Part shown: positions 1-64,000 of the stretch, one piece after another
Layout of the letters: each line of letters opens with the position of its first letter
Numbering within the stretch: position 1 is the stretch's first letter
DNA from: an uncultured Candidatus Binatia bacterium
GTDB lineage: Bacteria > Desulfobacterota > Binatia > Bin18
DNA length: 64,000 bases
Assembly (NCBI GenBank): GCA_965200965.1
Contig: OZ241744.1
Location: 736,001 to 800,000, forward strand
Reading direction: 5' to 3'
The notes under the pieces: generated by a model
The model's database searches: none
The model's input: only the letters and a program-made list of their open reading frames with translations
Told to the model about the DNA's origin: nothing
Position numbers and translations under genes: made by a program

Positions 1-267
1 TTTCAGGGCGACGCGGTACCGTTTACCACCTACCCGAACGTGTTTGACCATCCCCAGGTCAAAGCCTTGGATGTGGTGCGCCAGATTGCGCGTCCGGGTG
101 CCGAGCCGTTTGAGACGATTGGGCCGGTGTGGCGTTTTTCAGACACCCCGGCCGCGGTGCAGGGCCCGCCCCCTGGCCTCGGCCAGCACACCGACGAGAT
201 TCTGGGCGAACTGGGCTACAGCGCGGACGATATCCAGCGCCTAAAAGCCGCCTCTATTGTTGCCTGA
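1..267 (+). CDS. CaiB/BaiF (family III) CoA-transferase, C-terminal part (truncated by window edge)
   Basis: Frame 1 is open from base 1; typical C-terminus 'FSDTPAAVQGPPPGLGQHTDEILGELGYSADDIQRL'. Confidence 0.8.
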   Translation, partial: FQGDAVPFTTYPNVFDHPQVKALDVVRQIARPGAEPFETIGPVWRFSDTPAAVQGPPPGLGQHTDEILGELGYSADDIQRLKAASIVA

Positions 268-2094
268 CCGGTTCTCCACAAACGGCTCGCAGGCCGCCCG
301 CAGCCAAGCCCGGTCTTCGTCGCCAAGCAGGGGGCCGATGGCGTCAAGCACCTGCCGATGATAGTCGGCCAGCCAGCCGCGGTCGGTCTGGCTGAGCTGC
401 TCCCAGTCAATCAGGCGGTGGTCAAACGGAATCAGGGTCAGCGTCTCCAGTTGGAGCCATTTTTTGCCGCTGGGGTGCTCGGGCAGGCTGTTGTCGGGTG
501 TGATGACGTACAGGTTTTCGAGCCGAATCCCGCCCCAGCCAGCCTCGTAATAGCCGGGTTCGTTGGAGATAATCATGCCGGCTTGGAGGGCTTCGTCGCT
601 GCCGCGGGGGGCGACCCGCTGGGGGCCTTCGTGGACATTGAGCAGCGCCCCGACCCCGTGCCCGGTACCGTGGCCGTAGTCAAGGCCGACGTTCCACATC
701 TGGCCGCGGGTCAGGGCGTCCAGGGCCACGCCGCCCGTGCCTTCGGGAAACTTCTGGCGCGCCAACTCGACATGACAGCGCAGGACCAGGGTATACAGCT
801 GCTGTTGGCGAGCGGTTGGCGTGCCAAGGCAGATCGTCCGGGTGTCATCGGTCGTGCCAGCCCCCATCTGGGCACCGGAGTCAACGAGCAGCAACTCGCC
901 GTCCTGGAGGGCCGCCTCATCGTTAGCCCCGCCATAGTGGACAATCGCCCCGTTGGCCCCGACCGCAGCAATAGTGGCAAAACTCAGCTCGCGAAACCCG
1001 GCTTCGCGGGCGTATTCGTCGTGCAAGATCTGGGCATACGCCTTTTCGCTCATCGGCCGCCCCGCGGCCCGCATCCGTTCCATGCGTGCCAGGCTGCGGA
1101 TCTTGGCCGCCGCGGCGCGTTGATGAGCTTGGCGGCTGCCGGCCAGCTCAACCTCGTTTTTGAGCGCCTTCATCAGCACGACCGGGTTGCGCGCCTCGTA
1201 CACCTGGCGGCCCTCGGGCAGGAGCAGGCGGGTGCCCATAGTCGTGCCGGCCGGGTCGAGCCAGATTTTTCCGGCCGGGCTTTTGCTGATGCGCCGCAGC
1301 GTCTCGGTGTAGACCTCATACGGGGCAAAGCTCATGTCTGGGGCCAGGGCGGCCTGAATTTCGGGTGCAGGGCTGAGGCGGGTAAAACACGTTGCCCGTT
1401 CCTGCTCAAGTACGCAGTAGGACTCAAAGACCGGGTTATACGACACGTCGCTGCCGCGCAGATTGCTCAGCCAGGCAATCTCGTCGAGCCTGCTCAGGAC
1501 CAGAACCGTCACCTCCTGCTCGGCCATTTTTTCTCGTACCGCGGCCAGCTTATCGGCCACCGAACGGCCGGTGTCGGCCTCCGGCAGCAGGTCGATCGGC
1601 TGGCAAGGGGCTGGGGGTCGGTCCTGCCAGACCGCATCAACCAGATTGCCGCCAATCGGCACCAGGGCCGAAGCCCCAGACTTGAGTGCCCGGCTGTAGG
1701 CGGCGTACATCTCCATTGCCATAACAAACGGATCATAGCCGACCCGTAGGCTGCCGCGCTCTTTTTCCATTTCGCCCAGCCACTCGCTCAGCGTCTTCTC
1801 GCCCTCCATGCCCACCTTGTGAACCCGAAACAGGGTCGGATCGACTTCCTGTTCGGCCTGCAAGTAATAGCGCGAGTCCACAAACACATGATTGCCGTGG
1901 GGGCTTATCAGGGCATCGCCGGCCGAGCCGGTGAAATTGCTCATGGCGGCCCGGCGTTGCTGATAGGCCGGGACATATTCGTTGAGGTGGCAATCCGAGG
2001 ATGGCACCAGGTAGGCATCAACCCGGGCGTCCTGGAGACGCTGACATAGGGCGGCGACCCGCCCGGCGATCTGCTCCCTGGTCATGCTATCCAA
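241..2094 (-). CDS. Xaa-Pro aminopeptidase (aminopeptidase P, M24B, long form)
   Basis: Motifs DSGAQ..GTTDDTRT, HGTGHGVG..LNVHEGP, SNEPGYY, GIRLEN; the start may be the ATG at 2085. Confidence 0.9.
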   Translation of the reverse strand: MDSMTREQIAGRVAALCQRLQDARVDAYLVPSSDCHLNEYVPAYQQRRAAMSNFTGSAGDALISPHGNHVFVDSRYYLQAEQEVDPTLFRVHKVGMEGEKTLSEWLGEMEKERGSLRVGYDPFVMAMEMYAAYSRALKSGASALVPIGGNLVDAVWQDRPPAPCQPIDLLPEADTGRSVADKLAAVREKMAEQEVTVLVLSRLDEIAWLSNLRGSDVSYNPVFESYCVLEQERATCFTRLSPAPEIQAALAPDMSFAPYEVYTETLRRISKSPAGKIWLDPAGTTMGTRLLLPEGRQVYEARNPVVLMKALKNEVELAGSRQAHQRAAAAKIRSLARMERMRAAGRPMSEKAYAQILHDEYAREAGFRELSFATIAAVGANGAIVHYGGANDEAALQDGELLLVDSGAQMGAGTTDDTRTICLGTPTARQQQLYTLVLRCHVELARQKFPEGTGGVALDALTRGQMWNVGLDYGHGTGHGVGALLNVHEGPQRVAPRGSDEALQAGMIISNEPGYYEAGWGGIRLENLYVITPDNSLPEHPSGKKWLQLETLTLIPFDHRLIDWEQLSQTDRGWLADYHRQVLDAIGPLLGDEDRAWLRAACEPFVENRSGNNRGGF

Positions 2095-2139
2095 GACGCG
2101 CCCTCCTTAGTTCTGTCGTGCGATATGGGCCGGCGTGCC

Positions 2140-2967
2140 TCAGTGCTCTTCAAGCGGCTCGTAGTCCGGGATGCGGTGGTCCATCTCCAGGGCCGGGTGG
2201 CTTTTGGCGCAGCGGCCGACGATTTTGGCCGGCACACCGGCCACCGTGCAGCCGGCCGGCACATCGCTCAGCACAACGCTGCCGGCACCGACCTTGGCAT
2301 CCGCGCCGACCTCAACATTGCCCAGAATTTTGGCCCCGGCGCTGATCAGCACACCGGTCCGAATTTTGGGGTGGCGGTCGCCGCCCTCCTTGCCGGTGCC
2401 GCCTAGGGTGACTTCCTGGAGCATGGACACCTCGTCTTCTACCACCGCGGTTTCACCGATGACCAAGCTCGTGCCGTGGTCAATAAACACGCCCGAGCCG
2501 ATGCGGGCCGCGGGGTGGATATCGACTCCAAACACCTCAGAGATGCGGTTCTGAAAACAGAAGGCCAGGGTCTGGCGGTCCTGGGTCCACAGCCAGTGGG
2601 CAACCCGGTAGGCTTCGAGGGCGTGCAGACCCTTGTAGTACAGCAGGGGGACGAGATAGGACGAGCAGGCCGGGTCACGCTCGCGCGCACCACGAATATC
2701 GGCCCGAATCGCCCGGCCAATGGTGGCGTCTTCCAGCATCGCCTCAATGATGATGTCGCGCAGCGACATGGACGGCAGGTTCAGGTTGGTCAGCTTGCCG
2801 GCCAGATGAAAGCTCAGGGCTTCCTCCAGCGAGGAGTGGTTGAGGATGATCGAGTGCAGAAAGCTGGCCAGAACCGGCTCGTGCTCCTCTTCTCGCGCGG
2901 CCTCTTGCCGAACCGTCCGCCAGACCCAGTCGCCGCTCAGGGTGTTGCGTTTGACAGCCAGTGCCAT
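2140..2967 (-). CDS. cysE: Serine O-acetyltransferase
   Basis: RDPAC, GVDIHPAARIG, IDHGT, VTLGGTGKEGGDRHPKI hexapeptide region; AGGAGA RBS before the ATG at 2967. Confidence 0.93.
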   Translation of the reverse strand: MALAVKRNTLSGDWVWRTVRQEAAREEEHEPVLASFLHSIILNHSSLEEALSFHLAGKLTNLNLPSMSLRDIIIEAMLEDATIGRAIRADIRGARERDPACSSYLVPLLYYKGLHALEAYRVAHWLWTQDRQTLAFCFQNRISEVFGVDIHPAARIGSGVFIDHGTSLVIGETAVVEDEVSMLQEVTLGGTGKEGGDRHPKIRTGVLISAGAKILGNVEVGADAKVGAGSVVLSDVPAGCTVAGVPAKIVGRCAKSHPALEMDHRIPDYEPLEEH

Positions 2968-3008
2968 GCCTCTCCTGTAGCCTGAACGCCGGGCAAGGAC
3001 AAGTAGCC

Positions 3009-3776
3009 TTACAAGCGACTCAACACCCCGCCCTCCAGCCACAGCGTTTGGCCGGTGATAAAACCAGAGCGGTCTGAGGCAAAGCTCAGGACCGCGGCGG
3101 CAATATCCTGGGGGTGAGCCAGACGTTTGTGGGGGATGTAGCGGCTGAGTTGTTGCTTGACCGCGTCGTCCTCAATCATGGCCATGCCCTCGGTCCAGCC
3201 GGCCCCGATGGCGTTGACGGTGATGCCTTGGCGGGCCCATTCCTGGGACAGGGCCCGGGTCAGGTTGAGCACACCGGCTTGGGCGGCACAGTAGGCACTC
3301 CCGTTGGCCATGCCGCGTTGGCCAAGCACAGACACAAGGTTGATAATCCGACCGTATTGCTGAGACAGCATCGGGCCGGCGGCCGCCCGACAGCTCAGGT
3401 ATACGCCACTCAGGTTGACGGCCAGCACCCGGTTCCACTCGGCCAGCGAACTGTGCTGGATGGGCTTGGCAAAGGCCAGGTCCGGGGCGTTGACCAGGAT
3501 GTCGAGGCTGCCCAGTGCAGATACGGTGCGCTCAACAAGGGCGTTCACGTCGCGCTCGCTGGTGATGTCAAGCGTCTGGGCAAAGCCTGCCCGGCCCATA
3601 TCACGAATCGTGTTCTCGCAGGTCTGGAGCGCGGCCAGCTCACGCGGCAAGGGCAGGCTGGTAGACAGGGCGGTCCTGGCCCCGGCCCCGGCCAACGCCA
3701 GGGCCAAGGCACCCCCAATCGGCGTAGAAGCACCGACGATCAGAGCAGATTTGCCGGCCAGCGAAAAGGCGCTCAT
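3009..3776 (-). CDS. SDR-fold oxidoreductase, atypical (YxxxQ, degenerate Gly motif)
   Basis: IVGASTPIG, DILVNAP, YCAAQAG, ITGQTLWLEGG; ATGA overlap with the upstream SDR. Confidence 0.8.
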   Translation of the reverse strand: MSAFSLAGKSALIVGASTPIGGALALALAGAGARTALSTSLPLPRELAALQTCENTIRDMGRAGFAQTLDITSERDVNALVERTVSALGSLDILVNAPDLAFAKPIQHSSLAEWNRVLAVNLSGVYLSCRAAAGPMLSQQYGRIINLVSVLGQRGMANGSAYCAAQAGVLNLTRALSQEWARQGITVNAIGAGWTEGMAMIEDDAVKQQLSRYIPHKRLAHPQDIAAAVLSFASDRSGFITGQTLWLEGGVLSRL

Positions 3777-4588
3777 TGCTGCTCTCCTTCCAACGCCACC
3801 AGCGGGGCAAAGCCGGTCGGGACCTGACCGCCGGCCAGGCCGCCGCCTTCGGTGCAGATCATTTCCCCGTTCATGTAGTTGGAGGCGTCTGAGGCCAGGA
3901 ACACGCACAGATGGCCCAGTTCTTCGTCTTTGCCTACCCGACCGACCGGAATGAACTTGCCGCCCTGCCAGAATTTGACCAGGGCCGGGTCATCGTGGGG
4001 AAAAATGCCCGGCATGATGAGGTTGGTCTGGATATTTTTATCGGCATAGTTCATGGCCATGCAGCGGGTGAAGTTGTTGAGCCCGGCCTTGGCCGCGGTG
4101 TACATGAAGTTATACTTGGTGGCCCGGACGCCAAGCCCGGAGGTGATGTTGATGATCTTGCCACCACCCTGTGTGAGCATATGCGGGATGACCGCCCGGC
4201 AGCAAAAGACCGCACCGGTCAGATTGGTATCAATGCCTGTGTGCCACTCCTCGTCGCTGATGTCTTCCAGGGGCTTGTTCCACCCCCGGCTGGCCCCGCC
4301 GGCGTTGTTGACCAGTACGTTAATCCGCCCGAACTCGGCCAGGCTGGCATTGACCATCGCCTGGACCGAAGCGGAGTCGGTGATATCCACCGGCACGGCC
4401 AGACAGCGCCGGCCGGTGGCCCGGATCATCGCCGCCGTTTCCTCAATCTGTGCTGCGGTCCGGGCCGCGGCCACCAAGTCGGCCCCGGCCGCAGCCAGCT
4501 CAAGGGCCATTGCCCGGCCTAAGCCTCGTCCGGCCCCGGTCATGATAATCAGCTTGCCGTCCAGGCGAAATCTGTCCAGTACACCCAT
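3773..4588 (-). CDS. Short-chain dehydrogenase/reductase (classical)
   Basis: TGAGRGLG, NNAG, YTAAK; GGAGG RBS before the ATG at 4588. Confidence 0.88.
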   Translation of the reverse strand: MGVLDRFRLDGKLIIMTGAGRGLGRAMALELAAAGADLVAAARTAAQIEETAAMIRATGRRCLAVPVDITDSASVQAMVNASLAEFGRINVLVNNAGGASRGWNKPLEDISDEEWHTGIDTNLTGAVFCCRAVIPHMLTQGGGKIINITSGLGVRATKYNFMYTAAKAGLNNFTRCMAMNYADKNIQTNLIMPGIFPHDDPALVKFWQGGKFIPVGRVGKDEELGHLCVFLASDASNYMNGEMICTEGGGLAGGQVPTGFAPLVALEGEQQ

Positions 4589-4649
4589 TGCCTTGCCTCC
4601 TGTGGTCTGGCAGGACATGGCGCAATTGGTGTGATATTGCAAGAGCACG

Positions 4650-5321
4650 ATGGAGGCTGAAGACCAGACCTGGAGGACATTCATTGAGGGGCTGGTCTAT
4701 CCTGACGATCAAGCGCCGTGGCGGGCTGACCCGGCCTATGCCCTGATCCTGGACCATCCGGGGCTGCGCGACAGCGTCGGCGGCCATGTCGCGCCCGCAC
4801 TGCAACAGGCCCTCGGGCTGGTCAAAGCGCTGGCCCAGGTCGATGTGCTGGAAAGACTCCGGGCAAGCCGGCCGGCCTATGGGCTGTGTCTGGGGTTTGG
4901 TGCCAACGCGCTTGAACCCTGCGATGTGCTGACGGTTTTTGGGCTTGACCGGGTGCATGGCTATGAATGGATTGCTGCCCAGGTTGTTGAGGCGGCCCGG
5001 CTTTTCCACATGAAGCGGGCCGCAGATGCCCGGCTGGCGGACAAGCTCCGTCTGCATCACGCCACCGCCAGTGACCTCAGCGCCCTGGCCGACCGCTCAA
5101 TACAGGTGGTGTACACTGCCAATATGTTTAGTCGTGAGATTCCGATGAGCGCCAACACGTTTGAGCGGGCCGTCAAAGAGTTGCTGCGGGTCTTGGCCCC
5201 GGGCGGCTTTGTCTTCAGTCGCGGCTCGGCCGGCATCCTGGAAGGCCGGCTGGGGCAGGTGTGCCAAGCCCTGCTCAACAACCCCCTGGTGTCGGTCTTT
5301 CAGCGCCGTTCAGACATCTGA
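4650..5321 (+). CDS. Putative class I SAM-dependent methyltransferase
   Basis: GLCLGFGAN (motif-I like), VHGYE, 'ELLRVLAPGGFVF'. Confidence 0.55.
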   Translation: MEAEDQTWRTFIEGLVYPDDQAPWRADPAYALILDHPGLRDSVGGHVAPALQQALGLVKALAQVDVLERLRASRPAYGLCLGFGANALEPCDVLTVFGLDRVHGYEWIAAQVVEAARLFHMKRAADARLADKLRLHHATASDLSALADRSIQVVYTANMFSREIPMSANTFERAVKELLRVLAPGGFVFSRGSAGILEGRLGQVCQALLNNPLVSVFQRRSDI

Positions 5322-5345
5322 GAGCGATCGGGGGGGAGGCTGGGG

Positions 5346-6161
5346 GTGAGGCGAACGGCTCTGGGGGCGATTGGCGGCGGGTTGGGGGCGGCTCTGCTGT
5401 GGTTGTTCGGCGCGCCGATCGACTGGATCAAGAACAGCCTGGTCTTTCACCCCGGCTCCAAGCTGACGAGCTCACCTGCCGAGTACGGCTTTGAGTACGA
5501 AGAACTGTGGTTCGGCGGAGCGGATGGACGGAGCTTGCACGGCTGGTATCTGCCGGGAAGTGGCTCGGCGCTGTTTGTGTGGTTTCACGGCAACGCCGGC
5601 AATATCGGCCACCGGCTTGACCACGCCCGGCTGCTGTCCGATCGGCTCGGGGTGGGGCATTTTCTGTTCGACTATCGGGGCTACGGCAACAGCCGGGGCC
5701 GGCCGACGATTCCGGGTTTTCTGGCCGACAGCCGGGACGCAGTTGCCCTGGTCAGAGAGAAGGGCTGGGCGGACGGCAAACTGCTGGTGTATGTCGGCGA
5801 ATCGCTCGGCTGTGCCGCGGCCGTTGCCGTCGGCATTGAGCGGCCGCCCGACCGGGCGATTCTCCTGGCTCCGTTCTACTCCTTGCGGGCAATGGGCGAT
5901 ATTGTCCTGCCGCCCCTGGCCTTTGTGGTGGACGATGAGCTGAACACGGCCCGGATCATCGGCCAGTTCCGCAGTCCGCTGCTGGTGGTGCATGGCACAG
6001 ACGACCGGGTTATTCCCTACCAGCAGGGCCGGGACCTGTTTGCCTTGGCCAGCCCGCCCAAACGTTTTCACCGTGTGGCCGGTGGCGGGCACGTCGATAT
6101 GCACCTGGTCGGCGGAGAGGCGTATGTTCAGGCGATTAGCGCGCTGCTGGCCGGACCCTAG
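5346..6161 (+). CDS. Alpha/beta hydrolase (ABHD/YfhR-like)
   Basis: FHGNAGN, DYRGYGNS, GESLG nucleophile elbow, HGTDDRVIP, GGGH. Confidence 0.88.
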   Translation: MRRTALGAIGGGLGAALLWLFGAPIDWIKNSLVFHPGSKLTSSPAEYGFEYEELWFGGADGRSLHGWYLPGSGSALFVWFHGNAGNIGHRLDHARLLSDRLGVGHFLFDYRGYGNSRGRPTIPGFLADSRDAVALVREKGWADGKLLVYVGESLGCAAAVAVGIERPPDRAILLAPFYSLRAMGDIVLPPLAFVVDDELNTARIIGQFRSPLLVVHGTDDRVIPYQQGRDLFALASPPKRFHRVAGGGHVDMHLVGGEAYVQAISALLAGP

Positions 6162-6162
6162 A

Positions 6163-7821
6163 TCAGTCCGTCCCGGTCATTGCCGGGCCGTCGGGCCGCG
6201 GACTCAGGGTTTCTCCCTCGCTGCTGGCCACCACACAGGTGACGGTCAGGTCGCCGGTGACATTGACCGCGGTCCGACACATGTCCAGCAGCCGATCAAT
6301 GCCCAGGATGAGGGCGAGGCCGGCCATCGGCACGCCGATGGTGGTCAGCACCAGGGCCAGGGTAATCATACCGGCCCCGGGCACGCCGGCTGCCCCGATG
6401 GAGGCCATTGTGGCGGTCAGCACAATGCTGAGTTGGGCTTGCAGGGAGAGGTCGAGCTGAAACACCTGGGCAATGAACACCGCGGCTACGCCCTGATACA
6501 GGGCCGTGCCGTCCATATTGACGGTCGAGCCGAGGGGCAGCACAAAACTGGCGACCGGATTGCTCACCCCCAGCCGCTCTTCGGCACACTGGAGCGAAAC
6601 GGGCAGGGTGGCCGAGGACGACGAGGTTGAGAAGGCGATCAGCTGGGCTTGGCGGATGGACCGCATGAAGCTGAGCCACGGCAGCCTGACCACAACATGG
6701 ACCAGCCCGCCATAGATGACCCCGGCGTGAATGGCCAGACCGAGCACAACGGTCAGGCCGTAGGCCAGCAGGGCCGAGAGGACGCTCAAGCCGCTCAGGC
6801 CGACCACCTCGGCCACCAGGGCGGCGACTCCAAACGGGGCCAGCCGCATCACCTGTTCAATGACGACGATCATGGCGTCCTGAACCCGTTCAAAAAAGCG
6901 GACGACCGGCTGTGAGCGGTGTTCCTGTGCGGTCTCATCCTGCCCGAGCAGGGTCAGGGCAATGCCGAAGACAATGGCGAAGAAGATGATCTGCAACATA
7001 TTGCCCTCGGTCAGTGCGGCCGCCGGGTTGGTGGGGATAATCGACAGCACGGTGTCAATTGTTGAGGGCGCACCGGCCGCGGCCGAAACCCGGCTGCCGG
7101 CCGCAGCGTCAAACTGGGCCAGCAGCGACACCCGGTCGGCCTCGTTCAGGAAGGCCCCGGGCTGGATGATGTTGGCGCAGATCAGGCCGATGGTCACAGC
7201 CAGGGCGGTCGTGGCCAGATACAGCCCCAGGGTCTTGCTGCCCAGCCGGCCGAGCTTGCGGACATCGCCCAGGCTGGCAACGCCGACCAACAGCGAGGCA
7301 AACACCAGCGGCACAATCACCATGCGGATGAGGCGCAGGAAGAGCGCGCCTACCGGTCGCAGCCAGGCGATCAGGCTGTCACCAAAGGCGCTGATCGGCT
7401 GGGGGGACAGGGCAAAGCCGCCGCCGGCCAGCGGCTCGGCCGTGATTCGCAGCCAGCCCTTGACCGGCTGACCCGGTTGCGGCCTGCCGAGGGCGGCGTG
7501 GAGTGAGCCCGAGGCGTCGTGCAGGACCAGCGAGCGGCTCCACACAACATAACCCCTGGCCCAGACCGGCAGATCGTGTGCTTGGCCGTTGGCGTCGAGG
7601 CGGACCTCGGTCAGCGTTGCTTCGGCCACAAAGCGCAGAGCGGCCCCGGCCGGCAGGCTGATCTGTGAGTCCGGCTCATCCCGGTCGCGCTGAAAATGGG
7701 CCTGCGAGGCATCAGCGATCGTATACAGGTTGGGGCTGAGGAGGGGCGAGTTCGGCCCCAGCGTGAGGCCGATGACCACCCCCACCACCATGCCGATCAG
7801 AATCTTGGTGTACAGTTGCAT
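6163..7821 (-). CDS. Dicarboxylate/amino acid:cation symporter (DAACS, GltP-like) with N-terminal insertion
   Basis: AFSTSSSSATLP, TVNMDGTALYQ, ASIGAAGVPGAG, DRLLDMCRTAVNVTGD. Confidence 0.92.
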   Translation of the reverse strand: MQLYTKILIGMVVGVVIGLTLGPNSPLLSPNLYTIADASQAHFQRDRDEPDSQISLPAGAALRFVAEATLTEVRLDANGQAHDLPVWARGYVVWSRSLVLHDASGSLHAALGRPQPGQPVKGWLRITAEPLAGGGFALSPQPISAFGDSLIAWLRPVGALFLRLIRMVIVPLVFASLLVGVASLGDVRKLGRLGSKTLGLYLATTALAVTIGLICANIIQPGAFLNEADRVSLLAQFDAAAGSRVSAAAGAPSTIDTVLSIIPTNPAAALTEGNMLQIIFFAIVFGIALTLLGQDETAQEHRSQPVVRFFERVQDAMIVVIEQVMRLAPFGVAALVAEVVGLSGLSVLSALLAYGLTVVLGLAIHAGVIYGGLVHVVVRLPWLSFMRSIRQAQLIAFSTSSSSATLPVSLQCAEERLGVSNPVASFVLPLGSTVNMDGTALYQGVAAVFIAQVFQLDLSLQAQLSIVLTATMASIGAAGVPGAGMITLALVLTTIGVPMAGLALILGIDRLLDMCRTAVNVTGDLTVTCVVASSEGETLSPRPDGPAMTGTD

Positions 7822-8110
7822 AGCGCAGCAGCATAGCCCCGGCCGCTTGGCTGACGCAAGGTCGCGCCTATTGACACCAGGACCGGACTTCCGCCAGGGA
7901 GGACGCTGCCGCTATCCACCCATTGCTGCGATACGCCGGGCCATCCCTGTCAATTTTGCTCCAATAGAACCCCCCGAAGCAGAGAGGTGAGAGGAACGCA
8001 GGTCGGGTGGACGCCGGAGCCCGTTATCCGACGCTATGCGGGAGCCTCCTTATGCGGAGGCAGATAACTGTGCTGGCACCAGGGCTTGCCCCTCCGTCTA
8101 CAGGCCGCCT

Positions 8111-11100
8111 TTAGCAGAGCATATTTTGCAGAAAACGAAAGACTTCTCCCCTGGAAAGTTGGTCGTGACAGAACTGGTTGCGGTAGTTCCGCAGACAGCC
8201 ATAGCAACTCGTATCTCCTGGACCGGCAGGGCCGCCACCGCACCCGCATCGGCCATCTACTCGGTCCCGAGCCGCTTGGAGTACGCCCTCTAAATGCTTG
8301 CCCACCCGGCCGACATGACCTGCGCCTCCCGGGACATTATCAAACAGCACCAAGGCAGGGGCCATATGCCGACCTGCGTATGGATATAAGCAGCCGTCGA
8401 GGTCTTGTCTTCTCACGCTGAGAGCCGCACTCGCGCCCTCCAGAAGGGCGTACAAAAGAGAGAGCCAGAAGTCCTCCTGCTGGATTGTGTCGACTTGAAT
8501 GCGCAGGTCAAGTATGTCCGAGAGAAATTCGTGGCCGAGGTCAGAGAAGGTCAAAGTGCCTGTGCAGTCTCTCCCCCAAGCGGTTTGATGTGAGCCACTA
8601 AACTTGTGGGAGGCGCGGAGAGCAAAGCCACATCGAGAGCAGATTTTGAAGCCTGCCCTATTGACTACGGCTAGCTTGCCGTGACGGGCGTAGGAGCCTT
8701 CAATAAGAACGCCGTTTTTGTTCTCTCGAAAAGTCTTCTCCTCTTGGCTGTCTCCAGCGAAATATACGCGGGAAGAATAGGTCCGCTCTGGACGGGACTC
8801 TCCGGGCGCTTTTGGTTTCTTAGGCTGTGTCTGAAATCCAAACTTGGGCTCGATAAAGATTTTCGGCCTGTCGAGCTCGCCTCTACATGCGCGGCAGCGA
8901 CTCGGTAAACTCTCAGCCTCGGCATGTACACTGTCGTAGCGCCCGCACTCCTGACAGATGGCGTACCGATAGCGGGGCCAAGCTAACTGGGGGAGGCATT
9001 TGAGGCCGTTACTTTTCCACAGCTGCCCTCCAGCGACGACCTCACTCTCCGGGGCATACTCGGCAATGGCGATCCGTAAATCCCGTTGCAGTTCAAGCCT
9101 CCGGGCGGCTTCGCCATGATGCAGAAGTTCCAACTCGACAACATCAACCGGAAAGCCGTACTTGGGCAGGATATTGCGGTTGGCCAAGTATTCGAGCAGA
9201 TGCCGTTCGCGGATCGTGTCGATAGCACGCAAGATATGGTCTGCAGGCTTCTTGGCCGCATTCAGTTCTTGCCGCACGTCTTCAAGGGATGCCACGGTGG
9301 TACGGACTTCCTCCGTTGCAAGGTGTAATCGGCCTTGTGGCTCATCAAAAAGCTCACCGACCCATCCCCAGCCTGTGATATCCAGCGTGTCCTGAAGCTC
9401 GGCTGGCACGATCCAGTGCAAGGCTTCCTGTAGCAGCCGCGGGCGCTGTTCCAGGAAGGTTTGAAACTGTTCAGGACCGGCGGGGTCAGACGGGAAGAAA
9501 AACGCTTTGACATCCCCGAAGAAATTGGGATGTTGCTGAAAGAACATTCCCAGGGCAACAGCATGGGCGTGGCGGCGGATGATTTTCTCATTGCGCAGTT
9601 CAAAATAGGGGGGCCGCACCCGCCCTGAAATTATCCGTTCAGGCTCCTGGAAGTATGTGAGATCATGGGAGCGACGCTGGCAGAAGGTGAGAGAGAACGC
9701 TGTCGCGTCGGCGCGACGGCCGGCTCTTCCTGCTCTTTGGATATAATTGGCTGTTTCTGGCGGAACATTGCGCAGGAGGACAGCCTCAAGCTCTCCAACA
9801 TCCACCCCCAACTCAAAGGTGGTGGAACAGCTCAGGGTATTCACTTCTCCTCGGGTAAATTTGTCCTGCAATGCCGCGGCCGCCTCCCCGGTAAGCTGGG
9901 CGGTATGCTCCTCGACTGTCATGCCTACAGGCGTGAGCCCAAGGTAAAGCTGACGATAGTGGTTGTCTTTGAAGGCAGCGGCGGGCTCGCACGCCTCCAG
10001 CTTCCCATCACAGCCATAGGTCGGGCAGATTTCTCGCAGATTGTGCAGCGATATATTGCCGCACCGCTTGCACCGCCACCAAGGGACACCCGAGTGCGTC
10101 TGATCGATGTTCGGCACGATCTCATAGTAATCATGCCGCAAGCGGTAGACGATTCCTTCAGCTCTCTTGTTGTCTTGGCGGAAGTAATCGGCGAAAGCTG
10201 AGTTTTTATCAACGAGGTTTCTCCATATGCCTGCCAGCGTCTCTGCCTCTTTCGCTACCCCGTTGGCGAGCGTGCGTGAGAGTTTTGTGAGCAGGTCTAA
10301 GCGCCTGTTTTTCTTACCATGCGCGGGTGATCTCCAACTCAGGATATGCTTTCCGCGGACGCTGGTGTTATCCCGGAAGTAATACTCTCGGTTGCGGGGA
10401 GCAAAAGCCTCGTCGGTCGGTTCAACACTAACACTGTCAGGAAAACTTACGGCTCCCTGGAGACGAAAGCTGCTGAGCAAGAGCGCGTACAATTCCCAGG
10501 CTTCGTCAGGCGAGAGTTCCCAGGGGGGCTTCAAGAGAGGAGGCGGGGGGGACCAGACTTGGGGCCGGACAAGGCGAAAGCCCAGGATGCCGAGCCCTTC
10601 AAGGCTATTGCGCCGGTCCAAAGGCAGCAACTCAAGCAAGAGCCATTTCCAGACCTCGTTGATCTTCTGTTGTAGGCTCCAGCGATTTGGGAAGATGCCG
10701 AGTTCCTCGGCAGTCCGACGGGTTGGTTCCGCTAAATCCTGAATCCTCCACTTGTTTGCGACCGCCTCCGGGTGCTGCTTTAGTGTAAGAACAAGCAAGC
10801 GGCGCCGGAGGAGCTGATTGTAGGTACGGTCCAGATAACAGGCAAAGAAAGCCGCGTCCTGGCGGCTGTCGGAGAAGACGAGCAGCTTTTTCCGCTCGTC
10901 TGAAGGGCGAGCCGAAGGTGCGGGGGGTGGCGCGCCCCACTCGTCCTGCTCCTCATTCTGTTCTTCTTTCAGTGGTTCGGGTGCGGATGGAATCTCCTGG
11001 TAAAGCGCTGTGGCAAGCACGCTGGTGGCTGCATCCTGGCCGGTCAGGAAACGCAGAACCAGCCCCGGACTCCTGGTCCCACAGGCAGGGCAGTGATTGA

Positions 11101-12982
11101 CCTGACGGTCCCGGGACGGAACCTTCTGCACTTGCCGGTGCTGGTGTTGGTCCTGAGCACAGCAACACGAGGAATGAAGGCTACCCTTCGGGTCAAGAGC
11201 GCCGCACTTGCCGCACAAGTCAAAGATTTCTTTTTCTTCCTGCCACTCCTCTTCTGCGGCTATGTCTTCATCATCATCCGCGGGCAGGGCAGGGGCAGAT
11301 TTCTCAAGGAGCAGGTAGAACTCAACGTCCTCACGGTTTTCCTCAGAAATTGTCGGAGGATGCCGCAGAACACTTGCAGAAGGGCTTCTCAAATCTGGGG
11401 ATGGGCTTGTCTTCCCAACGAGATACAGGGCACCGCACCGTCGGCAGGATGCCGCTTCAAAAACCCGCCATGCTTCGCCTGCTTGTTCAACGGTTTCTTG
11501 CCGATCTAAAAAAAGGCGAGGCTCGGGCGTCAGGCTCACATAACCCCCTTCCAGGGCTCGCACAAACAGGTGGTAACGGGCTGGAAGAAGCGGGAGGTCC
11601 CCTTTCTGGGCCTTGGCCTGCACCGCAAGGTCAACCAGAGCGACAGCGCTTTCCTGGGCATTGTCGCCCAGAATGTCAGCGGCAATACGGCTGAGAAGAC
11701 AGGGCTTGTCAGTCAGCCTTTCGCGCAGCGTATGGAGGTCCTCATCTCCTCTAAGGACTCGGTAAAGGAAAGCCTGGACTGCTCCCTGCCCGAGTACTTG
11801 CCGGCTCTCATTTTCTGCGTTTTGAAGGATATCCCTTGGGACACCTAAGCGTTTTCCACTTTCCACCATCTTCTTGATTTGAGAGGCAGGAGCCGAGCGG
11901 GCTTTTACTATATGCTGCCAGTCGGTGTAGAGACCAGAATTAGGTTTCCCCCAGCGTAGTCCAAGGTCTTCCACGGGAATCCTGGCTGCTTCAACCACGT
12001 CTTGACATTCAGCGGTGGTTTCTCGCCACTCAAAGCGTTCGCCGAAAAGCTGTGTAGCAAAGCGGGTCACAGCGGGGAAGTCTTCCCGTCCTCCCCCGAG
12101 GGTCGCGCTGGTTGCAATAGCCTGGAGACGGTGCTTCTTGCCTCGCTTGACACGGTCTTTGAGGCGACGGAGGAGCATTGCCATCTCGATACCGACAGCC
12201 CCGTTGTATGTATGCGCCTCGTCCAGGATGAGAAAGCGCCACTCTCCCGCATAGGAACCGTCAAAAAAGTTGCAGTCTTCGGGGCGGAGGAGGAGGTATT
12301 CCAGCATCGCGTAATTTGTCAAAAGCAGGTGGGGAGGTGTCGCCCGCATCTCTTCACGCGACAGCAATTCGTTTGGGATAGGCTCTGTGGCATAGTGGTG
12401 CCGGAAATGCTTTTCTGCTTCTGGCTGGCTTGTTTTCGTCTCCCCCGTGTAGCGGCCAAAGGTGATGTCAGCATAGTTCTGAAGAAGGACGCGGAGCCGC
12501 TTCAGTTGATCGTTGGCCAGGGCGTTCATGGGGTAGAGAAGCAACGCTCGGACACCCGGAGTGAGCTGGCCCGTCTGTTCTTTTTGTCGGAGCAGATAGT
12601 TGAGGATGGGGATGAGGAAGCTCTCTGTCTTGCCGCTCCCGGTACCTGTAGCGACGACAAGGTTGCGCTGGGCGGAAGTGGCTTTTCTGATAGCCTGTTC
12701 CTGGTGAACATAGAGAGGTCGGTCAAGAGGAAGACCTTCGCTCTGGATTTCCCGAAAGCCGGCAGAGAGAACCCCTTCGTCTATCAGGTCATGCAGACTC
12801 CTTGCCTGTTGGAACGGCGGGGTAGCCTCTAAGAAAGGTCCTTTGACGAAATGGTCTTCCTCACTGAGGCGTTGCCGGAACTGATCCGCCAAAGCAGCGT
12901 CGCTGAGGGGAAACGCGGTCGTGAGGTAGTTCAGGTAGGCTTCTTTGATATGCGCTGTTGTCCGCAGTGGGTCAAGTCCCAT
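8111..12982 (-). CDS. Large SF2 DEAH-box helicase with Zn-finger inserts and C-terminal DUF1998 (YprA/DruE-like)
   Basis: LYVHQ, ATGTGSGKTE, YPMNALANDQ, LDEAH, ATSAT, STTFELGVDVG, QRAGRAGRR; several CxxC; terminal LFDNVPGGAG...CGC...SCYGCL..YRNQ..H. Confidence 0.88.
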   Translation of the reverse strand: MGLDPLRTTAHIKEAYLNYLTTAFPLSDAALADQFRQRLSEEDHFVKGPFLEATPPFQQARSLHDLIDEGVLSAGFREIQSEGLPLDRPLYVHQEQAIRKATSAQRNLVVATGTGSGKTESFLIPILNYLLRQKEQTGQLTPGVRALLLYPMNALANDQLKRLRVLLQNYADITFGRYTGETKTSQPEAEKHFRHHYATEPIPNELLSREEMRATPPHLLLTNYAMLEYLLLRPEDCNFFDGSYAGEWRFLILDEAHTYNGAVGIEMAMLLRRLKDRVKRGKKHRLQAIATSATLGGGREDFPAVTRFATQLFGERFEWRETTAECQDVVEAARIPVEDLGLRWGKPNSGLYTDWQHIVKARSAPASQIKKMVESGKRLGVPRDILQNAENESRQVLGQGAVQAFLYRVLRGDEDLHTLRERLTDKPCLLSRIAADILGDNAQESAVALVDLAVQAKAQKGDLPLLPARYHLFVRALEGGYVSLTPEPRLFLDRQETVEQAGEAWRVFEAASCRRCGALYLVGKTSPSPDLRSPSASVLRHPPTISEENREDVEFYLLLEKSAPALPADDDEDIAAEEEWQEEKEIFDLCGKCGALDPKGSLHSSCCCAQDQHQHRQVQKVPSRDRQVNHCPACGTRSPGLVLRFLTGQDAATSVLATALYQEIPSAPEPLKEEQNEEQDEWGAPPPAPSARPSDERKKLLVFSDSRQDAAFFACYLDRTYNQLLRRRLLVLTLKQHPEAVANKWRIQDLAEPTRRTAEELGIFPNRWSLQQKINEVWKWLLLELLPLDRRNSLEGLGILGFRLVRPQVWSPPPPLLKPPWELSPDEAWELYALLLSSFRLQGAVSFPDSVSVEPTDEAFAPRNREYYFRDNTSVRGKHILSWRSPAHGKKNRRLDLLTKLSRTLANGVAKEAETLAGIWRNLVDKNSAFADYFRQDNKRAEGIVYRLRHDYYEIVPNIDQTHSGVPWWRCKRCGNISLHNLREICPTYGCDGKLEACEPAAAFKDNHYRQLYLGLTPVGMTVEEHTAQLTGEAAAALQDKFTRGEVNTLSCSTTFELGVDVGELEAVLLRNVPPETANYIQRAGRAGRRADATAFSLTFCQRRSHDLTYFQEPERIISGRVRPPYFELRNEKIIRRHAHAVALGMFFQQHPNFFGDVKAFFFPSDPAGPEQFQTFLEQRPRLLQEALHWIVPAELQDTLDITGWGWVGELFDEPQGRLHLATEEVRTTVASLEDVRQELNAAKKPADHILRAIDTIRERHLLEYLANRNILPKYGFPVDVVELELLHHGEAARRLELQRDLRIAIAEYAPESEVVAGGQLWKSNGLKCLPQLAWPRYRYAICQECGRYDSVHAEAESLPSRCRACRGELDRPKIFIEPKFGFQTQPKKPKAPGESRPERTYSSRVYFAGDSQEEKTFRENKNGVLIEGSYARHGKLAVVNRAGFKICSRCGFALRASHKFSGSHQTAWGRDCTGTLTFSDLGHEFLSDILDLRIQVDTIQQEDFWLSLLYALLEGASAALSVRRQDLDGCLYPYAGRHMAPALVLFDNVPGGAGHVGRVGKHLEGVLQAARDRVDGRCGCGGGPAGPGDTSCYGCLRNYRNQFCHDQLSRGEVFRFLQNMLC

Positions 12983-13006
12983 ACATACTTTCTTTCTTCT
13001 TCACGG

Positions 13007-16000
13007 TCAGCCAGAGCTCGGCGGCCTAAAGCTCTCCTCCGCCCATTCCAAGTGTCTCCGATATGCCTGCCCGTGTGTCTGGTAGAACCGATGTCCCCAG
13101 GAGTCTATCTTCTCGGCAACAGGCTCAGGGAAACGCAAGCGTCTGTAAGCCCCAGCCCTCTGAAGCGTGGCGGTCAGGCATAAAATTCCGTCTGGAGCCA
13201 AGCGTCTGGGCCGAATTTTTACGACCTCTTTGAGAGAAACAGAGATGGCTACCTTCGCTATTCTCCGCTTAATTTTCTTCTCGCACGACCAACGCAGAAG
13301 TTTTTCCCCTCGCATTGGGACAATTCCTTCAAGTTTCAATAGTCTCTGCTCCTCATAGGCAAGCTCTCCACTGGCTGAGAGAAGACGCTGGAGGAAGCGT
13401 CTGGCTGGCTCAAGGGACTGCCATGTTGCTTTCTCGTAGAGAGCTAAGATTTCCTCTTCCGAGTTGTCCCGCTCTTTTTCATGTCTGCTCAGTAGATCGC
13501 CGCCTTTGTCAGAGAGCAGAAGCTTTTTTAAGGAGGGTTTCCAGGGCTGACCAAGAAATCCCCATCTCGCGTAGAGCCCGGCAAAAAGGCGGAGTATGCT
13601 CTCCCTGTCCGGAGCGTGATGGTCTATGAGAAACCCGGCCAAGTTCTCGGCAAAATCATGCTGCCGCTCTCCGCATTGTTGGAGTATCCGGCGGAAAAGG
13701 GTGTTACTGTCTCCCCAGCTTTCCTCTCTTATGAGTACCGCTTTGCAGAATGTTCTCGCCTGCTCTGACTGAGAGACGAAGGCTTGCACAGTCTGAAAAT
13801 CGAGATCAAGGGCTGAGAGTGCCTCCCCGCTTGTGATCTTGTCAAGCAAAGCTTCCATATGGCGTGCAGGGGAATCGAGAAGGATGCTCTCGCCTTCCCG
13901 TAGCTCAAGGTCGAAGACGCTGCCTCCATAAGGGCTTGGAGGCTCTGAGGGATCTGGGGCAAAGGGGTCACGAACAATCAGTTCCAGGCGGTACAGCCCA
14001 TGAGGGAGGAGGCTTCTTTCAATTTCAGCGTCCGATCTGTTGTCTTCAACCGTCACTTCAACAGGGTCTCTTTGTGGCTCGTCAAGATTCCACACTCGAA
14101 GGGCCCGATTCTTGACCTTTCCCTTGTCATGCCAGTTGAAAGAAAGAGTCCGTCTGTCCTCAGTGAAAATATGTTTGACCTGTATATCCTCAACCCGCCA
14201 CCTGATCTCCACCCGTAGGGAGCAAAGATGCCTTGGACTGTTCTCACCAGGAAGGGTGAGATCGAGATACAAGTCATTCCTGGAAAGACCATTGCCTCCC
14301 AAGCCACCCAGGAAGGGCAAAAGAGGGCAGCCCCCTTTTCCATTTTTCAGTTCAAAAGACTGTCTGTGATCAGCCCCGGCGAGAGACAAGCTGCAAGCAA
14401 TATCCTGGCCGAGGTCTCCTCGTACCAGGAGGGATGCTTCTTGGGCGTCTTGGAGCTCCTGCAAGGTGAGGTTGAGCGGTTGGTCAGACCAGTACAGGGA
14501 GGCGGTCTCGGCCAGCCCGCTCAAGGCCCACCGAAGGCGTGACACCGGCATTTCGAGGGGCACCTCCACGGTTGTTTCACCCGCGTCAAAGCAGAGTTTC
14601 AGGCTGACTTGATCGCTCTCGGCTGGGACATTGACCCGGTAGCAGTTGCGGTTGAACATCCCCTCCGCCGGCGGCTCAACCATGCCTTCCTTCAAGCGGG
14701 CAGACTCCACCGTGAAGGACAGGGGCTGCGAGCCGGTATTCGAGTCTGGGAGGAGTTTCTCTGCCGGGAAGTGAAACTTTACCTCGGGAAGAATGCAAAT
14801 GTGGAAAGTCCTATCCTGACCCAGGCGGCCACGAACCCGGATGATAAAACGTCCACAAGGATTGGGACCGAGCAAATCAGGCTCTTCCAGGGAAAGCCTC
14901 AGGAAACGGTCTTCAGGCTTGGAAGCCGCCAGCGCGTTTTCTAGCGGGACCTCTTTCCTTTCTGCTGGGTATGACCCGCTCATTGGTATGATGGTCAAGT
15001 GGAGGCGTGTCGGGCCTTTTGCGTCGGAGGGCAGGGGAATGAGAAGCCTGGGAGGCGTCCCCAGGTAGACCGCGAATTCTCCGCTGGATACCCGCGGCCA
15101 GGGAAAAGCGCTCTCTGATTCCAAAATCGGTGTCTCTCTCCACTCAACAGGGACCGGGAGCGAGTGGCCTTTCTCGTCTGCTAAAGAAATATATGGCGAT
15201 GGACCTTCGGCAACCCGGAAACGTTTCGCTTGAAACTCCTGAAACTCTGCCTCCTCAATAACCGGAATGGTCGTGGAAATCTCCCAGGACGAACGAAAAA
15301 CAAGCCAGAAGTCCCTCTCGGTAATGTTGTCCAGAAGTCTCCAGGATATGCCGTGGAAAATCATCCAAGGGTGATCTGAACTGACCCCGGAGAAGGTCCA
15401 CACACGAAGGCGCTTGTCCCCGCTGCACAGCGCGAATTCGTACTTTTCTCCCAGTGGACCATCGCGGAATTTGGGCAGCTCACTTGTTTCGATCATCTCC
15501 CCCTTTGGGGTTCCGGGTAGCTGAATAGATGTAAGAAGATTCCCACCCTGCCGGACTTGAAGCGTGAGTCCGCTCCCCTCGCTGAGGGAGCCGGGAGAAA
15601 CTCTTTGGGGTGGGAAAGAAAAAAGAAGACAACCAGTAGCGGGATCCAAGTCAATCTCAGGAGCACGATAACGGGGAAGGTTTGTTTGTCTGTGGGTTGA
15701 GCGGGAGACTGGGGACGCAACTTTCTCCTCCAGCCATTTCGAGAACCTTTCAACAAGCTGTCCAGGCAAGCCGAAATTTTCTCCGCCAGGCACAGAGCCC
15801 GTGGGAGCGTCCATAGCCATGTCTAAACTTCGCTGTAAAAAATCGCTCGCAATTTTTCCCCCATTTTCAAGAAAACGGCGCACCGGGATATCGGTGGCGA
15901 GCGTCTGGGCGGAATGTTTTTGCCACTCGGTGATGAGATGGGCGGAACTGCCATCGTAGTCAAGTTTTCCTTCTACCACCGGCCAGAGCAAATGCTCAAA

Positions 16001-16429
16001 GAAATCAGCGAGACAATAGTCGGGTATCCCGCCATGAATCAGGATGGGAGTAACAAAGCGCAGCCCTCCGCTGCCTTGAAAATCCGCTAACTCAAAATCC
16101 CGGAGGACTGTCTTGAAAATCTCTCCCCATTTTTGGGGCCAAATGTGCTGCGGTAGACCGACCGGCTGACACACCGCTGTCCAGTAGTCTCCTTTGTGGT
16201 AGTCCCGCCCCTTCCAGACGAGAAAACAGGCGAGGGTGCATGAGGCGTGTTCCCGGAGGAATTGGGTTGCCCAGCCCGGGCCAGATGAACGAATCAGAGC
16301 GTGGATTGCCTCCTCTATGTCATTTCCTTGCTCGTCAGACAGAGGGCGCTCTCCGATGAGCGCTACTTCTCGGAACAGCGGACTTAGCTGCCTCTCGAAT
16401 TCAAGAAGGGTACTATGGGACGGGTCCAT
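13007..16429 (-). CDS. Large hypothetical protein, partner of the DUF1998 helicase (DruH-like by size and synteny)
   Basis: 1140-aa ORF with GGAGG RBS, ending 24 bp before the helicase start; N-terminal 'GDYW...RFVTPILIHGGIPDYCLADFF'; Pro/beta-rich middle. Confidence 0.7.
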   Translation of the reverse strand: MDPSHSTLLEFERQLSPLFREVALIGERPLSDEQGNDIEEAIHALIRSSGPGWATQFLREHASCTLACFLVWKGRDYHKGDYWTAVCQPVGLPQHIWPQKWGEIFKTVLRDFELADFQGSGGLRFVTPILIHGGIPDYCLADFFEHLLWPVVEGKLDYDGSSAHLITEWQKHSAQTLATDIPVRRFLENGGKIASDFLQRSLDMAMDAPTGSVPGGENFGLPGQLVERFSKWLEEKVASPVSRSTHRQTNLPRYRAPEIDLDPATGCLLFSFPPQRVSPGSLSEGSGLTLQVRQGGNLLTSIQLPGTPKGEMIETSELPKFRDGPLGEKYEFALCSGDKRLRVWTFSGVSSDHPWMIFHGISWRLLDNITERDFWLVFRSSWEISTTIPVIEEAEFQEFQAKRFRVAEGPSPYISLADEKGHSLPVPVEWRETPILESESAFPWPRVSSGEFAVYLGTPPRLLIPLPSDAKGPTRLHLTIIPMSGSYPAERKEVPLENALAASKPEDRFLRLSLEEPDLLGPNPCGRFIIRVRGRLGQDRTFHICILPEVKFHFPAEKLLPDSNTGSQPLSFTVESARLKEGMVEPPAEGMFNRNCYRVNVPAESDQVSLKLCFDAGETTVEVPLEMPVSRLRWALSGLAETASLYWSDQPLNLTLQELQDAQEASLLVRGDLGQDIACSLSLAGADHRQSFELKNGKGGCPLLPFLGGLGGNGLSRNDLYLDLTLPGENSPRHLCSLRVEIRWRVEDIQVKHIFTEDRRTLSFNWHDKGKVKNRALRVWNLDEPQRDPVEVTVEDNRSDAEIERSLLPHGLYRLELIVRDPFAPDPSEPPSPYGGSVFDLELREGESILLDSPARHMEALLDKITSGEALSALDLDFQTVQAFVSQSEQARTFCKAVLIREESWGDSNTLFRRILQQCGERQHDFAENLAGFLIDHHAPDRESILRLFAGLYARWGFLGQPWKPSLKKLLLSDKGGDLLSRHEKERDNSEEEILALYEKATWQSLEPARRFLQRLLSASGELAYEEQRLLKLEGIVPMRGEKLLRWSCEKKIKRRIAKVAISVSLKEVVKIRPRRLAPDGILCLTATLQRAGAYRRLRFPEPVAEKIDSWGHRFYQTHGQAYRRHLEWAEESFRPPSSG

Positions 16430-16513
16430 AAGCTTCGAGCCTCCTTCGAGATGACAAATGAACGCTCAGCATAACAGGCCATGTTCGCAGGACAAGACGC
16501 CGGGGCCGGAATG

Positions 16514-16528
16514 CTCAATATCATTGAG
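16514..16528. promoter_or_regulatory. Palindrome CTCAAT-ATC-ATTGAG upstream of the defence operon (possible operator)
   Basis: Perfect 6-3-6 inverted repeat about 85 bp upstream of the ATG at 16429. Confidence 0.3.
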
Positions 16529-16632
16529 GTGTCAGGGGATGTGCCGGTGCGCTCAGGAGAGCAGGGGGTCATCGTGCATTGTCACTCTGGTGGACTTTCT
16601 GCTGGCTGTGCATCTTCGGGGGGAGAGTGAGC

Positions 16633-17364
16633 CTAGGCCAGGGCACGCCCGCCGTCTACATGGAAGCTTGAGCCTGTGCTGTAGTCCGACTCGGCAACAA
16701 AGACGACGACCGCGGCCACGTCTTCGGGGCTGCCGGCGCGTTTGAGCAGGGTTTTGTTGATTTCGCGCTGCCGCACGCTGTCGGGCGTGTCGTCCTGAAA
16801 CAGGACCGGGCCGGGAATGACCGCGTTGACCATGACCTGCGGCGCGAGTTCCATCGCCAAGCCCTGGGTGAAGGTCAGCACACAGGCTTTGGACACCGAA
16901 TAGGGGATGTAGTCGGCCCAGGGCCGCTGCCCGGCCACATCGGCAATGTTGATGATATGCCCCCAGCCCCGCTCCCGCATACGCAGGCCAATTTTATGGG
17001 CGCACAAAAAGGTCCCGGTCAGATTCACGTCCATGATCCGCTGCCAGTCTTCGATGCTGAGGGTAGCGACCGGCGTGCGGTAGAACAGGGCGGCGTTGTT
17101 GACCAGGATGTCGATGCGGCCGAAGTGGGCGGTGGCCGCGGCGATCATGGCCTCAACCTCGTCCTCTCTGGTGATGTCGGCCCGAAGCGCGATGGCCCGA
17201 TGGCCGGCGGCCCGGAGTTGGCCGACGGTGTCTTCGGCCTGGGTCTGCGAGCGGTGGTAGTGGACCACGAGATGGCAGCCCCGGGCCGCCAACGCCTGAA
17301 CGATCGCGCTGCCGACCCGTTTTGCGCCACCGGTGACCAGGGCGATTTTGCCGGAGATATTCAT
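16633..17364 (-). CDS. Pteridine reductase-like SDR (FolM/PTR1 type)
   Basis: TGGAKRVG, HYHRS, NIAD, YSVSK, LAPQVMVNAVIPG. Confidence 0.75.
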   Translation of the reverse strand: MNISGKIALVTGGAKRVGSAIVQALAARGCHLVVHYHRSQTQAEDTVGQLRAAGHRAIALRADITREDEVEAMIAAATAHFGRIDILVNNAALFYRTPVATLSIEDWQRIMDVNLTGTFLCAHKIGLRMRERGWGHIINIADVAGQRPWADYIPYSVSKACVLTFTQGLAMELAPQVMVNAVIPGPVLFQDDTPDSVRQREINKTLLKRAGSPEDVAAVVVFVAESDYSTGSSFHVDGGRALA

Positions 17365-18147
17365 TCACGCCTTCACGGGATCGTGCTGGGGTTGCAGGAC
17401 GAGTTCGACCGGGCAGCAGCCCGGCGGCAGCATCACGAGATGATAGACGGCTTTGGCCACATCCTCGGGGCTGAGCATTTTGTGGCGGGTGAGGCGTCTG
17501 TTGGCCGGGATCATCGCCGTATCGACATAGCCCGGATATATCGTTGAAACCCTGATGCCTTTTTCCCGGACTTCTTCAAGCAAGGCCTGGCTAAAGCCTC
17601 TGACCCCGAACTTGGCCGCGGCATAGGCGGCTTCACCGGCTCTTCCAGCCAGCCCGGCCTGCGAGCATATATTGATGATCGTCCCCCGCCGGCGGGCCAG
17701 CATGGCCGGCAGTGCCAGCTTCGAGACCAGCATGGTCGCCCAGAGGTTGGTCCGCAGGGTGGCCTCCCAGTCAGCCCGCTGTGCTCTGACCACCGGTGTG
17801 CGTGGCGGGCCGCCGCCGGCGTTATTGACGACAATATCGAGTTGCCCGAAACGTGCCAGCGCGGTCTCGACCAGGGCTTGGGTCTGCTCATCCTCGGTCA
17901 CATCGGTTGGCAGGGGCAAGGCGGTAACGTCGAACTGTTGGGCCAGCCTCGCCGTCTCGCCCAGCTGGCTTTCGGTCCGGGCGGCCAGCACAAGGGCCAC
18001 GCCGGCCCGCGCCAGTCGGAGCGCAATCGCTCTGCCTATTCCCCGGCCCGCGCCCGTAATCAGCGCAACCTGCCCGGAAAGATGTTGATCTCGCCCAACA
18101 TGGGCCTCGCTCATCACCGAGTGCTGTGTGTGCGCTGTCGCAGCCAT
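17365..18147 (-). CDS. Short-chain dehydrogenase/reductase
   Basis: TGAGRGIG, NNAG, YAAAK, PGYVDT. Confidence 0.88.
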   Translation of the reverse strand: MAATAHTQHSVMSEAHVGRDQHLSGQVALITGAGRGIGRAIALRLARAGVALVLAARTESQLGETARLAQQFDVTALPLPTDVTEDEQTQALVETALARFGQLDIVVNNAGGGPPRTPVVRAQRADWEATLRTNLWATMLVSKLALPAMLARRRGTIINICSQAGLAGRAGEAAYAAAKFGVRGFSQALLEEVREKGIRVSTIYPGYVDTAMIPANRRLTRHKMLSPEDVAKAVYHLVMLPPGCCPVELVLQPQHDPVKA

Positions 18148-18211
18148 TTTCTTGCTTTTAGCATGGGGGGACGCTAGTATCCAAGCCGCGCTTGGCGCAG
18201 AAGGAGGAGCT

Positions 18212-18991
18212 ATGGCCTACGAATATGTTCTGTATGAAAAAAAGGATCATATTGCGACGATCACCCTGAACCGCCCGGCAGTCATGAATGCGGTCCATCC
18301 GCCGACCACCGCCGAGCTGTCGGGGATTTGGGATGACGCCATTGCCGATGACGATGTGTGGGTGGTTCTGCTGACCGGGGCCGGAGAGCGGGCGTTCTCG
18401 GCCGGCAATGATCTGAAACACACCGCCTCCAAGGGAATGCCGACCGGGCCGCGGCCAACAGGCGGGTTTGGCGGTCTGACCGACCGCACCGATATTGACA
18501 AGCCGCTGATTGCCGCGGTCAACGGCTTTGCCCTCGGCGGCGGCTTTGAGATGGCGCTGGCCTGTGACATCATCATTGCCGCCGACCACGCCCGGCTGGG
18601 GCTGCCCGAGCCGCGGGTGGGGCTGGCCGCGGCCGCGGGCGGCGTTCATCGCCTGCCGCGGCAGATTCCGCTCAAGATAGCCATGGGTTATCTGCTGACC
18701 GGGAAACACATGACCGCTCAGGAGGCCCACGCGCTGGGCATTGTGAATGAGGTCGTGCCGCTCAAAGACCTGATGCCCACCGCCCACCGTTGGGCCGGCG
18801 AAATCCTCGAATGCGCCCCCCTGTCGGTCCGGGCGACCAAACAGTGCGCCATGCAGGGCCTCGGCCGACCGCTCGCTCAAGCCCTGGACGACTCCTATCC
18901 AGCCCTCAAGCAGATGTTCTCCTCGGAAGATGTCAAAGAGGGGCCGCGGGCCTTTGCCGAGAAGCGCAAGCCCAACTGGCAGGCAAGATAG
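18212..18991 (+). CDS. Enoyl-CoA hydratase/isomerase (crotonase family)
   Basis: AFSAGNDL, AAVNGFALGGGFE, LPEPRVG, EGPRAFAEKRKPNW; AGGAGG RBS. Confidence 0.92.
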   Translation: MAYEYVLYEKKDHIATITLNRPAVMNAVHPPTTAELSGIWDDAIADDDVWVVLLTGAGERAFSAGNDLKHTASKGMPTGPRPTGGFGGLTDRTDIDKPLIAAVNGFALGGGFEMALACDIIIAADHARLGLPEPRVGLAAAAGGVHRLPRQIPLKIAMGYLLTGKHMTAQEAHALGIVNEVVPLKDLMPTAHRWAGEILECAPLSVRATKQCAMQGLGRPLAQALDDSYPALKQMFSSEDVKEGPRAFAEKRKPNWQAR

Positions 18992-19056
18992 GCGGCTGCC
19001 AGCCGGGTGGGAGAGGCCCCCCATCCCGATGATGGGCAGGGGAGGAGGCGCTGAGA

Positions 19057-19488
19057 TTGGCTGATGAAAACCGCTCCCGCCGGACCTGCCGCCACAGCGT
19101 CCGCGTCCGCTATGCCGAAACCGATCAGGCCGGCATGGCCCACCATTCGGCGTTCCTGCCCTGGTTTGAAGAGGGTCGGGTAGAGTTGCTGCGCAGCCTC
19201 GGCAAGCCCTACCAGCAGTTTGAGGCCGAGGGCATTCATTTCCCGGTGCGCGAAGCCTGCTGTCGCTACTGGCTGCCGGCCCGTTTTGACCAGGTGCTGA
19301 CGGTCAGCACCCGGGTGGAGCAGCTCAGGGGGGCGAGCGTCCGCTTTGGCTACTGCATCACGCGTGAGGCCGACCAAGCCCTGATCGCCGAGGGCCATAC
19401 CCTGCACGCCTGTGTAGATGACTCCGGCCGGGTGGCCCGTTTGCCGCTGGCGGTCCGCCGGCTGCTCTCGTCTCAGGGCATGCCCTGA
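19057..19488 (+). CDS. Acyl-CoA thioesterase (YbgC/FadM hotdog family)
   Basis: VRVRYAETDQAGMAHH...WFEEGR. Confidence 0.85.
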   Translation: MADENRSRRTCRHSVRVRYAETDQAGMAHHSAFLPWFEEGRVELLRSLGKPYQQFEAEGIHFPVREACCRYWLPARFDQVLTVSTRVEQLRGASVRFGYCITREADQALIAEGHTLHACVDDSGRVARLPLAVRRLLSSQGMP

Positions 19489-20003
19489 CGGCGCTGTTCA
19501 AGGTAGCGCCTGCGCAGCCGTTTCAAAAAGGCGTGGGTGCGCGGCCAGCAGTAGTCCGGGTAGGTATAATCAAAGGGCTGAAACGCGCCGTGGTGGTAGC
19601 GGAGGGCGACCTCGGCGTAGATGCCGTGCGCCAGATAAATGCGGTGGGCCTGGTCTTTGGTTGAGGCCAGGACGAGCCTGGTGGAGTCAAGATAGCCCGG
19701 GTCGAGGTTCAGCCGGCGTGCCCCCTTCGGCGGACGGGTGAAGGACTGCTCAAGGCGATTGGTGTGGCACTTGATGGCGGCCAGCGCGGCCGGCGAGACC
19801 AGCCGCTCACAACTCAGAAAGCGACGCAGCAGCCCCGCGCCCATCTCCCGTTCGTAGTAGCGGCTCATGTCCCAGCGGAACACCTCGCTCCTGAAGTCAA
19901 CCGGGCCGTAGTCAGGCTCAAGCGCGCTCTCAGCCGCTGCGAACAGGGCTGGCTCCGCGGTCAGCAGGCCGACAAAGAGCTTGGCCGGGGCGGGTGAAGA
20001 CAT
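19473..20003 (-). CDS. DUF4416 family protein
   Basis: YYEREMG, NLDPGYL, LASTKDQAHRIYL..GIYAEV, TYPDY. Confidence 0.75.
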   Translation of the reverse strand: MSSPAPAKLFVGLLTAEPALFAAAESALEPDYGPVDFRSEVFRWDMSRYYEREMGAGLLRRFLSCERLVSPAALAAIKCHTNRLEQSFTRPPKGARRLNLDPGYLDSTRLVLASTKDQAHRIYLAHGIYAEVALRYHHGAFQPFDYTYPDYCWPRTHAFLKRLRRRYLEQRRQGMP

Positions 20004-20017
20004 GGCCGCGCAGACAT

Positions 20018-21208
20018 TCAGCCTTTGAGCTCCAGCAGGCGGTCGTAGATAGCGTGGGCAACCGCGTCCTTGCTCATCTGGGCCAGGGGTTTGACCCGCC
20101 CGGTGCGGTCAATCAGGGTGACGATATTGGTGTCATAGGCAAAGCCCGCACCTTCCTGGGTCACGTCATTGGCCACGATCATGTCCAGGTTTTTGCTTCT
20201 CAGCTTGCGCTCGGCGTTGGCCAGTACATCTTCGGTTTCGGTGGCAAAGCCGACCAGCCGCCGCCGGCCCTTGTGCTGGCCGAGGCCGGCCAGAATATCC
20301 GGGTTGCGGTCCAGTTTGATGACAAACCCGCCGCCGGCCTTTTTGATTTTGTGGGGCGCAACGCTGGCCGGGCGATAGTCGGCAATAGCGGCCGCGGAGA
20401 CAACCATAGTTGCTCGCGGATAGGCCGCCAGGACCGCTTGCTGCATCTCGCAGGCGGTCCGCACCGGATGAAAATCAACCCCGCGTGGAGGCGTCAGCGC
20501 GGTCGGGCCGCTGACCAGGCTCACCTGCGCGCCCCGCCACTGGGCCACACGGGCCAGAGCATAGCCCATTTTGCCCGTTGAGCGGTTGGTCATATAGCGG
20601 ACCGGGTCAATCGGCTCACAGTTGGGACCGGCAGTGACAATGATACGCTCCTGGCCGAGGTCCTTTTTGGTCAGGACTGCTTGAAGGTCTTCGAGAATAT
20701 CGGCCGGTTCGGCCAGGCGGCCCTGGCCTTCATAGCCACAGGCCAGCTCACCGGCACCAGGCTCGACAAGGTGATAGCCGATGCCGGTCAGCTTGCGCAG
20801 ATGTTCCTGCACCAGCGGGTGGGCGTACATATGGACATTCATGGCCGGCGCGATCAGGACTGGAGCGGTGGTGGCCAGCAGCACGGTGGTCAGCAGGTCG
20901 TCGGCCAAGCCGTTGGCGAGCTTGGCCAGGATGTTGGCGGTCGCCGGCGCGACCAGCGCCAGGTCGGCACTATCGGCCAGGCGGATATGGCCGATTTCGG
21001 ATTCCTGGGTCAGGTCAAAAGTATCGGTTGAGACCGGGTTGCCCGAGAGGGTCTGGAGGGTCAGCGGCGTTATGAACTCTTGGGCGTTTGCGGTCATGAT
21101 GACCCGCACCTTGGCCCCGGCTTTGACCAGCAGACGAACGAGTTCTGCCGCCTTGTAGGCCGCGATGCCGCCGCTGACACCAAGCACAATCTGTTGTCCG
21201 TCCAGCAT
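20018..21208 (-). CDS. coaBC: Bifunctional phosphopantothenoylcysteine decarboxylase/phosphopantothenate-cysteine ligase
   Basis: GVSGGIAAYKA, PAMNVHM, LACGYEGQGR, DPVRYMTNRSTGKMG, VGFATET. Confidence 0.95.
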   Translation of the reverse strand: MLDGQQIVLGVSGGIAAYKAAELVRLLVKAGAKVRVIMTANAQEFITPLTLQTLSGNPVSTDTFDLTQESEIGHIRLADSADLALVAPATANILAKLANGLADDLLTTVLLATTAPVLIAPAMNVHMYAHPLVQEHLRKLTGIGYHLVEPGAGELACGYEGQGRLAEPADILEDLQAVLTKKDLGQERIIVTAGPNCEPIDPVRYMTNRSTGKMGYALARVAQWRGAQVSLVSGPTALTPPRGVDFHPVRTACEMQQAVLAAYPRATMVVSAAAIADYRPASVAPHKIKKAGGGFVIKLDRNPDILAGLGQHKGRRRLVGFATETEDVLANAERKLRSKNLDMIVANDVTQEGAGFAYDTNIVTLIDRTGRVKPLAQMSKDAVAHAIYDRLLELKG

Positions 21209-21299
21209 ACGCCTCCCGCCTTGTGTGTCAGTGTAGCGCCTATCCGCTCAGGAGTATACCGATTGGGCCCGGCTGGTACGAGGCCGGCAGGGCCACATG

Positions 21300-24200
21300 C
21301 TACGAACCGGCCTGATTCTGCCGGGCGGCTACCAGCTCGGCGAGGGTGGTGGGGAGGGTCTGGGGGGTGCGGCAGACCAGAAAGGCCCACTCGCCCAAGT
21401 GGCCCCAGTGATTGACCGCGGCTATCCAGCGCTTTGCCGCCTGATGCTTTGCGTCCGTGTCGCTGTACGATCTGCCCTTGATTTCCAAAACGACATGGAC
21501 CTCATTCGTCAGCCGGACGATGAAATCGGGTTCGTACACCCGGCTGCCGTGGAGTTCGTAGGGGATAGTGAACTCCAGGTGTTCGTTGCGGGCATAGCAC
21601 TCGACGAGTCCGTCAAGGGCCAGCTGTTCGATCTGAAACATGGCCGCCTGCTCCCAGGTGTCGGTGTCGCAGGCTACATAGTTCAGATGGCTGGCCCGGG
21701 TAGCCCGGACCGGCTTGACGGTCTTGAAGTGGACCGAGGCGGTGCTGCCGATGGGCCGATAGCGGTTCAGCCGCGGCAGCCGCGGCGCTTCGCCCCTGGC
21801 CTCATCGGGCCGGATGGCGGCCACGAGCAGGCTCACGATGCGCTGGGCGTAGGTCTGGAGTCCTATGTCGCAGGGGTGCAGGCCGTTCAGTTCCACGCGC
21901 TCGCGGATGTAGTCGTGAACGATCCGAAGCGCCTGGGGGAACAGGGCGTGGCGGCTTTCCTGTTGCAGCCCTTCCTTGCCGGGGTGGGCAGTGTTGGTGA
22001 TCAGCCGCACAATTTCTCCGGCGATGATGAAGGCGATAGTCTGGGGGTGGACAGCGGCGTAGTACTGCTGTCGGTCTACTTCCTCAAACCCGAAGCCCCC
22101 GTACATCCCCGGGCTGCCGAACTGGTAGCCGACCTGTGGCCGGACGAAAGCCGCGGTCGGCGTAGTCCACGGGTCGAGCGAGGTCCGCTCCACCGCATCA
22201 AGCTCGCACGCTATGCGATCCCTGTTCAGGACCGCGACATAGCCCTCGACAATCGGAAACCTGATCTCAAAGCGCTGGCGCTCGGGCAGGGCCGTGACCT
22301 CGTGCTTGGGCCGGTCTTCCGGCCGCGGGCCGTGGCCCGGCTGGCGGCCTTTGAACGGAATGAGCGAGAAGGGCACACCGAAAATATCAACATACTCGGC
22401 GGTCAGATGCCCGGTCTTGGGGTCGGGCGTGTAGTCCATGCGGCGCAGCCCCCGGCCAATGACCTGCTCGCACAGCAGTTGGCTGTGGAAGGCACGCAAG
22501 CCCAGGATATGGGTGACGTTGTTGGCGTCCCAGCCCTCGCTCAGCATGTTGACGCTGACCACGCAGCGGATGCCTCCCCCGGGCGTACCCGGAACGCCTA
22601 TGCTTGCGACGGTCTTGCGCAGTTCCTCCGCGGCATCTTTGCGGCTGGCGGTGAGGTCCTGGCTTTCGGCCGCGGCCAGCAGCCTGGAGTCAATCCGCAA
22701 GGTGACTTGTGCGCCGGACTGGTTCCACAGCTCGGGAAAACCGCCGAGGCCGGCGCTGTAGCGCTTTGTCGTCTGCTTCCGGCTACTCTTGGGCCGGCTG
22801 TCGTCGTCCAGCGTGTCCCCGTCCGCCGCTTCTTCGCCCGAGATCATCTTGTGAAGATGCTCGGCAATGTCGGTGTTGTCGCACACGACAATCAGTACCG
22901 GCGGGGTCTGCTCCTGGCCCGGGGTGGCGGCCTGGAGTTGATTGAATCGCTCTTTCCACTGGCCGGCCAGGGTGAGCAGGGCGTCTTCGGCCCGCCGCCA
23001 AGCGGCATCGGGCTTTGGCTTGCCGCCCGGCAGCCGCTCGCCCGGCCCGAGGCTGCGGGTCACATGCTCCCATAGCTTGAAGTACACCGGGTCGGGCCGG
23101 CCGGTACTGTCCATCGCCGGCAGCCGCGGAATTTTGGTGATGCCCGATTCAATGGCGTCTACCAGACTGAAATCGCTGACGATCCACGGGAAGGGCGAGC
23201 CCGCGGGGTAGCCGCTGCCCTGGAGATAGAAGGGCGTTGCCGACAGGTCTACGCACAGGCCGATGCCGCAGGCGGCGTTGAGCCTGTCCAGGCCGCTGAC
23301 CCAGACGGTGGCTTCCTCGCGGTCGGTTTTTTCCTCCGCGGACAGCCTGGCGGTGACGGGCGCGGGCCGATAGGCGTGGTGGCCCTCGTCGTTCAGGACC
23401 AGCAGCGGCTCGTCGTCCCACAGCGCGCCGAGGCGGGCTCGGGCAAAGGCTTCGGGCGTCTCTTCTCCCAGCCGGCCGACCGTCACCCCGCCCACCCGCA
23501 CGGCCTCGGACTCTGGGCTGAGCCGGTGCCAGTTCGTGACCAGCACCTTGCCCTTGGCCAGCTCGGGCCGCAGCGCGGACGGAACCAGGTCGAAGCGGTC
23601 ATAATAGTTGCCCGGCTCGTCGGGCCGCAGCACCCTCAGGCGCTCTTTGATCGTCAGGTTGGGGCATAGGACCAGGGTCCGACAGGGATAGGCCGGCTCG
23701 TTCGGCTGCCGGCCCCGGTTGCAGAAGGCCCAGGCGATGAGCATGGCCATGACCACGGTTTTGCCGGAGCCGGTGGCCATTTTGCAGGCGTAGCGCGGGA
23801 TGGGCCGCAAGCCCGGAGCGTTGGGCAGGTCGGTCAGTTTTGGATGCTGGGCAACCTGCGCCACCCATTCCTGGGGCCGGGGGTTCTGGCCGGCCTCCAG
23901 CAATCTGAAGTCATCCAGACCGAGCCGAGGCCGCCAGCGCAGGTTCTTGCCCATCGCCAGGATTTCGCGGAGGTAGATGACGGTCTCAACCGCCTCCAAC
24001 TGGCAGAAGAACAGCCGTCGGGGGCGGTCTTCGCGCCACCAGTGGCGGAGCAGGCTGCGGGTAGTTTCTGAGGCATGGGGCCACTTGGCTTGTCGCCATC
24101 GACGCACATCGTCCCGCAGCGCGTTGACCAGCGGCAGGTCGTCCCGTTCTTCTTCGGCCAGCAGGGAGAGTTGGGCGCTGCCGGTGCGCTCGGTCTTGTA

Positions 24201-24344
24201 CCAGTAGCTCGCCTCCCGGCGGGCCCGGACCTTTGCCGGCTGGCCAGTGCGGGTGTCGTAGCGCCAGTGCTGGTCAGGCTCTGCGTAGGGGGAGCACAGG
24301 ATGGGGTCTTCGACCGGCTGAATGGGAATCTGGCTTTCCGGCAT
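21300..24344 (-). CDS. res: Type III restriction enzyme, Res subunit
   Basis: KMATGSGKT, NDEGHHAY, DLSATP, SEGWDA, QVIGRGLRR; C-terminal PD-(D/E)xK 'YEPDFIV...LEIKG'. Confidence 0.88.
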   Translation of the reverse strand: MPESQIPIQPVEDPILCSPYAEPDQHWRYDTRTGQPAKVRARREASYWYKTERTGSAQLSLLAEEERDDLPLVNALRDDVRRWRQAKWPHASETTRSLLRHWWREDRPRRLFFCQLEAVETVIYLREILAMGKNLRWRPRLGLDDFRLLEAGQNPRPQEWVAQVAQHPKLTDLPNAPGLRPIPRYACKMATGSGKTVVMAMLIAWAFCNRGRQPNEPAYPCRTLVLCPNLTIKERLRVLRPDEPGNYYDRFDLVPSALRPELAKGKVLVTNWHRLSPESEAVRVGGVTVGRLGEETPEAFARARLGALWDDEPLLVLNDEGHHAYRPAPVTARLSAEEKTDREEATVWVSGLDRLNAACGIGLCVDLSATPFYLQGSGYPAGSPFPWIVSDFSLVDAIESGITKIPRLPAMDSTGRPDPVYFKLWEHVTRSLGPGERLPGGKPKPDAAWRRAEDALLTLAGQWKERFNQLQAATPGQEQTPPVLIVVCDNTDIAEHLHKMISGEEAADGDTLDDDSRPKSSRKQTTKRYSAGLGGFPELWNQSGAQVTLRIDSRLLAAAESQDLTASRKDAAEELRKTVASIGVPGTPGGGIRCVVSVNMLSEGWDANNVTHILGLRAFHSQLLCEQVIGRGLRRMDYTPDPKTGHLTAEYVDIFGVPFSLIPFKGRQPGHGPRPEDRPKHEVTALPERQRFEIRFPIVEGYVAVLNRDRIACELDAVERTSLDPWTTPTAAFVRPQVGYQFGSPGMYGGFGFEEVDRQQYYAAVHPQTIAFIIAGEIVRLITNTAHPGKEGLQQESRHALFPQALRIVHDYIRERVELNGLHPCDIGLQTYAQRIVSLLVAAIRPDEARGEAPRLPRLNRYRPIGSTASVHFKTVKPVRATRASHLNYVACDTDTWEQAAMFQIEQLALDGLVECYARNEHLEFTIPYELHGSRVYEPDFIVRLTNEVHVVLEIKGRSYSDTDAKHQAAKRWIAAVNHWGHLGEWAFLVCRTPQTLPTTLAELVAARQNQAGS

Positions 24345-24347
24345 GGC

Positions 24348-24914
24348 TTAATACTCTTGAAGGCGTTCTGCAATTCGATCCCGCAAGTCCTGTAGCTCGG
24401 GGCACAATTGAAACAGAAGCGGCAGGTTTTGAAGCGTTGCTTCAACCATCCGGTCCCTGCCGCCGCCCGCTCGTCGGGGGTCGCCGTGCTTTTGGAGCAG
24501 GGGTTGAAAAATCTCTTCCTTCATCCGCGGATGGGCGCATACATCATCCCAGCGTTCCGGGATGTCGTTGCGAAACGCCGCGCACGCATATATTTCCACT
24601 TCCGGTTGCGCGGGGCAGCACAGCAAGCCTATACCTTGCACGGCCCTCTTTTCCTCCAAACTCCGCGTGGTATCGTCTTTGGCTTTGTCGGCGTCGGGGA
24701 AGAACAGCCACAGGTCCATGTGGCGGTACCGTTCGGCAAGATTGGTGCGAATGGCCCTCACGGCTTGGTCATAGCCGCGCAGCCTCGGATTGGCCAGCAC
24801 GGTCACCTTGGCTGCCGGCTTGCCGGCGGCCGCCACAATGGCCTTGGTCAGGGGCTTCAGGATGTAACCGTTCAGGGTTGGATCTTCTGGAATGACCAGC
24901 ACTCTGAAACTCAT
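24348..24914 (-). CDS. Hypothetical protein with TOPRIM-like acidic motifs (DUF4276/RloB-like ATPase partner)
   Basis: VLVIPED near the N-terminus, FFPDAD (DxD), PEVEIY; ATGA-coupled to the upstream ATPase. Confidence 0.55.
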   Translation of the reverse strand: MSFRVLVIPEDPTLNGYILKPLTKAIVAAAGKPAAKVTVLANPRLRGYDQAVRAIRTNLAERYRHMDLWLFFPDADKAKDDTTRSLEEKRAVQGIGLLCCPAQPEVEIYACAAFRNDIPERWDDVCAHPRMKEEIFQPLLQKHGDPRRAGGGRDRMVEATLQNLPLLFQLCPELQDLRDRIAERLQEY

Positions 24915-26170
24915 GCTGTAGTTTCCAGCCAGCCTTCTGCAAACAGTTCGGAAACGGGCGTCTTTTGGGCGGCGGCGTGGAAGTGGGGCACCTTGGCCAG
25001 GGCGCGGATGCGTGATTTGCTGGTGGCTTCGTCCCGCTGGCAGAAGAAGGTCGTTTGGTACTCCTCTTCCTGGAGCCAGTCCAACACGGTCGCCGAGTGG
25101 GTGGTTGCCACGACCTGTGTCCGCGTGGCTTTGGCCTGACTCCGCAGCAGTTCCAGCAGAAGTTGCAGACGGCTGGCATGAATGCCGTTTTCAACTTCCT
25201 CAATCGTCAGCAGGTAGGGCCTGTCGGGCTGGAAGAAGGCCGCGGCCAGGGCGGCGAAACGCAAGGTGCCGTCGCTCAGGACCGGCGCGGGAAACCTGTG
25301 GCCACCCTCCTGAAGCATGAACATGGGTTCGCCGAGTGCGCCGTCCAGGGTTCCCACATCGTCTATCTCTTCGGGGCGGAGCAGGCCTAGCCACGACAGA
25401 TAGGCGTCCTTGGTTGATTTGTTCTGGCAGATCGTTTTGACCAGGGCGGCGAAGTTCTCCCCACGCTCGCCCATGCGTTGGATGGAAAGTGCTTGAGAGT
25501 AGTCCCGGAGAATCCCAGGAAGCGGATCAAGCCCCTGCATGTTTGCTAAAGCCTGTGATACTTCATATGCGAGATTGGCGTGTCCATCCTCTGGCCCTTT
25601 TGCACCACCCGCGGCGAACTGTGTCAGCACGGGGCGTGAACTCTCGAACTTCAGGCGAGGCGGCCTTCCTCGCTGCTGTTTGTAATACCGCACATCCAGG
25701 GTAGGGCCACTTTGGGAAACCTCACCAGAGTCATACAGCTTTTTTCTGACATGGAGATTTTCGCGTGTCACCTTCCCCTCCTCCGGCGAGAAAGCAATCA
25801 GAAATTGCCACGGGCAAGGTGTTCTTCTGCGAATTGGGAACTTCCCGGGCTTGTATCTGCCCATACGGCTGCCGCTCGCAAAACTGCCTTTGACGGTAAT
25901 CCGTACCTCTCCGCTGTCCGAACCGGTATAAAGAGTCTTCAGTTTTCCCCCGCGGATGCCTTCCCAGACCTCATTGGTGGCGCTTCTGGGCTTGCCGTCA
26001 AGAATTTCGCTGATGGTGAAGCCGCTGCCTATACCCTGGAGCACCCGCAGTACATCCAGAAAGTTGGATTTGCCGCTGGCATTGGTGCCGATGAACAGGT
26101 TGACCTCTCCCAGGTCCAGGTCCACCTTGTGCAGGCTTTTGAAGTTTTCGATGATGAGGTGGGTAATCAT
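24911..26170 (-). CDS. ABC-type (AAA_15/AAA_21) ATPase
   Basis: IENFKS, Walker A GTNASGKSN, signature LSDGT, Walker B/D-loop IEEVENGIH, H-loop TTHS. Confidence 0.85.
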   Translation of the reverse strand: MITHLIIENFKSLHKVDLDLGEVNLFIGTNASGKSNFLDVLRVLQGIGSGFTISEILDGKPRSATNEVWEGIRGGKLKTLYTGSDSGEVRITVKGSFASGSRMGRYKPGKFPIRRRTPCPWQFLIAFSPEEGKVTRENLHVRKKLYDSGEVSQSGPTLDVRYYKQQRGRPPRLKFESSRPVLTQFAAGGAKGPEDGHANLAYEVSQALANMQGLDPLPGILRDYSQALSIQRMGERGENFAALVKTICQNKSTKDAYLSWLGLLRPEEIDDVGTLDGALGEPMFMLQEGGHRFPAPVLSDGTLRFAALAAAFFQPDRPYLLTIEEVENGIHASRLQLLLELLRSQAKATRTQVVATTHSATVLDWLQEEEYQTTFFCQRDEATSKSRIRALAKVPHFHAAAQKTPVSELFAEGWLETTA

Positions 26171-29100
26171 GGGGTGGCTGCTGTGACGCTGAGGACGCGC
26201 AGACCCTCGTTGCCGCGGGGGTCGATCATTTTGACGGCGATGCGCCACGGTGCGCCGGCTGGCAAGCGGGCGGGGCGGGGGAAGGGCAGGCTGGTCAGGC
26301 CGCTGAGGGCGTCAAAGGCGGTGCGATCAATGACGCCGGCGTCACCAAGGGCGCGGGCGAGGCGGTCCCACTTGGTCTTGTCGGGAAAGAATGCCTGGCA
26401 GATGCAGAAGGTCCGCCCGTCATAGTCGGTGTCCAGAAACCAGGCGGCGATGCGCTGCCGGTCGGTCGGGAAGAGGGTGTTGCTGACCGGGTCGTAGACA
26501 TCCATGCCTTCGACTTCGACGGTGTAGTTGCCGTCCGACTGGCGGGCCGGGCCAGTGACCCGGGGTGCGCTGAAGACGGCGAAGAGTTGGCTGCCGGGCT
26601 GGGTTTTGAGCAGGTCGCCCATTGCCACATCGGGGCGGATCAGGGCCATGTGCAGCCGCAGGCGGGGGTGGCCGGCGGCTTCGATCGCCTCTTGGGCCGC
26701 GGCATCAAAGCCGAAGCCGGCAAACACCAGCTCATCATAACCGGTCCGGTTGGCGTCGCGGACCGCCTCTTCGACCTGCATGGCGGTGATGTTGCCGACC
26801 TCGGGGCCGATGCTGACGGCAACCCGCGGGTCTGCCTGTCCGTCGCCCTCCTCTCGCTCTGATGACCCGTTCTCGAGCCAGCCGCCTTCGGCGTGCAGCA
26901 GGGCCGGGCCGGCCAGCGGTTCAAGGCGGTCGAACTGCATGGTCGCGTTGCCCGGAAAGTCTACGCCGGCGGCCCTGAGCAGGCGGATGACCCTATCGAT
27001 ATGGGCTTCGGCGTTGGCAACGGCCCCGGTGTTGTCAAACGCCTCTAACTCCTCATCAGACTCCGCATCAGAGGCCGGCATATCCAGGCCGTCTTCAAGC
27101 GCGATCACGCCCTCCATTGTGAACGGGCCGGCCACGCGCAGCGTACTCTTGACGAGCTCCGGCTTGTCCACCAACTCTTCTGAGGCGGCGTTGGCGGCAA
27201 TGCAAGCGTTCACCTCGTCCATCTTGGCCCGCCAAGCCGCCCGGTAGGCGGTCAGGGCGGCTTGGAGCGGCTGCGGCCAGTCGGGGTCAGCATCAAACGG
27301 GACCTGCCATGCCTGCCAAGTCTGGCCCGGAATCTTGGCCCGGTAGTTTTCGACCTGGCGGGCGGTCAGGCCCTTGAGCGGTTTGCGGGCCGGGGCGGTC
27401 TTGAGCCAGCCGGGATGTGTGCCGGGCAGCAGCCAGCGGCGCAACTCGGCGTCGGTGACGGCGTTGGCCCCCTGCTCGCGGTGCTTGGCGATGAGTTTGG
27501 CCGCCAGGCTGGCCTTCAGCTCATCGCCGACCGTGGCAAGCGCATGGTTCAGGTCGGCCAGCCTGGCGGCCAGGATGGGGTCATGCTTGGCAAAGATAGG
27601 GTCAAGCGAGGTATTGCGGGCAATGCTGCGCAGGGTGATATGGGGCACGGTTTTGCACTGGAAGGTCAGCGGCTTGCCGCTCCGGTCCCCATCCGTGCCG
27701 GCGATCCAGGTTCCGCGCGGGTTGCGCTCCAGGTCTTCGGCGTTCAGTTCGCGCAAGCGGTAATAATCGAACTTGGCCGTCATCAGCCGGTGCTTGGCCA
27801 GGGCCAGGGCTACCCGGCTGGTATCAATCGTAATCCAGCGTCGGCCCCACTGCTCAGCCACATAGGCCGTTGTGCCGCTGCCGCAGGTCGGGTCCAGCAC
27901 CAAATCCCCCGGGTCCGTCGTCATCAGCATACACCGCTTTACTACTTCTGCCCCCGTCTGAGTCGTGTATATCTTCGGATCATTGCGACTCTGTACCCCG
28001 CCCGTTACATCGTTCCAGAAATTCGTTAGCGCCCAAGCTCCGAAATCGTCAAAATATTTCTTGAAACGAATGGTATCGCCAGCGGGTAAGACTCGTTCAC
28101 AGCCTAAGAGCCGTCTCATTCCATCTTCGCTTGTTCGCCATCCGCCGGCCGTTGGCGACCACATTTTGCCCTGATACGGCACTTGAAAGAGCGTGGTTGC
28201 ACTTCCACTACGCGAGGTCAGTCCTTGATCTGTGAAGAAGCGCCAGTCGCTCTCCGGTAGTTGATCCACATTATCGCTCCTTACGGAATTGATGTTTCTG
28301 ACTTCCCCGTTGGCTTTCGATTCCGCCTTCCGGTAGCGTGTGGCTCCCTCCTCGCCAATGTCCAACTCAGCGTTCAGTTGTCTATAACGTCGGGCCGCCT
28401 TTTCCTTGTCGCGGGCAAACCAAATCAGGTAGTTGCAGACGGAATCAATAAATTCACCGCTGAGGCCAATTGATGTCCGATAGGTGATCTCGGCGATGAA
28501 GTTCTGCGGCTGAAATAGCTCTTCCAGAATCATTCTGACATAGTGACGGTTGTCTTCTCCGATCTGGACGAAGATGCTGCCGGTGTCGGTGAGCAGTTCG
28601 CGGGCCATTGCCAGCCGGTCGCGCAAATAGGCCAGGTAGGAATGGATGCCGAGGGTCCAGGTGTCGCGGTAGGCTTTGACCATCTCCGGCTCGCGGGTGA
28701 GGTCTTGCTGGCGGTCTTTGACATCGCGCTGGCCGAGCTGGGGCTGAAAGTTGGAGGCAAAGCGGATGCCGTAGGGGGGGTCGAGGTAGATCATCTGGAC
28801 CTTGCCGGCCAAGTCTTCACGGCGGGCCAAGCTGGCCATGACCTGAAGCGAGTCGCCCAGGATCATGCGGTTGGCCCAGTCTACATTGTGGCGGTAGAAC
28901 TGCACGGCCTGGGCGTAGTCGTGCTGGGGGTCGGCGAACAGCTCGCGCTGTACATCCTGGCGGGCCAGCGCCCGCAAAATCGCTTGGGTGGATACCCGCT
29001 CGTGCATGTGCAGGGCCACCGGCTCGACCTCAAACCAGGGGCGTTCGCGCTTGCCGCTCCACTCCAGCCAGGGTTCGTGGCGTTTGAGGGCCCGGGCCAG

Positions 29101-29358
29101 CACCTTGGCCTCGGCCCCGGTGAGCGGCCGCTGACGGGCGACGGCCAGCAGCTCGGGCAGGGCGTCAGCCGCGGCGGCATCTGGTGCAGAGCGCAGGACC
29201 GGCGGCAGGTGCGGGTTGTAGTGATGGGTGAAGCGTGGCGCGTCTTGGACCGTGCTGTGCGATTCCAGGCCGGCCGGCGGGATGTTCTTGCGGGTGGCCG
29301 GGTAGCTGAGGGAGGCGACGGCGTGGCCGTCTGGGTGCGCTTTTTTTCTGCGTGGCAT
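26167..29358 (-). CDS. mod: Type III R-M methyltransferase (Mod, beta-class adenine MTase), long form
   Basis: IYLDPPYG (motif IV) precedes a variable TRD and DPTCGSGTT (motif I); C-terminal AWFLDTDYDG, VKMIDPRGNE. Confidence 0.88.
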   Translation of the reverse strand: MPRRKKAHPDGHAVASLSYPATRKNIPPAGLESHSTVQDAPRFTHHYNPHLPPVLRSAPDAAAADALPELLAVARQRPLTGAEAKVLARALKRHEPWLEWSGKRERPWFEVEPVALHMHERVSTQAILRALARQDVQRELFADPQHDYAQAVQFYRHNVDWANRMILGDSLQVMASLARREDLAGKVQMIYLDPPYGIRFASNFQPQLGQRDVKDRQQDLTREPEMVKAYRDTWTLGIHSYLAYLRDRLAMARELLTDTGSIFVQIGEDNRHYVRMILEELFQPQNFIAEITYRTSIGLSGEFIDSVCNYLIWFARDKEKAARRYRQLNAELDIGEEGATRYRKAESKANGEVRNINSVRSDNVDQLPESDWRFFTDQGLTSRSGSATTLFQVPYQGKMWSPTAGGWRTSEDGMRRLLGCERVLPAGDTIRFKKYFDDFGAWALTNFWNDVTGGVQSRNDPKIYTTQTGAEVVKRCMLMTTDPGDLVLDPTCGSGTTAYVAEQWGRRWITIDTSRVALALAKHRLMTAKFDYYRLRELNAEDLERNPRGTWIAGTDGDRSGKPLTFQCKTVPHITLRSIARNTSLDPIFAKHDPILAARLADLNHALATVGDELKASLAAKLIAKHREQGANAVTDAELRRWLLPGTHPGWLKTAPARKPLKGLTARQVENYRAKIPGQTWQAWQVPFDADPDWPQPLQAALTAYRAAWRAKMDEVNACIAANAASEELVDKPELVKSTLRVAGPFTMEGVIALEDGLDMPASDAESDEELEAFDNTGAVANAEAHIDRVIRLLRAAGVDFPGNATMQFDRLEPLAGPALLHAEGGWLENGSSEREEGDGQADPRVAVSIGPEVGNITAMQVEEAVRDANRTGYDELVFAGFGFDAAAQEAIEAAGHPRLRLHMALIRPDVAMGDLLKTQPGSQLFAVFSAPRVTGPARQSDGNYTVEVEGMDVYDPVSNTLFPTDRQRIAAWFLDTDYDGRTFCICQAFFPDKTKWDRLARALGDAGVIDRTAFDALSGLTSLPFPRPARLPAGAPWRIAVKMIDPRGNEGLRVLSVTAATP

Positions 29359-29582
29359 AGTGCGGGGTAGCCTCACGCTGCTTTCACTGCCCGTTGATCC
29401 GTCTCCATTTGGGAGCACGCCAGTGCGCCAGCCAGCTTCAAGCAGGAGCAGTCCGCCACCTGGGAGGGAGGGAACATAGGTGTGTCCCGTGGGGGTGCGC
29501 TCACCAGAACACTAAGCACAGGCCCAGGTGCAAGTAAAGAAGACAGGCCGGTCGCCCCTGTCGGCGGTCGGCTTCACTCGCC

Positions 29583-29610
29583 TTGACCTTTTCCTCCCCT
29601 TTGGCATTAT
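29583..29610 (+). promoter_or_regulatory. Putative sigma70 promoter for the polyprenyl synthase operon
   Basis: TTGACC-16 nt-CATTAT, with TG at the extended -10 position. Confidence 0.35.
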
Positions 29611-29666
29611 GGGGGCCAACCTGCGGAGTGTATTCTTCAAGAGTGCTGCCTGTTTTGAGTACCCAT

Positions 29667-30665
29667 GTGGCTATAAAACCCTCACCTTCTCCAGCCCCCC
29701 GGTTCGACCTGGGACTCGCTCCGCATACCCTGGTTGGGGAAGAATTAGCCCAAGTTGAACAGCGCCTCGCCACACTCCTGGATTCCCGAGAACCCCGGTT
29801 GAGCGAAATTGGGCATTATTTGATTGACGCGGGCGGCAAGCGGGCACGACCAGGGGTGACGCTGCTGGTCTTTCGCGCCTGCGGAGGCAAAGACCCGCAC
29901 GATATCGTTGATATCGCAACCGCCCTGGAACTCATTCATTCGGCCTCGCTGCTGCACGATGATATCATTGACGGGGGAGGGGTGCGCCGGGGCAAGCCGT
30001 CTGCGCTGGAGCGCTTCGGCCTGTCGGAGACCCTGGTGGCCGGCGATTTTCTGTTTGGCCGGGCGTTTGCCCTGTGTGGGCGCTTTGAGGAACGGGTCAT
30101 TGCCTGGGCGACCGAGGCGTGTATCAGTCTGACCGAGGGTGAGGTCATGCAGGGCCGGTTTCGGCGCAATCCCGCGGTCACGGCTGAGGATTACCTGGAG
30201 ATTATCGCGCGCAAGACGGCCTCCCTGTTTTCACAGGCGGCTCGGCTGGGCGCGTATCTGGCCGGCGCTTCGACTGAGCTTGTTGAGCGGCTGGCCTCGT
30301 GCGGCTATTGTGTCGGCATGGCCTTTCAGATTGTGGATGACCTGCTTGACGTTGAGGGCGATGGCGAACTGACCGGCAAACCGGTCGGGGTTGATCTCAA
30401 AGAGGGCAACCCGTCTTTGCCGGTGGTGCTGGCCATTGCCTTGAACGCCGAGGTCAGACGGGTTTTCCAGAACGCCCAGGCGACGAATCAAGAACTCGCC
30501 GCCGCCCTTGAACATATCCGGCTGTCCGGGGTATTGACCGAGGTCAAGCTGCGGGCGCGGACCTACGGCCAGCAAGCCCTGGCGTCTTTGGTTGCCTTGC
30601 AGTCCTCGGCCTATGCGGACAGCCTGCGATGTTTTATTCGTCAGCTCGTTGATCGGACCGCCTAG
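29667..30665 (+). CDS. Long-chain trans-polyprenyl diphosphate synthase (IspB/HepT-like); start uncertain
   Basis: GGKRARP, FARM LLHDDIID..RRG, KTA, SARM FQIVDDLLD, GKPVGVDL. Confidence 0.88.
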   Translation: MAIKPSPSPAPRFDLGLAPHTLVGEELAQVEQRLATLLDSREPRLSEIGHYLIDAGGKRARPGVTLLVFRACGGKDPHDIVDIATALELIHSASLLHDDIIDGGGVRRGKPSALERFGLSETLVAGDFLFGRAFALCGRFEERVIAWATEACISLTEGEVMQGRFRRNPAVTAEDYLEIIARKTASLFSQAARLGAYLAGASTELVERLASCGYCVGMAFQIVDDLLDVEGDGELTGKPVGVDLKEGNPSLPVVLAIALNAEVRRVFQNAQATNQELAAALEHIRLSGVLTEVKLRARTYGQQALASLVALQSSAYADSLRCFIRQLVDRTA

Positions 30666-30679
30666 AGGCGAGCGAGACC

Positions 30680-31420
30680 ATGACTGCCGATGCGCCCCAT
30701 ACCCAGCTTTGTCAGATAGCCGACTCCTTGCAACGTTACGTCGAGGTTCTTAAAGAGAGCGGGGTAGATGGGTTGCCGCGAGCGCTGTCCGGGCCCCAAG
30801 CGGCCCGGGCGGCAGGCTCAGCCGAAGACAGGCTTGCCGCGCCTGCCGATAGCAACAGGCAAGCGCTTGACAGTCTGGTGGCCCTGCGGGAAGCGATTGG
30901 CGACTGCCGACGCTGCAAGCTGTGCGAGTACCGAACCCGGATTGTGTTTGGTGCTGGCGACCCGCAGGCCGAACTTGTTTTCATCGGGGAAGGGCCCGGC
31001 TCTGACGAGGACCTCAAGGGCGAGCCGTTTGTCGGGCGGGCCGGACGACTTCTGACCGAGATCATCACCAAGGGGATGAAGATGCGCCGCGAGGAGGTCT
31101 ATATCACCAATGTGGTCAAATGCCGGCCGCCCCACAACCGTGATCCCGAGGCCGACGAAATTGCGGCCTGTGAGCCCTTCCTGCGCAAGCAGCTCGAACT
31201 GATTCAGCCGCATATCATCATCGCCCTCGGCGCGTTTGCCGCCCACACCCTGCTCCAGACAAAAACCCCGATTTCCCGACTGCGTGGAGTGTGGCACACT
31301 TATCATGGGGCCAAACTCATGCCCACGCTGCACCCGGCCTACCTGCTGCGCAACCCCGGGGACAAGCGGCTGGTGTGGCAGGACATCAAGGCGGTGCTGC
31401 GGGAGATGGGACGGCTCTGA
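30680..31420 (+). CDS. Uracil-DNA glycosylase family 4 (Fe-S)
   Basis: CRRCKLC, GEGPG, FVGRAG, NVVKCRPPHNR, HPAYLLR. Confidence 0.92.
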   Translation: MTADAPHTQLCQIADSLQRYVEVLKESGVDGLPRALSGPQAARAAGSAEDRLAAPADSNRQALDSLVALREAIGDCRRCKLCEYRTRIVFGAGDPQAELVFIGEGPGSDEDLKGEPFVGRAGRLLTEIITKGMKMRREEVYITNVVKCRPPHNRDPEADEIAACEPFLRKQLELIQPHIIIALGAFAAHTLLQTKTPISRLRGVWHTYHGAKLMPTLHPAYLLRNPGDKRLVWQDIKAVLREMGRL

Positions 31421-31435
31421 AAAGTCAAAAGTCAC

Positions 31436-32896
31436 ATGTCAGAACGACGAGGGATACAGGCTTTTGGAAAGGATCGCTGGGCAGTGCGAAAACACCCTGT
31501 TGGATCGCTGTATCTCGTCCTGTGTGCTGGGCTGCTGATGGGCTGGGGGCGCGGCGAGACGCTTACGGCGCAGGTTGAGCCGGAGGTCGGGCACGCTGCC
31601 GGGCAAGAAGATGCCCGGCCGGCTCAGAGCGCGCCGCCGGCCGGGATGCGTTCAACCCATATTAGTCTGATCGTGGTAGATGCCACCATTAACCCGGCGG
31701 TGGCGGATTTTATCCGCGAGAGCATCAATCAGGCCGTCCGTCAGGGGGCGCTGGCGCTGATTGTTCAGCTTGACACACCTGGCGGGCTGTTGTCGTCAAC
31801 CAAGACGATTGTCAAAGACCTGCTCGACGCTCCCCTGCCGGTGATTGTGTATGTGGCCCCCGGTGGCTCGGGTGCCATCTCGGCCGGGGTGTTTATCACG
31901 ATGGCCGGCACGATTGCGGCCATGGCCCCCGGCACGACGATCGGAGCGGCCCATCCGGTTGCCGGGGGCGGGCAGGACATTGAGGGTGACATGCGGGAGA
32001 AGGTCGAAAACTTCACCGCCTCGTTCAGCGAGTCAATCGCCCGCCGGCGGGGGCGGAATATCGAGTGGGCCGAGCAGGCGGTGCGCGAGAGCGTAGCGAT
32101 TACCGAGACCGAAGCGCTGGAAAAACAGGTCATTGACCTGGTGGCCAGCGATGTACAGGACCTGTTGCGTCAGGCTTCGGGGCGGACGGTCGAGGTCGGG
32201 AGTGCCAGGCAAACGCTGAATTTTTCCGCCGCCCAAGGGGCCGGCAGTTCGTTTTATGTCGTCCGCCGGGAAATGCGCCTCAAACACAAGGTCCTCAATA
32301 TCCTGGCCCATCCCCAGATCGCCTACCTGCTGATGATGGCCGGCATCCTGGGCCTGTACCTGGAGTTTTCCAACCCCGGCCTGCTGTTTCCCGGCCTCGT
32401 CGGTGCACTGTGTCTGATTATGGCGCTGACCGCGTTTCAGGTCTTGCCGATCAACTACACCGGGCTGGTGCTGATCTTCCTCGGCCTAGCCCTGCTGGTG
32501 ACCGAGTTGTTCCTGCCCAGTTTCGGCATCCTGGGGGTGGGCGGGATTGTCGCTTTTGTGATGGGCTCGCTGTTTCTGTTTGACTCGCCCGACGCCGATC
32601 TGGCCCTGGACCGGGGAGTGATTTTTGGCGCGGCCCTTGCCGTCGGGCTGTTCATGTTGATCGCCGGCAGCCTGTCAATGAACGCCTACCGTCGGCGGCC
32701 CGTCACCGGAACGGAGGGGCTGATCGGCGAGCTTGGCGAGGTGCGGGTGCGCCTCGCGCCGCGGGGCAAGGTGTGGCTGCACGGCGAGTACTGGAATGCG
32801 GAGAGCGACGGGGACGAGATTGAGGCCGGTCGGTCGGTCCGCGTTGTTGATATCGCCCATATGGTCCTGAAGGTCCGCAGGACCGACTGGGGGTAA
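31436..32896 (+). CDS. nfeD: NfeD long-form membrane-bound serine protease
   Basis: [25 protein letters not shown] bundle, C-terminal OB fold ([12 protein letters not shown]). Confidence 0.88.
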
Positions 32897-32909
32897 AGGA
32901 GACACGACT

Positions 32910-33707
32910 ATGTTTGGTTTTGGATCAATGGCAACATTTCTTCTTATCGCGCTCGTCATTCTGCTGAGTGGGATCAAAATTCTCTCCGAGTATGAGCGGG
33001 CGGTGATATTTCGCTTGGGCCGCCTGGTGCCCTACCGGGGACCGGGCATCATCTATGTGATTCCCTTTATTGAGCGCATGGTCCGGGTTGATATGCGGAC
33101 GCTGACCCTTGATGTCCCGGCCCAGGACGTGATTACCCGTGACAATGTGTCGGTCAAGGTCAACGCCGTGCTGTATTTCCGGGTGCTCGATCCCAGCAAA
33201 GCCCTGGTCGAGATTGAAAACTATCTGTTCGCCACCTCCCAGCTGGCCCAGACCACCTTGCGCAGCGTGTGCGGGCAGGCTGAGTTGGACGACCTGCTGT
33301 CGGAGCGGGATAAGATCAATACCGACCTCCAGGAAATTGTCGATACCCAGACCGACCCGTGGGGGATCAAGGTGTCGCTGGTCGAGGTCAAACACATTGA
33401 CCTGCCCCAGGAGATGCAGCGTGCCCTGGCCCGTCAGGCCGAGGCCGAGCGTGAACGCCGGGCCAAGGTGATTAACGCCGAGGGCGAGTTTCAGGCCGCC
33501 CAACGGCTGGCCGAGGCGTCGGCCATCATTGAGCAGCACCCGGTTGCCCTCCAACTCCGCTATCTCCAGACCTTGTCCGAGGTCGCCACCGAGAATAATT
33601 CAACTACCCTGTTCCCGGTTCCGATTGACCTCCTCCAGCCCTTCCTGGGCCGGACCGGCGGCGGTGGACAGCGGCAGGCTGACGACGGCCAAGAGCAGAC
33701 TGCCTAA
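32910..33707 (+). CDS. SPFH/stomatin (slipin) family protein
   Basis: [44 protein letters not shown]. Confidence 0.92.
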
Positions 33708-33731
33708 TGCACACCGGCTGATCCCCGGGCC

Positions 33732-34769
33732 ATGCGGCTGTCCGATTTTGACTACGAACTGCCAGCCGAGCTGATTGCCCAAGAACCCGTCCGGGAGCGC
33801 AGCAACTCCCGGCTGCTGCTGCTCAACCGCCACCCGGGGACCTTCTCCCACCGCCGTTTCGCCGACCTGCCGTCGCTCCTGCCACCCCGCAGCCTGCTGG
33901 TCCTGAACGACACCCGGGTGCTGCCAGCCCGCCTGCTGGGCCGCAAAGACACCGGCGGGCAGCTTGAAGTCCTGCTCGTTCGGCGTGAACCGGGCTGGGC
34001 CGAGGTGTGGGAGGTGCTGTGCCGGGGCGGGCAGCGCGTCCGGGCCGGGGCGCGGGTCGTCTTTGCCGCCGGGCTTGAGGCCGAGTGGAAGACTCCGCCA
34101 CGCGCCGGCCGGGGCCGGCTGGAGTTTTTCCCCCGGGGCGATTTCCGCCGGCTGCTCGATCGCTATGGGCAGCTGCCGCTGCCCCCATACATCAAACGCC
34201 CCTCGGGTAGCCGTGCCGCGGACCGCGAACAGTACCAGACGGTGTATGCGCGCGCCCTCGGGTCGTTGGCCGCCCCGACCGCGGGCCTGCATTTCACCCA
34301 GACGCTGCTCAACCACCTCGTCCAACACGGTATCGAAACCGTCTTCCTCACCCTGCATGTCGGCGTCGGAACTTTCCAGCCGGTTCGGGTTGAGCAGGTG
34401 GAGCAGCATACTATGGAGCAGGAGGAATTCTCAATCAGCGACACGACCGCGCACGCTATCAATCGGGCCAGAGCACAGGGCAGACCAGTGATTGCGGTTG
34501 GCACCACCACCACCCGCGCCCTTGAAGCGGCCTGCAACCCGGCCGGTCGCGTCCAAGCCGGTCGGCGGCAGACCGACCTGTTCATCTATCCGGGCTTCCG
34601 CTTCCGGGTGATTGACGGCCTGGTCACCAATTTTCATCTGCCACGCTCAACCCTGCTGATGCTGGTCTCCGCCTTTGCCGGCACAGACCTGATCCTGCGC
34701 GCCTACGCCGAGGCGGTTGCCCGGGGCTACCGTTTTTACAGCTATGGCGACGCTATGTGTATTGTGTAG
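33732..34769 (+). CDS. queA: S-adenosylmethionine:tRNA ribosyltransferase-isomerase
   Basis: FDYELPAELIAQ, PLPPYI, AAPTAGLHF, TNFHLPRSTL, YRFYSYGDAM. Confidence 0.95.
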   Translation: MRLSDFDYELPAELIAQEPVRERSNSRLLLLNRHPGTFSHRRFADLPSLLPPRSLLVLNDTRVLPARLLGRKDTGGQLEVLLVRREPGWAEVWEVLCRGGQRVRAGARVVFAAGLEAEWKTPPRAGRGRLEFFPRGDFRRLLDRYGQLPLPPYIKRPSGSRAADREQYQTVYARALGSLAAPTAGLHFTQTLLNHLVQHGIETVFLTLHVGVGTFQPVRVEQVEQHTMEQEEFSISDTTAHAINRARAQGRPVIAVGTTTTRALEAACNPAGRVQAGRRQTDLFIYPGFRFRVIDGLVTNFHLPRSTLLMLVSAFAGTDLILRAYAEAVARGYRFYSYGDAMCIV

Positions 34770-34897
34770 AGGAGGGGACAAGCAGGCGTCCGCTCCGGGT
34801 GTCCGTGCCCCAGACCAACGGGTGAGTTGCACGCCCGCCCAAAAACGCATACAACGGCCCGGCAAGACTGGAAAGATGAATCGGCTTGTCTTCCTGA

Positions 34898-36425
<1,528 letters not shown>

Positions 36426-36426
<1 letters not shown>

Positions 36427-38009
36427 TGGCCAGGAGTATTGGCTATCGGCTCGCGCTGCTCGCCGGCCTGACCGCGTGGGCGCTCGTCTATCTGACGCCC
36501 TCGCTGCTGGTCGTGCCCGACTGGTGGCAGGCCGTCTTGCCCTCTCAGCAGATCCGGCTGGGGCTTGATCTCCGGGGCGGTACCCATCTCCTGCTTGAGA
36601 TAGACCTGGACGAGGCGCTCAGGAATAATCTGGACCGCACGATTGCCGAGATTCAGCACGCTCTGGACGACGAAGGGATCAGTGGGATAGGCATTCGCCG
36701 CGAAGACCGGGCCCTGCGCCTGCGGGCACCCGACCAAGACACGAAAAACCACACCGAAACCCTGCTGTCCGAAAGGTTTCCCGACCTGGTGGGTGACGGT
36801 GCGCTACAGGCCGCGGACGACGAGATGACGCTGGTCTACGACAGCCGTCAGGTCCGCACCTTGCACGAGTACGCCATTGACCAAACCCTGGAGACCCTGC
36901 GCAACCGGATTGACCAGTTTGGGGTAGCCGAGCCGATTGTTCAACGCCAGACTGACCAGTTCAGCGGCGAGGAGCAGGTGGTTGTGCAACTGCCCGGCAT
37001 TCAAGACGCCGAGCGGGCCAAACGGCTTATCGGCCAGACCGCGGTGCTGGAGTTCAAGCTGGTGGCCGCGGCCGGTGCCGAAGGAGTCGGCACGGTCACC
37101 CTGAACGGACAGGACCGCGATCCGCTGTCGGGTGAGCTCATCGCCTCAGAATACACCCTTGAAGAGCGGACTTTGATGACCGGCGAGGCGGTGGCCGACG
37201 CCCGGGTGCGTCCCAGCGTTGATATTGAGGGGCCGTATGTCGAGCTGATTCTGAGCAGCGCCGGGGCCCGGGTGTTTGAAGACATTACGGCGGCCAATGT
37301 GGGCCGGCAACTGGCCATCATTCTGGACAACACGGTGTACTCGGCACCCCGCATCCAGGAACGTATCGGCGGTGGCCGGGCGTCAATTACCGGCAGCTTT
37401 GATATCAAAGAGGCCCGCGACCTGGCCATTGTGCTGCGGGCCGGGGCGCTGCCAGCCCCGGTCACTATTGTCGAGGAGCGAACCGTCGGCCCGTCGCTCG
37501 GGCAGGACTCGATCCGTCAGGGCGTGCGCTCCTTCATCATCGGCGGCCTCCTCGTGGTGGTGTTCATGGTCGTCTACTATAAGCTGGCCGGGGTGCTGAC
37601 CGACCTGGCGGTGCTGCTCAATATTCTGTATCTGCTGGCCGCCCTGGCCATGTTTGAGGCCACCCTGACCCTGCCCGGCATTGCCGGGATTATTCTGACG
37701 GTCGGCATGGCGGTTGACGCTAATGTGTTGATTAACGAGCGGATACGGGAAGAGTTGCGGCGCGGCAAAAGCGCCCGGGCCGCGGTCGAGTCCGGGTATG
37801 AAAACGCCCGCCCGGCCATCTTTGACTCAAACATCACGACCTTTCTGTCAGGCTTGATTCTGTTTCAGTTTGGCTCGGGACCGATCCGGGGCTTTGCCGT
37901 CACGTTGTGTATCGGGATTGTGAGCACCGTTTTTACTGCAGTGGTAGTGACCCGGCTTGTGTACGACTATTTCCTGTCCAGGCGTCGCCTCGTAGAGTTG
38001 AGTGTCTGA
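36426..38009 (+). CDS. secD: Protein translocase subunit SecD
   Basis: LGLDLRGG, RNRIDQFGVAEP, LRAGALPAP, GMAVDANVLINERIREE. Confidence 0.95.
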
Positions 38010-38010
38010 G

Positions 38011-38931
38011 ATGGAACTGATCCGGCCCGGAACCGATATCGATTTTCTGCGCTATTCCAAAATCGCCGCGGCCTTTTCCGGCCTGATGGTCATAGTCGGC
38101 CTGATCACCTTCTTTGTCCAGGGCGGGCTAAGCTATGGGGTCGATTTTGCCGGCGGGACGATTGTGCATGTGAAGTTCAGCGACACGCCAACTATTGCCG
38201 AGGTGCGCCAAGCCCTGTCCGAAACCGCTATTCAGGACCTGTCGGTGCAGGATTTCGGCCTGTCCGGGGATGAGTTTCTGATTCGCATGGCCGCCCCGGA
38301 GACGGATATGACTCCCGACGGGGGCGAGGCGAGCCCCTCGGTCCGGGTCCAGGAGACCCTCAAAGACCGCTTTGGCCCGCGCTTGCTGCCCATCCAGCGG
38401 GTGGAAACGGTCGGGCCCAAGGTTGGGCGGAACCTGCGGACGCGGGGCATTCTGAGTGTGCTGTTTGCGGCCGTCGTCATGGGCACCTATATTGCCTTCC
38501 GGTTTCAGCTCAGCTTTGGGATTGGCGCGGCGGTCGCGCTGTTTCATGACGTGCTCATTACGGCCACCGCGCTGCTGCTGATGGATGTCGAGTTTGACCT
38601 GCCGATTGTGGCCGCCTTTCTGACCGTCATCGGCTATTCGGTCAACGATACGGTGGTCGTGTGTGACCGGATTCGAGAAAATCTGCGCAAAATGCGCCGT
38701 GAGACCCTGGCGACGATTATTCAGCGTAGCATCAATGAGATGCTCAGCCGGACGCTGATCACCTCTGGAACGACCCTGATGGTGCTTCTGGTGCTGTATT
38801 TTCTGGGCGGGTCGGTCATCAACGGCTTTGCCTTTGTTCTGCTGGTCGGGTTCACCGTCGGCACCTACTCCTCTATCTATGTTGCCAGTCCGATCGTGCT
38901 GCTGTGGAGCGGGGAGGGGAGACGGCGCTGA
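38011..38931 (+). CDS. secF: Protein translocase subunit SecF
   Basis: GVDFAGG, VGPKVG, GYSVNDTVVVCDRIRE, GTYSSIYVA. Confidence 0.95.
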   Translation: MELIRPGTDIDFLRYSKIAAAFSGLMVIVGLITFFVQGGLSYGVDFAGGTIVHVKFSDTPTIAEVRQALSETAIQDLSVQDFGLSGDEFLIRMAAPETDMTPDGGEASPSVRVQETLKDRFGPRLLPIQRVETVGPKVGRNLRTRGILSVLFAAVVMGTYIAFRFQLSFGIGAAVALFHDVLITATALLLMDVEFDLPIVAAFLTVIGYSVNDTVVVCDRIRENLRKMRRETLATIIQRSINEMLSRTLITSGTTLMVLLVLYFLGGSVINGFAFVLLVGFTVGTYSSIYVASPIVLLWSGEGRRR

Positions 38932-39038
38932 GCCGGCCCCCGCGATGGCACGGCCCATGTCCGTTGACCAGAGATAAGTCGTATGGTATACCCGGCGACC
39001 TGTCGGCGGAGACTATCACACGGGGCAGGGAGGATGCC

Positions 39039-39689
39039 GTGATTTCCGAGCAGAAAGAAGGCGTGCTGAAAAATCCTCATGAGAGTAAAATCTACTCTCG
39101 TTTCTCCCACTTCTACGATCGGATCTTCACCCCGCTGTTCACCGAGCGGATCATGAACATCGTTCAGGCGCTGAACATCCGGCCGGGGGCCAAGGTGCTT
39201 GAGGTCGGGGTCGGAACCGGGCTGTCGCTGCCGGCCTATCCGGCCCACTGTGAGGTGACGGGCATTGATCTGGCCCCCGACATGCTGGAGCGGGCACGGG
39301 AAAAAGCGCTCAGCAAGGGTTGGCATCATATCACGCTGCGCCACATGGACGCCCTGAACCTCGATTTTCCAGATAATGCGTTTGACTATGTGACCTCCTT
39401 TCACGTCATCAGCGTCGTGCCCGACCCGGTCCGCATGATGAACGAGATCCATCGGGTGTGCAAACCCGAGGGCAAGGTCGTCATCATCAATCATTTTCGG
39501 ACCACAAAGCCCGTGCTGGGGCCGATTGTCGGCGCGCTTGACCCGCTCACCCGCCGGCTGGGCTGGAGCGTTGCGCTGCGTCTGACCCAGGCGTTTGACG
39601 GAGTGCCGATTCGGATCGAAAAGCGTTTCAAGACCTCTCCGCTGTCGCTGTTTACCGTTGTCGTGGCCGAAAACGACAAGCAGACCTAG
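39039..39689 (+). CDS. Class I SAM methyltransferase, phosphatidylethanolamine N-methyltransferase (PmtA)-like
   Basis: VLEVGVGTG, GIDLAPDML, VISVVPDP, RVCKPEG.V.IINHF; GGGAGG RBS before GTG. Confidence 0.75.
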   Translation: MISEQKEGVLKNPHESKIYSRFSHFYDRIFTPLFTERIMNIVQALNIRPGAKVLEVGVGTGLSLPAYPAHCEVTGIDLAPDMLERAREKALSKGWHHITLRHMDALNLDFPDNAFDYVTSFHVISVVPDPVRMMNEIHRVCKPEGKVVIINHFRTTKPVLGPIVGALDPLTRRLGWSVALRLTQAFDGVPIRIEKRFKTSPLSLFTVVVAENDKQT

Positions 39690-39728
39690 CCCGAACGCCC
39701 ATACGTCGCCCAGGCTGACGGCCTCCCC

Positions 39729-40292
39729 CTATTTCGCCCGTGAGAGATAGTTGCCCGTCTCGGTATCAACCCGGACGGTTTCTCCAATTTCAATAAAACC
39801 AGGTACGCGGACCACCAGCCCGGTCTCGGTCGTGGCTGGTTTGAGTTCATTGTTGACGGTTGCGCCCTTGAGCGAGGGGGGGGTGTCCTCAACCCTGAGG
39901 TCTACGGTCTTGGGCAGAGAAATGCCGACCGGCTGGCCGCCGTGCAGTTCGACCTTGAGCATCAGATGAGGCGTCAAATAGTAGACCGCCCCGCCGAGGC
40001 TGTCCTGTGACAGCTCGATTTGTTCATAGCTCTGGGTATTCATGAAGTGGTAGGTGCCGCCCGATTCGTACAGATACTGCATCTCCTGCTGGTCGAGCAC
40101 CGCCCGCTCGATTTTCTCGTCTGAGCGAAACTTGTTTTCGGTCTGGAGACCGGTACGCAGGTTGCGCAGCTTGGTCTGGACAAAGCCGCGTTTATTGCCC
40201 GGAGTGATGTGGATGAGCTCCATCACACGATGGGGGGCATCGTGATACAGGATCAGCGTTCCCACCCGCAGCTGGGTTGCCTGTACAAACAT
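39729..40292 (-). CDS. efp: Translation elongation factor P (PGNKR loop variant)
   Basis: HITPGNKRGFVQTKL, YHFMN..SYEQ, KPATTETG, VPGFIEIGE..RVDT..G.Y..R. Confidence 0.92.
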   Translation of the reverse strand: MFVQATQLRVGTLILYHDAPHRVMELIHITPGNKRGFVQTKLRNLRTGLQTENKFRSDEKIERAVLDQQEMQYLYESGGTYHFMNTQSYEQIELSQDSLGGAVYYLTPHLMLKVELHGGQPVGISLPKTVDLRVEDTPPSLKGATVNNELKPATTETGLVVRVPGFIEIGETVRVDTETGNYLSRAK

Positions 40293-40318
40293 AGGGAGAG
40301 CCTCCGTTGAGAAATACC

Positions 40319-40735
40319 TCAGTGTAACTGATCTTCGGGCGGTGCCGGCGGGGCAAAAATCGGCGAGCCGTGGTGATGGACCATCAGCCATGCCCCAGTC
40401 CGCTTTTCAAAGATATTCGTGCTCAGTACCTGAGAGCGGGAGCCACCGCCCGTGCCGCTCGATTCGAAATTTTCGATCAACACGACCCAGGCCAGGTCGC
40501 CCACCACCTCAACCCGGACATCGCTCAGGGTAAATCGCATCGACTCCGTATGGGCAAAGATCCGCTCCCAGCTGGCCATCACCGGTCCCCAGCCGCCCAA
40601 CAGCGGCCAGCCCGGATGGACACATGTAATGTAGCTCTCTTGCAGCCACCGCTTTTCCATCTCGCCCATCTCCAGCGTCTCAAAGGCGTGATAGAAAGCC
40701 CGGTTAGCGGCCAGCACGGCCTTGTGTTCGTCCAT
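40319..40735 (-). CDS. SnoaL/NTF2-like family protein
   Basis: ANRAFYHAFE, CVHPGW..L.G...V.ASW, TNIFE...G.W.MVHHHGS. Confidence 0.8.
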   Translation of the reverse strand: MDEHKAVLAANRAFYHAFETLEMGEMEKRWLQESYITCVHPGWPLLGGWGPVMASWERIFAHTESMRFTLSDVRVEVVGDLAWVVLIENFESSGTGGGSRSQVLSTNIFEKRTGAWLMVHHHGSPIFAPPAPPEDQLH

Positions 40736-40877
40736 GACGTGTTCCTCTGTGCAGCAGCGTGTGCCCTCTGGCCTAGCGCAAAAGAGCGGCCTGTTGCAAG
40801 CCCATCCTCTTGTCTTTGGCGTCTTTTGCCTGGCATACTGACCAAAGGGAGTCGCACATCGTAAGGGGAGACTGGGA

Positions 40878-41078
40878 ATGGAATTGCCTCAATGTCGCCA
40901 ATGCAGTCAGGGGGTTCTCGTGCCTCTGTCCGACTTTGGGCCGCACGGCGCATCGCTCGAATACAAGGTCTGGGTGTGTATTCAGCCGCGCTGCGGATTC
41001 ACCATCCGCATTGATAAAGGCGTGGTGGTCTACGGCTATAAAATCTCCGCGGAGCGACGGCGGGGCAGCGATTATTAG
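40878..41078 (+). CDS. Small putative zinc-ribbon protein
   Basis: 66 aa with CRQC...CIQPRC; AAGGGGAG RBS; fills the gap before the CoA-transferase. Confidence 0.65.
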   Translation: MELPQCRQCSQGVLVPLSDFGPHGASLEYKVWVCIQPRCGFTIRIDKGVVVYGYKISAERRRGSDY

Positions 41079-41093
41079 GGGCGAGGTGCTCCG

Positions 41094-42290
41094 GTGAAAC
41101 ATGCACTCCAGGGGGTAAAGGTCCTCGATCTTACCCAGGTCATGGCGGGGCCGTTTTGCAGCCTGTTGCTGGGGGACCTTGGGGCTGAGGTGATCAAGAT
41201 CGAGCCGCCGAGTGGCGATTCAACGCGCGGCATGGGCGGACGCCAGGGCCGCGAGAGCACGGCATTCTGGGCCGTCAACCGCAACAAACGCGGCATGGTC
41301 CTCAACCTCAAACACCCCCAAGCCCAAGAGCTGGCCCGCAAGCTGGCAGCCTGGGCCGACATCTGGGTTGAGAACTATCGTCCGGGCGTCATGGACGCCT
41401 TTGGCCTGGGCTATCCCGAGCTGCGCCAACTCAACCCGGGCCTGATCTATGCCTCGGTATCGGGCTTTGGGGCCACCGGACCGTATGCCACCCAGGGCGG
41501 CTTTGACCTCATCGCTCAGGGCATGTCGGGCATTATGTCAGTGACCGGAGAAGCGGGCCGCCCGCCCGTCAAATGTGGCGTACCGATTACCGATCTGGCC
41601 GCGGCCCTGTTTACCACCCAGGCGGTTCTGGCCGCCTACATCCATCGCCACAATACGGGTCAGGGACAGCATATCGACACCTCGCTGCTCGAAGCCGGCA
41701 TCGCCCTCTCGATCTGGGAATCAACCCAGTATTTTTCGCGGGGAGAGATCCCCGAAGCAATGGGCTCGGCCCACCGCATGTCCGCCCCGTATCAGGCTAT
41801 CAAATGCGCCGACGGCTACATCACCCTCGGCGCGGCCAACACCCGCACCTGGCAACGCTTTGCCCAGGCCATTGGCCGCCCCGAGCTGCTTGAGCGGCCG
41901 GAGTACAAAAACGAGCGGCAACGGGTCCTCAACCGCCATCGCCTGACCCAGGATATTGAAGCCGTGACTGGCACACAGCCCCGCGCACACTGGCTGGCTG
42001 CACTCAAAGAAGCCGGCGTACCGTGTGGGCCGATCCTCAACTATGCCGAAGTCTTTGCCGATCCGCACATTCAGGCTCGCGGCATGGTGCAGGAGATGGA
42101 GCATCCGGTCGGGGGCACGGTCCGGGTGCTGGGCCCGGCGGTGAAACTGTCCGAGACGCCGGCCCGCCTCAGCCGGCGCTCGCCCTTATTTGGCGAGCAT
42201 ACGGCCGAGATCATGCGCGAGCTGGGCTATGCGGAGGCCGAGATCCAGGCCCTGAGCCGGGCCGGCGCGGTGGTGCTGGGAGAGGCTTAG
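41094..42290 (+). CDS. CaiB/BaiF (family III) CoA-transferase
   Basis: VLDLTQVMAGP, NRNKR, ENYRPG, SGFGATGP, PITDLAAA, GQHIDTSL. Confidence 0.92.
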   Translation: MKHALQGVKVLDLTQVMAGPFCSLLLGDLGAEVIKIEPPSGDSTRGMGGRQGRESTAFWAVNRNKRGMVLNLKHPQAQELARKLAAWADIWVENYRPGVMDAFGLGYPELRQLNPGLIYASVSGFGATGPYATQGGFDLIAQGMSGIMSVTGEAGRPPVKCGVPITDLAAALFTTQAVLAAYIHRHNTGQGQHIDTSLLEAGIALSIWESTQYFSRGEIPEAMGSAHRMSAPYQAIKCADGYITLGAANTRTWQRFAQAIGRPELLERPEYKNERQRVLNRHRLTQDIEAVTGTQPRAHWLAALKEAGVPCGPILNYAEVFADPHIQARGMVQEMEHPVGGTVRVLGPAVKLSETPARLSRRSPLFGEHTAEIMRELGYAEAEIQALSRAGAVVLGEA

Positions 42291-43027
42291 TGCTGGGCCA
42301 GGAGTTGCGCGCCATAGATGAACGCTACGCCGGCCAGGGTGGCGACCGGCAGCAGCCGGGACTGGCTGGCGTCATGGGCAGCCGGCAGCAGGCTGCTGGC
42401 ACCAAGATAGACAAACACCCCGGCAAACCAGCCCAGCAGTAAGGCCAGATGCGGGGTGGCCAGTGTGACATAGGCGTGCAGCCACACGCCCAGGAGAGGG
42501 GCCAGGGCGGTCAGACCCAGCGCACCGGTGGTGGCTCGGGTCGAGTGTCGGGTGCCGAGCATCAGACCGGCAACGCTGGCCCCGTCGGCCAGTTTATGCA
42601 GGGCCACGCCAAGCCCAATCGCCCAGCCGAGTTGGTCATGGATGTGAAACCCTTTGCCAATAGCAAAGCCGTCAAGCAGGCTGTGGACCATAATCCCCAT
42701 CGCTCCCAGCAGCCCGGCGTGGGGGGCGTGAGCGTGGTGGGCTTCCCGCTCTTGCGGGGTTTCCCGGTGGTGGGTAGCATACTCAAGGATGTAGAAACAC
42801 AGGAAGCCGAGCACGCAGGCGAGGTGCAGGTGATGGTGGTGGAGGGGGCTGTCAGCCGACTCCAGGAGGTCCTGGGCTTCGGGCAGGAGCTCCATCAGGC
42901 CGCCAGCCATCAACGCCCCGGCGCAGAAGGCGAACAGCACGCCCTGGCAGGAGTGGAAACGCAGGGCCAACAGCCCGCCGGCCAGGGTCAGGGTGCCTGT
43001 CGCGCCGGCAACCCAGAGAGCAATCAT
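42287..43027 (-). CDS. ZIP family divalent metal transporter
   Basis: HSLLDG (TM4) and LHKLADG (TM5) metal motifs, His-rich loops, LLP.AH. Confidence 0.85.
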   Translation of the reverse strand: MIALWVAGATGTLTLAGGLLALRFHSCQGVLFAFCAGALMAGGLMELLPEAQDLLESADSPLHHHHLHLACVLGFLCFYILEYATHHRETPQEREAHHAHAPHAGLLGAMGIMVHSLLDGFAIGKGFHIHDQLGWAIGLGVALHKLADGASVAGLMLGTRHSTRATTGALGLTALAPLLGVWLHAYVTLATPHLALLLGWFAGVFVYLGASSLLPAAHDASQSRLLPVATLAGVAFIYGAQLLAQH

Positions 43028-43048
43028 AAGGGCAAGGAGAGTATACTA

Positions 43049-43065
43049 TTGCGATACAGTTGCAA
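43049..43065. promoter_or_regulatory. Putative Fur-family operator upstream of ZIP
   Basis: TTGCGA-TACAG-TTGCAA palindrome next to TATACT (-10 on the minus strand); flank ATACTATTGC shared with 48277-48286. Confidence 0.6.
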
Positions 43066-43098
43066 ACGGCCCGGTCTCCCGGCTTTTGCCTTGCCAAC

Positions 43099-43956
43099 TT
43101 ATCCATTCGCCATTCTCCATTGACGGACCAGCCAGCCAGCCACCACCAGCAGGCACAGGCCGGCCGCGGCCATCTGCCCGGGCGGGGAGTCATAGTGGTT
43201 GGCCAGGACAAAGGCCGGCACGCCGGTGGCCAGCGAGACGGCCGGGGCGACGACAAACATCTGCCGACTTTCTCGACATATGTTCTTGGCCGTCAGGGCC
43301 GGCAACACCAGATTGGCAAAGCTGAACACCACGCCGGAGACATGGATGGAAAACCCGACCGCCAGCCCCAGCCAGACCGCAATCAGGCCGTTCCCCAGCT
43401 CGACCCGCAGGCCGACCGCGCGGGCCATTGCGGGGTCAATGACCAGCAGCAGGGCTTGACGGGAACAGCCCCACAGCGTTGTGGCCGTGACCAGCAGCAG
43501 GGCGGCAAAGACCCACACATCGGCCGGTCTGGCACCGATGATGGTGCTGGAGGACAGGCGGTTGATCTCTTCCATGCCGATTGGGCTGTGGGCCATCAGC
43601 AGGATGGACAGGCTGACCGACACCAGAAAGACCCAGCCGGTGAGGGCTTCGTGGGTTTCGTGGCCGCGGCTGCCGCCGGCCGTCAGCAGGGCGGCCAGCA
43701 CCGCAAACAGGCCGCCCATTGCCGAGTGGAAGAGGTCGGAGCGCCACCAACTGTGGGCATCGTGGCTGAGGAGATTGCCCAGCCAGATGCCGACAGCAAT
43801 GCCCAGCATGGACGCCTCGGAGACTGCCGCGCCGATGAAAATCTGGTCCCGGGCCACTACCAGGACACCAATCAGGGCCAGCAGCAGGCCGATCAGCCAG
43901 CCGGACACATAGGCGTGCTGAAACAGCGGCCATGTGTCAACAAAGCTGCCGATCAC
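43099..43956 (-). CDS. Metal (Zn/Mn) ABC transporter permease (ZnuB-like)
   Basis: IGVLVVARDQIFIGAAVSEASMLGIA, DPAMARAVG, LVLPALTA; many TMs. Confidence 0.85.
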   Translation of the reverse strand: MIGSFVDTWPLFQHAYVSGWLIGLLLALIGVLVVARDQIFIGAAVSEASMLGIAVGIWLGNLLSHDAHSWWRSDLFHSAMGGLFAVLAALLTAGGSRGHETHEALTGWVFLVSVSLSILLMAHSPIGMEEINRLSSSTIIGARPADVWVFAALLLVTATTLWGCSRQALLLVIDPAMARAVGLRVELGNGLIAVWLGLAVGFSIHVSGVVFSFANLVLPALTAKNICRESRQMFVVAPAVSLATGVPAFVLANHYDSPPGQMAAAGLCLLVVAGWLVRQWRMANG

Positions 43957-44696
43957 GCCAGACTCCCGACCTCGGCCCGGACCTGGGCCGTGGCTGCCCG
44001 ACCGTAGAGCTGTTCGAGCTTGTCGGCGCTCAGCATCTCGTCCCGCCGGCCGGCCGTCAGCGTCCCGCCGGCAACAAGCCCGATATGGGTGGCGTAGCGC
44101 ACCGCAATCGTCAGCTTATGGGTCACAACCAGGACGGTGTTCCGTTCCTCGGCGTGCAGGCCGGCCAGGGTGTGCAGGAACGCCTCTTCCATTGCCAAGT
44201 CAAGATGGTTGGTCGGCTCGTCAAGGAGCAGGAGTGCTGGCCGCCGGACCAGCGCCCGGGCCACCAGGGCACGCTGACGCTGGCCGCCGGACAGCGACCA
44301 GTAGTCCGTGGCGGCCAGGCCGGCCAGCCCCATTTTGTCCAAAGCCCAGGCCAGGTGCTGGCGCTGCTCGGCCCGGGTCAAGCGGATGCCAACCAGTCCC
44401 AGCCGGGCAAACTCGCCGACGGTCATGGGCAGGCTGAGGTTGATAGCGCAGCTCTGGGGGACAAAGCCGGTGCGCTCCTGCCAGCCCGATTGGGGATGAA
44501 ACGCCAGCCGTCCGACCTGGGGCTGGAGCAGTCCCAACAGGCCGGCCAACAGGGTGGTTTTGCCGGCTCCGTTTTGGCCCAGGAAGCACCAGAACTCGCC
44601 GGCACGGACGCTCAGATTCACGTCGCTGAGAACGGTCTTGCGGCCATAGCCGAGGGACAAGGCCCGGGTTTGCAGGACAATGGCTGGACCTTCCAT
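43953..44696 (-). CDS. Metal ABC transporter ATP-binding protein (ZnuC-like)
   Basis: GQNGAGKTT, GFVPQ, LSGGQRQR, LLLDEPTNHLD, VVTH. Confidence 0.88.
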   Translation of the reverse strand: MEGPAIVLQTRALSLGYGRKTVLSDVNLSVRAGEFWCFLGQNGAGKTTLLAGLLGLLQPQVGRLAFHPQSGWQERTGFVPQSCAINLSLPMTVGEFARLGLVGIRLTRAEQRQHLAWALDKMGLAGLAATDYWSLSGGQRQRALVARALVRRPALLLLDEPTNHLDLAMEEAFLHTLAGLHAEERNTVLVVTHKLTIAVRYATHIGLVAGGTLTAGRRDEMLSADKLEQLYGRAATAQVRAEVGSLA

Positions 44697-44698
44697 GT

Positions 44699-45103
44699 CT
44701 AAGTCGGGGCCGGCTGGTCGGCCTGCCGGCAGTGCAGACAGGTCTGGCACAGGCGTCGGTTCAGGAGATGGCTGGTGGCCAGGATGACTGCGCCGGTGGC
44801 CACCAAGGGGATCTCTTGGGCGTCGTACAGCCGGCCGGCGGTAATCGCCACCACCGCCGCGGCCAAGAGTGACAGGGGCCGGCCGCTTTTATGCAACCGG
44901 AATCCCCAGCATAGATTGCTCAGCGCCAGGATGACGGCAAAGCTCAACAGCACCACTTCTGTCATGGTGTCGACCAGGAAGCTCAGACCGGACACTGCCA
45001 AGACCGGTCCCAGAAGCGGGGTGAGCAGGCAATGGACGGCGCAGGCCAGGGACAGCCCGGCTCCGAGCTGATCGAGCCGCGGGCAGAAGGGAGCGTGATT
45101 CAT
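44699..45103 (-). CDS. MerC-domain membrane protein
   Basis: LDQLGAGLSLACAVHCLLTP, GFRLH, SHLLNRRLC; four TMs. Confidence 0.8.
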   Translation of the reverse strand: MNHAPFCPRLDQLGAGLSLACAVHCLLTPLLGPVLAVSGLSFLVDTMTEVVLLSFAVILALSNLCWGFRLHKSGRPLSLLAAAVVAITAGRLYDAQEIPLVATGAVILATSHLLNRRLCQTCLHCRQADQPAPT

Positions 45104-46128
45104 GGTGTCCTTCCCAGGGCCGCGGACAGTTGTGTGATGTTATAGTCAAGCATGGCGAGATAGCTGTCTGTGCCGGGCCGTGAAGCGACTTGGTCGGCCA
45201 TGTTGACGATGGTCGCGTCGGTATGCTCGGCCACAAATGCGGCATAGCGGGGGTTGTAATAGGCCGCGGCCAGAATGGCTTTGCCCTGCTTGGCCTGTAT
45301 CAGCTCGATGACGGTCTGCATGTGGCTGGTCGTGGGCGGCAGACCGGGCAGGGGCTCGAGGTAGGCAATGACATTCAGGCCGAACACGGGTGCAAAATAG
45401 GGCCAGGCGTTATGGTCGCCAACGACGTTTGCCCCGGAATGGGGCTGCATCAGGCCCAGCCAGCCGGCCAACAGGGCTTCTTCATCCTGGCTGCTGAGGA
45501 ACGCGGCCAGCCGGCCGCGTTCGGCCAGCAGGGCCAGTTTTTCAAAGTCGTACTTGTTGAAAAGCGCTTCGCCGACCAGGGCGACGCCGAGCCGGCGGCG
45601 GAAATCCTGGTAGCGCCGGGCAAAGTCCTGGCTGGCGCTCGGGCGCAGGGCCGACAGCCGGTCGCGGAGCAGGCCGGCAACGCGCAGGCCGTTCAGCGGG
45701 TTCAGCAGGTAGTGGGGGTTGCCGCGGGGATGGATATCGCCCAGAGACCGATCGACCGGTGTGCTTGGAACCTCAAGCGGAGCAATGGCGACCGAGGCAT
45801 CGATATAGCCTGGTCTGCCGGTCTGCACCCGGGCGTTACGCGAATTGAGCAGCAGGGGAGGTGCCCAGCCGACCTCCAGGTCGAGGCCGATCTGGACATA
45901 GGCGTCACAGCGACTCAGGGCTGTGATGAAGCTCGGCTTGGGAACAACAAAGTGGGCATCCTCCGTGCCTGTGGCAAACACGGTGACTGCAAGCTGCTCG
46001 CCGCCAACCTCGCGTGCCAGGCTGCCCAGCTCGGGCACGGTCGCACACAACTGGAGGGGCTGGGCGTAGGCCGGGGCGGTCAGGCCAAGACTGAGAAGAC
46101 CGAAGATGATAATACGGATGCTGAACAT
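45100..46128 (-). CDS. Metal ABC transporter substrate-binding protein (ZnuA/TroA-like)
   Basis: Signal peptide, EDAHFV, GLDLEVGW, GDIHPRGNPHYLL, EPLPGLPPT; AGGAGG RBS. Confidence 0.88.
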   Translation of the reverse strand: MFSIRIIIFGLLSLGLTAPAYAQPLQLCATVPELGSLAREVGGEQLAVTVFATGTEDAHFVVPKPSFITALSRCDAYVQIGLDLEVGWAPPLLLNSRNARVQTGRPGYIDASVAIAPLEVPSTPVDRSLGDIHPRGNPHYLLNPLNGLRVAGLLRDRLSALRPSASQDFARRYQDFRRRLGVALVGEALFNKYDFEKLALLAERGRLAAFLSSQDEEALLAGWLGLMQPHSGANVVGDHNAWPYFAPVFGLNVIAYLEPLPGLPPTTSHMQTVIELIQAKQGKAILAAAYYNPRYAAFVAEHTDATIVNMADQVASRPGTDSYLAMLDYNITQLSAALGRTP

Positions 46129-46138
46129 TGGAATCCTC

Positions 46139-47797
46139 CTAGAAGGTATGGGCCGGATGCGCCCCGTACAGCCACTCAAAGCCGAGCCATACGCTGTGAG
46201 CCTTGGAGTCGAGATGCGAGGCGTCATCAAAGTTGTACTGGAGGCGGATGCGCGAGAACTCTGAGGGCCGCCACGACAGCAGCGGGGAGAAGCGGTGGCG
46301 ATCGTCCCGAAAGGGGTCGTTCCGCCGACCGCGGATGCTGGGACCGCTGCCGCCGGCATACTCATAGCGCAGGCCGGCCGCCCAGCCGTAGCGAAAGCCG
46401 TATAGCAACTGGGTGTATAGGCCCCAGTCTGTCAGGGTCCGGCTGTGCAGGGTATCTTCATGTTCGGGGGTGTAGCGGTCGGCGTGAAAATCGCGCCGCA
46501 TGAGTTCGGTCTGCCAGCTCAGGAAGGGCCAGCCGCGGAAATTGCCGCTGGGGTTCCAACGCCACTTCATGTCCAGGCCGTAGAGCCAGGTATCGCCGTC
46601 GTCGCCGGTCGCATTTGGTCCGTACAGCCCTGAGACGCCGAATACCCCGGTGATGTCGTTGCTGAGATTGATTGAGTTGTTCCAGCGGGCCAGGTACACA
46701 AAGTCGCCAAACCCGTCAAAGACATTCCGGCCGGCCGGCCGGCAGCCGATCAGAGCGCACTCAAGGGCATGGCCGTTCCCGTTGGCGTGTTCATCTTCAT
46801 CGGCGTGCTCGTCTTCATCGGCGTGTTCATCTTCATCGGCGTGCTCGTCTTCATCGGCGTGCTCGTCTTCATCGGCGTGCTCGGCCTCGTCATGCCCTCC
46901 GCCGGCGTGACTGTGGCGTTCACCCCGGAAGCTGGTCATATTGACCCCGTTGGCGTTTTGCATGCCAAAGTGCAGCTCTGAGAACCACGGGGTGGGCGCG
47001 AGCCACGAGGCGCGGAAGCCGGTCTGGCGCATGCCGTCGCCGCCGAACAGGCGCGAGTTGATGATCGGCTGGTCAACCCAGTCCCACTGGTGGGGGTGCT
47101 GGGTGTTGATCTGGCCGAATTCGGTAAAAAAGTGACCCACTTCAAGCTGTAAATTGTAGGGCAGGGAGGTGCTGGTCAGAAAGGCTTCTTCAAGCTCGGT
47201 ACTGGTTTCACCCTCAACCGGGTCAATGGCGGTAATCAGATACAGGTCACCCCGAAAATAGGGGTCAATTGCCCCGCTCAGAGCCAACTCGGCCTGTCCG
47301 AGGGTGAAGCCGCGCTTATTCGGCTCATGCGCCCCGTTCTGGAGGGTAGACAGGGCCTCACCTTTTTCGCTTGAGCCGCCGGCGTAGAACAGGACATCGG
47401 CCGCTACATCAATCAGGCGTAGCCGGCTGCCACCGCCCAGGGTTCGTGACCACAGCCCCTCGGGCCGGGGGGCGAGCAGGGGTTGGCGGCCTTCGGCCTC
47501 GATGTCCTGAATGGCTTTGTCGAGCGGGGATTCAATTTGGGCGGCAAGGGCATCCGCCCGTCGTTTGCGGACCGCTTCAAGCTGTTGTTGTCTGCGTTTC
47601 TCGCTGGCCGTGGCCTCTTGCTGCATGGTGAGAATTGCGCTCTGCAACTGTTCAACGGTCTGCTGGAGGCTCTGGACCTGTTCTTTGAGGGCTTGGACCT
47701 CGGACGAGTCATCGGCTCGGACGTTCGGTGCGGCGAGGAGCAGCATCGCGGCACCACACATGAGCCGGCACAAGAGTCGTGTGTCTGTATTCTTCAT
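46139..47797 (-). CDS. Putative outer-membrane beta-barrel metal receptor/porin with coiled-coil N-terminus and His/acid repeat loop
   Basis: Signal peptide, coiled coil, ELALSGAIDPYF, NTQHPHQWDWVDQP, WRPSEFSRIRLQY, terminal GAHPAHTF. Confidence 0.75.
   Translation of the reverse strand: MKNTDTRLLCRLMCGAAMLLLAAPNVRADDSSEVQALKEQVQSLQQTVEQLQSAILTMQQEATASEKRRQQQLEAVRKRRADALAAQIESPLDKAIQDIEAEGRQPLLAPRPEGLWSRTLGGGSRLRLIDVAADVLFYAGGSSEKGEALSTLQNGAHEPNKRGFTLGQAELALSGAIDPYFRGDLYLITAIDPVEGETSTELEEAFLTSTSLPYNLQLEVGHFFTEFGQINTQHPHQWDWVDQPIINSRLFGGDGMRQTGFRASWLAPTPWFSELHFGMQNANGVNMTSFRGERHSHAGGGHDEAEHADEDEHADEDEHADEDEHADEDEHADEDEHANGNGHALECALIGCRPAGRNVFDGFGDFVYLARWNNSINLSNDITGVFGVSGLYGPNATGDDGDTWLYGLDMKWRWNPSGNFRGWPFLSWQTELMRRDFHADRYTPEHEDTLHSRTLTDWGLYTQLLYGFRYGWAAGLRYEYAGGSGPSIRGRRNDPFRDDRHRFSPLLSWRPSEFSRIRLQYNFDDASHLDSKAHSVWLGFEWLYGAHPAHTF
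46784..46882. repeat. 18-bp coding tandem repeat (about 5.5 copies) encoding (EHADED)n
   Basis: Unit GGCGTG(T/C)TC(A/G)TCTTCATC repeated head to tail. Confidence 0.95.
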
Positions 47798-47959
47798 TAT
47801 GCTCTTCCTGTTGGTGAAGAGGGACGACGCCGAGCGGCACGCGGCAGCATCAACTCCACTATCCCGGTTCCAACAAGGGGCGGGCATGGAGACTGAGGCC
47901 AAGCGGGCCGACTGTGTCGCCTCACTCGGTGGGTCGGTGCCGGCGTTATGGGCCGGCGA

Positions 47960-48274
47960 TCAGGACAGTAGGGATGACCCAACAGGGGGTGCGCGTGGGG
48001 AGGCCGGGCGGCGATGGCTGGCCGGGGCATGGTCATCAGCCGCCGGGCATGGGGCCGAAACGGGAAACAGATGGGCAGAGACAGTGGGGGTCCGAGCCGC
48101 AAGGGCGGGGCTCTGCCCGCCGGCCAGACACAGCACACAGGCGTACCCGCCGGGACTGCCAACAGCCCCGCTATGGATGTGGGCGGCGGTGGCGGAAGAT
48201 ACCCATACGAGGGCGAGCAGGCTCAGCAGGGCGAGACTTTTCCACCACAGTACTGTGATCTGTTTTTGCTGCAT
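47960..48274 (-). CDS. DUF2946-like leader ORF (signal peptide, HxH, CxxC, C-terminal RAPP)
   Basis: MQQKQITVLWWKSLALLSLLALVWVSSATAAHIH...CVLC...Pro-rich...PASPRAPP; first ORF after the promoter. Confidence 0.72.
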   Translation of the reverse strand: MQQKQITVLWWKSLALLSLLALVWVSSATAAHIHSGAVGSPGGYACVLCLAGGQSPALAARTPTVSAHLFPVSAPCPAADDHAPASHRRPASPRAPPVGSSLLS

Positions 48275-48276
48275 GG

Positions 48277-48315
48277 ATACTATTGCAATTCTATAGTAAA
48301 TATATGTCGTGTCAA
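48277..48315 (-). promoter_or_regulatory. Sigma70 promoter (TTGACA-16-TAGAAT) overlapped by a putative Fur-family box
   Basis: Minus strand -35 at 48310-48315 and -10 at 48288-48293; box TTGCAA-TTCTA-TAGTAA at 48283-48299. Confidence 0.6.
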
Positions 48316-48356
48316 GAGGCGTGACACAGATGCTCCAAGGGCCGGGGAGGGTGCTG

Positions 48357-49064
48357 TCAGGGAGCGTGCGGGTATTCGTGGCGCAAGACCTTGATGTCGT
48401 ACAGTATGTGTTCAACGATCCCTGTCTCATTGCCCCGATAGTAGGCGCGGATGCGAAACTCCGGGTCAATGAGCACAAAACGGTCGCTGTGGACGATTCG
48501 TTCGGGCCGCTCGGCCTGTCCGTGGCCGGCATGAGATCCTTCTGGCGGCGCATTCATCATCGCCAACTGAAAGCCGTCTCTGACCAGGGGCTGAATGTTG
48601 TTCAGTTCACCGGTCAGAAAAACCCAGCGCTTGGCATCTGCGCCATATCTGTCGGCATAGCCGCGGAGCCGCGGCGGCGTGTCCCATTCTGGATCAACGC
48701 TGAAGGAGACCAGGCGAACCAGGGGCTGGGCGGTCTCTTCAAGCCTGGTTTGCAACTGCGCCATCCGGGCCGACAACAGAGGGCATACGCCGGGGCAGCG
48801 GGTAAACACAAAATTTGCCACCCACATATGGCCGGCCAGCGTCTGGCGGCCAAAAGGCTGACCGCGCTGGGTCAGCAGACGAAAGTCCGGGACGGTCTGG
48901 TGGACTGGTAAACGGTCCGGCGAGCCGGGCCGCGGCGGTGTAGCAAAGCGCTGCCAGACCAGGACGCCGCTCATCCCCAGCAGGACGACAAACAAGAGCC
49001 GCCGGACGAGCCTGAGGAGGCGCAGGGGAGTGAAGGAGGCGGGCGCGCTCGGGGCATTCATCAC
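48357..49064 (-). CDS. SCO1/SenC family copper chaperone
   Basis: N-terminal TM, FTRCPGVCP (CxxxC), SVDPEWDTP, IVHSDRFVLID. Confidence 0.9.
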   Translation of the reverse strand: MMNAPSAPASFTPLRLLRLVRRLLFVVLLGMSGVLVWQRFATPPRPGSPDRLPVHQTVPDFRLLTQRGQPFGRQTLAGHMWVANFVFTRCPGVCPLLSARMAQLQTRLEETAQPLVRLVSFSVDPEWDTPPRLRGYADRYGADAKRWVFLTGELNNIQPLVRDGFQLAMMNAPPEGSHAGHGQAERPERIVHSDRFVLIDPEFRIRAYYRGNETGIVEHILYDIKVLRHEYPHAP

Positions 49065-50455
49065 GGATTTTTCCAGGTACCCTTCCCGGTGAAGGGATAC
49101 GGAAGCAGATGGTCTTCCGCCCGCAAGTCGTGGATGGAGCCACAGCCGAGGAGGCGCAGGGTATCCTCCATTTCTTTTTTCAGGATGGCAAATGCCTTGC
49201 GCACGCCGGCTTCGCCACCGGCCCCAAGTCCGTAGATATATGCCCGTCCGGCCAGCACGGCATCGGCACCGTGGGCCAGGGCAATGACCACATCTGCGCC
49301 CGACCGTATGCCGCCGTCTAACAGAATCTTCGTCGCCGAGCCTTTCAGTTCGGCCGCAATGTCTTTGAGCATGTACAAGCTCGGGTAGACCCGGTCCATC
49401 TGGCGTCCGCCGTGGTTGGATATGACAATGGCATCAGCACCGTGGGCAACCGCCAGCCGGGCATCTTCAACGCACTGGACCCCCTTGATAATAATCGGCT
49501 TCTCCTCCCCCCAGATGTGCCGAATCCAGGCCAGATGCTGCCAGGTGACGACCGAAGCGCGCAGTTGCGTCCCAATATCGGCGTAGGGCATTGGCCGCCC
49601 GTCGTTCTGGATCACATTCCTGAACTGCATCATCCCGCCGTCGGCATAGAAGCTCGTCAGCCAGGAGAGATGCCGTATCATCTGGGGTGCGAATTGCAGT
49701 TTCTGGAATGGCGTGCCGTGTATCGCTTGCGGGGCACCCATCCATTCATGCTGGGCGCGGTTCCCAGGCACCGCGGTGTCAATGGTGAGAACCAGGGCAG
49801 AGTAGCCGGCGTTTTTCGCCCGCTCAATGCCTCTGGCCGCTACTTCTTTGCCACCAACCAGATAGAGCTGATACCAGCACGGACCTTTTGAGGCCGCCCT
49901 GACCTCTTCCAGGTCAGTGCCGGTCAGCGTTGAGAGCGTGTATATCGTTCCGGCTTCACCGACAGCCTTGGCCGCGACAGCCTCTCCGTGGGGCCAGAGC
50001 AGCCTGGGGCTGCCTATCGGTCCGGCGATAACGGGCAAGTCAATGGTATGGCCCAGAAGTTCGGTCCGCATCTCCACGCCGCTGAGCTGTACCCCGGCCC
50101 TGGGCTTAAAACGTTCTCGTTGAAAGGCCGTGACGTTATCTCTGAGGGTGATCTCATTATCGGCACCGCCGCGATAATACTCCCTGACAATTGGGGGCAC
50201 GCGCTTCTCCATGACCTGGCGGAGATGATCCACGGTGACACATGTGTCTACTGCTCTGGCCCAGCGCGCAAGGCTTCTGGCGTGGGCGCGCTGGAGGCAG
50301 GGCTGAAGCAGACGCAGTCCAAGGCTTCGCCCACCTGGACGAAGACCGCTATGTTCGGCGGGGACTCCGGTTTTCTCAGCCGCCGTTGAAGACACAGGCG
50401 GCGGGCCTTGAGCGAGGGGAGATGGTTGAGGGTCGGCCATACGACGGGACTCCAT
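49061..50455 (-). CDS. FMN-dependent alpha-hydroxy acid dehydrogenase (L-lactate dehydrogenase LldD-like); start uncertain
   Basis: YYRGGADNE, WYQLY, LTIDT, IIKGV, ISNHGGRQMD, DGGIRSGADV, GRAYIYGL. Confidence 0.88.
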   Translation of the reverse strand: MESRRMADPQPSPLAQGPPPVSSTAAEKTGVPAEHSGLRPGGRSLGLRLLQPCLQRAHARSLARWARAVDTCVTVDHLRQVMEKRVPPIVREYYRGGADNEITLRDNVTAFQRERFKPRAGVQLSGVEMRTELLGHTIDLPVIAGPIGSPRLLWPHGEAVAAKAVGEAGTIYTLSTLTGTDLEEVRAASKGPCWYQLYLVGGKEVAARGIERAKNAGYSALVLTIDTAVPGNRAQHEWMGAPQAIHGTPFQKLQFAPQMIRHLSWLTSFYADGGMMQFRNVIQNDGRPMPYADIGTQLRASVVTWQHLAWIRHIWGEEKPIIIKGVQCVEDARLAVAHGADAIVISNHGGRQMDRVYPSLYMLKDIAAELKGSATKILLDGGIRSGADVVIALAHGADAVLAGRAYIYGLGAGGEAGVRKAFAILKKEMEDTLRLLGCGSIHDLRAEDHLLPYPFTGKGTWKNP

Positions 50456-50599
50456 ATCTGCTTGGGCCTAGATAGCCGAAGTTCGGCGCTGAGTAAAGAA
50501 AAATTGGATACAGGCCCCGATGAATATGTGGGCCCGGTTCTCATTGCAAAAAGGAAGCACCCCTTATACGATAGCATAAGACACAAGGGGCAGGTCACA

Positions 50600-51046
50600 A
50601 TGAAGTCATCTCAGCGCTCTCATCCAGTGGGCGACATACGCGCCGCTATTCGGGCTGCCGGGCTGCGTAGCACCATGTCCCGGGTTGCGGTGCTGAGCTA
50701 TCTGCAATCGGTGACAACCCCGCTCAGCCACGCCGAAATTTTTTATGCGCTGGAAGGACAGGGGGTTGACCGGGCCACGGTCTATCGCAACCTGGTTGAC
50801 CTGACCGAGGCCGGCCTGCTGGTACGGACCGATGTCGGCGACCATGTGTGGCGCTTTGAGTTGCGCCGGGCCGGCCAGACCGAGCGTCAGACCGAGCACC
50901 CGCACTTCATGTGTACCGACTGCGGCGGAGTCGAGTGCCTGCCCGAGATCCAGGTGCGGATTAAGCCGACCGCGGCCATCCCGCGCTCGGTGCGCGCGCA
51001 GCAGGTCGAGATGCACTTCAAGGGCCTGTGTGACCGGTGCGCCTAG
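50600..51046 (+). CDS. Fur-family transcriptional regulator (Zur-like by context)
   Basis: GLRSTMSR, DRATVYRNL, HPHFMCTDC, GLCDRC. Confidence 0.88.
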   Translation: MKSSQRSHPVGDIRAAIRAAGLRSTMSRVAVLSYLQSVTTPLSHAEIFYALEGQGVDRATVYRNLVDLTEAGLLVRTDVGDHVWRFELRRAGQTERQTEHPHFMCTDCGGVECLPEIQVRIKPTAAIPRSVRAQQVEMHFKGLCDRCA

Positions 51047-51128
51047 CTGGCTACCGGGCAGGGGAACTTCCGTTGCGGGAATCTTCGTGTATGATAGCCG
51101 CTTCCACAGGGGAAGGAGTACGAGACCG

Positions 51129-51443
51129 ATGGCAAGCCGCATCCGAAAAAACGACATGGTTCAGGTCATGGCCGGCAAAGACAAGGGCAAGACAGGCGAG
51201 GTGCTCCAGGTTTTTCCGAAAAAAAACCGGGCCACGGTCCGTGGTCTGAATATGGTCAAACGCCACCTCAAGCCGAACCAGCAACGGCAGCAGGGTGGCA
51301 TTGTTGAGAAAGAAGCGCCTCTGCACCTCTCCAACGTCATGCCGCTTGACCCCGAGGACGGCCGTCCGACCCGGGTCGGGTTCAGGATTGCCGAAAGGAA
51401 GAAGGTCCGCGTCAGCAGACGGACCGGCAAAGTGCTTGACTAG
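51129..51443 (+). CDS. rplX: 50S ribosomal protein L24 (orphan, Cys-free)
   Basis: IRKNDMVQVMAGKDKGKTG, GGIVEKEAPLHLSNV, PTRVGF; AAGGAG RBS. Confidence 0.92.
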   Translation: MASRIRKNDMVQVMAGKDKGKTGEVLQVFPKKNRATVRGLNMVKRHLKPNQQRQQGGIVEKEAPLHLSNVMPLDPEDGRPTRVGFRIAERKKVRVSRRTGKVLD

Positions 51444-51452
51444 CGCGTGCGG

Positions 51453-51608
51453 CTATTTCAGGCGGGTTTCCTTGTAGATGACGTGTTTGCGGGCAACCGG
51501 GTCGTATTTTTTGAGTTCCAGTTTATCCGTCATGGTCTTTTTGTTTTTGGTCGCAATGTAGAAGTGGCCGGTGCCGGCTGACGATTCCAGTTTGATTTTT
51601 TCGCGCAT
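51453..51608 (-). CDS. rpmG: 50S ribosomal protein L33 (C-minus form); not in the ORF track
   Basis: Manual translation: [51 protein letters not shown]. Confidence 0.93.
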
Positions 51609-51626
51609 CGTTCGTCCCTCCCTTGC

Positions 51627-51863
51627 CTACACTTTGATGCCGCGCCGGCGCATGTCTCTCAACACCCGCTCAATGCCCAGCTTGTCAATCGTCCGAATCC
51701 CGCGTGCGCTCAGGCGCAGGCGCACCCAGCGTTTTTCGTTCGCCACCCAGAACTTATGGGTCTGCATGTTTGGAAGAAAACGCCGTTTTGTCTTATTGTT
51801 GGCGTGGGATACATTATTCCCGGTACGCGGGCGTTTGCCAGTGACTGGACACAGTCTTGACAT
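51627..51863 (-). CDS. rpmB: 50S ribosomal protein L28 (long C-minus form)
   Basis: [30 protein letters not shown]...[11 protein letters not shown]. Confidence 0.95.
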
Positions 51864-51947
51864 GAAAACGTCTCCTCAGGATTGTCTTGTCGCCGGCCTG
51901 TATAGCATGGCCGGCCGCGGAGGGCCAGGGTGGGCAGCCCGGTCGGC

Positions 51948-54068
<2,121 letters not shown>

Positions 54069-54078
54069 GGCGGGGCGG

Positions 54079-56670
54079 CTACTCATCAACAGAGAAGCGG
54101 CCTTCCCAGATGGGGCCTGCCCCGGGCACATACTGGCCGGTCCTGATGGACCTGAGGGCGTACTTGGGGAGTTCGCGGATCGCAAGGCATTGTTGCCCGG
54201 CCTGCCGGCCGGCCTCTGTGAAGCGAAAGTCAAGGTTGTCGAACCCGTACTGCTGGCGATTGTCGGGCAGGTCGTTCTCGTCAACCGGGATCAGGTGCAG
54301 GAAGAATATGGGGTCCATGTCATCTCCGCCGCATGGCTCTTTAACATATATCAGGGCATTTTTGTTGATATAAATATCGTATTTGGAGCGGAGGATGGGC
54401 TGGCCGGCCTCTGTGATCAGTCTGTCAAGATCTGCCAGGCTTGGCCGTGCCAGCATAACGTGGTCAAGCATGATGTGACCTCCGTGACTTCGTTCATGGT
54501 CAAAGAGTTCCAGTTGTAGACGCTTGCCGGCGACGGCGGATAGTGGGGAGACGATCAGGTCGAACTCTTCAGCACGCTCGCCGCTTGGGCTGCTCCACTC
54601 GCCAGCCCCGTACCAAACCGCAGCTTCTTCGCCATCGGCCAACAAACGCAACCCGACACGAGACCCCGATCCACCGGCGAGCAGAAATACCAGAGATTGG
54701 TCGGCTTTTGCGGTGAACGCTGGCGAGAGCGCCTTTCCGGTAGTCTTATCGCCGTGGTCTGGGTGATAGCTCGTCAGAAAGCCGGGGCCAACATGCCCGA
54801 AAATCGGCAGTTGGCCCGTGTAGAATGTCTGCTGGCCGTGGTTGGTCATTGCCTCGCCTGTGACCTGCCAGCCGTCCATGCCACCCTCGAAGCGTCCGAG
54901 AAACTGCTCGCCAACAAAGTGGAAGTAAGGCTTGACGCTGAAACGATTGTCGGCAGGCCGGGTCATCGAAAAGCGGCTCCTGGCCCGCAGGTCGCGGCCG
55001 ACAAAATGCTCGTTGACCCACTGATGATCGCCAGCACTAAAGGGCATCCATAGCTCGGGGCCGATTTTCAGAGCATAGTGTGCGCTGGCGAGGGCCTCAG
55101 CTTGGTTGGAGGCAGAAGGATAGGGACGAAAGTTGACGCCGCGTCGCTGGAGATATCCCGGGGGAGGAAAGCGGTCGTGTGCCATGATCCGCTCGTGGTT
55201 GGGACGCGTGACCGGATTGTGCGCCACCGTCGCGTCAGCCAAACCATTGACGTCAATGATTGTCAGGTCTCGGAGATAATAGGGCGAGACGCCAATGGAG
55301 GCGAGGGCTGCCACGGCATTGTCGGGAATCACCCCAGGTTCCAGCTTCTCGTACTCCTTCCATCCCGCTATCCGCTCGGTGAGCGCGTGTTGGAAAAGCC
55401 CGGCGCGTAATCCGACGAACTGGCGGGCAGACTGCTCGCGCAGGGCGTTGGAGATGGCGACGAGTGCTGGCATCCCCGGCGCGGTGAGCAGCCAAGCCGC
55501 GTTCTTTTCATTGAGTTCGATGGAGAGCCTGCCGGGGAGGAAGCGAAGCCCGTCGTCTTTGAACAGTAAAGCGCCTTGAAGTGCGCCAGCATAAAACAGC
55601 ACTGGCACAAAGAGAACCAGGCTGAACGCCCTCGGTCCGGCCCACCGGGTCCATGAAGAAGTCGTTCGGAGGCGATTCGATATCCCGGAGGCGAGGTGCG
55701 TGATGCCCTCGGCTCCGGGGACCGCCAGTAGAGGCCAGTAAAAGTCCAGCGGGCGATACTCAAAAACATCGCCGCCTATGCGCATCAGGTAGAGTACATG
55801 GAAGGAGATGCAGAGCAGCCCCAGGGCGTAAGTCCCGTCTCTATAGCCTATCCAGCGTTTTCGCACGGCCACGCACGCGAGTGGAATTAGCAGGTATAGG
55901 CCGGTCTCCAGCACCGCGGCCCAGAGATAACGAAAGCCGGACTCGTACCACGGTCGCACATGCTTGGCATAGTAGGTATTTGGCAGCCATGCGCCGTAAT
56001 ACCCGTAGCGGAACAGAAAATGGGCTGCGATAAGGACGAAGAACGGCCCTGCCAGAAATATCGCCTCCCGCCAGTCCAGCCGGTGGGCGGTGAGGAGACG
56101 GTGGGCGGCGAACCAGCCGAAACAGCAGGCCGCCAGCATGAGACCCTCGGGGCGGGTCAGGGCGGCGGCAGCCAGGCTCAGCGACGCTATCAGCAGTCCC
56201 CAGGGCCTGTCTCTGTGAATGCCCAGGCAGACCACCGCCACGACAATGAAGAACGTAAATTGCCGCGTTTCCAGTCCGCCGCCCGAGGTCCATACGGCAA
56301 AGGTCGCGCTGCTGCACACCAGACCCAGCCCCATCCAGGCGACGAGGCCCCTGTTCGGCAGGGAGGGCATCCGGGCGATCCACCACAGCATCACGGCCAC
56401 AGTTCCGCCTGTGTAGCCTACCGATAAGCACGGCGCGGCGTCTTCCGGGCGCACGCCAAGGATTCCCCATATGGCCGCAAGCTCCAGAATCCACAGGAAG
56501 TTGGTATAGCCCTCCACATACTCGCCCGGATTGAACACCAGGCCGTTGCCCTCGATCAGGTTGCGGGCGTAACGAAAGCTGATGAAGGCGTCATCGGTGA
56601 AAAACTCGGCCACCCCGGCGAGCCCCCCCAGTAAGGCCAACCACGGCAGGCAGCATAGAAGGTGGGTCAT
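54079..56670 (-). CDS. GT-C-fold membrane glycosyltransferase (arabinofuranosyltransferase-like) with periplasmic C-terminal domains
   Basis: TDDAFISFRYARNL..G.GLVFNPGEYVEGYTN, GLET, LTRPEG, LPNTYYAK, GGDVF..R, ID.NGLAD. Confidence 0.75.
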   Translation of the reverse strand: MTHLLCCLPWLALLGGLAGVAEFFTDDAFISFRYARNLIEGNGLVFNPGEYVEGYTNFLWILELAAIWGILGVRPEDAAPCLSVGYTGGTVAVMLWWIARMPSLPNRGLVAWMGLGLVCSSATFAVWTSGGGLETRQFTFFIVVAVVCLGIHRDRPWGLLIASLSLAAAALTRPEGLMLAACCFGWFAAHRLLTAHRLDWREAIFLAGPFFVLIAAHFLFRYGYYGAWLPNTYYAKHVRPWYESGFRYLWAAVLETGLYLLIPLACVAVRKRWIGYRDGTYALGLLCISFHVLYLMRIGGDVFEYRPLDFYWPLLAVPGAEGITHLASGISNRLRTTSSWTRWAGPRAFSLVLFVPVLFYAGALQGALLFKDDGLRFLPGRLSIELNEKNAAWLLTAPGMPALVAISNALREQSARQFVGLRAGLFQHALTERIAGWKEYEKLEPGVIPDNAVAALASIGVSPYYLRDLTIIDVNGLADATVAHNPVTRPNHERIMAHDRFPPPGYLQRRGVNFRPYPSASNQAEALASAHYALKIGPELWMPFSAGDHQWVNEHFVGRDLRARSRFSMTRPADNRFSVKPYFHFVGEQFLGRFEGGMDGWQVTGEAMTNHGQQTFYTGQLPIFGHVGPGFLTSYHPDHGDKTTGKALSPAFTAKADQSLVFLLAGGSGSRVGLRLLADGEEAAVWYGAGEWSSPSGERAEEFDLIVSPLSAVAGKRLQLELFDHERSHGGHIMLDHVMLARPSLADLDRLITEAGQPILRSKYDIYINKNALIYVKEPCGGDDMDPIFFLHLIPVDENDLPDNRQQYGFDNLDFRFTEAGRQAGQQCLAIRELPKYALRSIRTGQYVPGAGPIWEGRFSVDE

Positions 56671-56713
56671 GCGGACTTTTTGCAGTGTGGCGAGACAGTT
56701 TGTCACAATTGTC

Positions 56714-57003
56714 TATTTGCGTGTGGGCTGTGTGGCCGACCGGAGGCTGAGCCGGGGCGGCTACTCGTCAATAGAGAAGCGGCCTTCCCAGATGGGGCCT
56801 GCCCCGGGCACATACTGGCCGGTCCTGATGGACCTGAGGGCGTACTTGGGGAGTTCGCGGATCGCAAGGCATTGTTGCCCGGCCTGCCGGCCGGCCTCTG
56901 TGAAGCGAAAGTCAAGGTTGTCGAACCCGTACTGCTGGCGATTGTCGGGCAGGTCGTTCTCGTCAACCGGGATCAGGTGCAGGAAGAATATGGGGTCCAT
57001 GTC
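56714..57003. repeat. 290-bp direct repeat, copy 2 (includes an orphan copy of the last codons of the UbiA-family gene)
   Basis: TATTTGCGTGTGGGCTGTGTGGCCGACCGGAGGCTGA...GGGGTCCATGTC, offset 2682 bp from copy 1. Confidence 0.93.
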
Positions 57004-58788
57004 GTCCTGACTGCACGAATCTTTGGCGTATATCGCTCGATTGTCGTGGATATACACATTATAGTGAGAACGGATGATGGGCTCACCGGCTGCCGTGACG
57101 ATTGCGGTGAGGGAGGCCGCCTTATTTCGGACATAGCTGTCCACATCAAAGTGTCCTGGGGTGACGCGCAATATGAGGCCATCGGCCAACTCCGCCACGA
57201 TCTCCACGCCCGGCAAAGCCCGAAGATGAAAGGAGCCGTAGTCGTGCTGAAGCCAATCTCCTCCATCGAACCATACAATATACATGTCCTCATTGACTGC
57301 TTCTGCCGCTTGAACAAAATAGGTTGGTGCGCCAAGCGGTGGATCGCACTGAAAGCCAGCAGGATCGGAGGCGCACTTTTGGAGCGATTGAACCAACCGC
57401 TGCTCTGTCTCGTGTAGAACGATAATATTTCGCCGAACCGTCGTATAGATATACACTGCAAAAGGATCATTACTGTATACCCAGCCGGTGAGGGGATGTT
57501 CTCGCAGATACGACAAGACTGCCGGGTGCGTAAACCTCCTGCTTGTCAAACTCCATCGAAAATACTCTGAACCGTCACTGTTCGCCGCATATATTCCACG
57601 CCCAGTAACGACAGCAGAGCCAGCCAGCCAGAGGGCAAGCGGCACGGCCATGACCGCGGTCAGCGGGCTTTTTCCTGCTCCCCTCCCTGACCATCTGTCC
57701 AGGGCAAATACAACGATGAACAGAAGCGGAATATAGGCGGGAGAAATATGCCTGCGAGCTACCCCTACGGGAGTGTTGGATGCAGCCACGAGGAAGAAAG
57801 CAAGATAGATCAGGACGAAAGCCCCAAAAAGCATGAGCGGATTCCAGTCAGGCCGGGTCTGAGCTTCCCGGCGTGAGCGTAGAAAGCCATATGCTACGGC
57901 TATGGCGAGTGCTAGCAGGGCTATTCCTGCCGCTGTCGCAACTCCAGTTGGAACAGGATTGAGGACTGGGACCGCCCAGCTGGCCAGGACATCAAGGGTG
58001 TACTGCGCGTACTCCGCAAAGGAAGCCAAGGGGGGACTGCTGCGTGCAGACCCGGTAGGCGTTCCTGAGACTATCATGTTTCTCAACAGCCAGAGGCCAA
58101 GCGGCGTCACAGCAATGAACGCATAGGCGGCACTATGCCGGACCTTTTCCCGGAGGGACTTCGTGCTCTTGAAGAGCAGGACCAGCCCTACGGTGATGAC
58201 GATGGAGAGGCCGATATATCTGGTGAGGCAGGCGAGGGCGGTGAAGAGAGCTGAGCGGATCAGAGAGGAGCGGTGCTCGGTGTTGAGGAAGTTCTCTGTC
58301 TCAACCAGGGCAAGCACGGCAAACAGGATGAAGACGGGCTCTGACATCACCCAGGCTGCGTTCTGTAAGAGTGGGGCTGACAGCGTAATGGCAAGACAGC
58401 CCCAGAGAAGAAGGACCCGGGAGTATATGCTTTTGCGAAGCCACCGGCCGGCAACGAAGATGGTCAGCCCGAAGGCGGCCGCATTCACCGGGCCGGCGAC
58501 CTCGGCGGGGTCAAACACGAACAGGCTGGCCAGTGCGAGCAGACTCGGAAACAGGGGTGGCCAGTGTGTATACCAGTTTCCGTCATACGCCTGGACAAAG
58601 CCATTGCCTGCCAGCAGGTTCCGAGCAACGGCTATGTAGGTGACGGAATCCGGGTCTAATGCCGCCCCGTAGGTGACTTGATGCAGCAGAACGAGGACCG
58701 TGCCGAGAACGCTCAGGGAGGCCAGCAACAGCGTGAAAGCAAGCGGGCCGGGGTGTTGCAGGCCCCAGAGAGAACGTGAGGTGTTCAC
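56761..58788 (-). CDS. GT-C-fold membrane glycosyltransferase (PMT/ArnT-like)
   Basis: DPDSVTYIAVARNL..G.G, HWPPLFP, MSEPVF, LTRYIG, WLLRN; multiple TMs; start uncertain (GTG 58788). Confidence 0.72.
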   Translation of the reverse strand: MNTSRSLWGLQHPGPLAFTLLLASLSVLGTVLVLLHQVTYGAALDPDSVTYIAVARNLLAGNGFVQAYDGNWYTHWPPLFPSLLALASLFVFDPAEVAGPVNAAAFGLTIFVAGRWLRKSIYSRVLLLWGCLAITLSAPLLQNAAWVMSEPVFILFAVLALVETENFLNTEHRSSLIRSALFTALACLTRYIGLSIVITVGLVLLFKSTKSLREKVRHSAAYAFIAVTPLGLWLLRNMIVSGTPTGSARSSPPLASFAEYAQYTLDVLASWAVPVLNPVPTGVATAAGIALLALAIAVAYGFLRSRREAQTRPDWNPLMLFGAFVLIYLAFFLVAASNTPVGVARRHISPAYIPLLFIVVFALDRWSGRGAGKSPLTAVMAVPLALWLAGSAVVTGRGIYAANSDGSEYFRWSLTSRRFTHPAVLSYLREHPLTGWVYSNDPFAVYIYTTVRRNIIVLHETEQRLVQSLQKCASDPAGFQCDPPLGAPTYFVQAAEAVNEDMYIVWFDGGDWLQHDYGSFHLRALPGVEIVAELADGLILRVTPGHFDVDSYVRNKAASLTAIVTAAGEPIIRSHYNVYIHDNRAIYAKDSCSQDDMDPIFFLHLIPVDENDLPDNRQQYGFDNLDFRFTEAGRQAGQQCLAIRELPKYALRSIRTGQYVPGAGPIWEGRFSIDE

Positions 58789-58789
58789 C

Positions 58790-59527
58790 TTAGAGATCCA
58801 GTCGTTTGAAAAGGCTCTCCGGAATGCCTCTGATGATGAGCATGATGTATTTCCAGAACCACGGCAGGTAGACCCGGGGTTTTTTCTTGCCAAGGCCCTT
58901 GACAATTCCCGCGGCGACTGTTTCGGGCCTTGCCCACAGCGGCCCTTTCTTGAACCCGGCGGTCATCGGCGTATCGACCAAACCGGGTTTGATGTCGAGC
59001 ACCTGGACACCCGACTGGTGGAGCCGGTTTCTGAGTCCCTGCAAGAGAACCGACAGCATGGCCTTGGCCGCGCCATAGACATAGTTGGACCGCCGGCCGC
59101 GTTCACCGGCTACACTGGTCATGACGGCAATGGTTCCGCTTTGCTGTCTCTCCAGTCTGTTAGCAAGGTGGGTCAGCAGCGAAGCCGTGCCGATAGCGTT
59201 GGTGTTGAGGGCTGCCAGGGTTGTGGTGAAGTCTGCTTCGCAGGCGTGTTGGTCTGGCAAGGTCCCGTGGGCGATCAGGGCGACATCAATGGTTCCGAGG
59301 GCCGCGAACGCGGCGTTGAGGGCCGCTTCGTGCGATTCAAAATCCTGAATGTCGAGCCGACCGTACTTGACCGAAGCGGCTCCTCGAATTTTGAGATCCT
59401 CAGCCAAAGACGAGAGGCGTTCCTGGTTGCGGGCTATCAGATACAGCTGGCTGCCACGCTGGGCAAAGGTTCTGGCCGTGGCTTGGGCGATGGCCGAGGT
59501 TGCCCCAATGATGAGAATATGCTGCAC
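58790..59527 (-). CDS. DprE2-like SDR (polyprenylphosphoryl-2-ketopentose reductase)
   Basis: IIGATSAIA, SVAGERGRRSNYVYGAAK, KPGLVDTPMT; directly downstream of the dprE1-like gene. Confidence 0.8.
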   Translation of the reverse strand: MQHILIIGATSAIAQATARTFAQRGSQLYLIARNQERLSSLAEDLKIRGAASVKYGRLDIQDFESHEAALNAAFAALGTIDVALIAHGTLPDQHACEADFTTTLAALNTNAIGTASLLTHLANRLERQQSGTIAVMTSVAGERGRRSNYVYGAAKAMLSVLLQGLRNRLHQSGVQVLDIKPGLVDTPMTAGFKKGPLWARPETVAAGIVKGLGKKKPRVYLPWFWKYIMLIIRGIPESLFKRLDL

Positions 59528-59529
59528 CG

Positions 59530-60834
59530 CTACAGCCCCAAACGCCGCGATTGCAGGGAGTGAAACACTTTCTCCGCGCCGTAGGCATGCCTGACCTGCA
59601 TGAACGCTGGCCATCTGGGGTAGCCTTGTTTGAAGGTCTGCTCTGACAGGTGCGCGTCTTTTGCCAGATAGCCCCGCCCGCCATAATCAAGGACGAGGCG
59701 GTCCAGTTCATTCAACAGATCGAATAATCCTGTATCCAGACGAAAATCCAGGGACAGGGTATGTCCCTCCAGCGGGAAGGAAAGCAGGTTGGCGTTGCTC
59801 GTACCGAACACTTTGAGGACCCCTAAAGGGGAGATGTGCCCGGAGGCAACAATCCGCCGCAAGACAGCCGGCAGCCCTTCAAGGCTGGCTTCCCGCGGAA
59901 TCACAACATGGTAGTGGATAAATCCGTTCTTGCCGTACAACCTGTTCCAGTGCCGAATGCTGTCCAGCGGACAAAAGAACTGTTGGTAGTGAATGAGGCC
60001 TTGCGTCCGTTTTTTTCTCACCCGGTTGTAGTACAGGCTGTTGAAGGCCCGGATGAAATAGCGGTTCAACACCCAACCCGGCATGTCCAGAGGAACGATG
60101 AGCCGGCCGCTTTTCCCCGGACTCAGCCCGCCTCGCTCGGCGTGTTCGCCCAGCATCAGGATAGACCGTCCAAGTGACCCGCGGCTGGACGAGCAATCAA
60201 TCCAGGCAACGCGGTAGGTGGCATTGTGGTGGATGTCAAGGAGCTCCAGGGCTTCTTTGAGGTGCTTCGCCTTGAGCGTGGTTTGGTGGATATAGGCGCT
60301 GCGGATGGGTTGCAGCCTGAACCTGGCTTCAAGGATGATACCAGTCAGCCCCATTCCGCCGCAGGTGGCGTGGAACAGTTCAGGACGGCGTTCGCGTGAG
60401 CATTCCACGATGCCGTCAGAGACCGTGGCGATTTTCAGCGCAATCACATGGTCGGTGAACGAGCCTTCCTGACAATGGTTTTTGCCGTGTATATCGCCGG
60501 CAATAGCGCCGCCGACGGTGACGTATTGTGTCCCGGGTATAACAGGCAGGAACCAGCCTTTTGGGACAAACACCGACAGGATATCGGCAAAACTGATGCC
60601 AGCCATGCAGGTGAGAACCCCGCTGGATTCGTCAAAGCTCAGACAGCGATTCAGATAGCGGGTGCTGATGACGTGCGGGGCCAGCGCGCTGTCGCCGTAA
60701 CTGCGTCCCGCCCCTCGGGCGATCTGCGGGTGCTGTCCAGTGTCACAGATGCGCCCGAGAATGTCTTGCGGGTCAATGGGGTGAGATACCTCCGCGTCGA
60801 TGCTTGGGTATCTGGCCCATCCGCTTAACGTCAT
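59530..60834 (-). CDS. DprE1-like FAD-dependent oxidoreductase
   Basis: ARGAGRSYGD, PGTQYVTVGGAIAGDIHGKNH, GGMGLTG, VAWID, YLAKD, SRRLGL. Confidence 0.85.
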   Translation of the reverse strand: MTLSGWARYPSIDAEVSHPIDPQDILGRICDTGQHPQIARGAGRSYGDSALAPHVISTRYLNRCLSFDESSGVLTCMAGISFADILSVFVPKGWFLPVIPGTQYVTVGGAIAGDIHGKNHCQEGSFTDHVIALKIATVSDGIVECSRERRPELFHATCGGMGLTGIILEARFRLQPIRSAYIHQTTLKAKHLKEALELLDIHHNATYRVAWIDCSSSRGSLGRSILMLGEHAERGGLSPGKSGRLIVPLDMPGWVLNRYFIRAFNSLYYNRVRKKRTQGLIHYQQFFCPLDSIRHWNRLYGKNGFIHYHVVIPREASLEGLPAVLRRIVASGHISPLGVLKVFGTSNANLLSFPLEGHTLSLDFRLDTGLFDLLNELDRLVLDYGGRGYLAKDAHLSEQTFKQGYPRWPAFMQVRHAYGAEKVFHSLQSRRLGL

Positions 60835-62246
60835 TTATCCAGCTCCTGCAAGACCTCAAACAATATCCGGGTGGCTTGACTCAGGCTGGCCAGTGGAATC
60901 CGCTCGTTGGGACCGTGGACCCCGTAGTCTTCTCCGGCTTGCAGGGCAATGCCCGAGAAACCGTAGCTGACAATGCCTTTTTTACGAAAATAATGGCTGT
61001 CGGTAAAACCGGTCAGCAGGCTGGGCAGAACGAGCGCCTCGGGGTGGTGGCGCTTGGCCACGGCGCTGATGGCCCGAAACAGCGGGGTGTCGGCCGCGGA
61101 CGCAGCCGGTGGAAAGTTGAGCAGGACCGTCAGCTCAACATGGGGATCATCAATGACTTCGGTCAGTGTGGCAACAAAATGGCGGCAATCCTCACCTGGC
61201 AACAGACGGCAGTCGAGTTCGGCTGTAGCCTGGGCCGGCACTGAGTTGGTCTTTTGGCTGCCGCTCAGAACCGTCGGAGAAATGGTGTTCCGAATCAGGG
61301 CGTTGTGGCGGGGTTGGGCGATGAAGGTCTGACGAAACGCCGGGTCGGCCAGGGCGCGTTCAAGATTCCGGTACTGCGCCGCGGTTTCGTCATTCTCCCG
61401 CTCGGCCAGGGCCGAGAAATAGGCCTGCACGGCCGGCACGACCTTGACCGGAGCGGTGTAGGTCTGAATGTTGGTCAGGGCGCGCAGCAGACGGGTAACT
61501 GCGCTGTCGGGCCGTGGGACCGAGCCGTGGCCGGCTCTGCCCTTGGCCGTCAGCCGAATCCAGCAGGGGGCCTTTTCCGCCACGCTGACGGAGTATGAGC
61601 TTGTTTCTCCATCCTGATGAATACTGCCGCCCTCAGTCAGCAGAAACTCTGCATCCTGAATGCGGTCAAAATGCGTGTCAACAAACCAGCCGGCCCCGTG
61701 TTGGCCGCCGGTTTCTTCGTCGCCGGTGCCCAGAAAAATGATGTCGCGTTTCAGGCCAACGGCATGGCGTTTAATCAACGCCATAGCCAGAAACTGGACG
61801 ACCGCGGTACCCTTGCAGTCAATCGCGCCTCGGCCGTGGACATGGCCATCTTTGACCACACCCGAGAACGGCTCAAGGTCCCAGTTCTCGACCTGGGCCG
61901 GCACGACATCCATATGGTGGAGCAGAATGAGCGGCCTTTTTTCGCCGCTGCCGGTGAGCCGGGCGGACACAATCCCCCGGCCGGGCTGGGACTCGTACAC
62001 CTCGGCCTCAAGTCCCTCTTTGGCCAGTATGTCTTTCCAGAAATGGGCTGCGGCTATCTCATTGCCCGGAGGGTTGGTGGTATTGATCCGGATATACCGG
62101 CGCAGCAGTTCAGCGGCTTCCCGCTCAACCGCGGCCCAGTCGGGCTGAGCCGCCGCGCCTGGGGCATGAAGCAGGAGAAGACAGACGAGCAAGCCCAATA
62201 CACCTGACGGGCCGTGGCGGTACAAAAACAATGTGGCTGTGCGCAT
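60831..62246 (-). CDS. M20/M25/M40 family metallopeptidase with signal peptide
   Basis: INTTNPPGNE, HHMDVVP, GRGAIDCKG, DEETGG, TEGG, GFTDSHYFR, HGPNER. Confidence 0.88.
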   Translation of the reverse strand: MRTATLFLYRHGPSGVLGLLVCLLLLHAPGAAAQPDWAAVEREAAELLRRYIRINTTNPPGNEIAAAHFWKDILAKEGLEAEVYESQPGRGIVSARLTGSGEKRPLILLHHMDVVPAQVENWDLEPFSGVVKDGHVHGRGAIDCKGTAVVQFLAMALIKRHAVGLKRDIIFLGTGDEETGGQHGAGWFVDTHFDRIQDAEFLLTEGGSIHQDGETSSYSVSVAEKAPCWIRLTAKGRAGHGSVPRPDSAVTRLLRALTNIQTYTAPVKVVPAVQAYFSALAERENDETAAQYRNLERALADPAFRQTFIAQPRHNALIRNTISPTVLSGSQKTNSVPAQATAELDCRLLPGEDCRHFVATLTEVIDDPHVELTVLLNFPPAASAADTPLFRAISAVAKRHHPEALVLPSLLTGFTDSHYFRKKGIVSYGFSGIALQAGEDYGVHGPNERIPLASLSQATRILFEVLQELDK

Positions 62247-62438
62247 ATTTCCTCTGAACCGGGAGATTGAAGCTCTGCGTGTGGGGCTTCGCTCCGAAGG
62301 CTAATCTGCTGGCGGAAAAAAGGCAAGTCCAGACTGGATTTTTTCCCCACACAAGATATAGTTGTTCAACAAATCCTTCAACCCTTTCCCTTGGGATGCA
62401 CGAGACGGAGGCTTGGGGAGGGCTGGGGAGGTGGGGTA

Positions 62439-64000
62439 GTGAGGATCAAACAGCTTGAACTCCTTGGATTCAAATCCTTCAAAGAGAAGACCACGCTTAC
62501 ATTCCCGGCTGGAGTGACAGCCATTATCGGCCCCAACGGGTGTGGAAAATCCAATGTGGTTGACGCTCTCCGCTGGGTTTTGGGTGAGCAGAGTTCGCGC
62601 CAGTTGCGTGGCTCTGAGATGGGTGATGTGGTCTTTGCCGGCACGCAGGGCAACCCCCCGCTAGGCATGGCCGAGGTCAAGCTCCTGCTCGAAAATACCG
62701 ATATTCCAAGCGTCCCGCCGCTCCAAGCGGTTGGAAACCGAGGCTTCACGACCCGAGCAGCCAACGGCTGGACCGAGATGATGGTCTCCCGCCGCTATTT
62801 CCGGTCGGGCGATTCTGAGTATTTCCTCAACAATATCCCGTGCCGGTTGCGGGATATTGTTGAGTTTTTTCTTGGCACTGGGGCGGGCAGCAAGGCGTAT
62901 GCAATTATTGAGCAGGGCCGGGTTGAGCATCTGATTAGCGCCAAAGCGGATGAAATTCGGGTGCTGCTCGAAGAAGCCGCGGGCGTCAGTTTATACCGCA
63001 ACCGCCGCTTGGCCGCGGAGCGAAAGCTTGAGCGCACCCGGGATAACCTGACCCGGGTAGCCGACCTGCTGTCCGAAATGGAACGTCAATCAGGCGCGCT
63101 GCGGCGTCAGGCCAAAAAGGCCGCCCAGTACCAGGCGCTGCAAGAAGAGCTGAAAACCATAGACCTGACGCTGCTGTGTAAAGCCTATCAAGCCCTGCTG
63201 GATGAATTGGGCGGTCTTGATGCGCGCCGGGCCGAGGTCATTGCTGAGGAAACCGCTCTCGAACACCAGATGCAGCAACTCCAGGCCGGGCGCGCTCAAG
63301 CCCAGGCAGCCTTGGAAAGCCAGGAAGCCGCCCTGTGCGCCAGCCAGGAGCGGGGGCACGCTATACGCAGCACCCTCCAACAGGGCGAACAGCGCAAACA
63401 GTTTCTCCTGCAACGGGAGCAGCAGGCCGCCGACCGGGCCGCCGCGGCTCAAACCGAGTTGGCGGCTGTGGAGGAACGCCGGGGCGTGGTCCATCACGAG
63501 ATTGAAAGCCTGGCCGAGCAGCTCCGCCAGAGCCGGAACCGGCTGGTTGAGGAAGAAGCGGTCCTCCAGCGCCACGAACAGGACAGCGCCCGCTTACAGC
63601 ACACCCTTCTGGACTCTGAGGTGGAGACCGAGGAGTTGAAGATCGAACTCGTCGATCTGCTGACCCAGCACGCCCAGGTGCAGAACGGGCTGGCCTACGC
63701 CCGCCGCCGGGGGGGGGGGTTGGCAGAGCGCCTTCAAGTCTTAGCGGCTGAGGCTCAGCAGGTCTCGGCCAGCTTGGCGAAGACTGAGCAGGGTCTGGCC
63801 ACAACCCACAGTCGGGGGGCCGAGTTGCACGAACGCTTGCAGTTCGGCCAGCGCGAGCGGCGTGAGAAAACGGACGGCCTGCGAGCCGTGGTGAGCGTTG
63901 GGGAAGAGCTGGAACAAGAGCTGGCCGGAGCCTGGGCCAAACAGGCCGCGTTGCGCACCCGGCTGTCTACGCTCGAAGAGATGGAGCAGGGCTACGAGCG
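62439..64000 (+). CDS. smc: Chromosome segregation protein SMC, N-terminal part (runs off the window; absent from the ORF track)
   Basis: GTG start; GFKSF, GPNGCGKSNVVDALRWVLGEQS...LRG..M.DV.FAG, YAIIEQG, EEAAG, coiled coil; frame checked at the start and over the last 340 bp. Confidence 0.93.
   Translation, partial: MRIKQLELLGFKSFKEKTTLTFPAGVTAIIGPNGCGKSNVVDALRWVLGEQSSRQLRGSEMGDVVFAGTQGNPPLGMAEVKLLLENTDIPSVPPLQAVGNRGFTTRAANGWTEMMVSRRYFRSGDSEYFLNNIPCRLRDIVEFFLGTGAGSKAYAIIEQGRVEHLISAKADEIRVLLEEAAGVSLYRNRRLAAERKLERTRDNLTRVADLLSEMERQSGALRRQAKKAAQYQALQEELKTIDLTLLCKAYQALLDELGGLDARRAEVIAEETALEHQMQQLQAGRAQAQAALESQEAALCASQERGHAIRSTLQQGEQRKQFLLQREQQAADRAAAAQTELAAVEERRGVVHHEIESLAEQLRQSRNRLVEEEAVLQRHEQDSARLQHTLLDSEVETEELKIELVDLLTQHAQVQNGLAYARRRGGGLAERLQVLAAEAQQVSASLAKTEQGLATTHSRGAELHERLQFGQRERREKTDGLRAVVSVGEELEQELAGAWAKQAALRTRLSTLEEMEQGYE

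What the first reader, a model, noticed from the sequence alone, without database searches (positions are those of the whole stretch)
8111..16429. Stand-alone two-gene defence candidate: 1140-aa unknown protein plus nuclease-less DUF1998 helicase
Seen: two co-oriented giant ORFs 24 bp apart, visibly less GC-rich than their flanks and inserted among metabolic genes. The helicase ends right after the DUF1998 Cys cluster with no PLD or REase tail, and no methylase is adjacent. Known: DUF1998/YprA-like helicases are core to Druantia, DISARM and Dpd, and Druantia III is DruE plus a large DruH. Inference: a divergent Druantia-III-like or new YprA-family anti-phage system. Its effector or sensor would be the unannotated protein, which has a motif-like N-terminal 'HGGIP..CL.DFF' region and probable beta-sandwich repeats.
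Basis: partly seen in the sequence, partly recalled or inferred. Interest (0 to 1): 0.75.

Follow-up and report, generated by a model that had tools for sequence, protein, structure and literature searches.

The report
Nuclease-less Druantia III-B defence pair
The two giant genes encode a DNA-unwinding enzyme with no cutting domain and a very diverged partner that standard defence-gene models miss, and together they are likely an ordinary member of an already named anti-phage system (Druantia type III-B), notable mainly because relatives of the partner carry many different tail domains.

Summary
Observation confirmed. The 1140-aa and 1623-aa genes are co-oriented, 24 bp apart and GC-poor. The helicase ends 27 residues after its DUF1998 cysteine cluster. 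It is DruE-like (PADLOC E 1e-121 to 1e-190, without the PLD part). The partner misses all Pfam, PADLOC and NCBIfam models, but it is a remote DruH homologue: profile-profile probability 96%, collinear over residues 29-821, HGGIP matching DruH EGGLP, controls under 1%. Its model shows DruH's plan of helical N-domain, tandem Ig-like sandwiches and C-domain. The pairing holds in 69 of 72 evaluable metagenome loci. A PLD-less DruE plus DruH is the published subtype Druantia III-B, and a PLD-less pair from M. smegmatis protects against phage. So this is not a new system. Two extras. Congeners keep deleted druE remnants at this site, so it is an old cassette being lost. Across the family the DruH tail differs by clade (sigma-70, HEAT, WD40, unknown folds), and the window's tail is unrelated to the E. 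coli one. The scan has already found III-B pairs and tail swaps on other DNA.

The parts
13007..16429 (-). druH-like gene, 1140 aa; remote homologue of DruH/YjiT
   Evidence: ORF; hhalign against the E. coli DruH family, probability 96%, E 4e-9; AF2 model; ESM Atlas YjiT_N clusters
15719..16429 (-). Predicted helical N-terminal domain of the DruH-like protein (residues 1-237), holding HGGIP (residues 132-136, window 16022-16036), aligned to EGGLP of E. coli DruH
13880..15667 (-). Predicted tandem Ig-like beta-sandwiches (residues about 255-850); with the N-domain, the conserved core of the family
   Evidence: DSSP; Foldseek hits dominated by tandem Ig/FN3/macroglobulin-type proteins at low TM-score; homologue match ranges end near residue 845
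13007..13870 (-). Clade-specific C-terminal module (residues 854-1140): predicted helical bundle plus small sheet, no known family; not detectably related to the E. coli DruH C-domain; replaced by HEAT repeats in close relatives
8111..12982 (-). druE-like YprA-family SF2 helicase, 1623 aa, without PLD or Vsr tail
   Evidence: PADLOC, Pfam, PDB sequence hits 9tu7 and 9wae, tree
12626..12646 (-). Walker A GTGSGKT (residues 113-119). DEAH is at 254-257 (window 12212-12223) and motif VI QRAGRAGR at 1082-1089 (window 9716-9739); all intact
8192..8452 (-). MZB/DUF1998 domain with Cys 1579, 1581, 1593 and 1596; the protein stops 27 residues after the last Cys
16440..16446 (-). Shine-Dalgarno-like AAGGAGG before druH
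   Evidence: read directly

Best explanation
The locus encodes a DruE-like helicase without a nuclease tail and a remote DruH homologue, and is likely a Druantia type III-B anti-phage system in which the helicase would load on single-stranded or forked phage DNA and unwind it while DruH would act as sensor or loader. Shown here: gene pair, intact helicase and zinc motifs, absence of a PLD tail, homology of the partner to DruH over its first ~820 residues, and conserved gene order. Inferred from characterised relatives: ATP-driven 3'-to-5' unwinding of exposed ssDNA or fork intermediates that blocks phage DNA circularisation or replication, with both genes required. Any cutting would have to come from DruH or from host nucleases. 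Inferred and weakest: the variable DruH tail tunes what is sensed or how DruE is engaged.
For: Helicase: DruE models E 1e-121 to 1e-190, and the DruE3 match stops at profile position ~1675 of 2055. Its end aligns to residue 1715 of E. coli DruE, close to the DruE 1-1723 truncation that still unwound DNA and restored defence (10.64898/2026.05.13.724758, section 7). In a 29-row FastTree the window lies in a 14-row clade that is sister to E. coli DruE3 (SH 99) and apart from ARMADA-type helicases. Partner: hhalign probability 96%, E 4e-9 to 8e-9, 698-714 collinear columns; one reversed and eight block-shuffled controls all under 1%; a second profile built from 48 metagenome partners gave 96.3%. 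The predicted helical N-domain, tandem Ig-like domains and C-domain match the cryo-EM description of DruH. Pairing: of 11 partner-positive genome loci, 10 have the helicase directly downstream and one is cut by a contig end. From the helicase side, 58 of 72 evaluable metagenome loci pass a strict rule, and 69 of 72 after overlapping ORFs and a second-round profile. Tails after the zinc domain: 50 of 59 are 40 aa or less, 9 are 41-250 aa, none longer, which fits the description of the III-like branch. Distribution is patchy: 3 of 60 relatives match, one strongly. The M. smegmatis pair (1132 + 1667 aa, no canonical nuclease domain) protects against phage (PMC13316683).
Against: No phage assay exists for this pair. 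No DruH model of PADLOC or NCBIfam hits the partner or 35 aligned homologues, and single-sequence or profile-to-sequence comparisons with E. coli DruH fail. The best PADLOC score is DruE1, not DruE3, and the tree held no DruE1, DruE2 or DruE4 rows and no published III-B reference. In P. aeruginosa the PLD nuclease residues are needed for defence (10.64898/2026.05.13.724313), so a PLD-less form may work differently. The E. coli DruH C-domain, which holds the ssDNA/ATP pocket residues and in P. aeruginosa the DruE contact, has no detectable counterpart in the window's tail. The invariant E75 and the Y670/N672 residues of E. coli DruH align to other residues (read). The immediate neighbours are metabolic genes, not a defence island.
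Confidence: 0.85

Rival explanations
1. The pair is a distinct Druantia subtype that deserves its own name: the DruH core is only a scaffold, and exchangeable tails (sigma-70, RNA polymerase alpha-CTD repeats, HEAT, WD40, PIN) act as decoys or sensors for phage proteins and replace DNA-structure sensing.
For: About 1000 clusters at 50% identity share the core (999 at E<=1e-3). Among 150 listed, 132 have tails of 100 aa or more, in at least 7 clusters plus singletons, most of them unrelated by hhalign. Eleven carry the sigma-70 region-2 motif, and Pfam finds sigma-70 regions 2-3 in 9 of 34 scanned, with regions 1.2 to 4 complete in 7. Eleven share an N-terminal extension cluster, and the 7 of these that were scanned carry alpha-CTD. 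Nine HEAT-tailed proteins, 48-52% identical to the window core, nest inside the window's own clade. A phage minor tail protein activates the M. smegmatis system.
Against: Tails are mostly clade-specific: 20 changes for 9 labels on 178 rows, minimum 8, shuffled mean 111. That is slow diversification rather than rapid swapping. The window's own tail has no recognisable sensor fold. Sigma-70-like proteins are already known in defence (MzaA). No function was tested.
Confidence: 0.2
2. The pair is a non-defensive DNA repair or recombination module (MrfA/YprA-like helicase plus scaffold).
For: DUF1998 helicases include repair enzymes. M. smegmatis SftH can replace DruE. The site is flanked by metabolic genes.
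Against: The helicase is much closer to DruE (PDB E 2e-77) than to YprA/MrfA (E 1e-15). Distribution is patchy with low GC and deletion in congeners. Several related loci sit beside PglX-like methylases or other defence genes. The partner is a DruH homologue.
Confidence: 0.04
3. The helicase belongs to Druantia type I/II/IV or ARMADA and has lost its other genes, with the partner unrelated.
For: DruE1 is the top PADLOC model.
Against: No other dru, arm or methylase gene is adjacent; the partner is DruH-like; the pairing is conserved in 69 of 72 loci; ARMADA-type helicases fall outside the clade.
Confidence: 0.05

Closest known systems
Druantia type III-B (named in 10.1101/2025.09.15.676423; described as DruH plus a compact DruE lacking PLDs in 10.64898/2026.05.13.724758)
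   Same: Two genes, druH then druE; DruE without PLD domains; most relatives have no nuclease tail and a minority a 100-150-aa tail.
   Different: The window's DruH has a clade-specific C-terminal module of unknown fold.
M. smegmatis DruH-DruE (MSMEG_1253/MSMEG_1254; PMC13316683)
   Same: Sizes 1132 + 1667 aa against 1140 + 1623; same order; DEAD + Helicase_C + DUF1998; no canonical nuclease domain. Read by eye from the supplement, a DruH peptide ends in a KPVR motif like the family's DKPVxRF, and a primer encodes the family's zinc-cluster consensus.
   Different: By the paper's numbering its DruE runs about 107 aa further past the zinc cluster. The sequences could not be fetched, so homology is indirect.
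Druantia type III-A (E. coli ATCC 8739/EDL933, P. aeruginosa; PDB 9tu7, 9tud)
   Same: Helicase 25-29% identical over two long stretches; DruH homologous over the N-domain and Ig-like region; same gene order.
   Different: III-A DruE has two PLD domains (about 390 aa more). Its DruH C-domain is unrelated to the window's tail. III-A is found by PADLOC DruH3 and NF038336; the window's protein is not.
ARMADA, DISARM, Dpd (other YprA-family systems)
   Same: Share the SF2 + DUF1998 helicase core.
   Different: They need SNF2 helicase, methylase or modification genes that are not adjacent here; DrmA and DpdJ scores are far below cut-off.

Membership tests
Druantia type III | Large YprA-family SF2 helicase DruE with DUF1998/MZB and intact motifs | tested here: met
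Druantia type III | Only one partner gene, directly upstream and co-oriented | tested here: met
   (69 of 72 evaluable metagenome loci)
Druantia type III | Partner homologous to DruH/YjiT (helical N-domain plus tandem Ig-like domains) | tested here: met
   hhalign 96% with controls under 1%; model; Atlas lead
Druantia type III | Partner passes curated DruH models (PADLOC DruH3, NF038336) | tested here: not met
   positive control E. coli DruH passes. This is a detection gap for the branch and lowers only the claim 'canonical III-A DruH'.
Druantia type III-A | Two C-terminal PLD domains on DruE | tested here: not met
   protein ends 27 aa after C1596
Druantia type III-A | DruH C-domain with the ssDNA/ATP pocket | tested here: not met
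   tail versus E. coli C-domain, hhalign probability 0.8%; sequence-profile test only, no structural superposition
Druantia type III-B | Compact DruE lacking PLDs, paired only with DruH | tested here: met
   definition
Druantia type III-B | Helicase falls in the published III-B branch | tested here: inconclusive
   own clade sister to E. coli DruE3, but neither the published III-B reference nor DruE1/2/4 was in the tree
Druantia type III-B | Direct sequence homology to the tested M. smegmatis pair | tested here: inconclusive
   sequence not obtained; only size, domain list and short-motif agreement
Druantia (any) | Anti-phage activity needing both genes | not testable with these tools
   needs a phage challenge
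ARMADA | BrxHII-like SNF2 helicase and PglX-like methylase in the operon; Vsr tail on the helicase | tested here: not met
   neighbours are SDRs and a symporter; no tail; outside the ArmC clade
DISARM / Dpd | Split DrmA+DrmB with methylase, or DpdJ with a dpd cluster | tested here: not met
   single fused helicase; DpdJ 81.6 bits against a cut-off of 800, DrmA 18 against 999; judged on the flanking genes scanned
Druantia types I, II, IV | Additional dru genes beside druE | tested here: not met
   only the DruH-like gene lies in the low-GC block

The most novel reading that the evidence does not exclude
DruH of the III-B branch is a modular immune receptor: a conserved helical-plus-Ig core that loads the helicase, carrying exchangeable bait domains. 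Among these are whole sigma-70 factors and RNA polymerase alpha-CTD repeats that act as integrated decoys for phage transcription-takeover proteins. The window's tail is one such bait, of an undescribed fold, replaced by HEAT repeats in its nearest relatives.
Probability: 0.2. Interest if true: 0.7.

Novelty: new member of a known kind. Interest (0 to 1): 0.3.

Why it matters
As a system it is already named, so interest is modest. It still matters in three ways. (1) The PADLOC and NCBIfam models tested miss the whole DruH branch (about 1000 clusters at 50% identity), so Druantia III-B is likely under-counted. (2) It is a natural nuclease-less version, which bears on an open disagreement between 2026 preprints on whether DruE's PLD nuclease is needed and on what DruH does. 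(3) The domain that binds ssDNA/ATP and DruE in III-A is replaced here, and differs by clade across the family, which offers ready natural variants for testing DruH's role.

Tried and rejected
Pfam, PADLOC, NCBIfam and PDB sequence searches on the partner found nothing. BLASTP and profile-versus-single-sequence comparisons with E. coli DruH failed; only profile-profile worked. Foldseek of the whole model gave tandem Ig/FN3/macroglobulin-type proteins at TM <= 0.14 and no DruH row. DruH 9tud is in the PDB sequence copy but did not appear in the fold library's list, so no structural superposition was made. For the tail alone, Foldseek gave no hit at E <= 1e-3, VIA-align best Z was 6.9 to generic helical repeats and the Atlas gave no usable hit. 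Weak CarD and viral endonuclease rows were not accepted. The wide VIA-align search of the whole model never ran. The complex prediction of DruE 725-1010 with DruH 432-1138 gave no verdict (runs 0.00, 0.43, 0.00). The M. smegmatis sequences could not be obtained, and a residue fingerprint found no match among metagenome partners (best 4 of 11). No flanking repeats, promoter or terminator stood out, and no integrase was among the flanking genes scanned. The IQ-TREE run timed out, so only FastTree was used. 'Recent insertion' was rejected because congeners keep druE remnants. Literature searches for sigma-factor or decoy fusions of DruH found no such description (and term searches). bioRxiv supplements, notably Supplementary Table S2 of 10.1101/2025.09.15.676423, were not seen and may already list these fusions.
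Full report
Observation. The window holds two long minus-strand ORFs, 13007-16429 (1140 aa) and 8111-12982 (1623 aa), 24 bp apart. Their GC is 0.547 and 0.567 against 0.63-0.66 for eight other window genes, and the block is among the lowest 1.6% of 436 genome bins. The flanks are SDR oxidoreductases and a dicarboxylate symporter. A type III R-M cassette begins about 5 kb upstream.

The helicase. Pfam gives DEAD, Helicase_C and MZB/DUF1998. Walker A (113-119), DEAH (254-257), motif VI (1082-1089), several CxxC pairs and the zinc cluster C1579-C1596 are intact, and the protein ends at 1623. PADLOC DruE models score E 1e-121 to 1e-190. DruE1 ranks first and DruE3 second, and the DruE3 match stops at position ~1675 of 2055. 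DpdJ and DrmA are far below cut-off. The closest solved structures are two DruE-sized helicases (9tu7, E 2e-77; 9wae, E 2e-45), well ahead of YprA. Against E. coli ATCC 8739 DruE the end of the protein aligns to residue 1715. A FastTree of 29 helicases places the window in a 14-row clade, sister to E. coli DruE3 plus one row (SH 99), apart from ArmC and methylase-linked helicases. The tree warned of long branches and held no DruE1, DruE2, DruE4 or published III-B sequence.

The partner. It has no hit in Pfam, PADLOC, NCBIfam or PDB sequences, and direct comparison with E. coli DruH fails. It is not an orphan: 999 clusters match at E <= 1e-3, most of the 150 listed over residues ~5-845. AlphaFold2 with 89 homologues (mean pLDDT 91) gives a helical N-domain, a run of beta-sandwiches and a mostly helical C-domain. 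That is the plan reported for DruH by cryo-EM (10.64898/2026.05.12.722862, passages and section 9; 10.64898/2026.05.13.724313, passages). A profile of this family against a profile of 32 of 43 E. coli DruH homologues aligns collinearly over residues 29-821 and 35-822, probability 96%, E 4e-9 to 8e-9, with HGGIP on EGGLP. One reversed and eight block-shuffled controls scored under 1%. A profile built from 48 metagenome partners gave 96.3%. The ESM Atlas independently pointed to YjiT_N clusters, as a lead only. So the partner is a remote DruH, and the curated models, which do find E. coli DruH, miss this branch.

Pairing and spread. Of 11 partner-positive genome loci, 10 have the helicase directly downstream and one is cut by a contig end; a Nostoc plasmid locus has a weak partner hit with a short ORF in between, and a Clostridium plasmid locus has a 1069-aa upstream gene with only a marginal match. 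From the helicase side, of the best 80 metagenome loci 72 had over 1.5 kb upstream. Of these, 58 have a family member immediately upstream, and 69 after counting overlapping ORFs and a second-round profile; L105, L134 and L136 stay negative. Of 59 complete helicases, 50 end within 40 aa of the zinc domain, 9 have 41-250 aa and none has a PLD-sized tail. The system is patchy: 3 of 60 relatives match the partner, one strongly; 7 of 301 genomes around L001 match it; and 17 of 400 genomes of the window's phylum have any helicase match at E <= 1e-40.

History of the site. In 5 of 5 same-genus genomes examined, the SDR and symporter genes are 0.4-1.7 kb apart. G007 keeps two pieces of druE (window 10330-9134 at 86.5%, and the 3' end) and G004 keeps the last ~300 bp at 70%. 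The others carry a GNAT gene, a small toxin-antitoxin-like pair (judged by eye) or an unrelated ORF. The cassette was therefore acquired before these species split and has been deleted in some: a variable site, not a fresh insertion.

What is known. Type III is split into III-A and III-B, and III-B has DruH and a compact DruE lacking PLDs (10.64898/2026.05.13.724758, passages). The YprA survey describes a III-like branch that most often has no nuclease domain (10.1101/2025.09.15.676423, passages and sections 5-6). In E. coli, DruE 1-1723 without PLDs still unwinds DNA and defends (section 7), whereas in P. aeruginosa PLD residues are required and DruH is reported as an exonuclease. Another preprint sees DruH as a likely protein sensor with weak to dimer-dependent nuclease activity (10.64898/2026.05.12.724681, passages). 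The M. smegmatis pair, 1132 + 1667 aa with no canonical nuclease domain, protects against mycobacteriophages, blocks circularisation and is activated by a tail protein (PMC13316683: abstract, results part 1 of 3, discussion, supplement part 1 of 3). I could not fetch its sequences, so the link rests on size, domain list and short motifs read by eye.

Mechanism. Most likely DruE loads on ssDNA or forked phage DNA and unwinds it 3' to 5' with ATP, and DruH senses or loads. This is inferred from the relatives above and untested here. Two features argue that details differ from III-A. There is no PLD nuclease. And the DruH C-domain, which in III-A carries the ssDNA/ATP pocket and the DruE contact, is replaced by an unrelated module with no clear fold match.

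The variable tail. Among 150 listed homologues, 132 have tails of 100 aa or more, in at least seven clusters plus singletons, most pairs unrelated by hhalign. They include sigma-70 factors, HEAT and WD40 repeats, while N-terminal additions include alpha-CTD repeats with sigma region 4, a coiled-coil insert and a PIN domain. On a 178-row core tree the tails are mostly clade-specific (20 changes for 9 labels, minimum 8, shuffled mean 111), but nine HEAT-tailed proteins nest inside the window's own clade, which shows one recent replacement. A decoy or sensor role is an inference. My searches found no description of these fusions, but bioRxiv supplements were not seen. Sigma-70-like MzaA is already a known defence component. 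Earlier notes of this scan report III-B pairs and a tail swap in other genomes.

Verdict. A new member of Druantia III-B (confidence about 0.85), real and well formed but not a new system. Interest 0.3. The modular-bait reading of DruH has probability about 0.2 and would deserve about 0.7.

Noticed in passing
window 21300-29418 (-): Type III R-M cassette (mod 26167-29418, res 21300-24344) with an AAA ATPase (best PADLOC PDC-M07A, E 2e-65) and a 188-aa gene of no known family inserted between mod and res; locally lower GC.
   Followed up: partly
L037 (G007) and L038 (G004): Deleted druE remnants at the orthologous SDR-symporter site; other congeners carry GNAT, a small toxin-antitoxin-like pair or an unrelated ORF there.
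   Followed up: yes
L032:6982-13543 (G004): A second, distant pair in a congener: 778-aa DruH-like protein with an N-terminal PIN domain (Pfam E 4e-5) before a 1410-aa DruE-like helicase, so a nuclease may ride on the partner.
   Followed up: partly
L001:5930-9970 (Ktedonosporobacter rubrisoli): DruH-like protein ending in an RpoD-like sigma-70 module (NCBIfam E 4e-91), next to a divergent SNF2-like helicase gene.
   Followed up: partly
P0026, P0068, P0072, P0077 and related: DruH-like proteins with a ~500-aa coiled-coil insert, with a hydrophobic stretch, inside the N-domain, and Cys/His-bearing tails.
   Followed up: no
L029, L030, L042/L043: DruH-E pairs directly after PglX-like methylase genes, or in one island with an ARMADA-like helicase-methylase locus.
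   Followed up: partly
L016:4161-14357 (Nostoc linckia plasmid): 2122-aa DruE-like helicase with a ~390-aa tail, preceded by a 307-aa ORF and a 967-aa weakly DruH-like ORF; possibly a split partner.
   Followed up: no
L088, L094, L097, L098, L110, L115: Helicase ORFs with long apparent N-terminal extensions or overlapping partner ORFs; start choice or frameshifts were not resolved.
   Followed up: no
window 54079-56706, 46139-47902, 31436-32896, 18158-19024: ORFs of 875, 587, 486 and 288 aa with no NCBIfam hit at 1e-8.
   Followed up: no

Follow-up and report, generated by a model that had tools for sequence, protein, structure and literature searches.

A candidate metal-gated arrest leader, probably zinc-responsive, under a likely Zur operator at the head of a Binatia metal-uptake operon

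The short gene at the head of a metal-uptake operon in the window (the whole stretch of 64,000 nucleotides of Candidatus Binatia DNA analysed here) may encode a metal-gated arrest leader, probably responsive to zinc, whose stalled ribosome would rest on codons that pair with the ribosome-binding site (RBS) of the following porin gene, beneath a likely Zur operator. We put the probability of this reading at about one-half. The promoter, operator, leader, spacer and the genes porin-znuA-merC-znuC-znuB-zip lie in one orientation. A drop in cytoplasmic zinc would take a Fur-family repressor off the operator, and the leader would then be transcribed with almost no 5′ untranslated region (5′ UTR). 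By analogy with RAPP peptides and CruR, the translating ribosome would stall with Pro96 in the P site and the hydrophobic N-terminus in the Sec channel, and the fixed 44-residue spacing would hold a His2-Cys2 site just outside the exit tunnel, possibly on the periplasmic side. The stalled ribosome is computed to cover the 5′ arm of a long-range helix, which would leave the porin RBS free and uptake on. Metal folding the His/Cys site would pull the chain and end the stall, whereupon the helix would shut the RBS and turn uptake off; after release, the untranslated message may be open to Rho.

The leader ORF (47960-48274 on the minus strand, as are all features below unless stated otherwise; ATG at 48274, stop ending at 47960) encodes a CruR/DUF2946-like candidate arrest peptide of 104 residues. 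An earlier note on this DNA had described a 104-aa ORF with a signal-like stretch, AHIH, CVLC, a Pro-rich linker and RAPP, and the minus strand does carry every one of them. Residues 14-26 (48197-48235) form a hydrophobic stretch with a 13-residue Kyte-Doolittle mean of 2.48 that may serve as a signal peptide or signal anchor. Judged by conservation, the likely metal ligands are an HxH motif (H32 and H34, with AHIH spanning residues 31-34; 48173-48181) and a CxxC motif (C46 and C49, with CVLC spanning residues 46-49; 48128-48139). The RAPP arrest motif (residues 94-97, 47984-47995) follows 44 residues past CxxC and 7 before the stop, and the intervening 44-residue linker holds 8 prolines. Within 15 codons of a stop, the 3.62-Mb genome read in six frames holds 228 R[AG]PP motifs; a CxxC stands 36-54 residues upstream in 2 of these 228 and, by eye, only the leader ORF also has a signal-like start.

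In a 24-sequence alignment of leaders, H32, C46, C49, R94, P96 and P97 are invariant and H34 is kept in at least 90%, with a mean column identity of 32%; the motifs and their spacing are conserved and the linker varies. A basic N-terminus followed by a hydrophobic stretch is found in 24/24 orthologues by hydropathy only, with Kyte-Doolittle values of 1.64-3.25. Within the genus, the leader as a whole has a dN/dS of 0.47, its metal part 0.27 and its arrest part 0.35, with 0.19 for the porin. The stretch is spanned in one piece by contigs from two studies, one of which is possibly the window's own source. Judged from these comparisons of sequence, the leader is a real gene under selection.

A porin search of 41 genomes yielded 30 loci, of which 25 carry the leader before the porin gene and one has no upstream DNA. 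A second set of 80 further loci, overlapping the first, has the leader in 53 (52 by rule and L110 by hand), with 24 loci having no leader and 3 no upstream DNA. Merging duplicates left 62 distinct leader loci. The CxxC-to-RxPP spacing is 43-46 residues in 62/62, where the search had permitted 36-56 or 38-52. The arrest motif reads RAPP in 39 loci, RSPP in 16 and RGPP in 7, substitutions of the latter types being described as arrest-type motifs (PMC12992588; PMC7897499), and the metal motif reads CxxC in 53 and CxxH in 9.

A profile search with the leader recovered 1066 representatives at E ≤ 0.001. The earlier note had placed the leader with DUF2946 proteins and asked for an HMM comparison, which supports the placement in part: the architecture and the CruR-like spacing agree, while the Pfam DUF2946/PF11162 score, the sole family match, is 11.8 bits (E 0.41) and falls under the gathering cut-off of 23.7. 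We call the leader DUF2946-like because that cut-off is missed. Matches to DUF2946 at E ≤ 1 occur in 15/24 orthologues (best 6.5e-5), and the rank-10 Atlas cluster for the leader is 48% DUF2946 (score 0.95).

The DUF2946/PF11162 prototype CruR (Bp2923 of Bordetella pertussis) is, by its published description, likewise the first gene of an uptake operon and likewise has an export signal, CXXC and, at its C-terminus, RAPP, with 45 intervening residues in CruR and 44 here; the polarity we propose, in which a stall means ON, is also that of CruR (PMC9426467). Stalling of CruR at RAPP has been shown experimentally (PMC12992588). As with CruR, the leader is its operon's first gene, has a promoter directly upstream and is followed by a long intergenic region. 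The 162-nt spacer between leader and porin that the earlier note had described is indeed present (47798-47959, porin ATG at 47797), with long stems predicted to bring its two ends together; CruR also has 162 nt (PMC9426467), likely a coincidence, since spacers range from 59 to 212 nt across the 62 loci. Unlike the leader here, CruR senses copper and heads a gene for a TonB-dependent transporter, where the window has a porin with ZnuABC/ZIP genes and the leader an extra HxH; CruR also has a 45-nt 5′ UTR in place of the very short 5′ end and Zur-type operator proposed here, and for CruR Rho termination has been shown, where the evidence here points to an RBS-sequestering helix (PMC9426467). The genes downstream of the leader are zinc-type, and not the copper-homeostasis genes that go with CruR.

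The gene that follows the leader (46139-47797) encodes an outer-membrane protein of 552 residues, whose model shows a coiled coil at the N-terminus, 16 strands and a His/Glu/Asp-rich loop (AlphaFold2 pLDDT 77, alignment-based; a single-sequence prediction reached only pLDDT 39). The best Foldseek matches are chitoporin, OmpT, OprP and DcaP, with E-values of about 1e-11 to 1e-9. The gene had been taken for an outer-membrane receptor, an identification that does not hold: the product models as a 16-strand porin without a plug, and a TonB-dependent receptor was rejected on the count of 16 strands and not 22, the missing plug domain, the absence of a Pfam TonB match and the porin folds recovered. 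On the strength of this model, the gene is a porin and not a TonB receptor. Ten relatives of the porin carry the record name ‘hypothetical’ or, once, ‘TonB-dependent receptor’. Tandem His-Ala-Asp-Glu-Asp-Glu repeats lie in a low-confidence loop (46760-46920, minus strand) and vary in length among relatives; this loop is likely metal-capturing.

Behind the porin lie genes for a ZnuA/AztC-type substrate-binding protein (45100-46128; Pfam ZnuA E 2e-33, with His at three aligned motif positions), a MerC-family membrane protein (44699-45103; Pfam MerC E 1e-20), a ZnuC/AztA-like ABC ATPase of uncertain start (43953-44750), a ZnuB/AztB-like ABC permease (43099-43956) and a ZIP/ZupT-type metal transporter (42287-43027), the last three assigned by Pfam/NCBIfam. 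For the substrate-binding protein, the best NCBIfam match is AztC, under its cut-off, and the best PDB match is a zinc uptake binding protein. A ZnuA-like gene comes next after the porin in 70 of the 72 loci with enough downstream DNA. The proposal of a Zn/Ni/Co ABC uptake operon is therefore borne out as to metal uptake, and the transporter can be narrowed to the zinc type. Here and in 29/72 loci, merC separates znuA from znuC, a placement that suggests a role in zinc-type uptake and not in mercury resistance. In many relatives a cation-efflux (CDF) gene follows znuB (L056:10941-11699, L059:10861-11520 and others); it is absent from the window.

The leader promoter has a −35 hexamer TTGACA (48310-48315) and a −10 hexamer TAGAAT (48288-48293) separated by 16 nt, and 13 nt lie between the −10 element and the ATG. 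These hexamers match the consensus at 11/12 positions; the promoter scan is by itself weak, with 2 sites found versus 0.9 expected. The TTGACA-16-TAGAAT promoter that the earlier note had seen just before the ORF is nevertheless present, with TTGAC recurring 37-45 nt upstream of the leader start in 22/27 loci (a count in which the L007 start was set wrong by 21 nt). The 13 nt from −10 to ATG, with no Shine-Dalgarno sequence, and the recurring TTGAC distance argue from sequence for a leader mRNA with a very short 5′ end (about 6-7 nt) or none. With such a short or absent 5′ UTR, polymerase and lead ribosome would be coupled as soon as the first codons are read.

Over the −10 element lies a 17-bp 7-3-7 palindrome (48283-48299, no strand assigned), a predicted operator and likely a Zur site, which ranks first among 3,620,500 genome positions scored with a matrix of 8 sites from outside the genus; the pattern was first drawn from inspection and a known motif. 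A second copy upstream of the ZIP gene (43049-43065) ranks third in the genome, and the second-ranked match (C1:3520886) falls within a called ORF, where no target gene is evident. A comparable arrangement is described for the Desulfovibrio Zur regulon, in which a 17-bp palindrome, ATGCAACnnnGTTGCAT, itself a prediction, stands before znuABC and a divergent Fur-family gene is linked (PMC545781). Compared with that predicted site, the operator at 48283-48299 has 2 mismatches to a relaxed form and differs from the strict published consensus at 6/14 positions, the latter counting against the Zur reading; the Desulfovibrio sites begin ATGCAA and the Binatia sites TTGCAA (PMC545781). The available text of that paper makes no mention of a leader peptide for the Desulfovibrio Zur regulon (PMC545781).

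A divergent Fur-family gene on the plus strand (50600-51046; Pfam FUR) likely encodes the cognate Zur, a name that rests on context because the NCBIfam Zur profile gives no match to this regulator. The Zur-type box is present in 12/15 genomes with an orthologue of this gene versus 1/12 without. CobW/COG0523 genes, a family linked to Zur regulons (PMC4176598), lie upstream in 4 loci, with a Zur-type box ahead in the 3 clearest (L059, L068 and L085). The window thus has what marks a Zur regulon at the level of sequence, a palindrome over a zinc-uptake promoter (with predicted binding) and a linked Fur-family gene. The suggestion that Fur-type repression and the leader form two layers of control fits these findings, with the qualification that the operator is Zur-like: both layers are present in sequence because an arrest-leader gene is accompanied by a predicted Fur-family operator overlapping its own promoter.

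Between the Fur-family gene and the leader lie SCO1/SenC and FMN-dependent dehydrogenase genes (48357-50455, minus strand), as also in L056. A strong box stands ahead of the dehydrogenase in L056 and a weak box at 50544 of the window, so the two genes may share the regulon. A cobalamin-independent methionine synthase-like protein with a TusA domain is encoded beside the cluster in L073 (3581-5395), and L059, L063, L068 and L080 have boxes about 4-5 kb upstream with long ORFs at the position of that gene.

That the arrest codons may pair with the porin RBS is suggested by their complementarity. In the window, a predicted long-range helix joins a 5′ arm over codons P97-V98-G99 (47979-47986), inside the stalled-ribosome footprint, to a 3′ arm (47807-47814) that overlaps the porin Shine-Dalgarno sequence AGGAAG (47809-47804). 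Across the family, cognate duplexes between stall codons and RBS are better than swapped ones in 34/44 clusters (Wilcoxon p 5e-5; L132, whose start is uncertain, was left out). Because shared GC content could give such a cognate excess, windows were slid along the leader. The pairing excess is confined to the arrest codons, with z of −3.8, −5.2 and −3.5 at −12, 0 and +12, versus 0.5 to −1.8 in the other 14 windows and 0.4 to −1.4 in the ten windows from −132 to −24. On the porin side it peaks at the RBS (z −5.7) and is weaker inside the porin gene (z −2.3 and −2.7). When a 31-nt footprint is masked, the energy to open the RBS falls most at the stall site (mean −2.8 kcal/mol), and an effect of at least 1 kcal/mol is seen in 22/44 clusters there versus 7/44 at −60 nt. 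A synonymous pyrimidine excess is strongest in the codons from RxPP to the stop (33/44, p 4e-5). Pairing of the arrest codons with the porin RBS is therefore well supported, by sequence comparison, as a conserved RNA feature of the family.

In the window itself the long-range helix has 8 base pairs and a probability of about 9%, versus about 90% for a local hairpin. Within the genus its 6-pair core is kept in 7/7 members, with only one-sided G-U changes and no two-sided change, and it shows no excess over shuffles. Its effect in this genome is predicted to be near zero. Since the helix persists as 8 base pairs and its predicted effect is small, the leader here likely acts as a weakened fine-tuner, with Zur dominant.

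The competing local hairpin over the porin RBS (47802-47821; −6.5 kcal/mol alone) had been put forward as the gate, and it does form, with a pair probability of about 0.9, covering AGGAAG. We regard it as scarcely credible that this hairpin serves as the gate and that a stalled ribosome melts it, on the pattern of CutF or SecM. The hairpin lies 198 nt from the arrest codon, and masking the stall site in the window changes RBS opening by −0.2 to −0.3 kcal/mol (+0.1 to −1.4 over different window choices), so the mask is practically without effect. The porin RBS is of median openness (closure of 9.6 versus a genome median of 9.7 kcal/mol over 60 genes). The hairpin appears lineage-specific: local pairing of the Shine-Dalgarno sequence is 0.46 in the window, at most 0.14 in the other 22 loci and 0.00 in the nearest relative, and the hairpin is not found in the genus consensus fold. 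RNA folding of 47770-48010 gives a z of −0.55, which is not unusual.

CutF of Rhodobacter capsulatus is alike in being an exported Cys-motif leader with a Pro-rich end and in controlling the next gene's RBS through RNA structure, and unlike in having CxxxC and PPP, in that copper induces stalling, and in its target, a detoxifying oxidase (10.1101/2022.11.11.516240; 10.1101/2025.02.05.636593). As CutF is described there, the polarity proposed for the present family would be the opposite, and the helix here spans 80-249 nt; a local RBS stem-loop within reach of the stalled ribosome, the CutF arrangement, is not what is found in the window. SecM, ApdA and ApdP share RAPP/RAGP-type arrest and a stall that prevents a structure from hiding the downstream Shine-Dalgarno sequence, and differ in monitoring protein export and having no conserved metal site (PMC7897499). 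By comparison with these systems, the leader would be CruR-like in anatomy and polarity and CutF/SecM-like in output.

The same leader and stall could instead act through Rho-dependent termination in the spacer, with the stalled ribosome shielding a C-rich site, an output that can coexist with the helix. We regard termination as a somewhat unlikely explanation, with several observations behind it. Rho is encoded in the genome, and a possible Rho loading site (47950-48027; 41 C and 18 G in 78 nt) places C-richness at the arrest codons in the top 2.6% (51/1960 gene ends score as high). C exceeds G in the first 40 nt of the spacer in 37/44 clusters, the spacer is long and variable, as in CruR, and RBS coupling is weak in this genome. 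Against this, the linker C excess derives from amino-acid choice and not from synonymous sites (the C-G difference to the porin is not significant), and termination does not predict the partner-specific RBS complementarity. A consensus scan of the spacer found no intrinsic terminator, and an Rfam search over 41000-52000 turned up no riboswitch, its 2 matches being at chance level.

Zinc is probably the signal, given the zinc-type cargo, the Zur-type box, the CobW neighbours, the His2-Cys2 ligands and the box in leader-less loci. That the leader senses copper, nickel or cobalt, for example to close import under a toxic competitor, with the two layers reading different metals, is unlikely. In its favour we count that cleavage ahead of HxH could, as we assume, create a Cu/Ni-type N-terminal site. 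The SCO1/SenC gene directly upstream of the leader also counts against zinc, and SCO lies upstream in 7/80 loci as well as here. CruR shows a response to Cu and only a slight one to Zn (PMC9426467), and the CxxC of tested DUF2946-family members binds copper; His-rich CutF-like proteins have been proposed as Ni/Co sensors (10.1101/2022.11.11.516240; 10.1101/2025.02.05.636593). The ZnuA-type cargo in 70/72 loci, the Zur-type boxes and the CobW neighbours speak against another metal, as do the confinement of SCO linkage mostly to this genus and the finding that, among close loci, the leader is lost only where the box is present. A His2-Cys2 finger that folds with zinc can release an engineered arrest peptide, on a shorter tether (PMC4571824).

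A signal with RAPP is also the anatomy of Sec-monitoring peptides, and RAPP alone is insufficient for arrest (PMC7897499); disulfides feature in the CutF model (10.1101/2022.11.11.516240; 10.1101/2025.02.05.636593). The peptide might accordingly monitor secretion or disulfide status in the manner of SecM, its His and Cys forming no regulatory metal site. We consider this very improbable in view of the invariant His and Cys at a fixed distance, the CxxH in 9/62 loci and the metal-uptake operon downstream.

Returning to the reading of a metal-gated leader beneath a likely Zur operator, the distribution of the two elements among relatives bears on how they are related. The leader is missing in one genus member and in 20 related loci; in 21/21 of these close leader-less loci a box lies 29-60 nt ahead of the porin start (with partly circular scores), as if both controls read the same signal. 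Three distant loci have neither leader nor box. Coupling of at least 1 kcal/mol occurs in 23/34 box-less versus 1/9 box-bearing clusters (p 0.003, with kin not independent), a comparison that omits L026, L091, L095 and L111 (promoter off the contig) and takes L008 as box-positive by hand for its second site. On a quick porin tree, where the long rows L030, L026, L038 and L042 are unreliable, the leader-less state needs 3 changes, all inside one 27-row clade that also holds 10/13 leader-plus-box rows. Because these states cluster in one clade, the comparisons of coupling with box are not independent and may reflect a clade effect.

We tentatively suggest that the Binatia retain a handover, in leader-only, leader-plus-box and box-only states, from a zinc-sensing arrest switch working through the arrest-codon/RBS helix; such a switch, if real, would be a protein-based stand-in for a zinc riboswitch. 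Quite improbable is the further step that the leader is already a relic here, with Zur having taken over and the RNA switch decaying ahead of deletion. Coupling near zero in 8/9 box-bearing clusters, set against 23/34 coupled among the box-less, would fit a relic, as would the losses already seen in one genus genome and 20 related loci through 3 tree changes. The motifs, spacing and helix core are, however, kept in 7/7 leader-bearing genus members, with dN/dS of 0.27-0.35 in the motif regions, and the weak coupling may stem from the clade or from the folding model.

In L059 and similar leader-less loci, the box lies about 30 nt ahead of the porin start and overlaps an in-frame ATG-CAA-CAA situated 18 nt upstream of that start. 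This sequence resembles the leader's first codons fused to the porin RBS, the product expected had leader and spacer been cleanly deleted. Three loci from records titled Klebsiella/Enterobacteriaceae (L087, L061 and L078) group with Binatia, and their titles are probably wrong; the L087 leader is that of genome G018.

In the literature found, metal sensing by an arrest peptide has been shown only for copper. A search by title and abstract start, covering few subscription papers, found no zinc-sensing arrest leader, and by the account of the CruR paper no zinc riboswitch has been described (PMC9426467). The words ‘zinc’ and ‘ZnuA’ are absent from the supplements of that paper (PMC9426467). In the source data of a 2025 study, at least 9 similar leaders stand before ‘zinc-regulated’ outer-membrane genes, with no comment in the available text (PMC12992588), and ‘zinc’ is absent from its main text; judged from their annotation, these genes may belong to the same porin family. 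New here are the test of the helix against swapped pairs, the operator and the distribution of loci over three states. A zinc-gated leader, if confirmed, would be a post-transcriptional zinc sensor and would explain the control of znu operons that have no Zur box. The family also supplies a helix with predicted strong and weak members, together with natural leader-only, dual and operator-only loci.

Two further observations concern the surroundings of the operon. An efp gene, recognised from its translated sequence, lies about 2 kb past the ZIP gene (39729-40391, minus strand), probably by coincidence, though EF-P matters for CutF. Upstream, a UbiA-like prenyltransferase-type ORF is followed by two long membrane proteins (53112-58905, minus strand), whose near-identical C-terminal segments suggest that glycosyltransferase-like genes were recently duplicated.

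Follow-up and report, generated by a model that had tools for sequence, protein, structure and literature searches.

The question raised by this locus is why a cysteine-free gene for ribosomal protein uL24 (rplX) lies outside the spc operon, directly behind a gene for a Fur-family regulator. The window, the whole stretch of 64,000 nucleotides that was analyzed (G000:C1:736001-800000), belongs to a host genome that consists of one contig and is 99.3% complete. The features around rplX are the following.

50600..51046, + strand: gene for a Fur-family regulator (PF01475), native to the family, predicted Zur
51087..51095, + strand: GTGTATGAT, -10-like element of a predicted own rplX promoter, invariant in 7/7 genomes of the host genus g1
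51114-51118, + strand: AGGAG, Shine-Dalgarno-like site ahead of rplX and 3' of GTGTATGAT
51129..51443, + strand: rplX, sole uL24 gene of the genome, 104 aa, no Cys, likely xenolog (TIGR01079, PF17136 + KOW)
51453..51608, - strand: rpmG, sole bL33 gene, no Cys, native tuf-trnW-secE position empty
51627..51863, - strand: rpmB, sole bL28 gene, one Cys, no CxxC
51900..51908, - strand: ATGCTATAC, predicted extended -10-like element of rpmB-rpmG, with TGCTAT invariant in 14/14 cassette copies

An earlier note on this DNA had described a full-length L24 and proposed that it is an additional member of the ribosomal proteins with swappable C+ and C- paralogs. The description was borne out by our data. 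The 104-aa rplX product passed the curated TIGR01079 cut-off of 53.7 bits with 128.7 bits in a profile search and contains the PF17136 and KOW domains at full length, which places it among the bacterial uL24 proteins; the closest titled records were from Candidatus Binatia. The claimed 82 bp between the Fur-like gene and rplX are present (ORF end at 51046, rplX start at 51129), as is the convergence with rpmG and rpmB, and the absence of rplN and rplE as neighbors was confirmed, both genes being located about 2.7 Mb from rplX. MPLDPEDG was also correctly said to replace a CxxC motif: relatives carry CxxC at the aligned position, and their two CxxC positions correspond to MPLDPEDG and VSRRTG in the Cys-free rplX product. 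The best structural match was the solved chain 3j3v_U (E=1e-35), which we take to be Bacillus subtilis uL24. Because this chain reads MPLDPKTG at the first motif position, MPLDPxxG is, judged by sequence, an ordinary housekeeping form of L24, a point missed by the earlier note. The g1 L24 thus resembles this housekeeping C- uL24 in having MPLDP at the first motif position, but differs from the housekeeping C- uL24 proteins of relatives outside Binatia, whose rplX lies in spc, in being encoded elsewhere.

In the host genome rplN and rplE are located at G000:C1:3457680-3458609 and are separated by 21 bp, with no rplX between them. A second L24 in the genome was found neither by tblastn with its own L24 and the L24 sequences of four relatives nor by a TIGR01079 search, whose second match had an E-value of 0.34 and covered model positions 3-35 only. 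The same arrangement was seen throughout the genus: in 8/8 g1 genomes the rplN-rplE gap measures 17-63 bp and lacks rplX, and in 7/8 the Cys-free rplX lies beside a Cys-poor rpmB-rpmG pair and the Fur-family/znuABC-like locus. The eighth genome (G001, 87% complete) gave no match for rplX, rpmG, rpmB or the Fur-family gene. In 3/3 runs from 2 studies, a single contig spanned the rplX locus, and likewise the junction of rplN and rplE; the contigs are nearly identical, and the source sample may be among them. The earlier note had itself named an spc operon lacking rplX, read as simple translocation, as the outcome that would speak against a swappable paralog. Since spc is without rplX and the copy at 51129 is alone in the genome, the paralog claim has to be given up, whereas simple translocation disagrees with a tree position outside Binatia (see below). 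What stands of the proposal is that L24 occurs in C+ and C- forms and that the Fur-family neighbor is part of a zinc-uptake locus for which Zur-type boxes are predicted. The main ribosomal cluster (locus L005) has peculiarities of its own. An ORF of fusA size is missing between rpsG and tuf, as is one of adk size after secY. The space between rpsD and rpoA is occupied by an unrelated insertion that contains a nuclease-like motif (recognized by eye) and is in the reading frame of rpoA according to the ORF call.

L005, 3248-3468, 14605-15607 and 17174-18300: noted stretches of this cluster

Among 401 Binatia genomes screened, 384 had an L24 match and four of these had two, but an intact C+/C- L24 pair occurred in none of the 401. 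In two genomes (G156, G237) the second L24 is a 5'-truncated remnant adjoining an rpmB-rpmG cassette. The second L24 of G129 has its own rplN and rplE, is 45% identical to the query and is likely located on a contaminant contig, and the double match in G288 represents two fragments at contig ends. In a second phylum (that of G404), none of the 387 genomes with a match, out of 401, had two.

The zinc-related part of the window contains the following features.

42287..43027, - strand: gene for a ZIP-family zinc transporter (PF02535), downstream of the palindrome at 43049
43049..43065, no strand assigned: predicted Zur-type palindrome TTGCGAT-ACA-GTTGCAA with a single mismatch (the genome contains 2 sites of this kind)
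43111..48274, - strand: metal-uptake operon for a small ORF, a 551-aa His/acidic-repeat protein and ZnuA-like, MerC-like, ZnuC-like and ZnuB-like proteins
48283..48299, no strand assigned: predicted Zur-type palindrome over the -10 region of the uptake-operon promoter TTGACA-16-TAGAAT, 2 mismatches

With each named NCBIfam Fur/PerR/Irr model that it matched, the product of the Fur-family gene stayed under the cut-off. Orthologs are present in 39/55 genomes of the family, and znuB/znuC-like genes adjoin 6/10 of the non-g8 loci (g8 being a second genus treated below). The gene is linked to znuABC-like genes and to a palindromic box at zinc-uptake promoters, as in the linkage test for Zur, and is predicted to encode Zur. 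The palindrome search was modeled on the Desulfovibrio Zur box ATGCAACnnnGTTGCAT (PMC545781); the pattern was loosened from this consensus after the sites had been seen, so that the box is a prediction. With this pattern, 0-2 mismatches were counted at the uptake genes (1 mismatch for the 48283 palindrome in 5/5 other g1 genomes covering the site) versus 4-6 for the best sites upstream of rplX, rpmB and fur, where no Zur-type box was found in 7/7 g1 genomes. A 25-bp position weight matrix built from six uptake-promoter sites gave a high score for its own training site only, and the conserved GTTCTCATTGCAA upstream of fur, considered as a full box, is better taken as a -35 region.

Several other features of the zinc locus deserve mention. 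The 551-aa protein (46139-47794, - strand) had no Pfam or NCBIfam match, contains a tandem (DEDEHA)n His/acidic repeat and is encoded before znuA in the predicted Zur-controlled operon; it likely serves zinc uptake at the outer membrane. In four g8 loci, homologs are encoded close to the gene for the Fur-family protein. An FMN-dependent dehydrogenase gene and a SCO1/SenC gene lie inside the zinc locus (48357-50455, - strand), and a perfect TTGCAATTATATTGCAA palindrome absent here is present upstream of the dehydrogenase gene in three g1 genomes (L179:10631, L180:10477, L181:1273).

With a predicted zur immediately upstream, ZnuABC-like and ZIP genes close by and the genes for C- L28 and L33, which are classic partners in such swaps, adjoining it, rplX is placed as would be expected if it were a Zur-repressed C- paralog that is exchanged for a C+ L24 under zinc starvation today. 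Against this speak the missing partner in a genome of one contig and 99.3% completeness, the spc operon without rplX in 8/8 genomes of the genus, the lack of Zur-type boxes at rplX, rpmB and fur in 7/7 genomes, and the distance of 1.6 kb between rplX and fur in G004; we regard such a switch as highly improbable. The rplX and rpmB genes are presumably constitutive sole copies, a reading that fits because both have their own conserved -10-like elements and no Zur-type box in 7/7 genomes. The rplX gene represents a permanent swap and no new regulatory switch.

To which state this swap goes back is indicated by the other Binatia, for which L24 loci were obtained for 30 of 39 matches. The order rplN-rplX-rplE was intact at 23/23 non-g1 loci. 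Two CxxC motifs were present in 19/20 L24 proteins outside g1 and g8, all encoded inside spc, and the CxxC pair of the relatives aligns with CPAC and CAKC of the solved chain 4zer_1Y. The ancestral spc-encoded L24 of Binatia is thus predicted to have been a zinc-binding CxxC-CxxC protein. Outside Binatia, rplN or rplE lies beside rplX at 76/76 genome loci and 80/80 metagenome loci. An independent C- form occurs elsewhere in Binatia, family f5 having a one-Cys L24 encoded inside spc (L026/G036, L184/G129).

The phylogeny of L24, a check suggested by the earlier note, gave different results for the two parts of the protein. In residues 4-71, with the Cys columns excluded, g1 L24 is 59-60% identical to the family and 59% to unrelated phyla, while g8 L24 is 76% identical to the family. 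In the N-terminal tree, the 31 non-g1 Binatia rows formed a starred clade (100/97) excluding g1; AU tests on residues 4-71 rejected monophyly of the family (p=0.019) and a g1+g8 group (p=0.012). In the control tree of L14+L5, g1 was placed inside the family at 100/99. For g1 L24 the gene tree is therefore in conflict with the species tree (AU p=0.019 against native L14+L5, on a short alignment). The two L24 trees comprised 68 and 34 columns and were calculated with LG+G4 without a mixture model, and the AU p-values are modest; fragments, duplicates and a suspected contaminant copy were omitted, and the outgroup, with rows picked by similarity to the query, was thinned from 73 to 34 rows. The N-terminal part of g1 L24 also contains non-Binatia residues (GKDKGKTGE, RGLN, NQQQQQGG). 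The suggested phylogeny thus placed this part outside Binatia but did not yield the donor lineage: no close donor of g1 rplX outside the family was found among genome contigs, metagenome contigs, 90% protein clusters and 50% representatives, the best relatives outside the family being about 63-65% identical and mostly alphaproteobacteria-like. Because the N-terminal part lies outside Binatia in the tree while L14+L5 are native, rplX likely represents a xenologous displacement of the spc copy.

The L24 of genus g8 is encoded in spc, is Cys-free and has the look of a mosaic (loci L017, L019, L022, L182, L183, L205-L209). Diagnostic sites are family-type at 14/15 positions in residues 6-70 and g1-type at 10/12 positions in residues 74-102 (permutation p=0.003; p=0.043 once the four Cys columns were removed). 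In the C-terminal tree g1 and g8 grouped at 89/97 (not starred), and a group of g8 with the family was rejected (p=0.014). The motif S[RK]RTG.VLD is confined to g1/g8-type rows among 307; an alphaproteobacteria-like sequence (P0100) equals g1 in closeness to the g8 C-terminus (0.69). The g8 protein thus looks like a family-type N-terminal two thirds joined to a g1-type C-terminal third. A sister relationship of g1 and g8 was not resolved by L14+L5, the shared L31B being its sole support.

The shared C-terminal third, which in both genera lacks one residue and ends in S[RK]RTG.VLD, could also mean that the native rplX lost its cysteines in a common ancestor of g1 and g8 and left spc in g1, where its N-terminal part then diverged fast. 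The next-best database matches, g8-type sequences with 59-68% identity, and the missing donor agree with such a simple translocation. It is hard to reconcile with the N-terminal part of g1 L24 being as far from the family (0.59-0.60) as from unrelated phyla (0.59), with the non-Binatia residues in this part and the AU p-values of 0.012-0.019, and with the adjoining rpmB-rpmG being of foreign type as well, and we consider it unlikely. Displacement by a xenolog remains our preferred explanation.

The adjoining rpmB-rpmG pair is also found as a cassette outside g1. The named outside relatives nearest to rpmB are mostly Gammaproteobacteria (72-74%), with one Acidimicrobiia label at 77%, and L28 and L33 of relatives in the family are CxxC-CxxC forms. 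The native rpmG slot between tuf and the tRNA-Trp gene is empty in the host and filled in G014. A g1-type rpmB(-rpmG) cassette is present in 7/28 g8 genomes (L175, L190-L195), three of which also contain rplX remnants. Its best DNA identity to g1 is 96-97% versus 76-78% for rplN (three genomes tested), and because of this difference a recent transfer from a g1-type source into g8 is indicated by the sequences. The fur and znu genes were not carried along. Of the native genes in the recipients, rpmB is intact in G241 and G191, altered by a Cys-to-Tyr exchange in G175 and broken in G156; no native rpmB was found in G020, G237 or G281. For rpmG, G156 has an intact native copy and G237 one with a Cys-to-Tyr exchange, the native copies of G175 and G191 are broken, and none was found in G020 or G281; in G241 the native rpmG has an insertion in a motif, and the incoming rpmG is truncated. 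Both C+ and C- forms are consequently intact for L28 in G241 and G191 and for L33 in G156 (native loci L196-L204). A long one-Cys L28 of G038 (L057) is another independent C- form in Binatia.

Besides L24, also L28, L31, L32 and L33 are motif-free in the host genome, and S4, S14, S18 and L36 have kept their Cys motifs. L31 (G000:C1:721810-722076) is of the long motif-free type and encoded upstream of prfA (locus set L217 or L218); all 6 g1 and all 9 g8 sequences that were read are of this type, and the 16 other sequences of the family are of the short Cys-rich type. L32 (G000:C1:1387126-1387320) is Cys-free and encoded between a ferredoxin-like and a hisG-like ORF, as named by sequence reading; the neighbors of the g8 L32 gene map elsewhere in the host genome (L217, L218). 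L32 is Cys-free in 5/5 g1 sequences and of the CxxC-CxxC type in 8/8 g8 and 5/5 other class sequences, plus row G025, in counts based on pattern-extracted sequences, which 11/30 loci did not yield. L31 and L32 were presumably replaced separately from rplX and rpmB-rpmG.

Taken together, we think it probable that the sole uL24 of this genome is a transferred, Cys-free ordinary ribosomal protein with its own promoter that displaced a CxxC-CxxC copy in spc. According to this model, a foreign C- rplX and a C- rpmB-rpmG pair of gammaproteobacterial type would have been inserted beside the native Zur-like/znuABC locus and would have coexisted for a time with the C+ originals. Such an ancestral two-copy stage is conjectural, and none of the Binatia genomes screened had intact L24 genes of both types. 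In g1, rplX would then have been cleanly deleted from spc and native rpmB and rpmG lost, and in g8 the same duplication was likely resolved by recombination of the C- 3' third into the spc rplX. The benefit would likely be a 50S subunit predicted to need up to five fewer zinc ions, with zinc scarcity presumably driving the C- replacements.

With respect to this cause, though compatible with the transfer history, zinc might be incidental, the C- forms having been fixed by drift or by a relaxed need for thermostabilization and the Zur-like neighborhood being due to chance. The text of PMC10450194 links C- isoforms, including that of uL24, to lower growth temperature; in addition, four other Zn/Fe-S ribosomal proteins stay C+, the cassette genes have no Zur boxes, and g8 recipients took up the cassette without fur or znu. 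On the other hand, the direction is C+ to C- in all five replacements, the predicted zinc regulator is no more than about 1.3 kb away from three of them, and decay in g8 recipients mostly hits native C+ copies, twice by Cys-to-Tyr exchange. We see an incidental role of zinc as a real possibility, if one that we hold with some doubt. A more far-reaching idea is that this Binatia lineage strips zinc from the 50S subunit under zinc scarcity, that rplX was first a Zur-controlled spare, and that three stages are visible: displacement in g1, gene conversion in g8, and fresh transfer with C+ decay. We put this forward as tentative and rather doubtful; if true, L24 would be a former member of the C+/C- switch.

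For S4 a corresponding route, path B, has been described, in which a C- copy gained elsewhere by horizontal transfer took over from the operon-encoded protein, whose C+ gene disappeared from the operon (PMC3087516). Its traits recur in g1, where the sole C- copy lies outside the operon and the in-operon gene is gone, and relatives have the C+ gene in the operon. Unlike S4 path B, the protein concerned is the uL24 of the spc operon ('L24' gives no match in the main text of PMC3087516), and the g1/g8 case adds replacement of L28, L31, L32 and L33, the apparently mosaic in-operon allele of g8 and a recent re-transfer between genera. Zur-regulated C- paralogs are known for L28, L31, L32, L33, L36, S14 and S18, according to PMC3087516. 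The host resembles these systems in having genes for C- zinc-ribbon proteins near a Fur-family regulator and zinc uptake genes, and some g8 genomes hold C+ and C- L28 or L33 together; in contrast to them, the host genes are sole copies with no C+ partner and no Zur-type box upstream.

C+ and C- isoforms of uL24 have already been published, and the protein binds zinc in Thermus thermophilus, with CXXC-CXXC defining C+ as in the present case (PMC10450194). That study treats the isoforms as temperature indicators; its main text does not contain 'paralog', and 'horizontal' appears in reference titles only. No report of an out-of-operon or Zur-regulated L24 was found in a literature search, most subscription papers being outside its scope; the displacement path is thus known for S4 with no L24 report found, and Figure 2 or the supplements of PMC10450194 could include 'both' uL24 cases. 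Transfer of rplX among operon-wide transfers (PMC4490635) is a different case. Table S3 of PMC3353972 lists duplicated L24 in 3 of 995 genomes, one alphaproteobacterium, one spirochaete and Haliangium ochraceum, the first two probably corresponding to the pair of mass duplications that its text mentions. H. ochraceum DSM 14365 (supplement 5, row 691) is listed with a lone second L24(2) and is the one candidate encountered for a true L24 paralog.

The likely foreign, out-of-operon sole L24 would add a further core protein to the displacement path known from S4. The gene is among the most operon-bound ribosomal genes, every outside relative fetched being located in spc, and its product is an early-binding 23S rRNA protein, which probably can be exchanged across large distances. 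L24 is a common marker in concatenated alignments, and here it appears to be foreign in g1 and mosaic in g8. Together, g1 and g8 offer a natural before/during/after series for C+ to C- replacement in which zinc sparing and temperature are testable as causes. Elsewhere in the window, two adjacent large membrane-protein ORFs (54079-58905, - strand) share a near-identical C-terminal stretch of about 70 aa.
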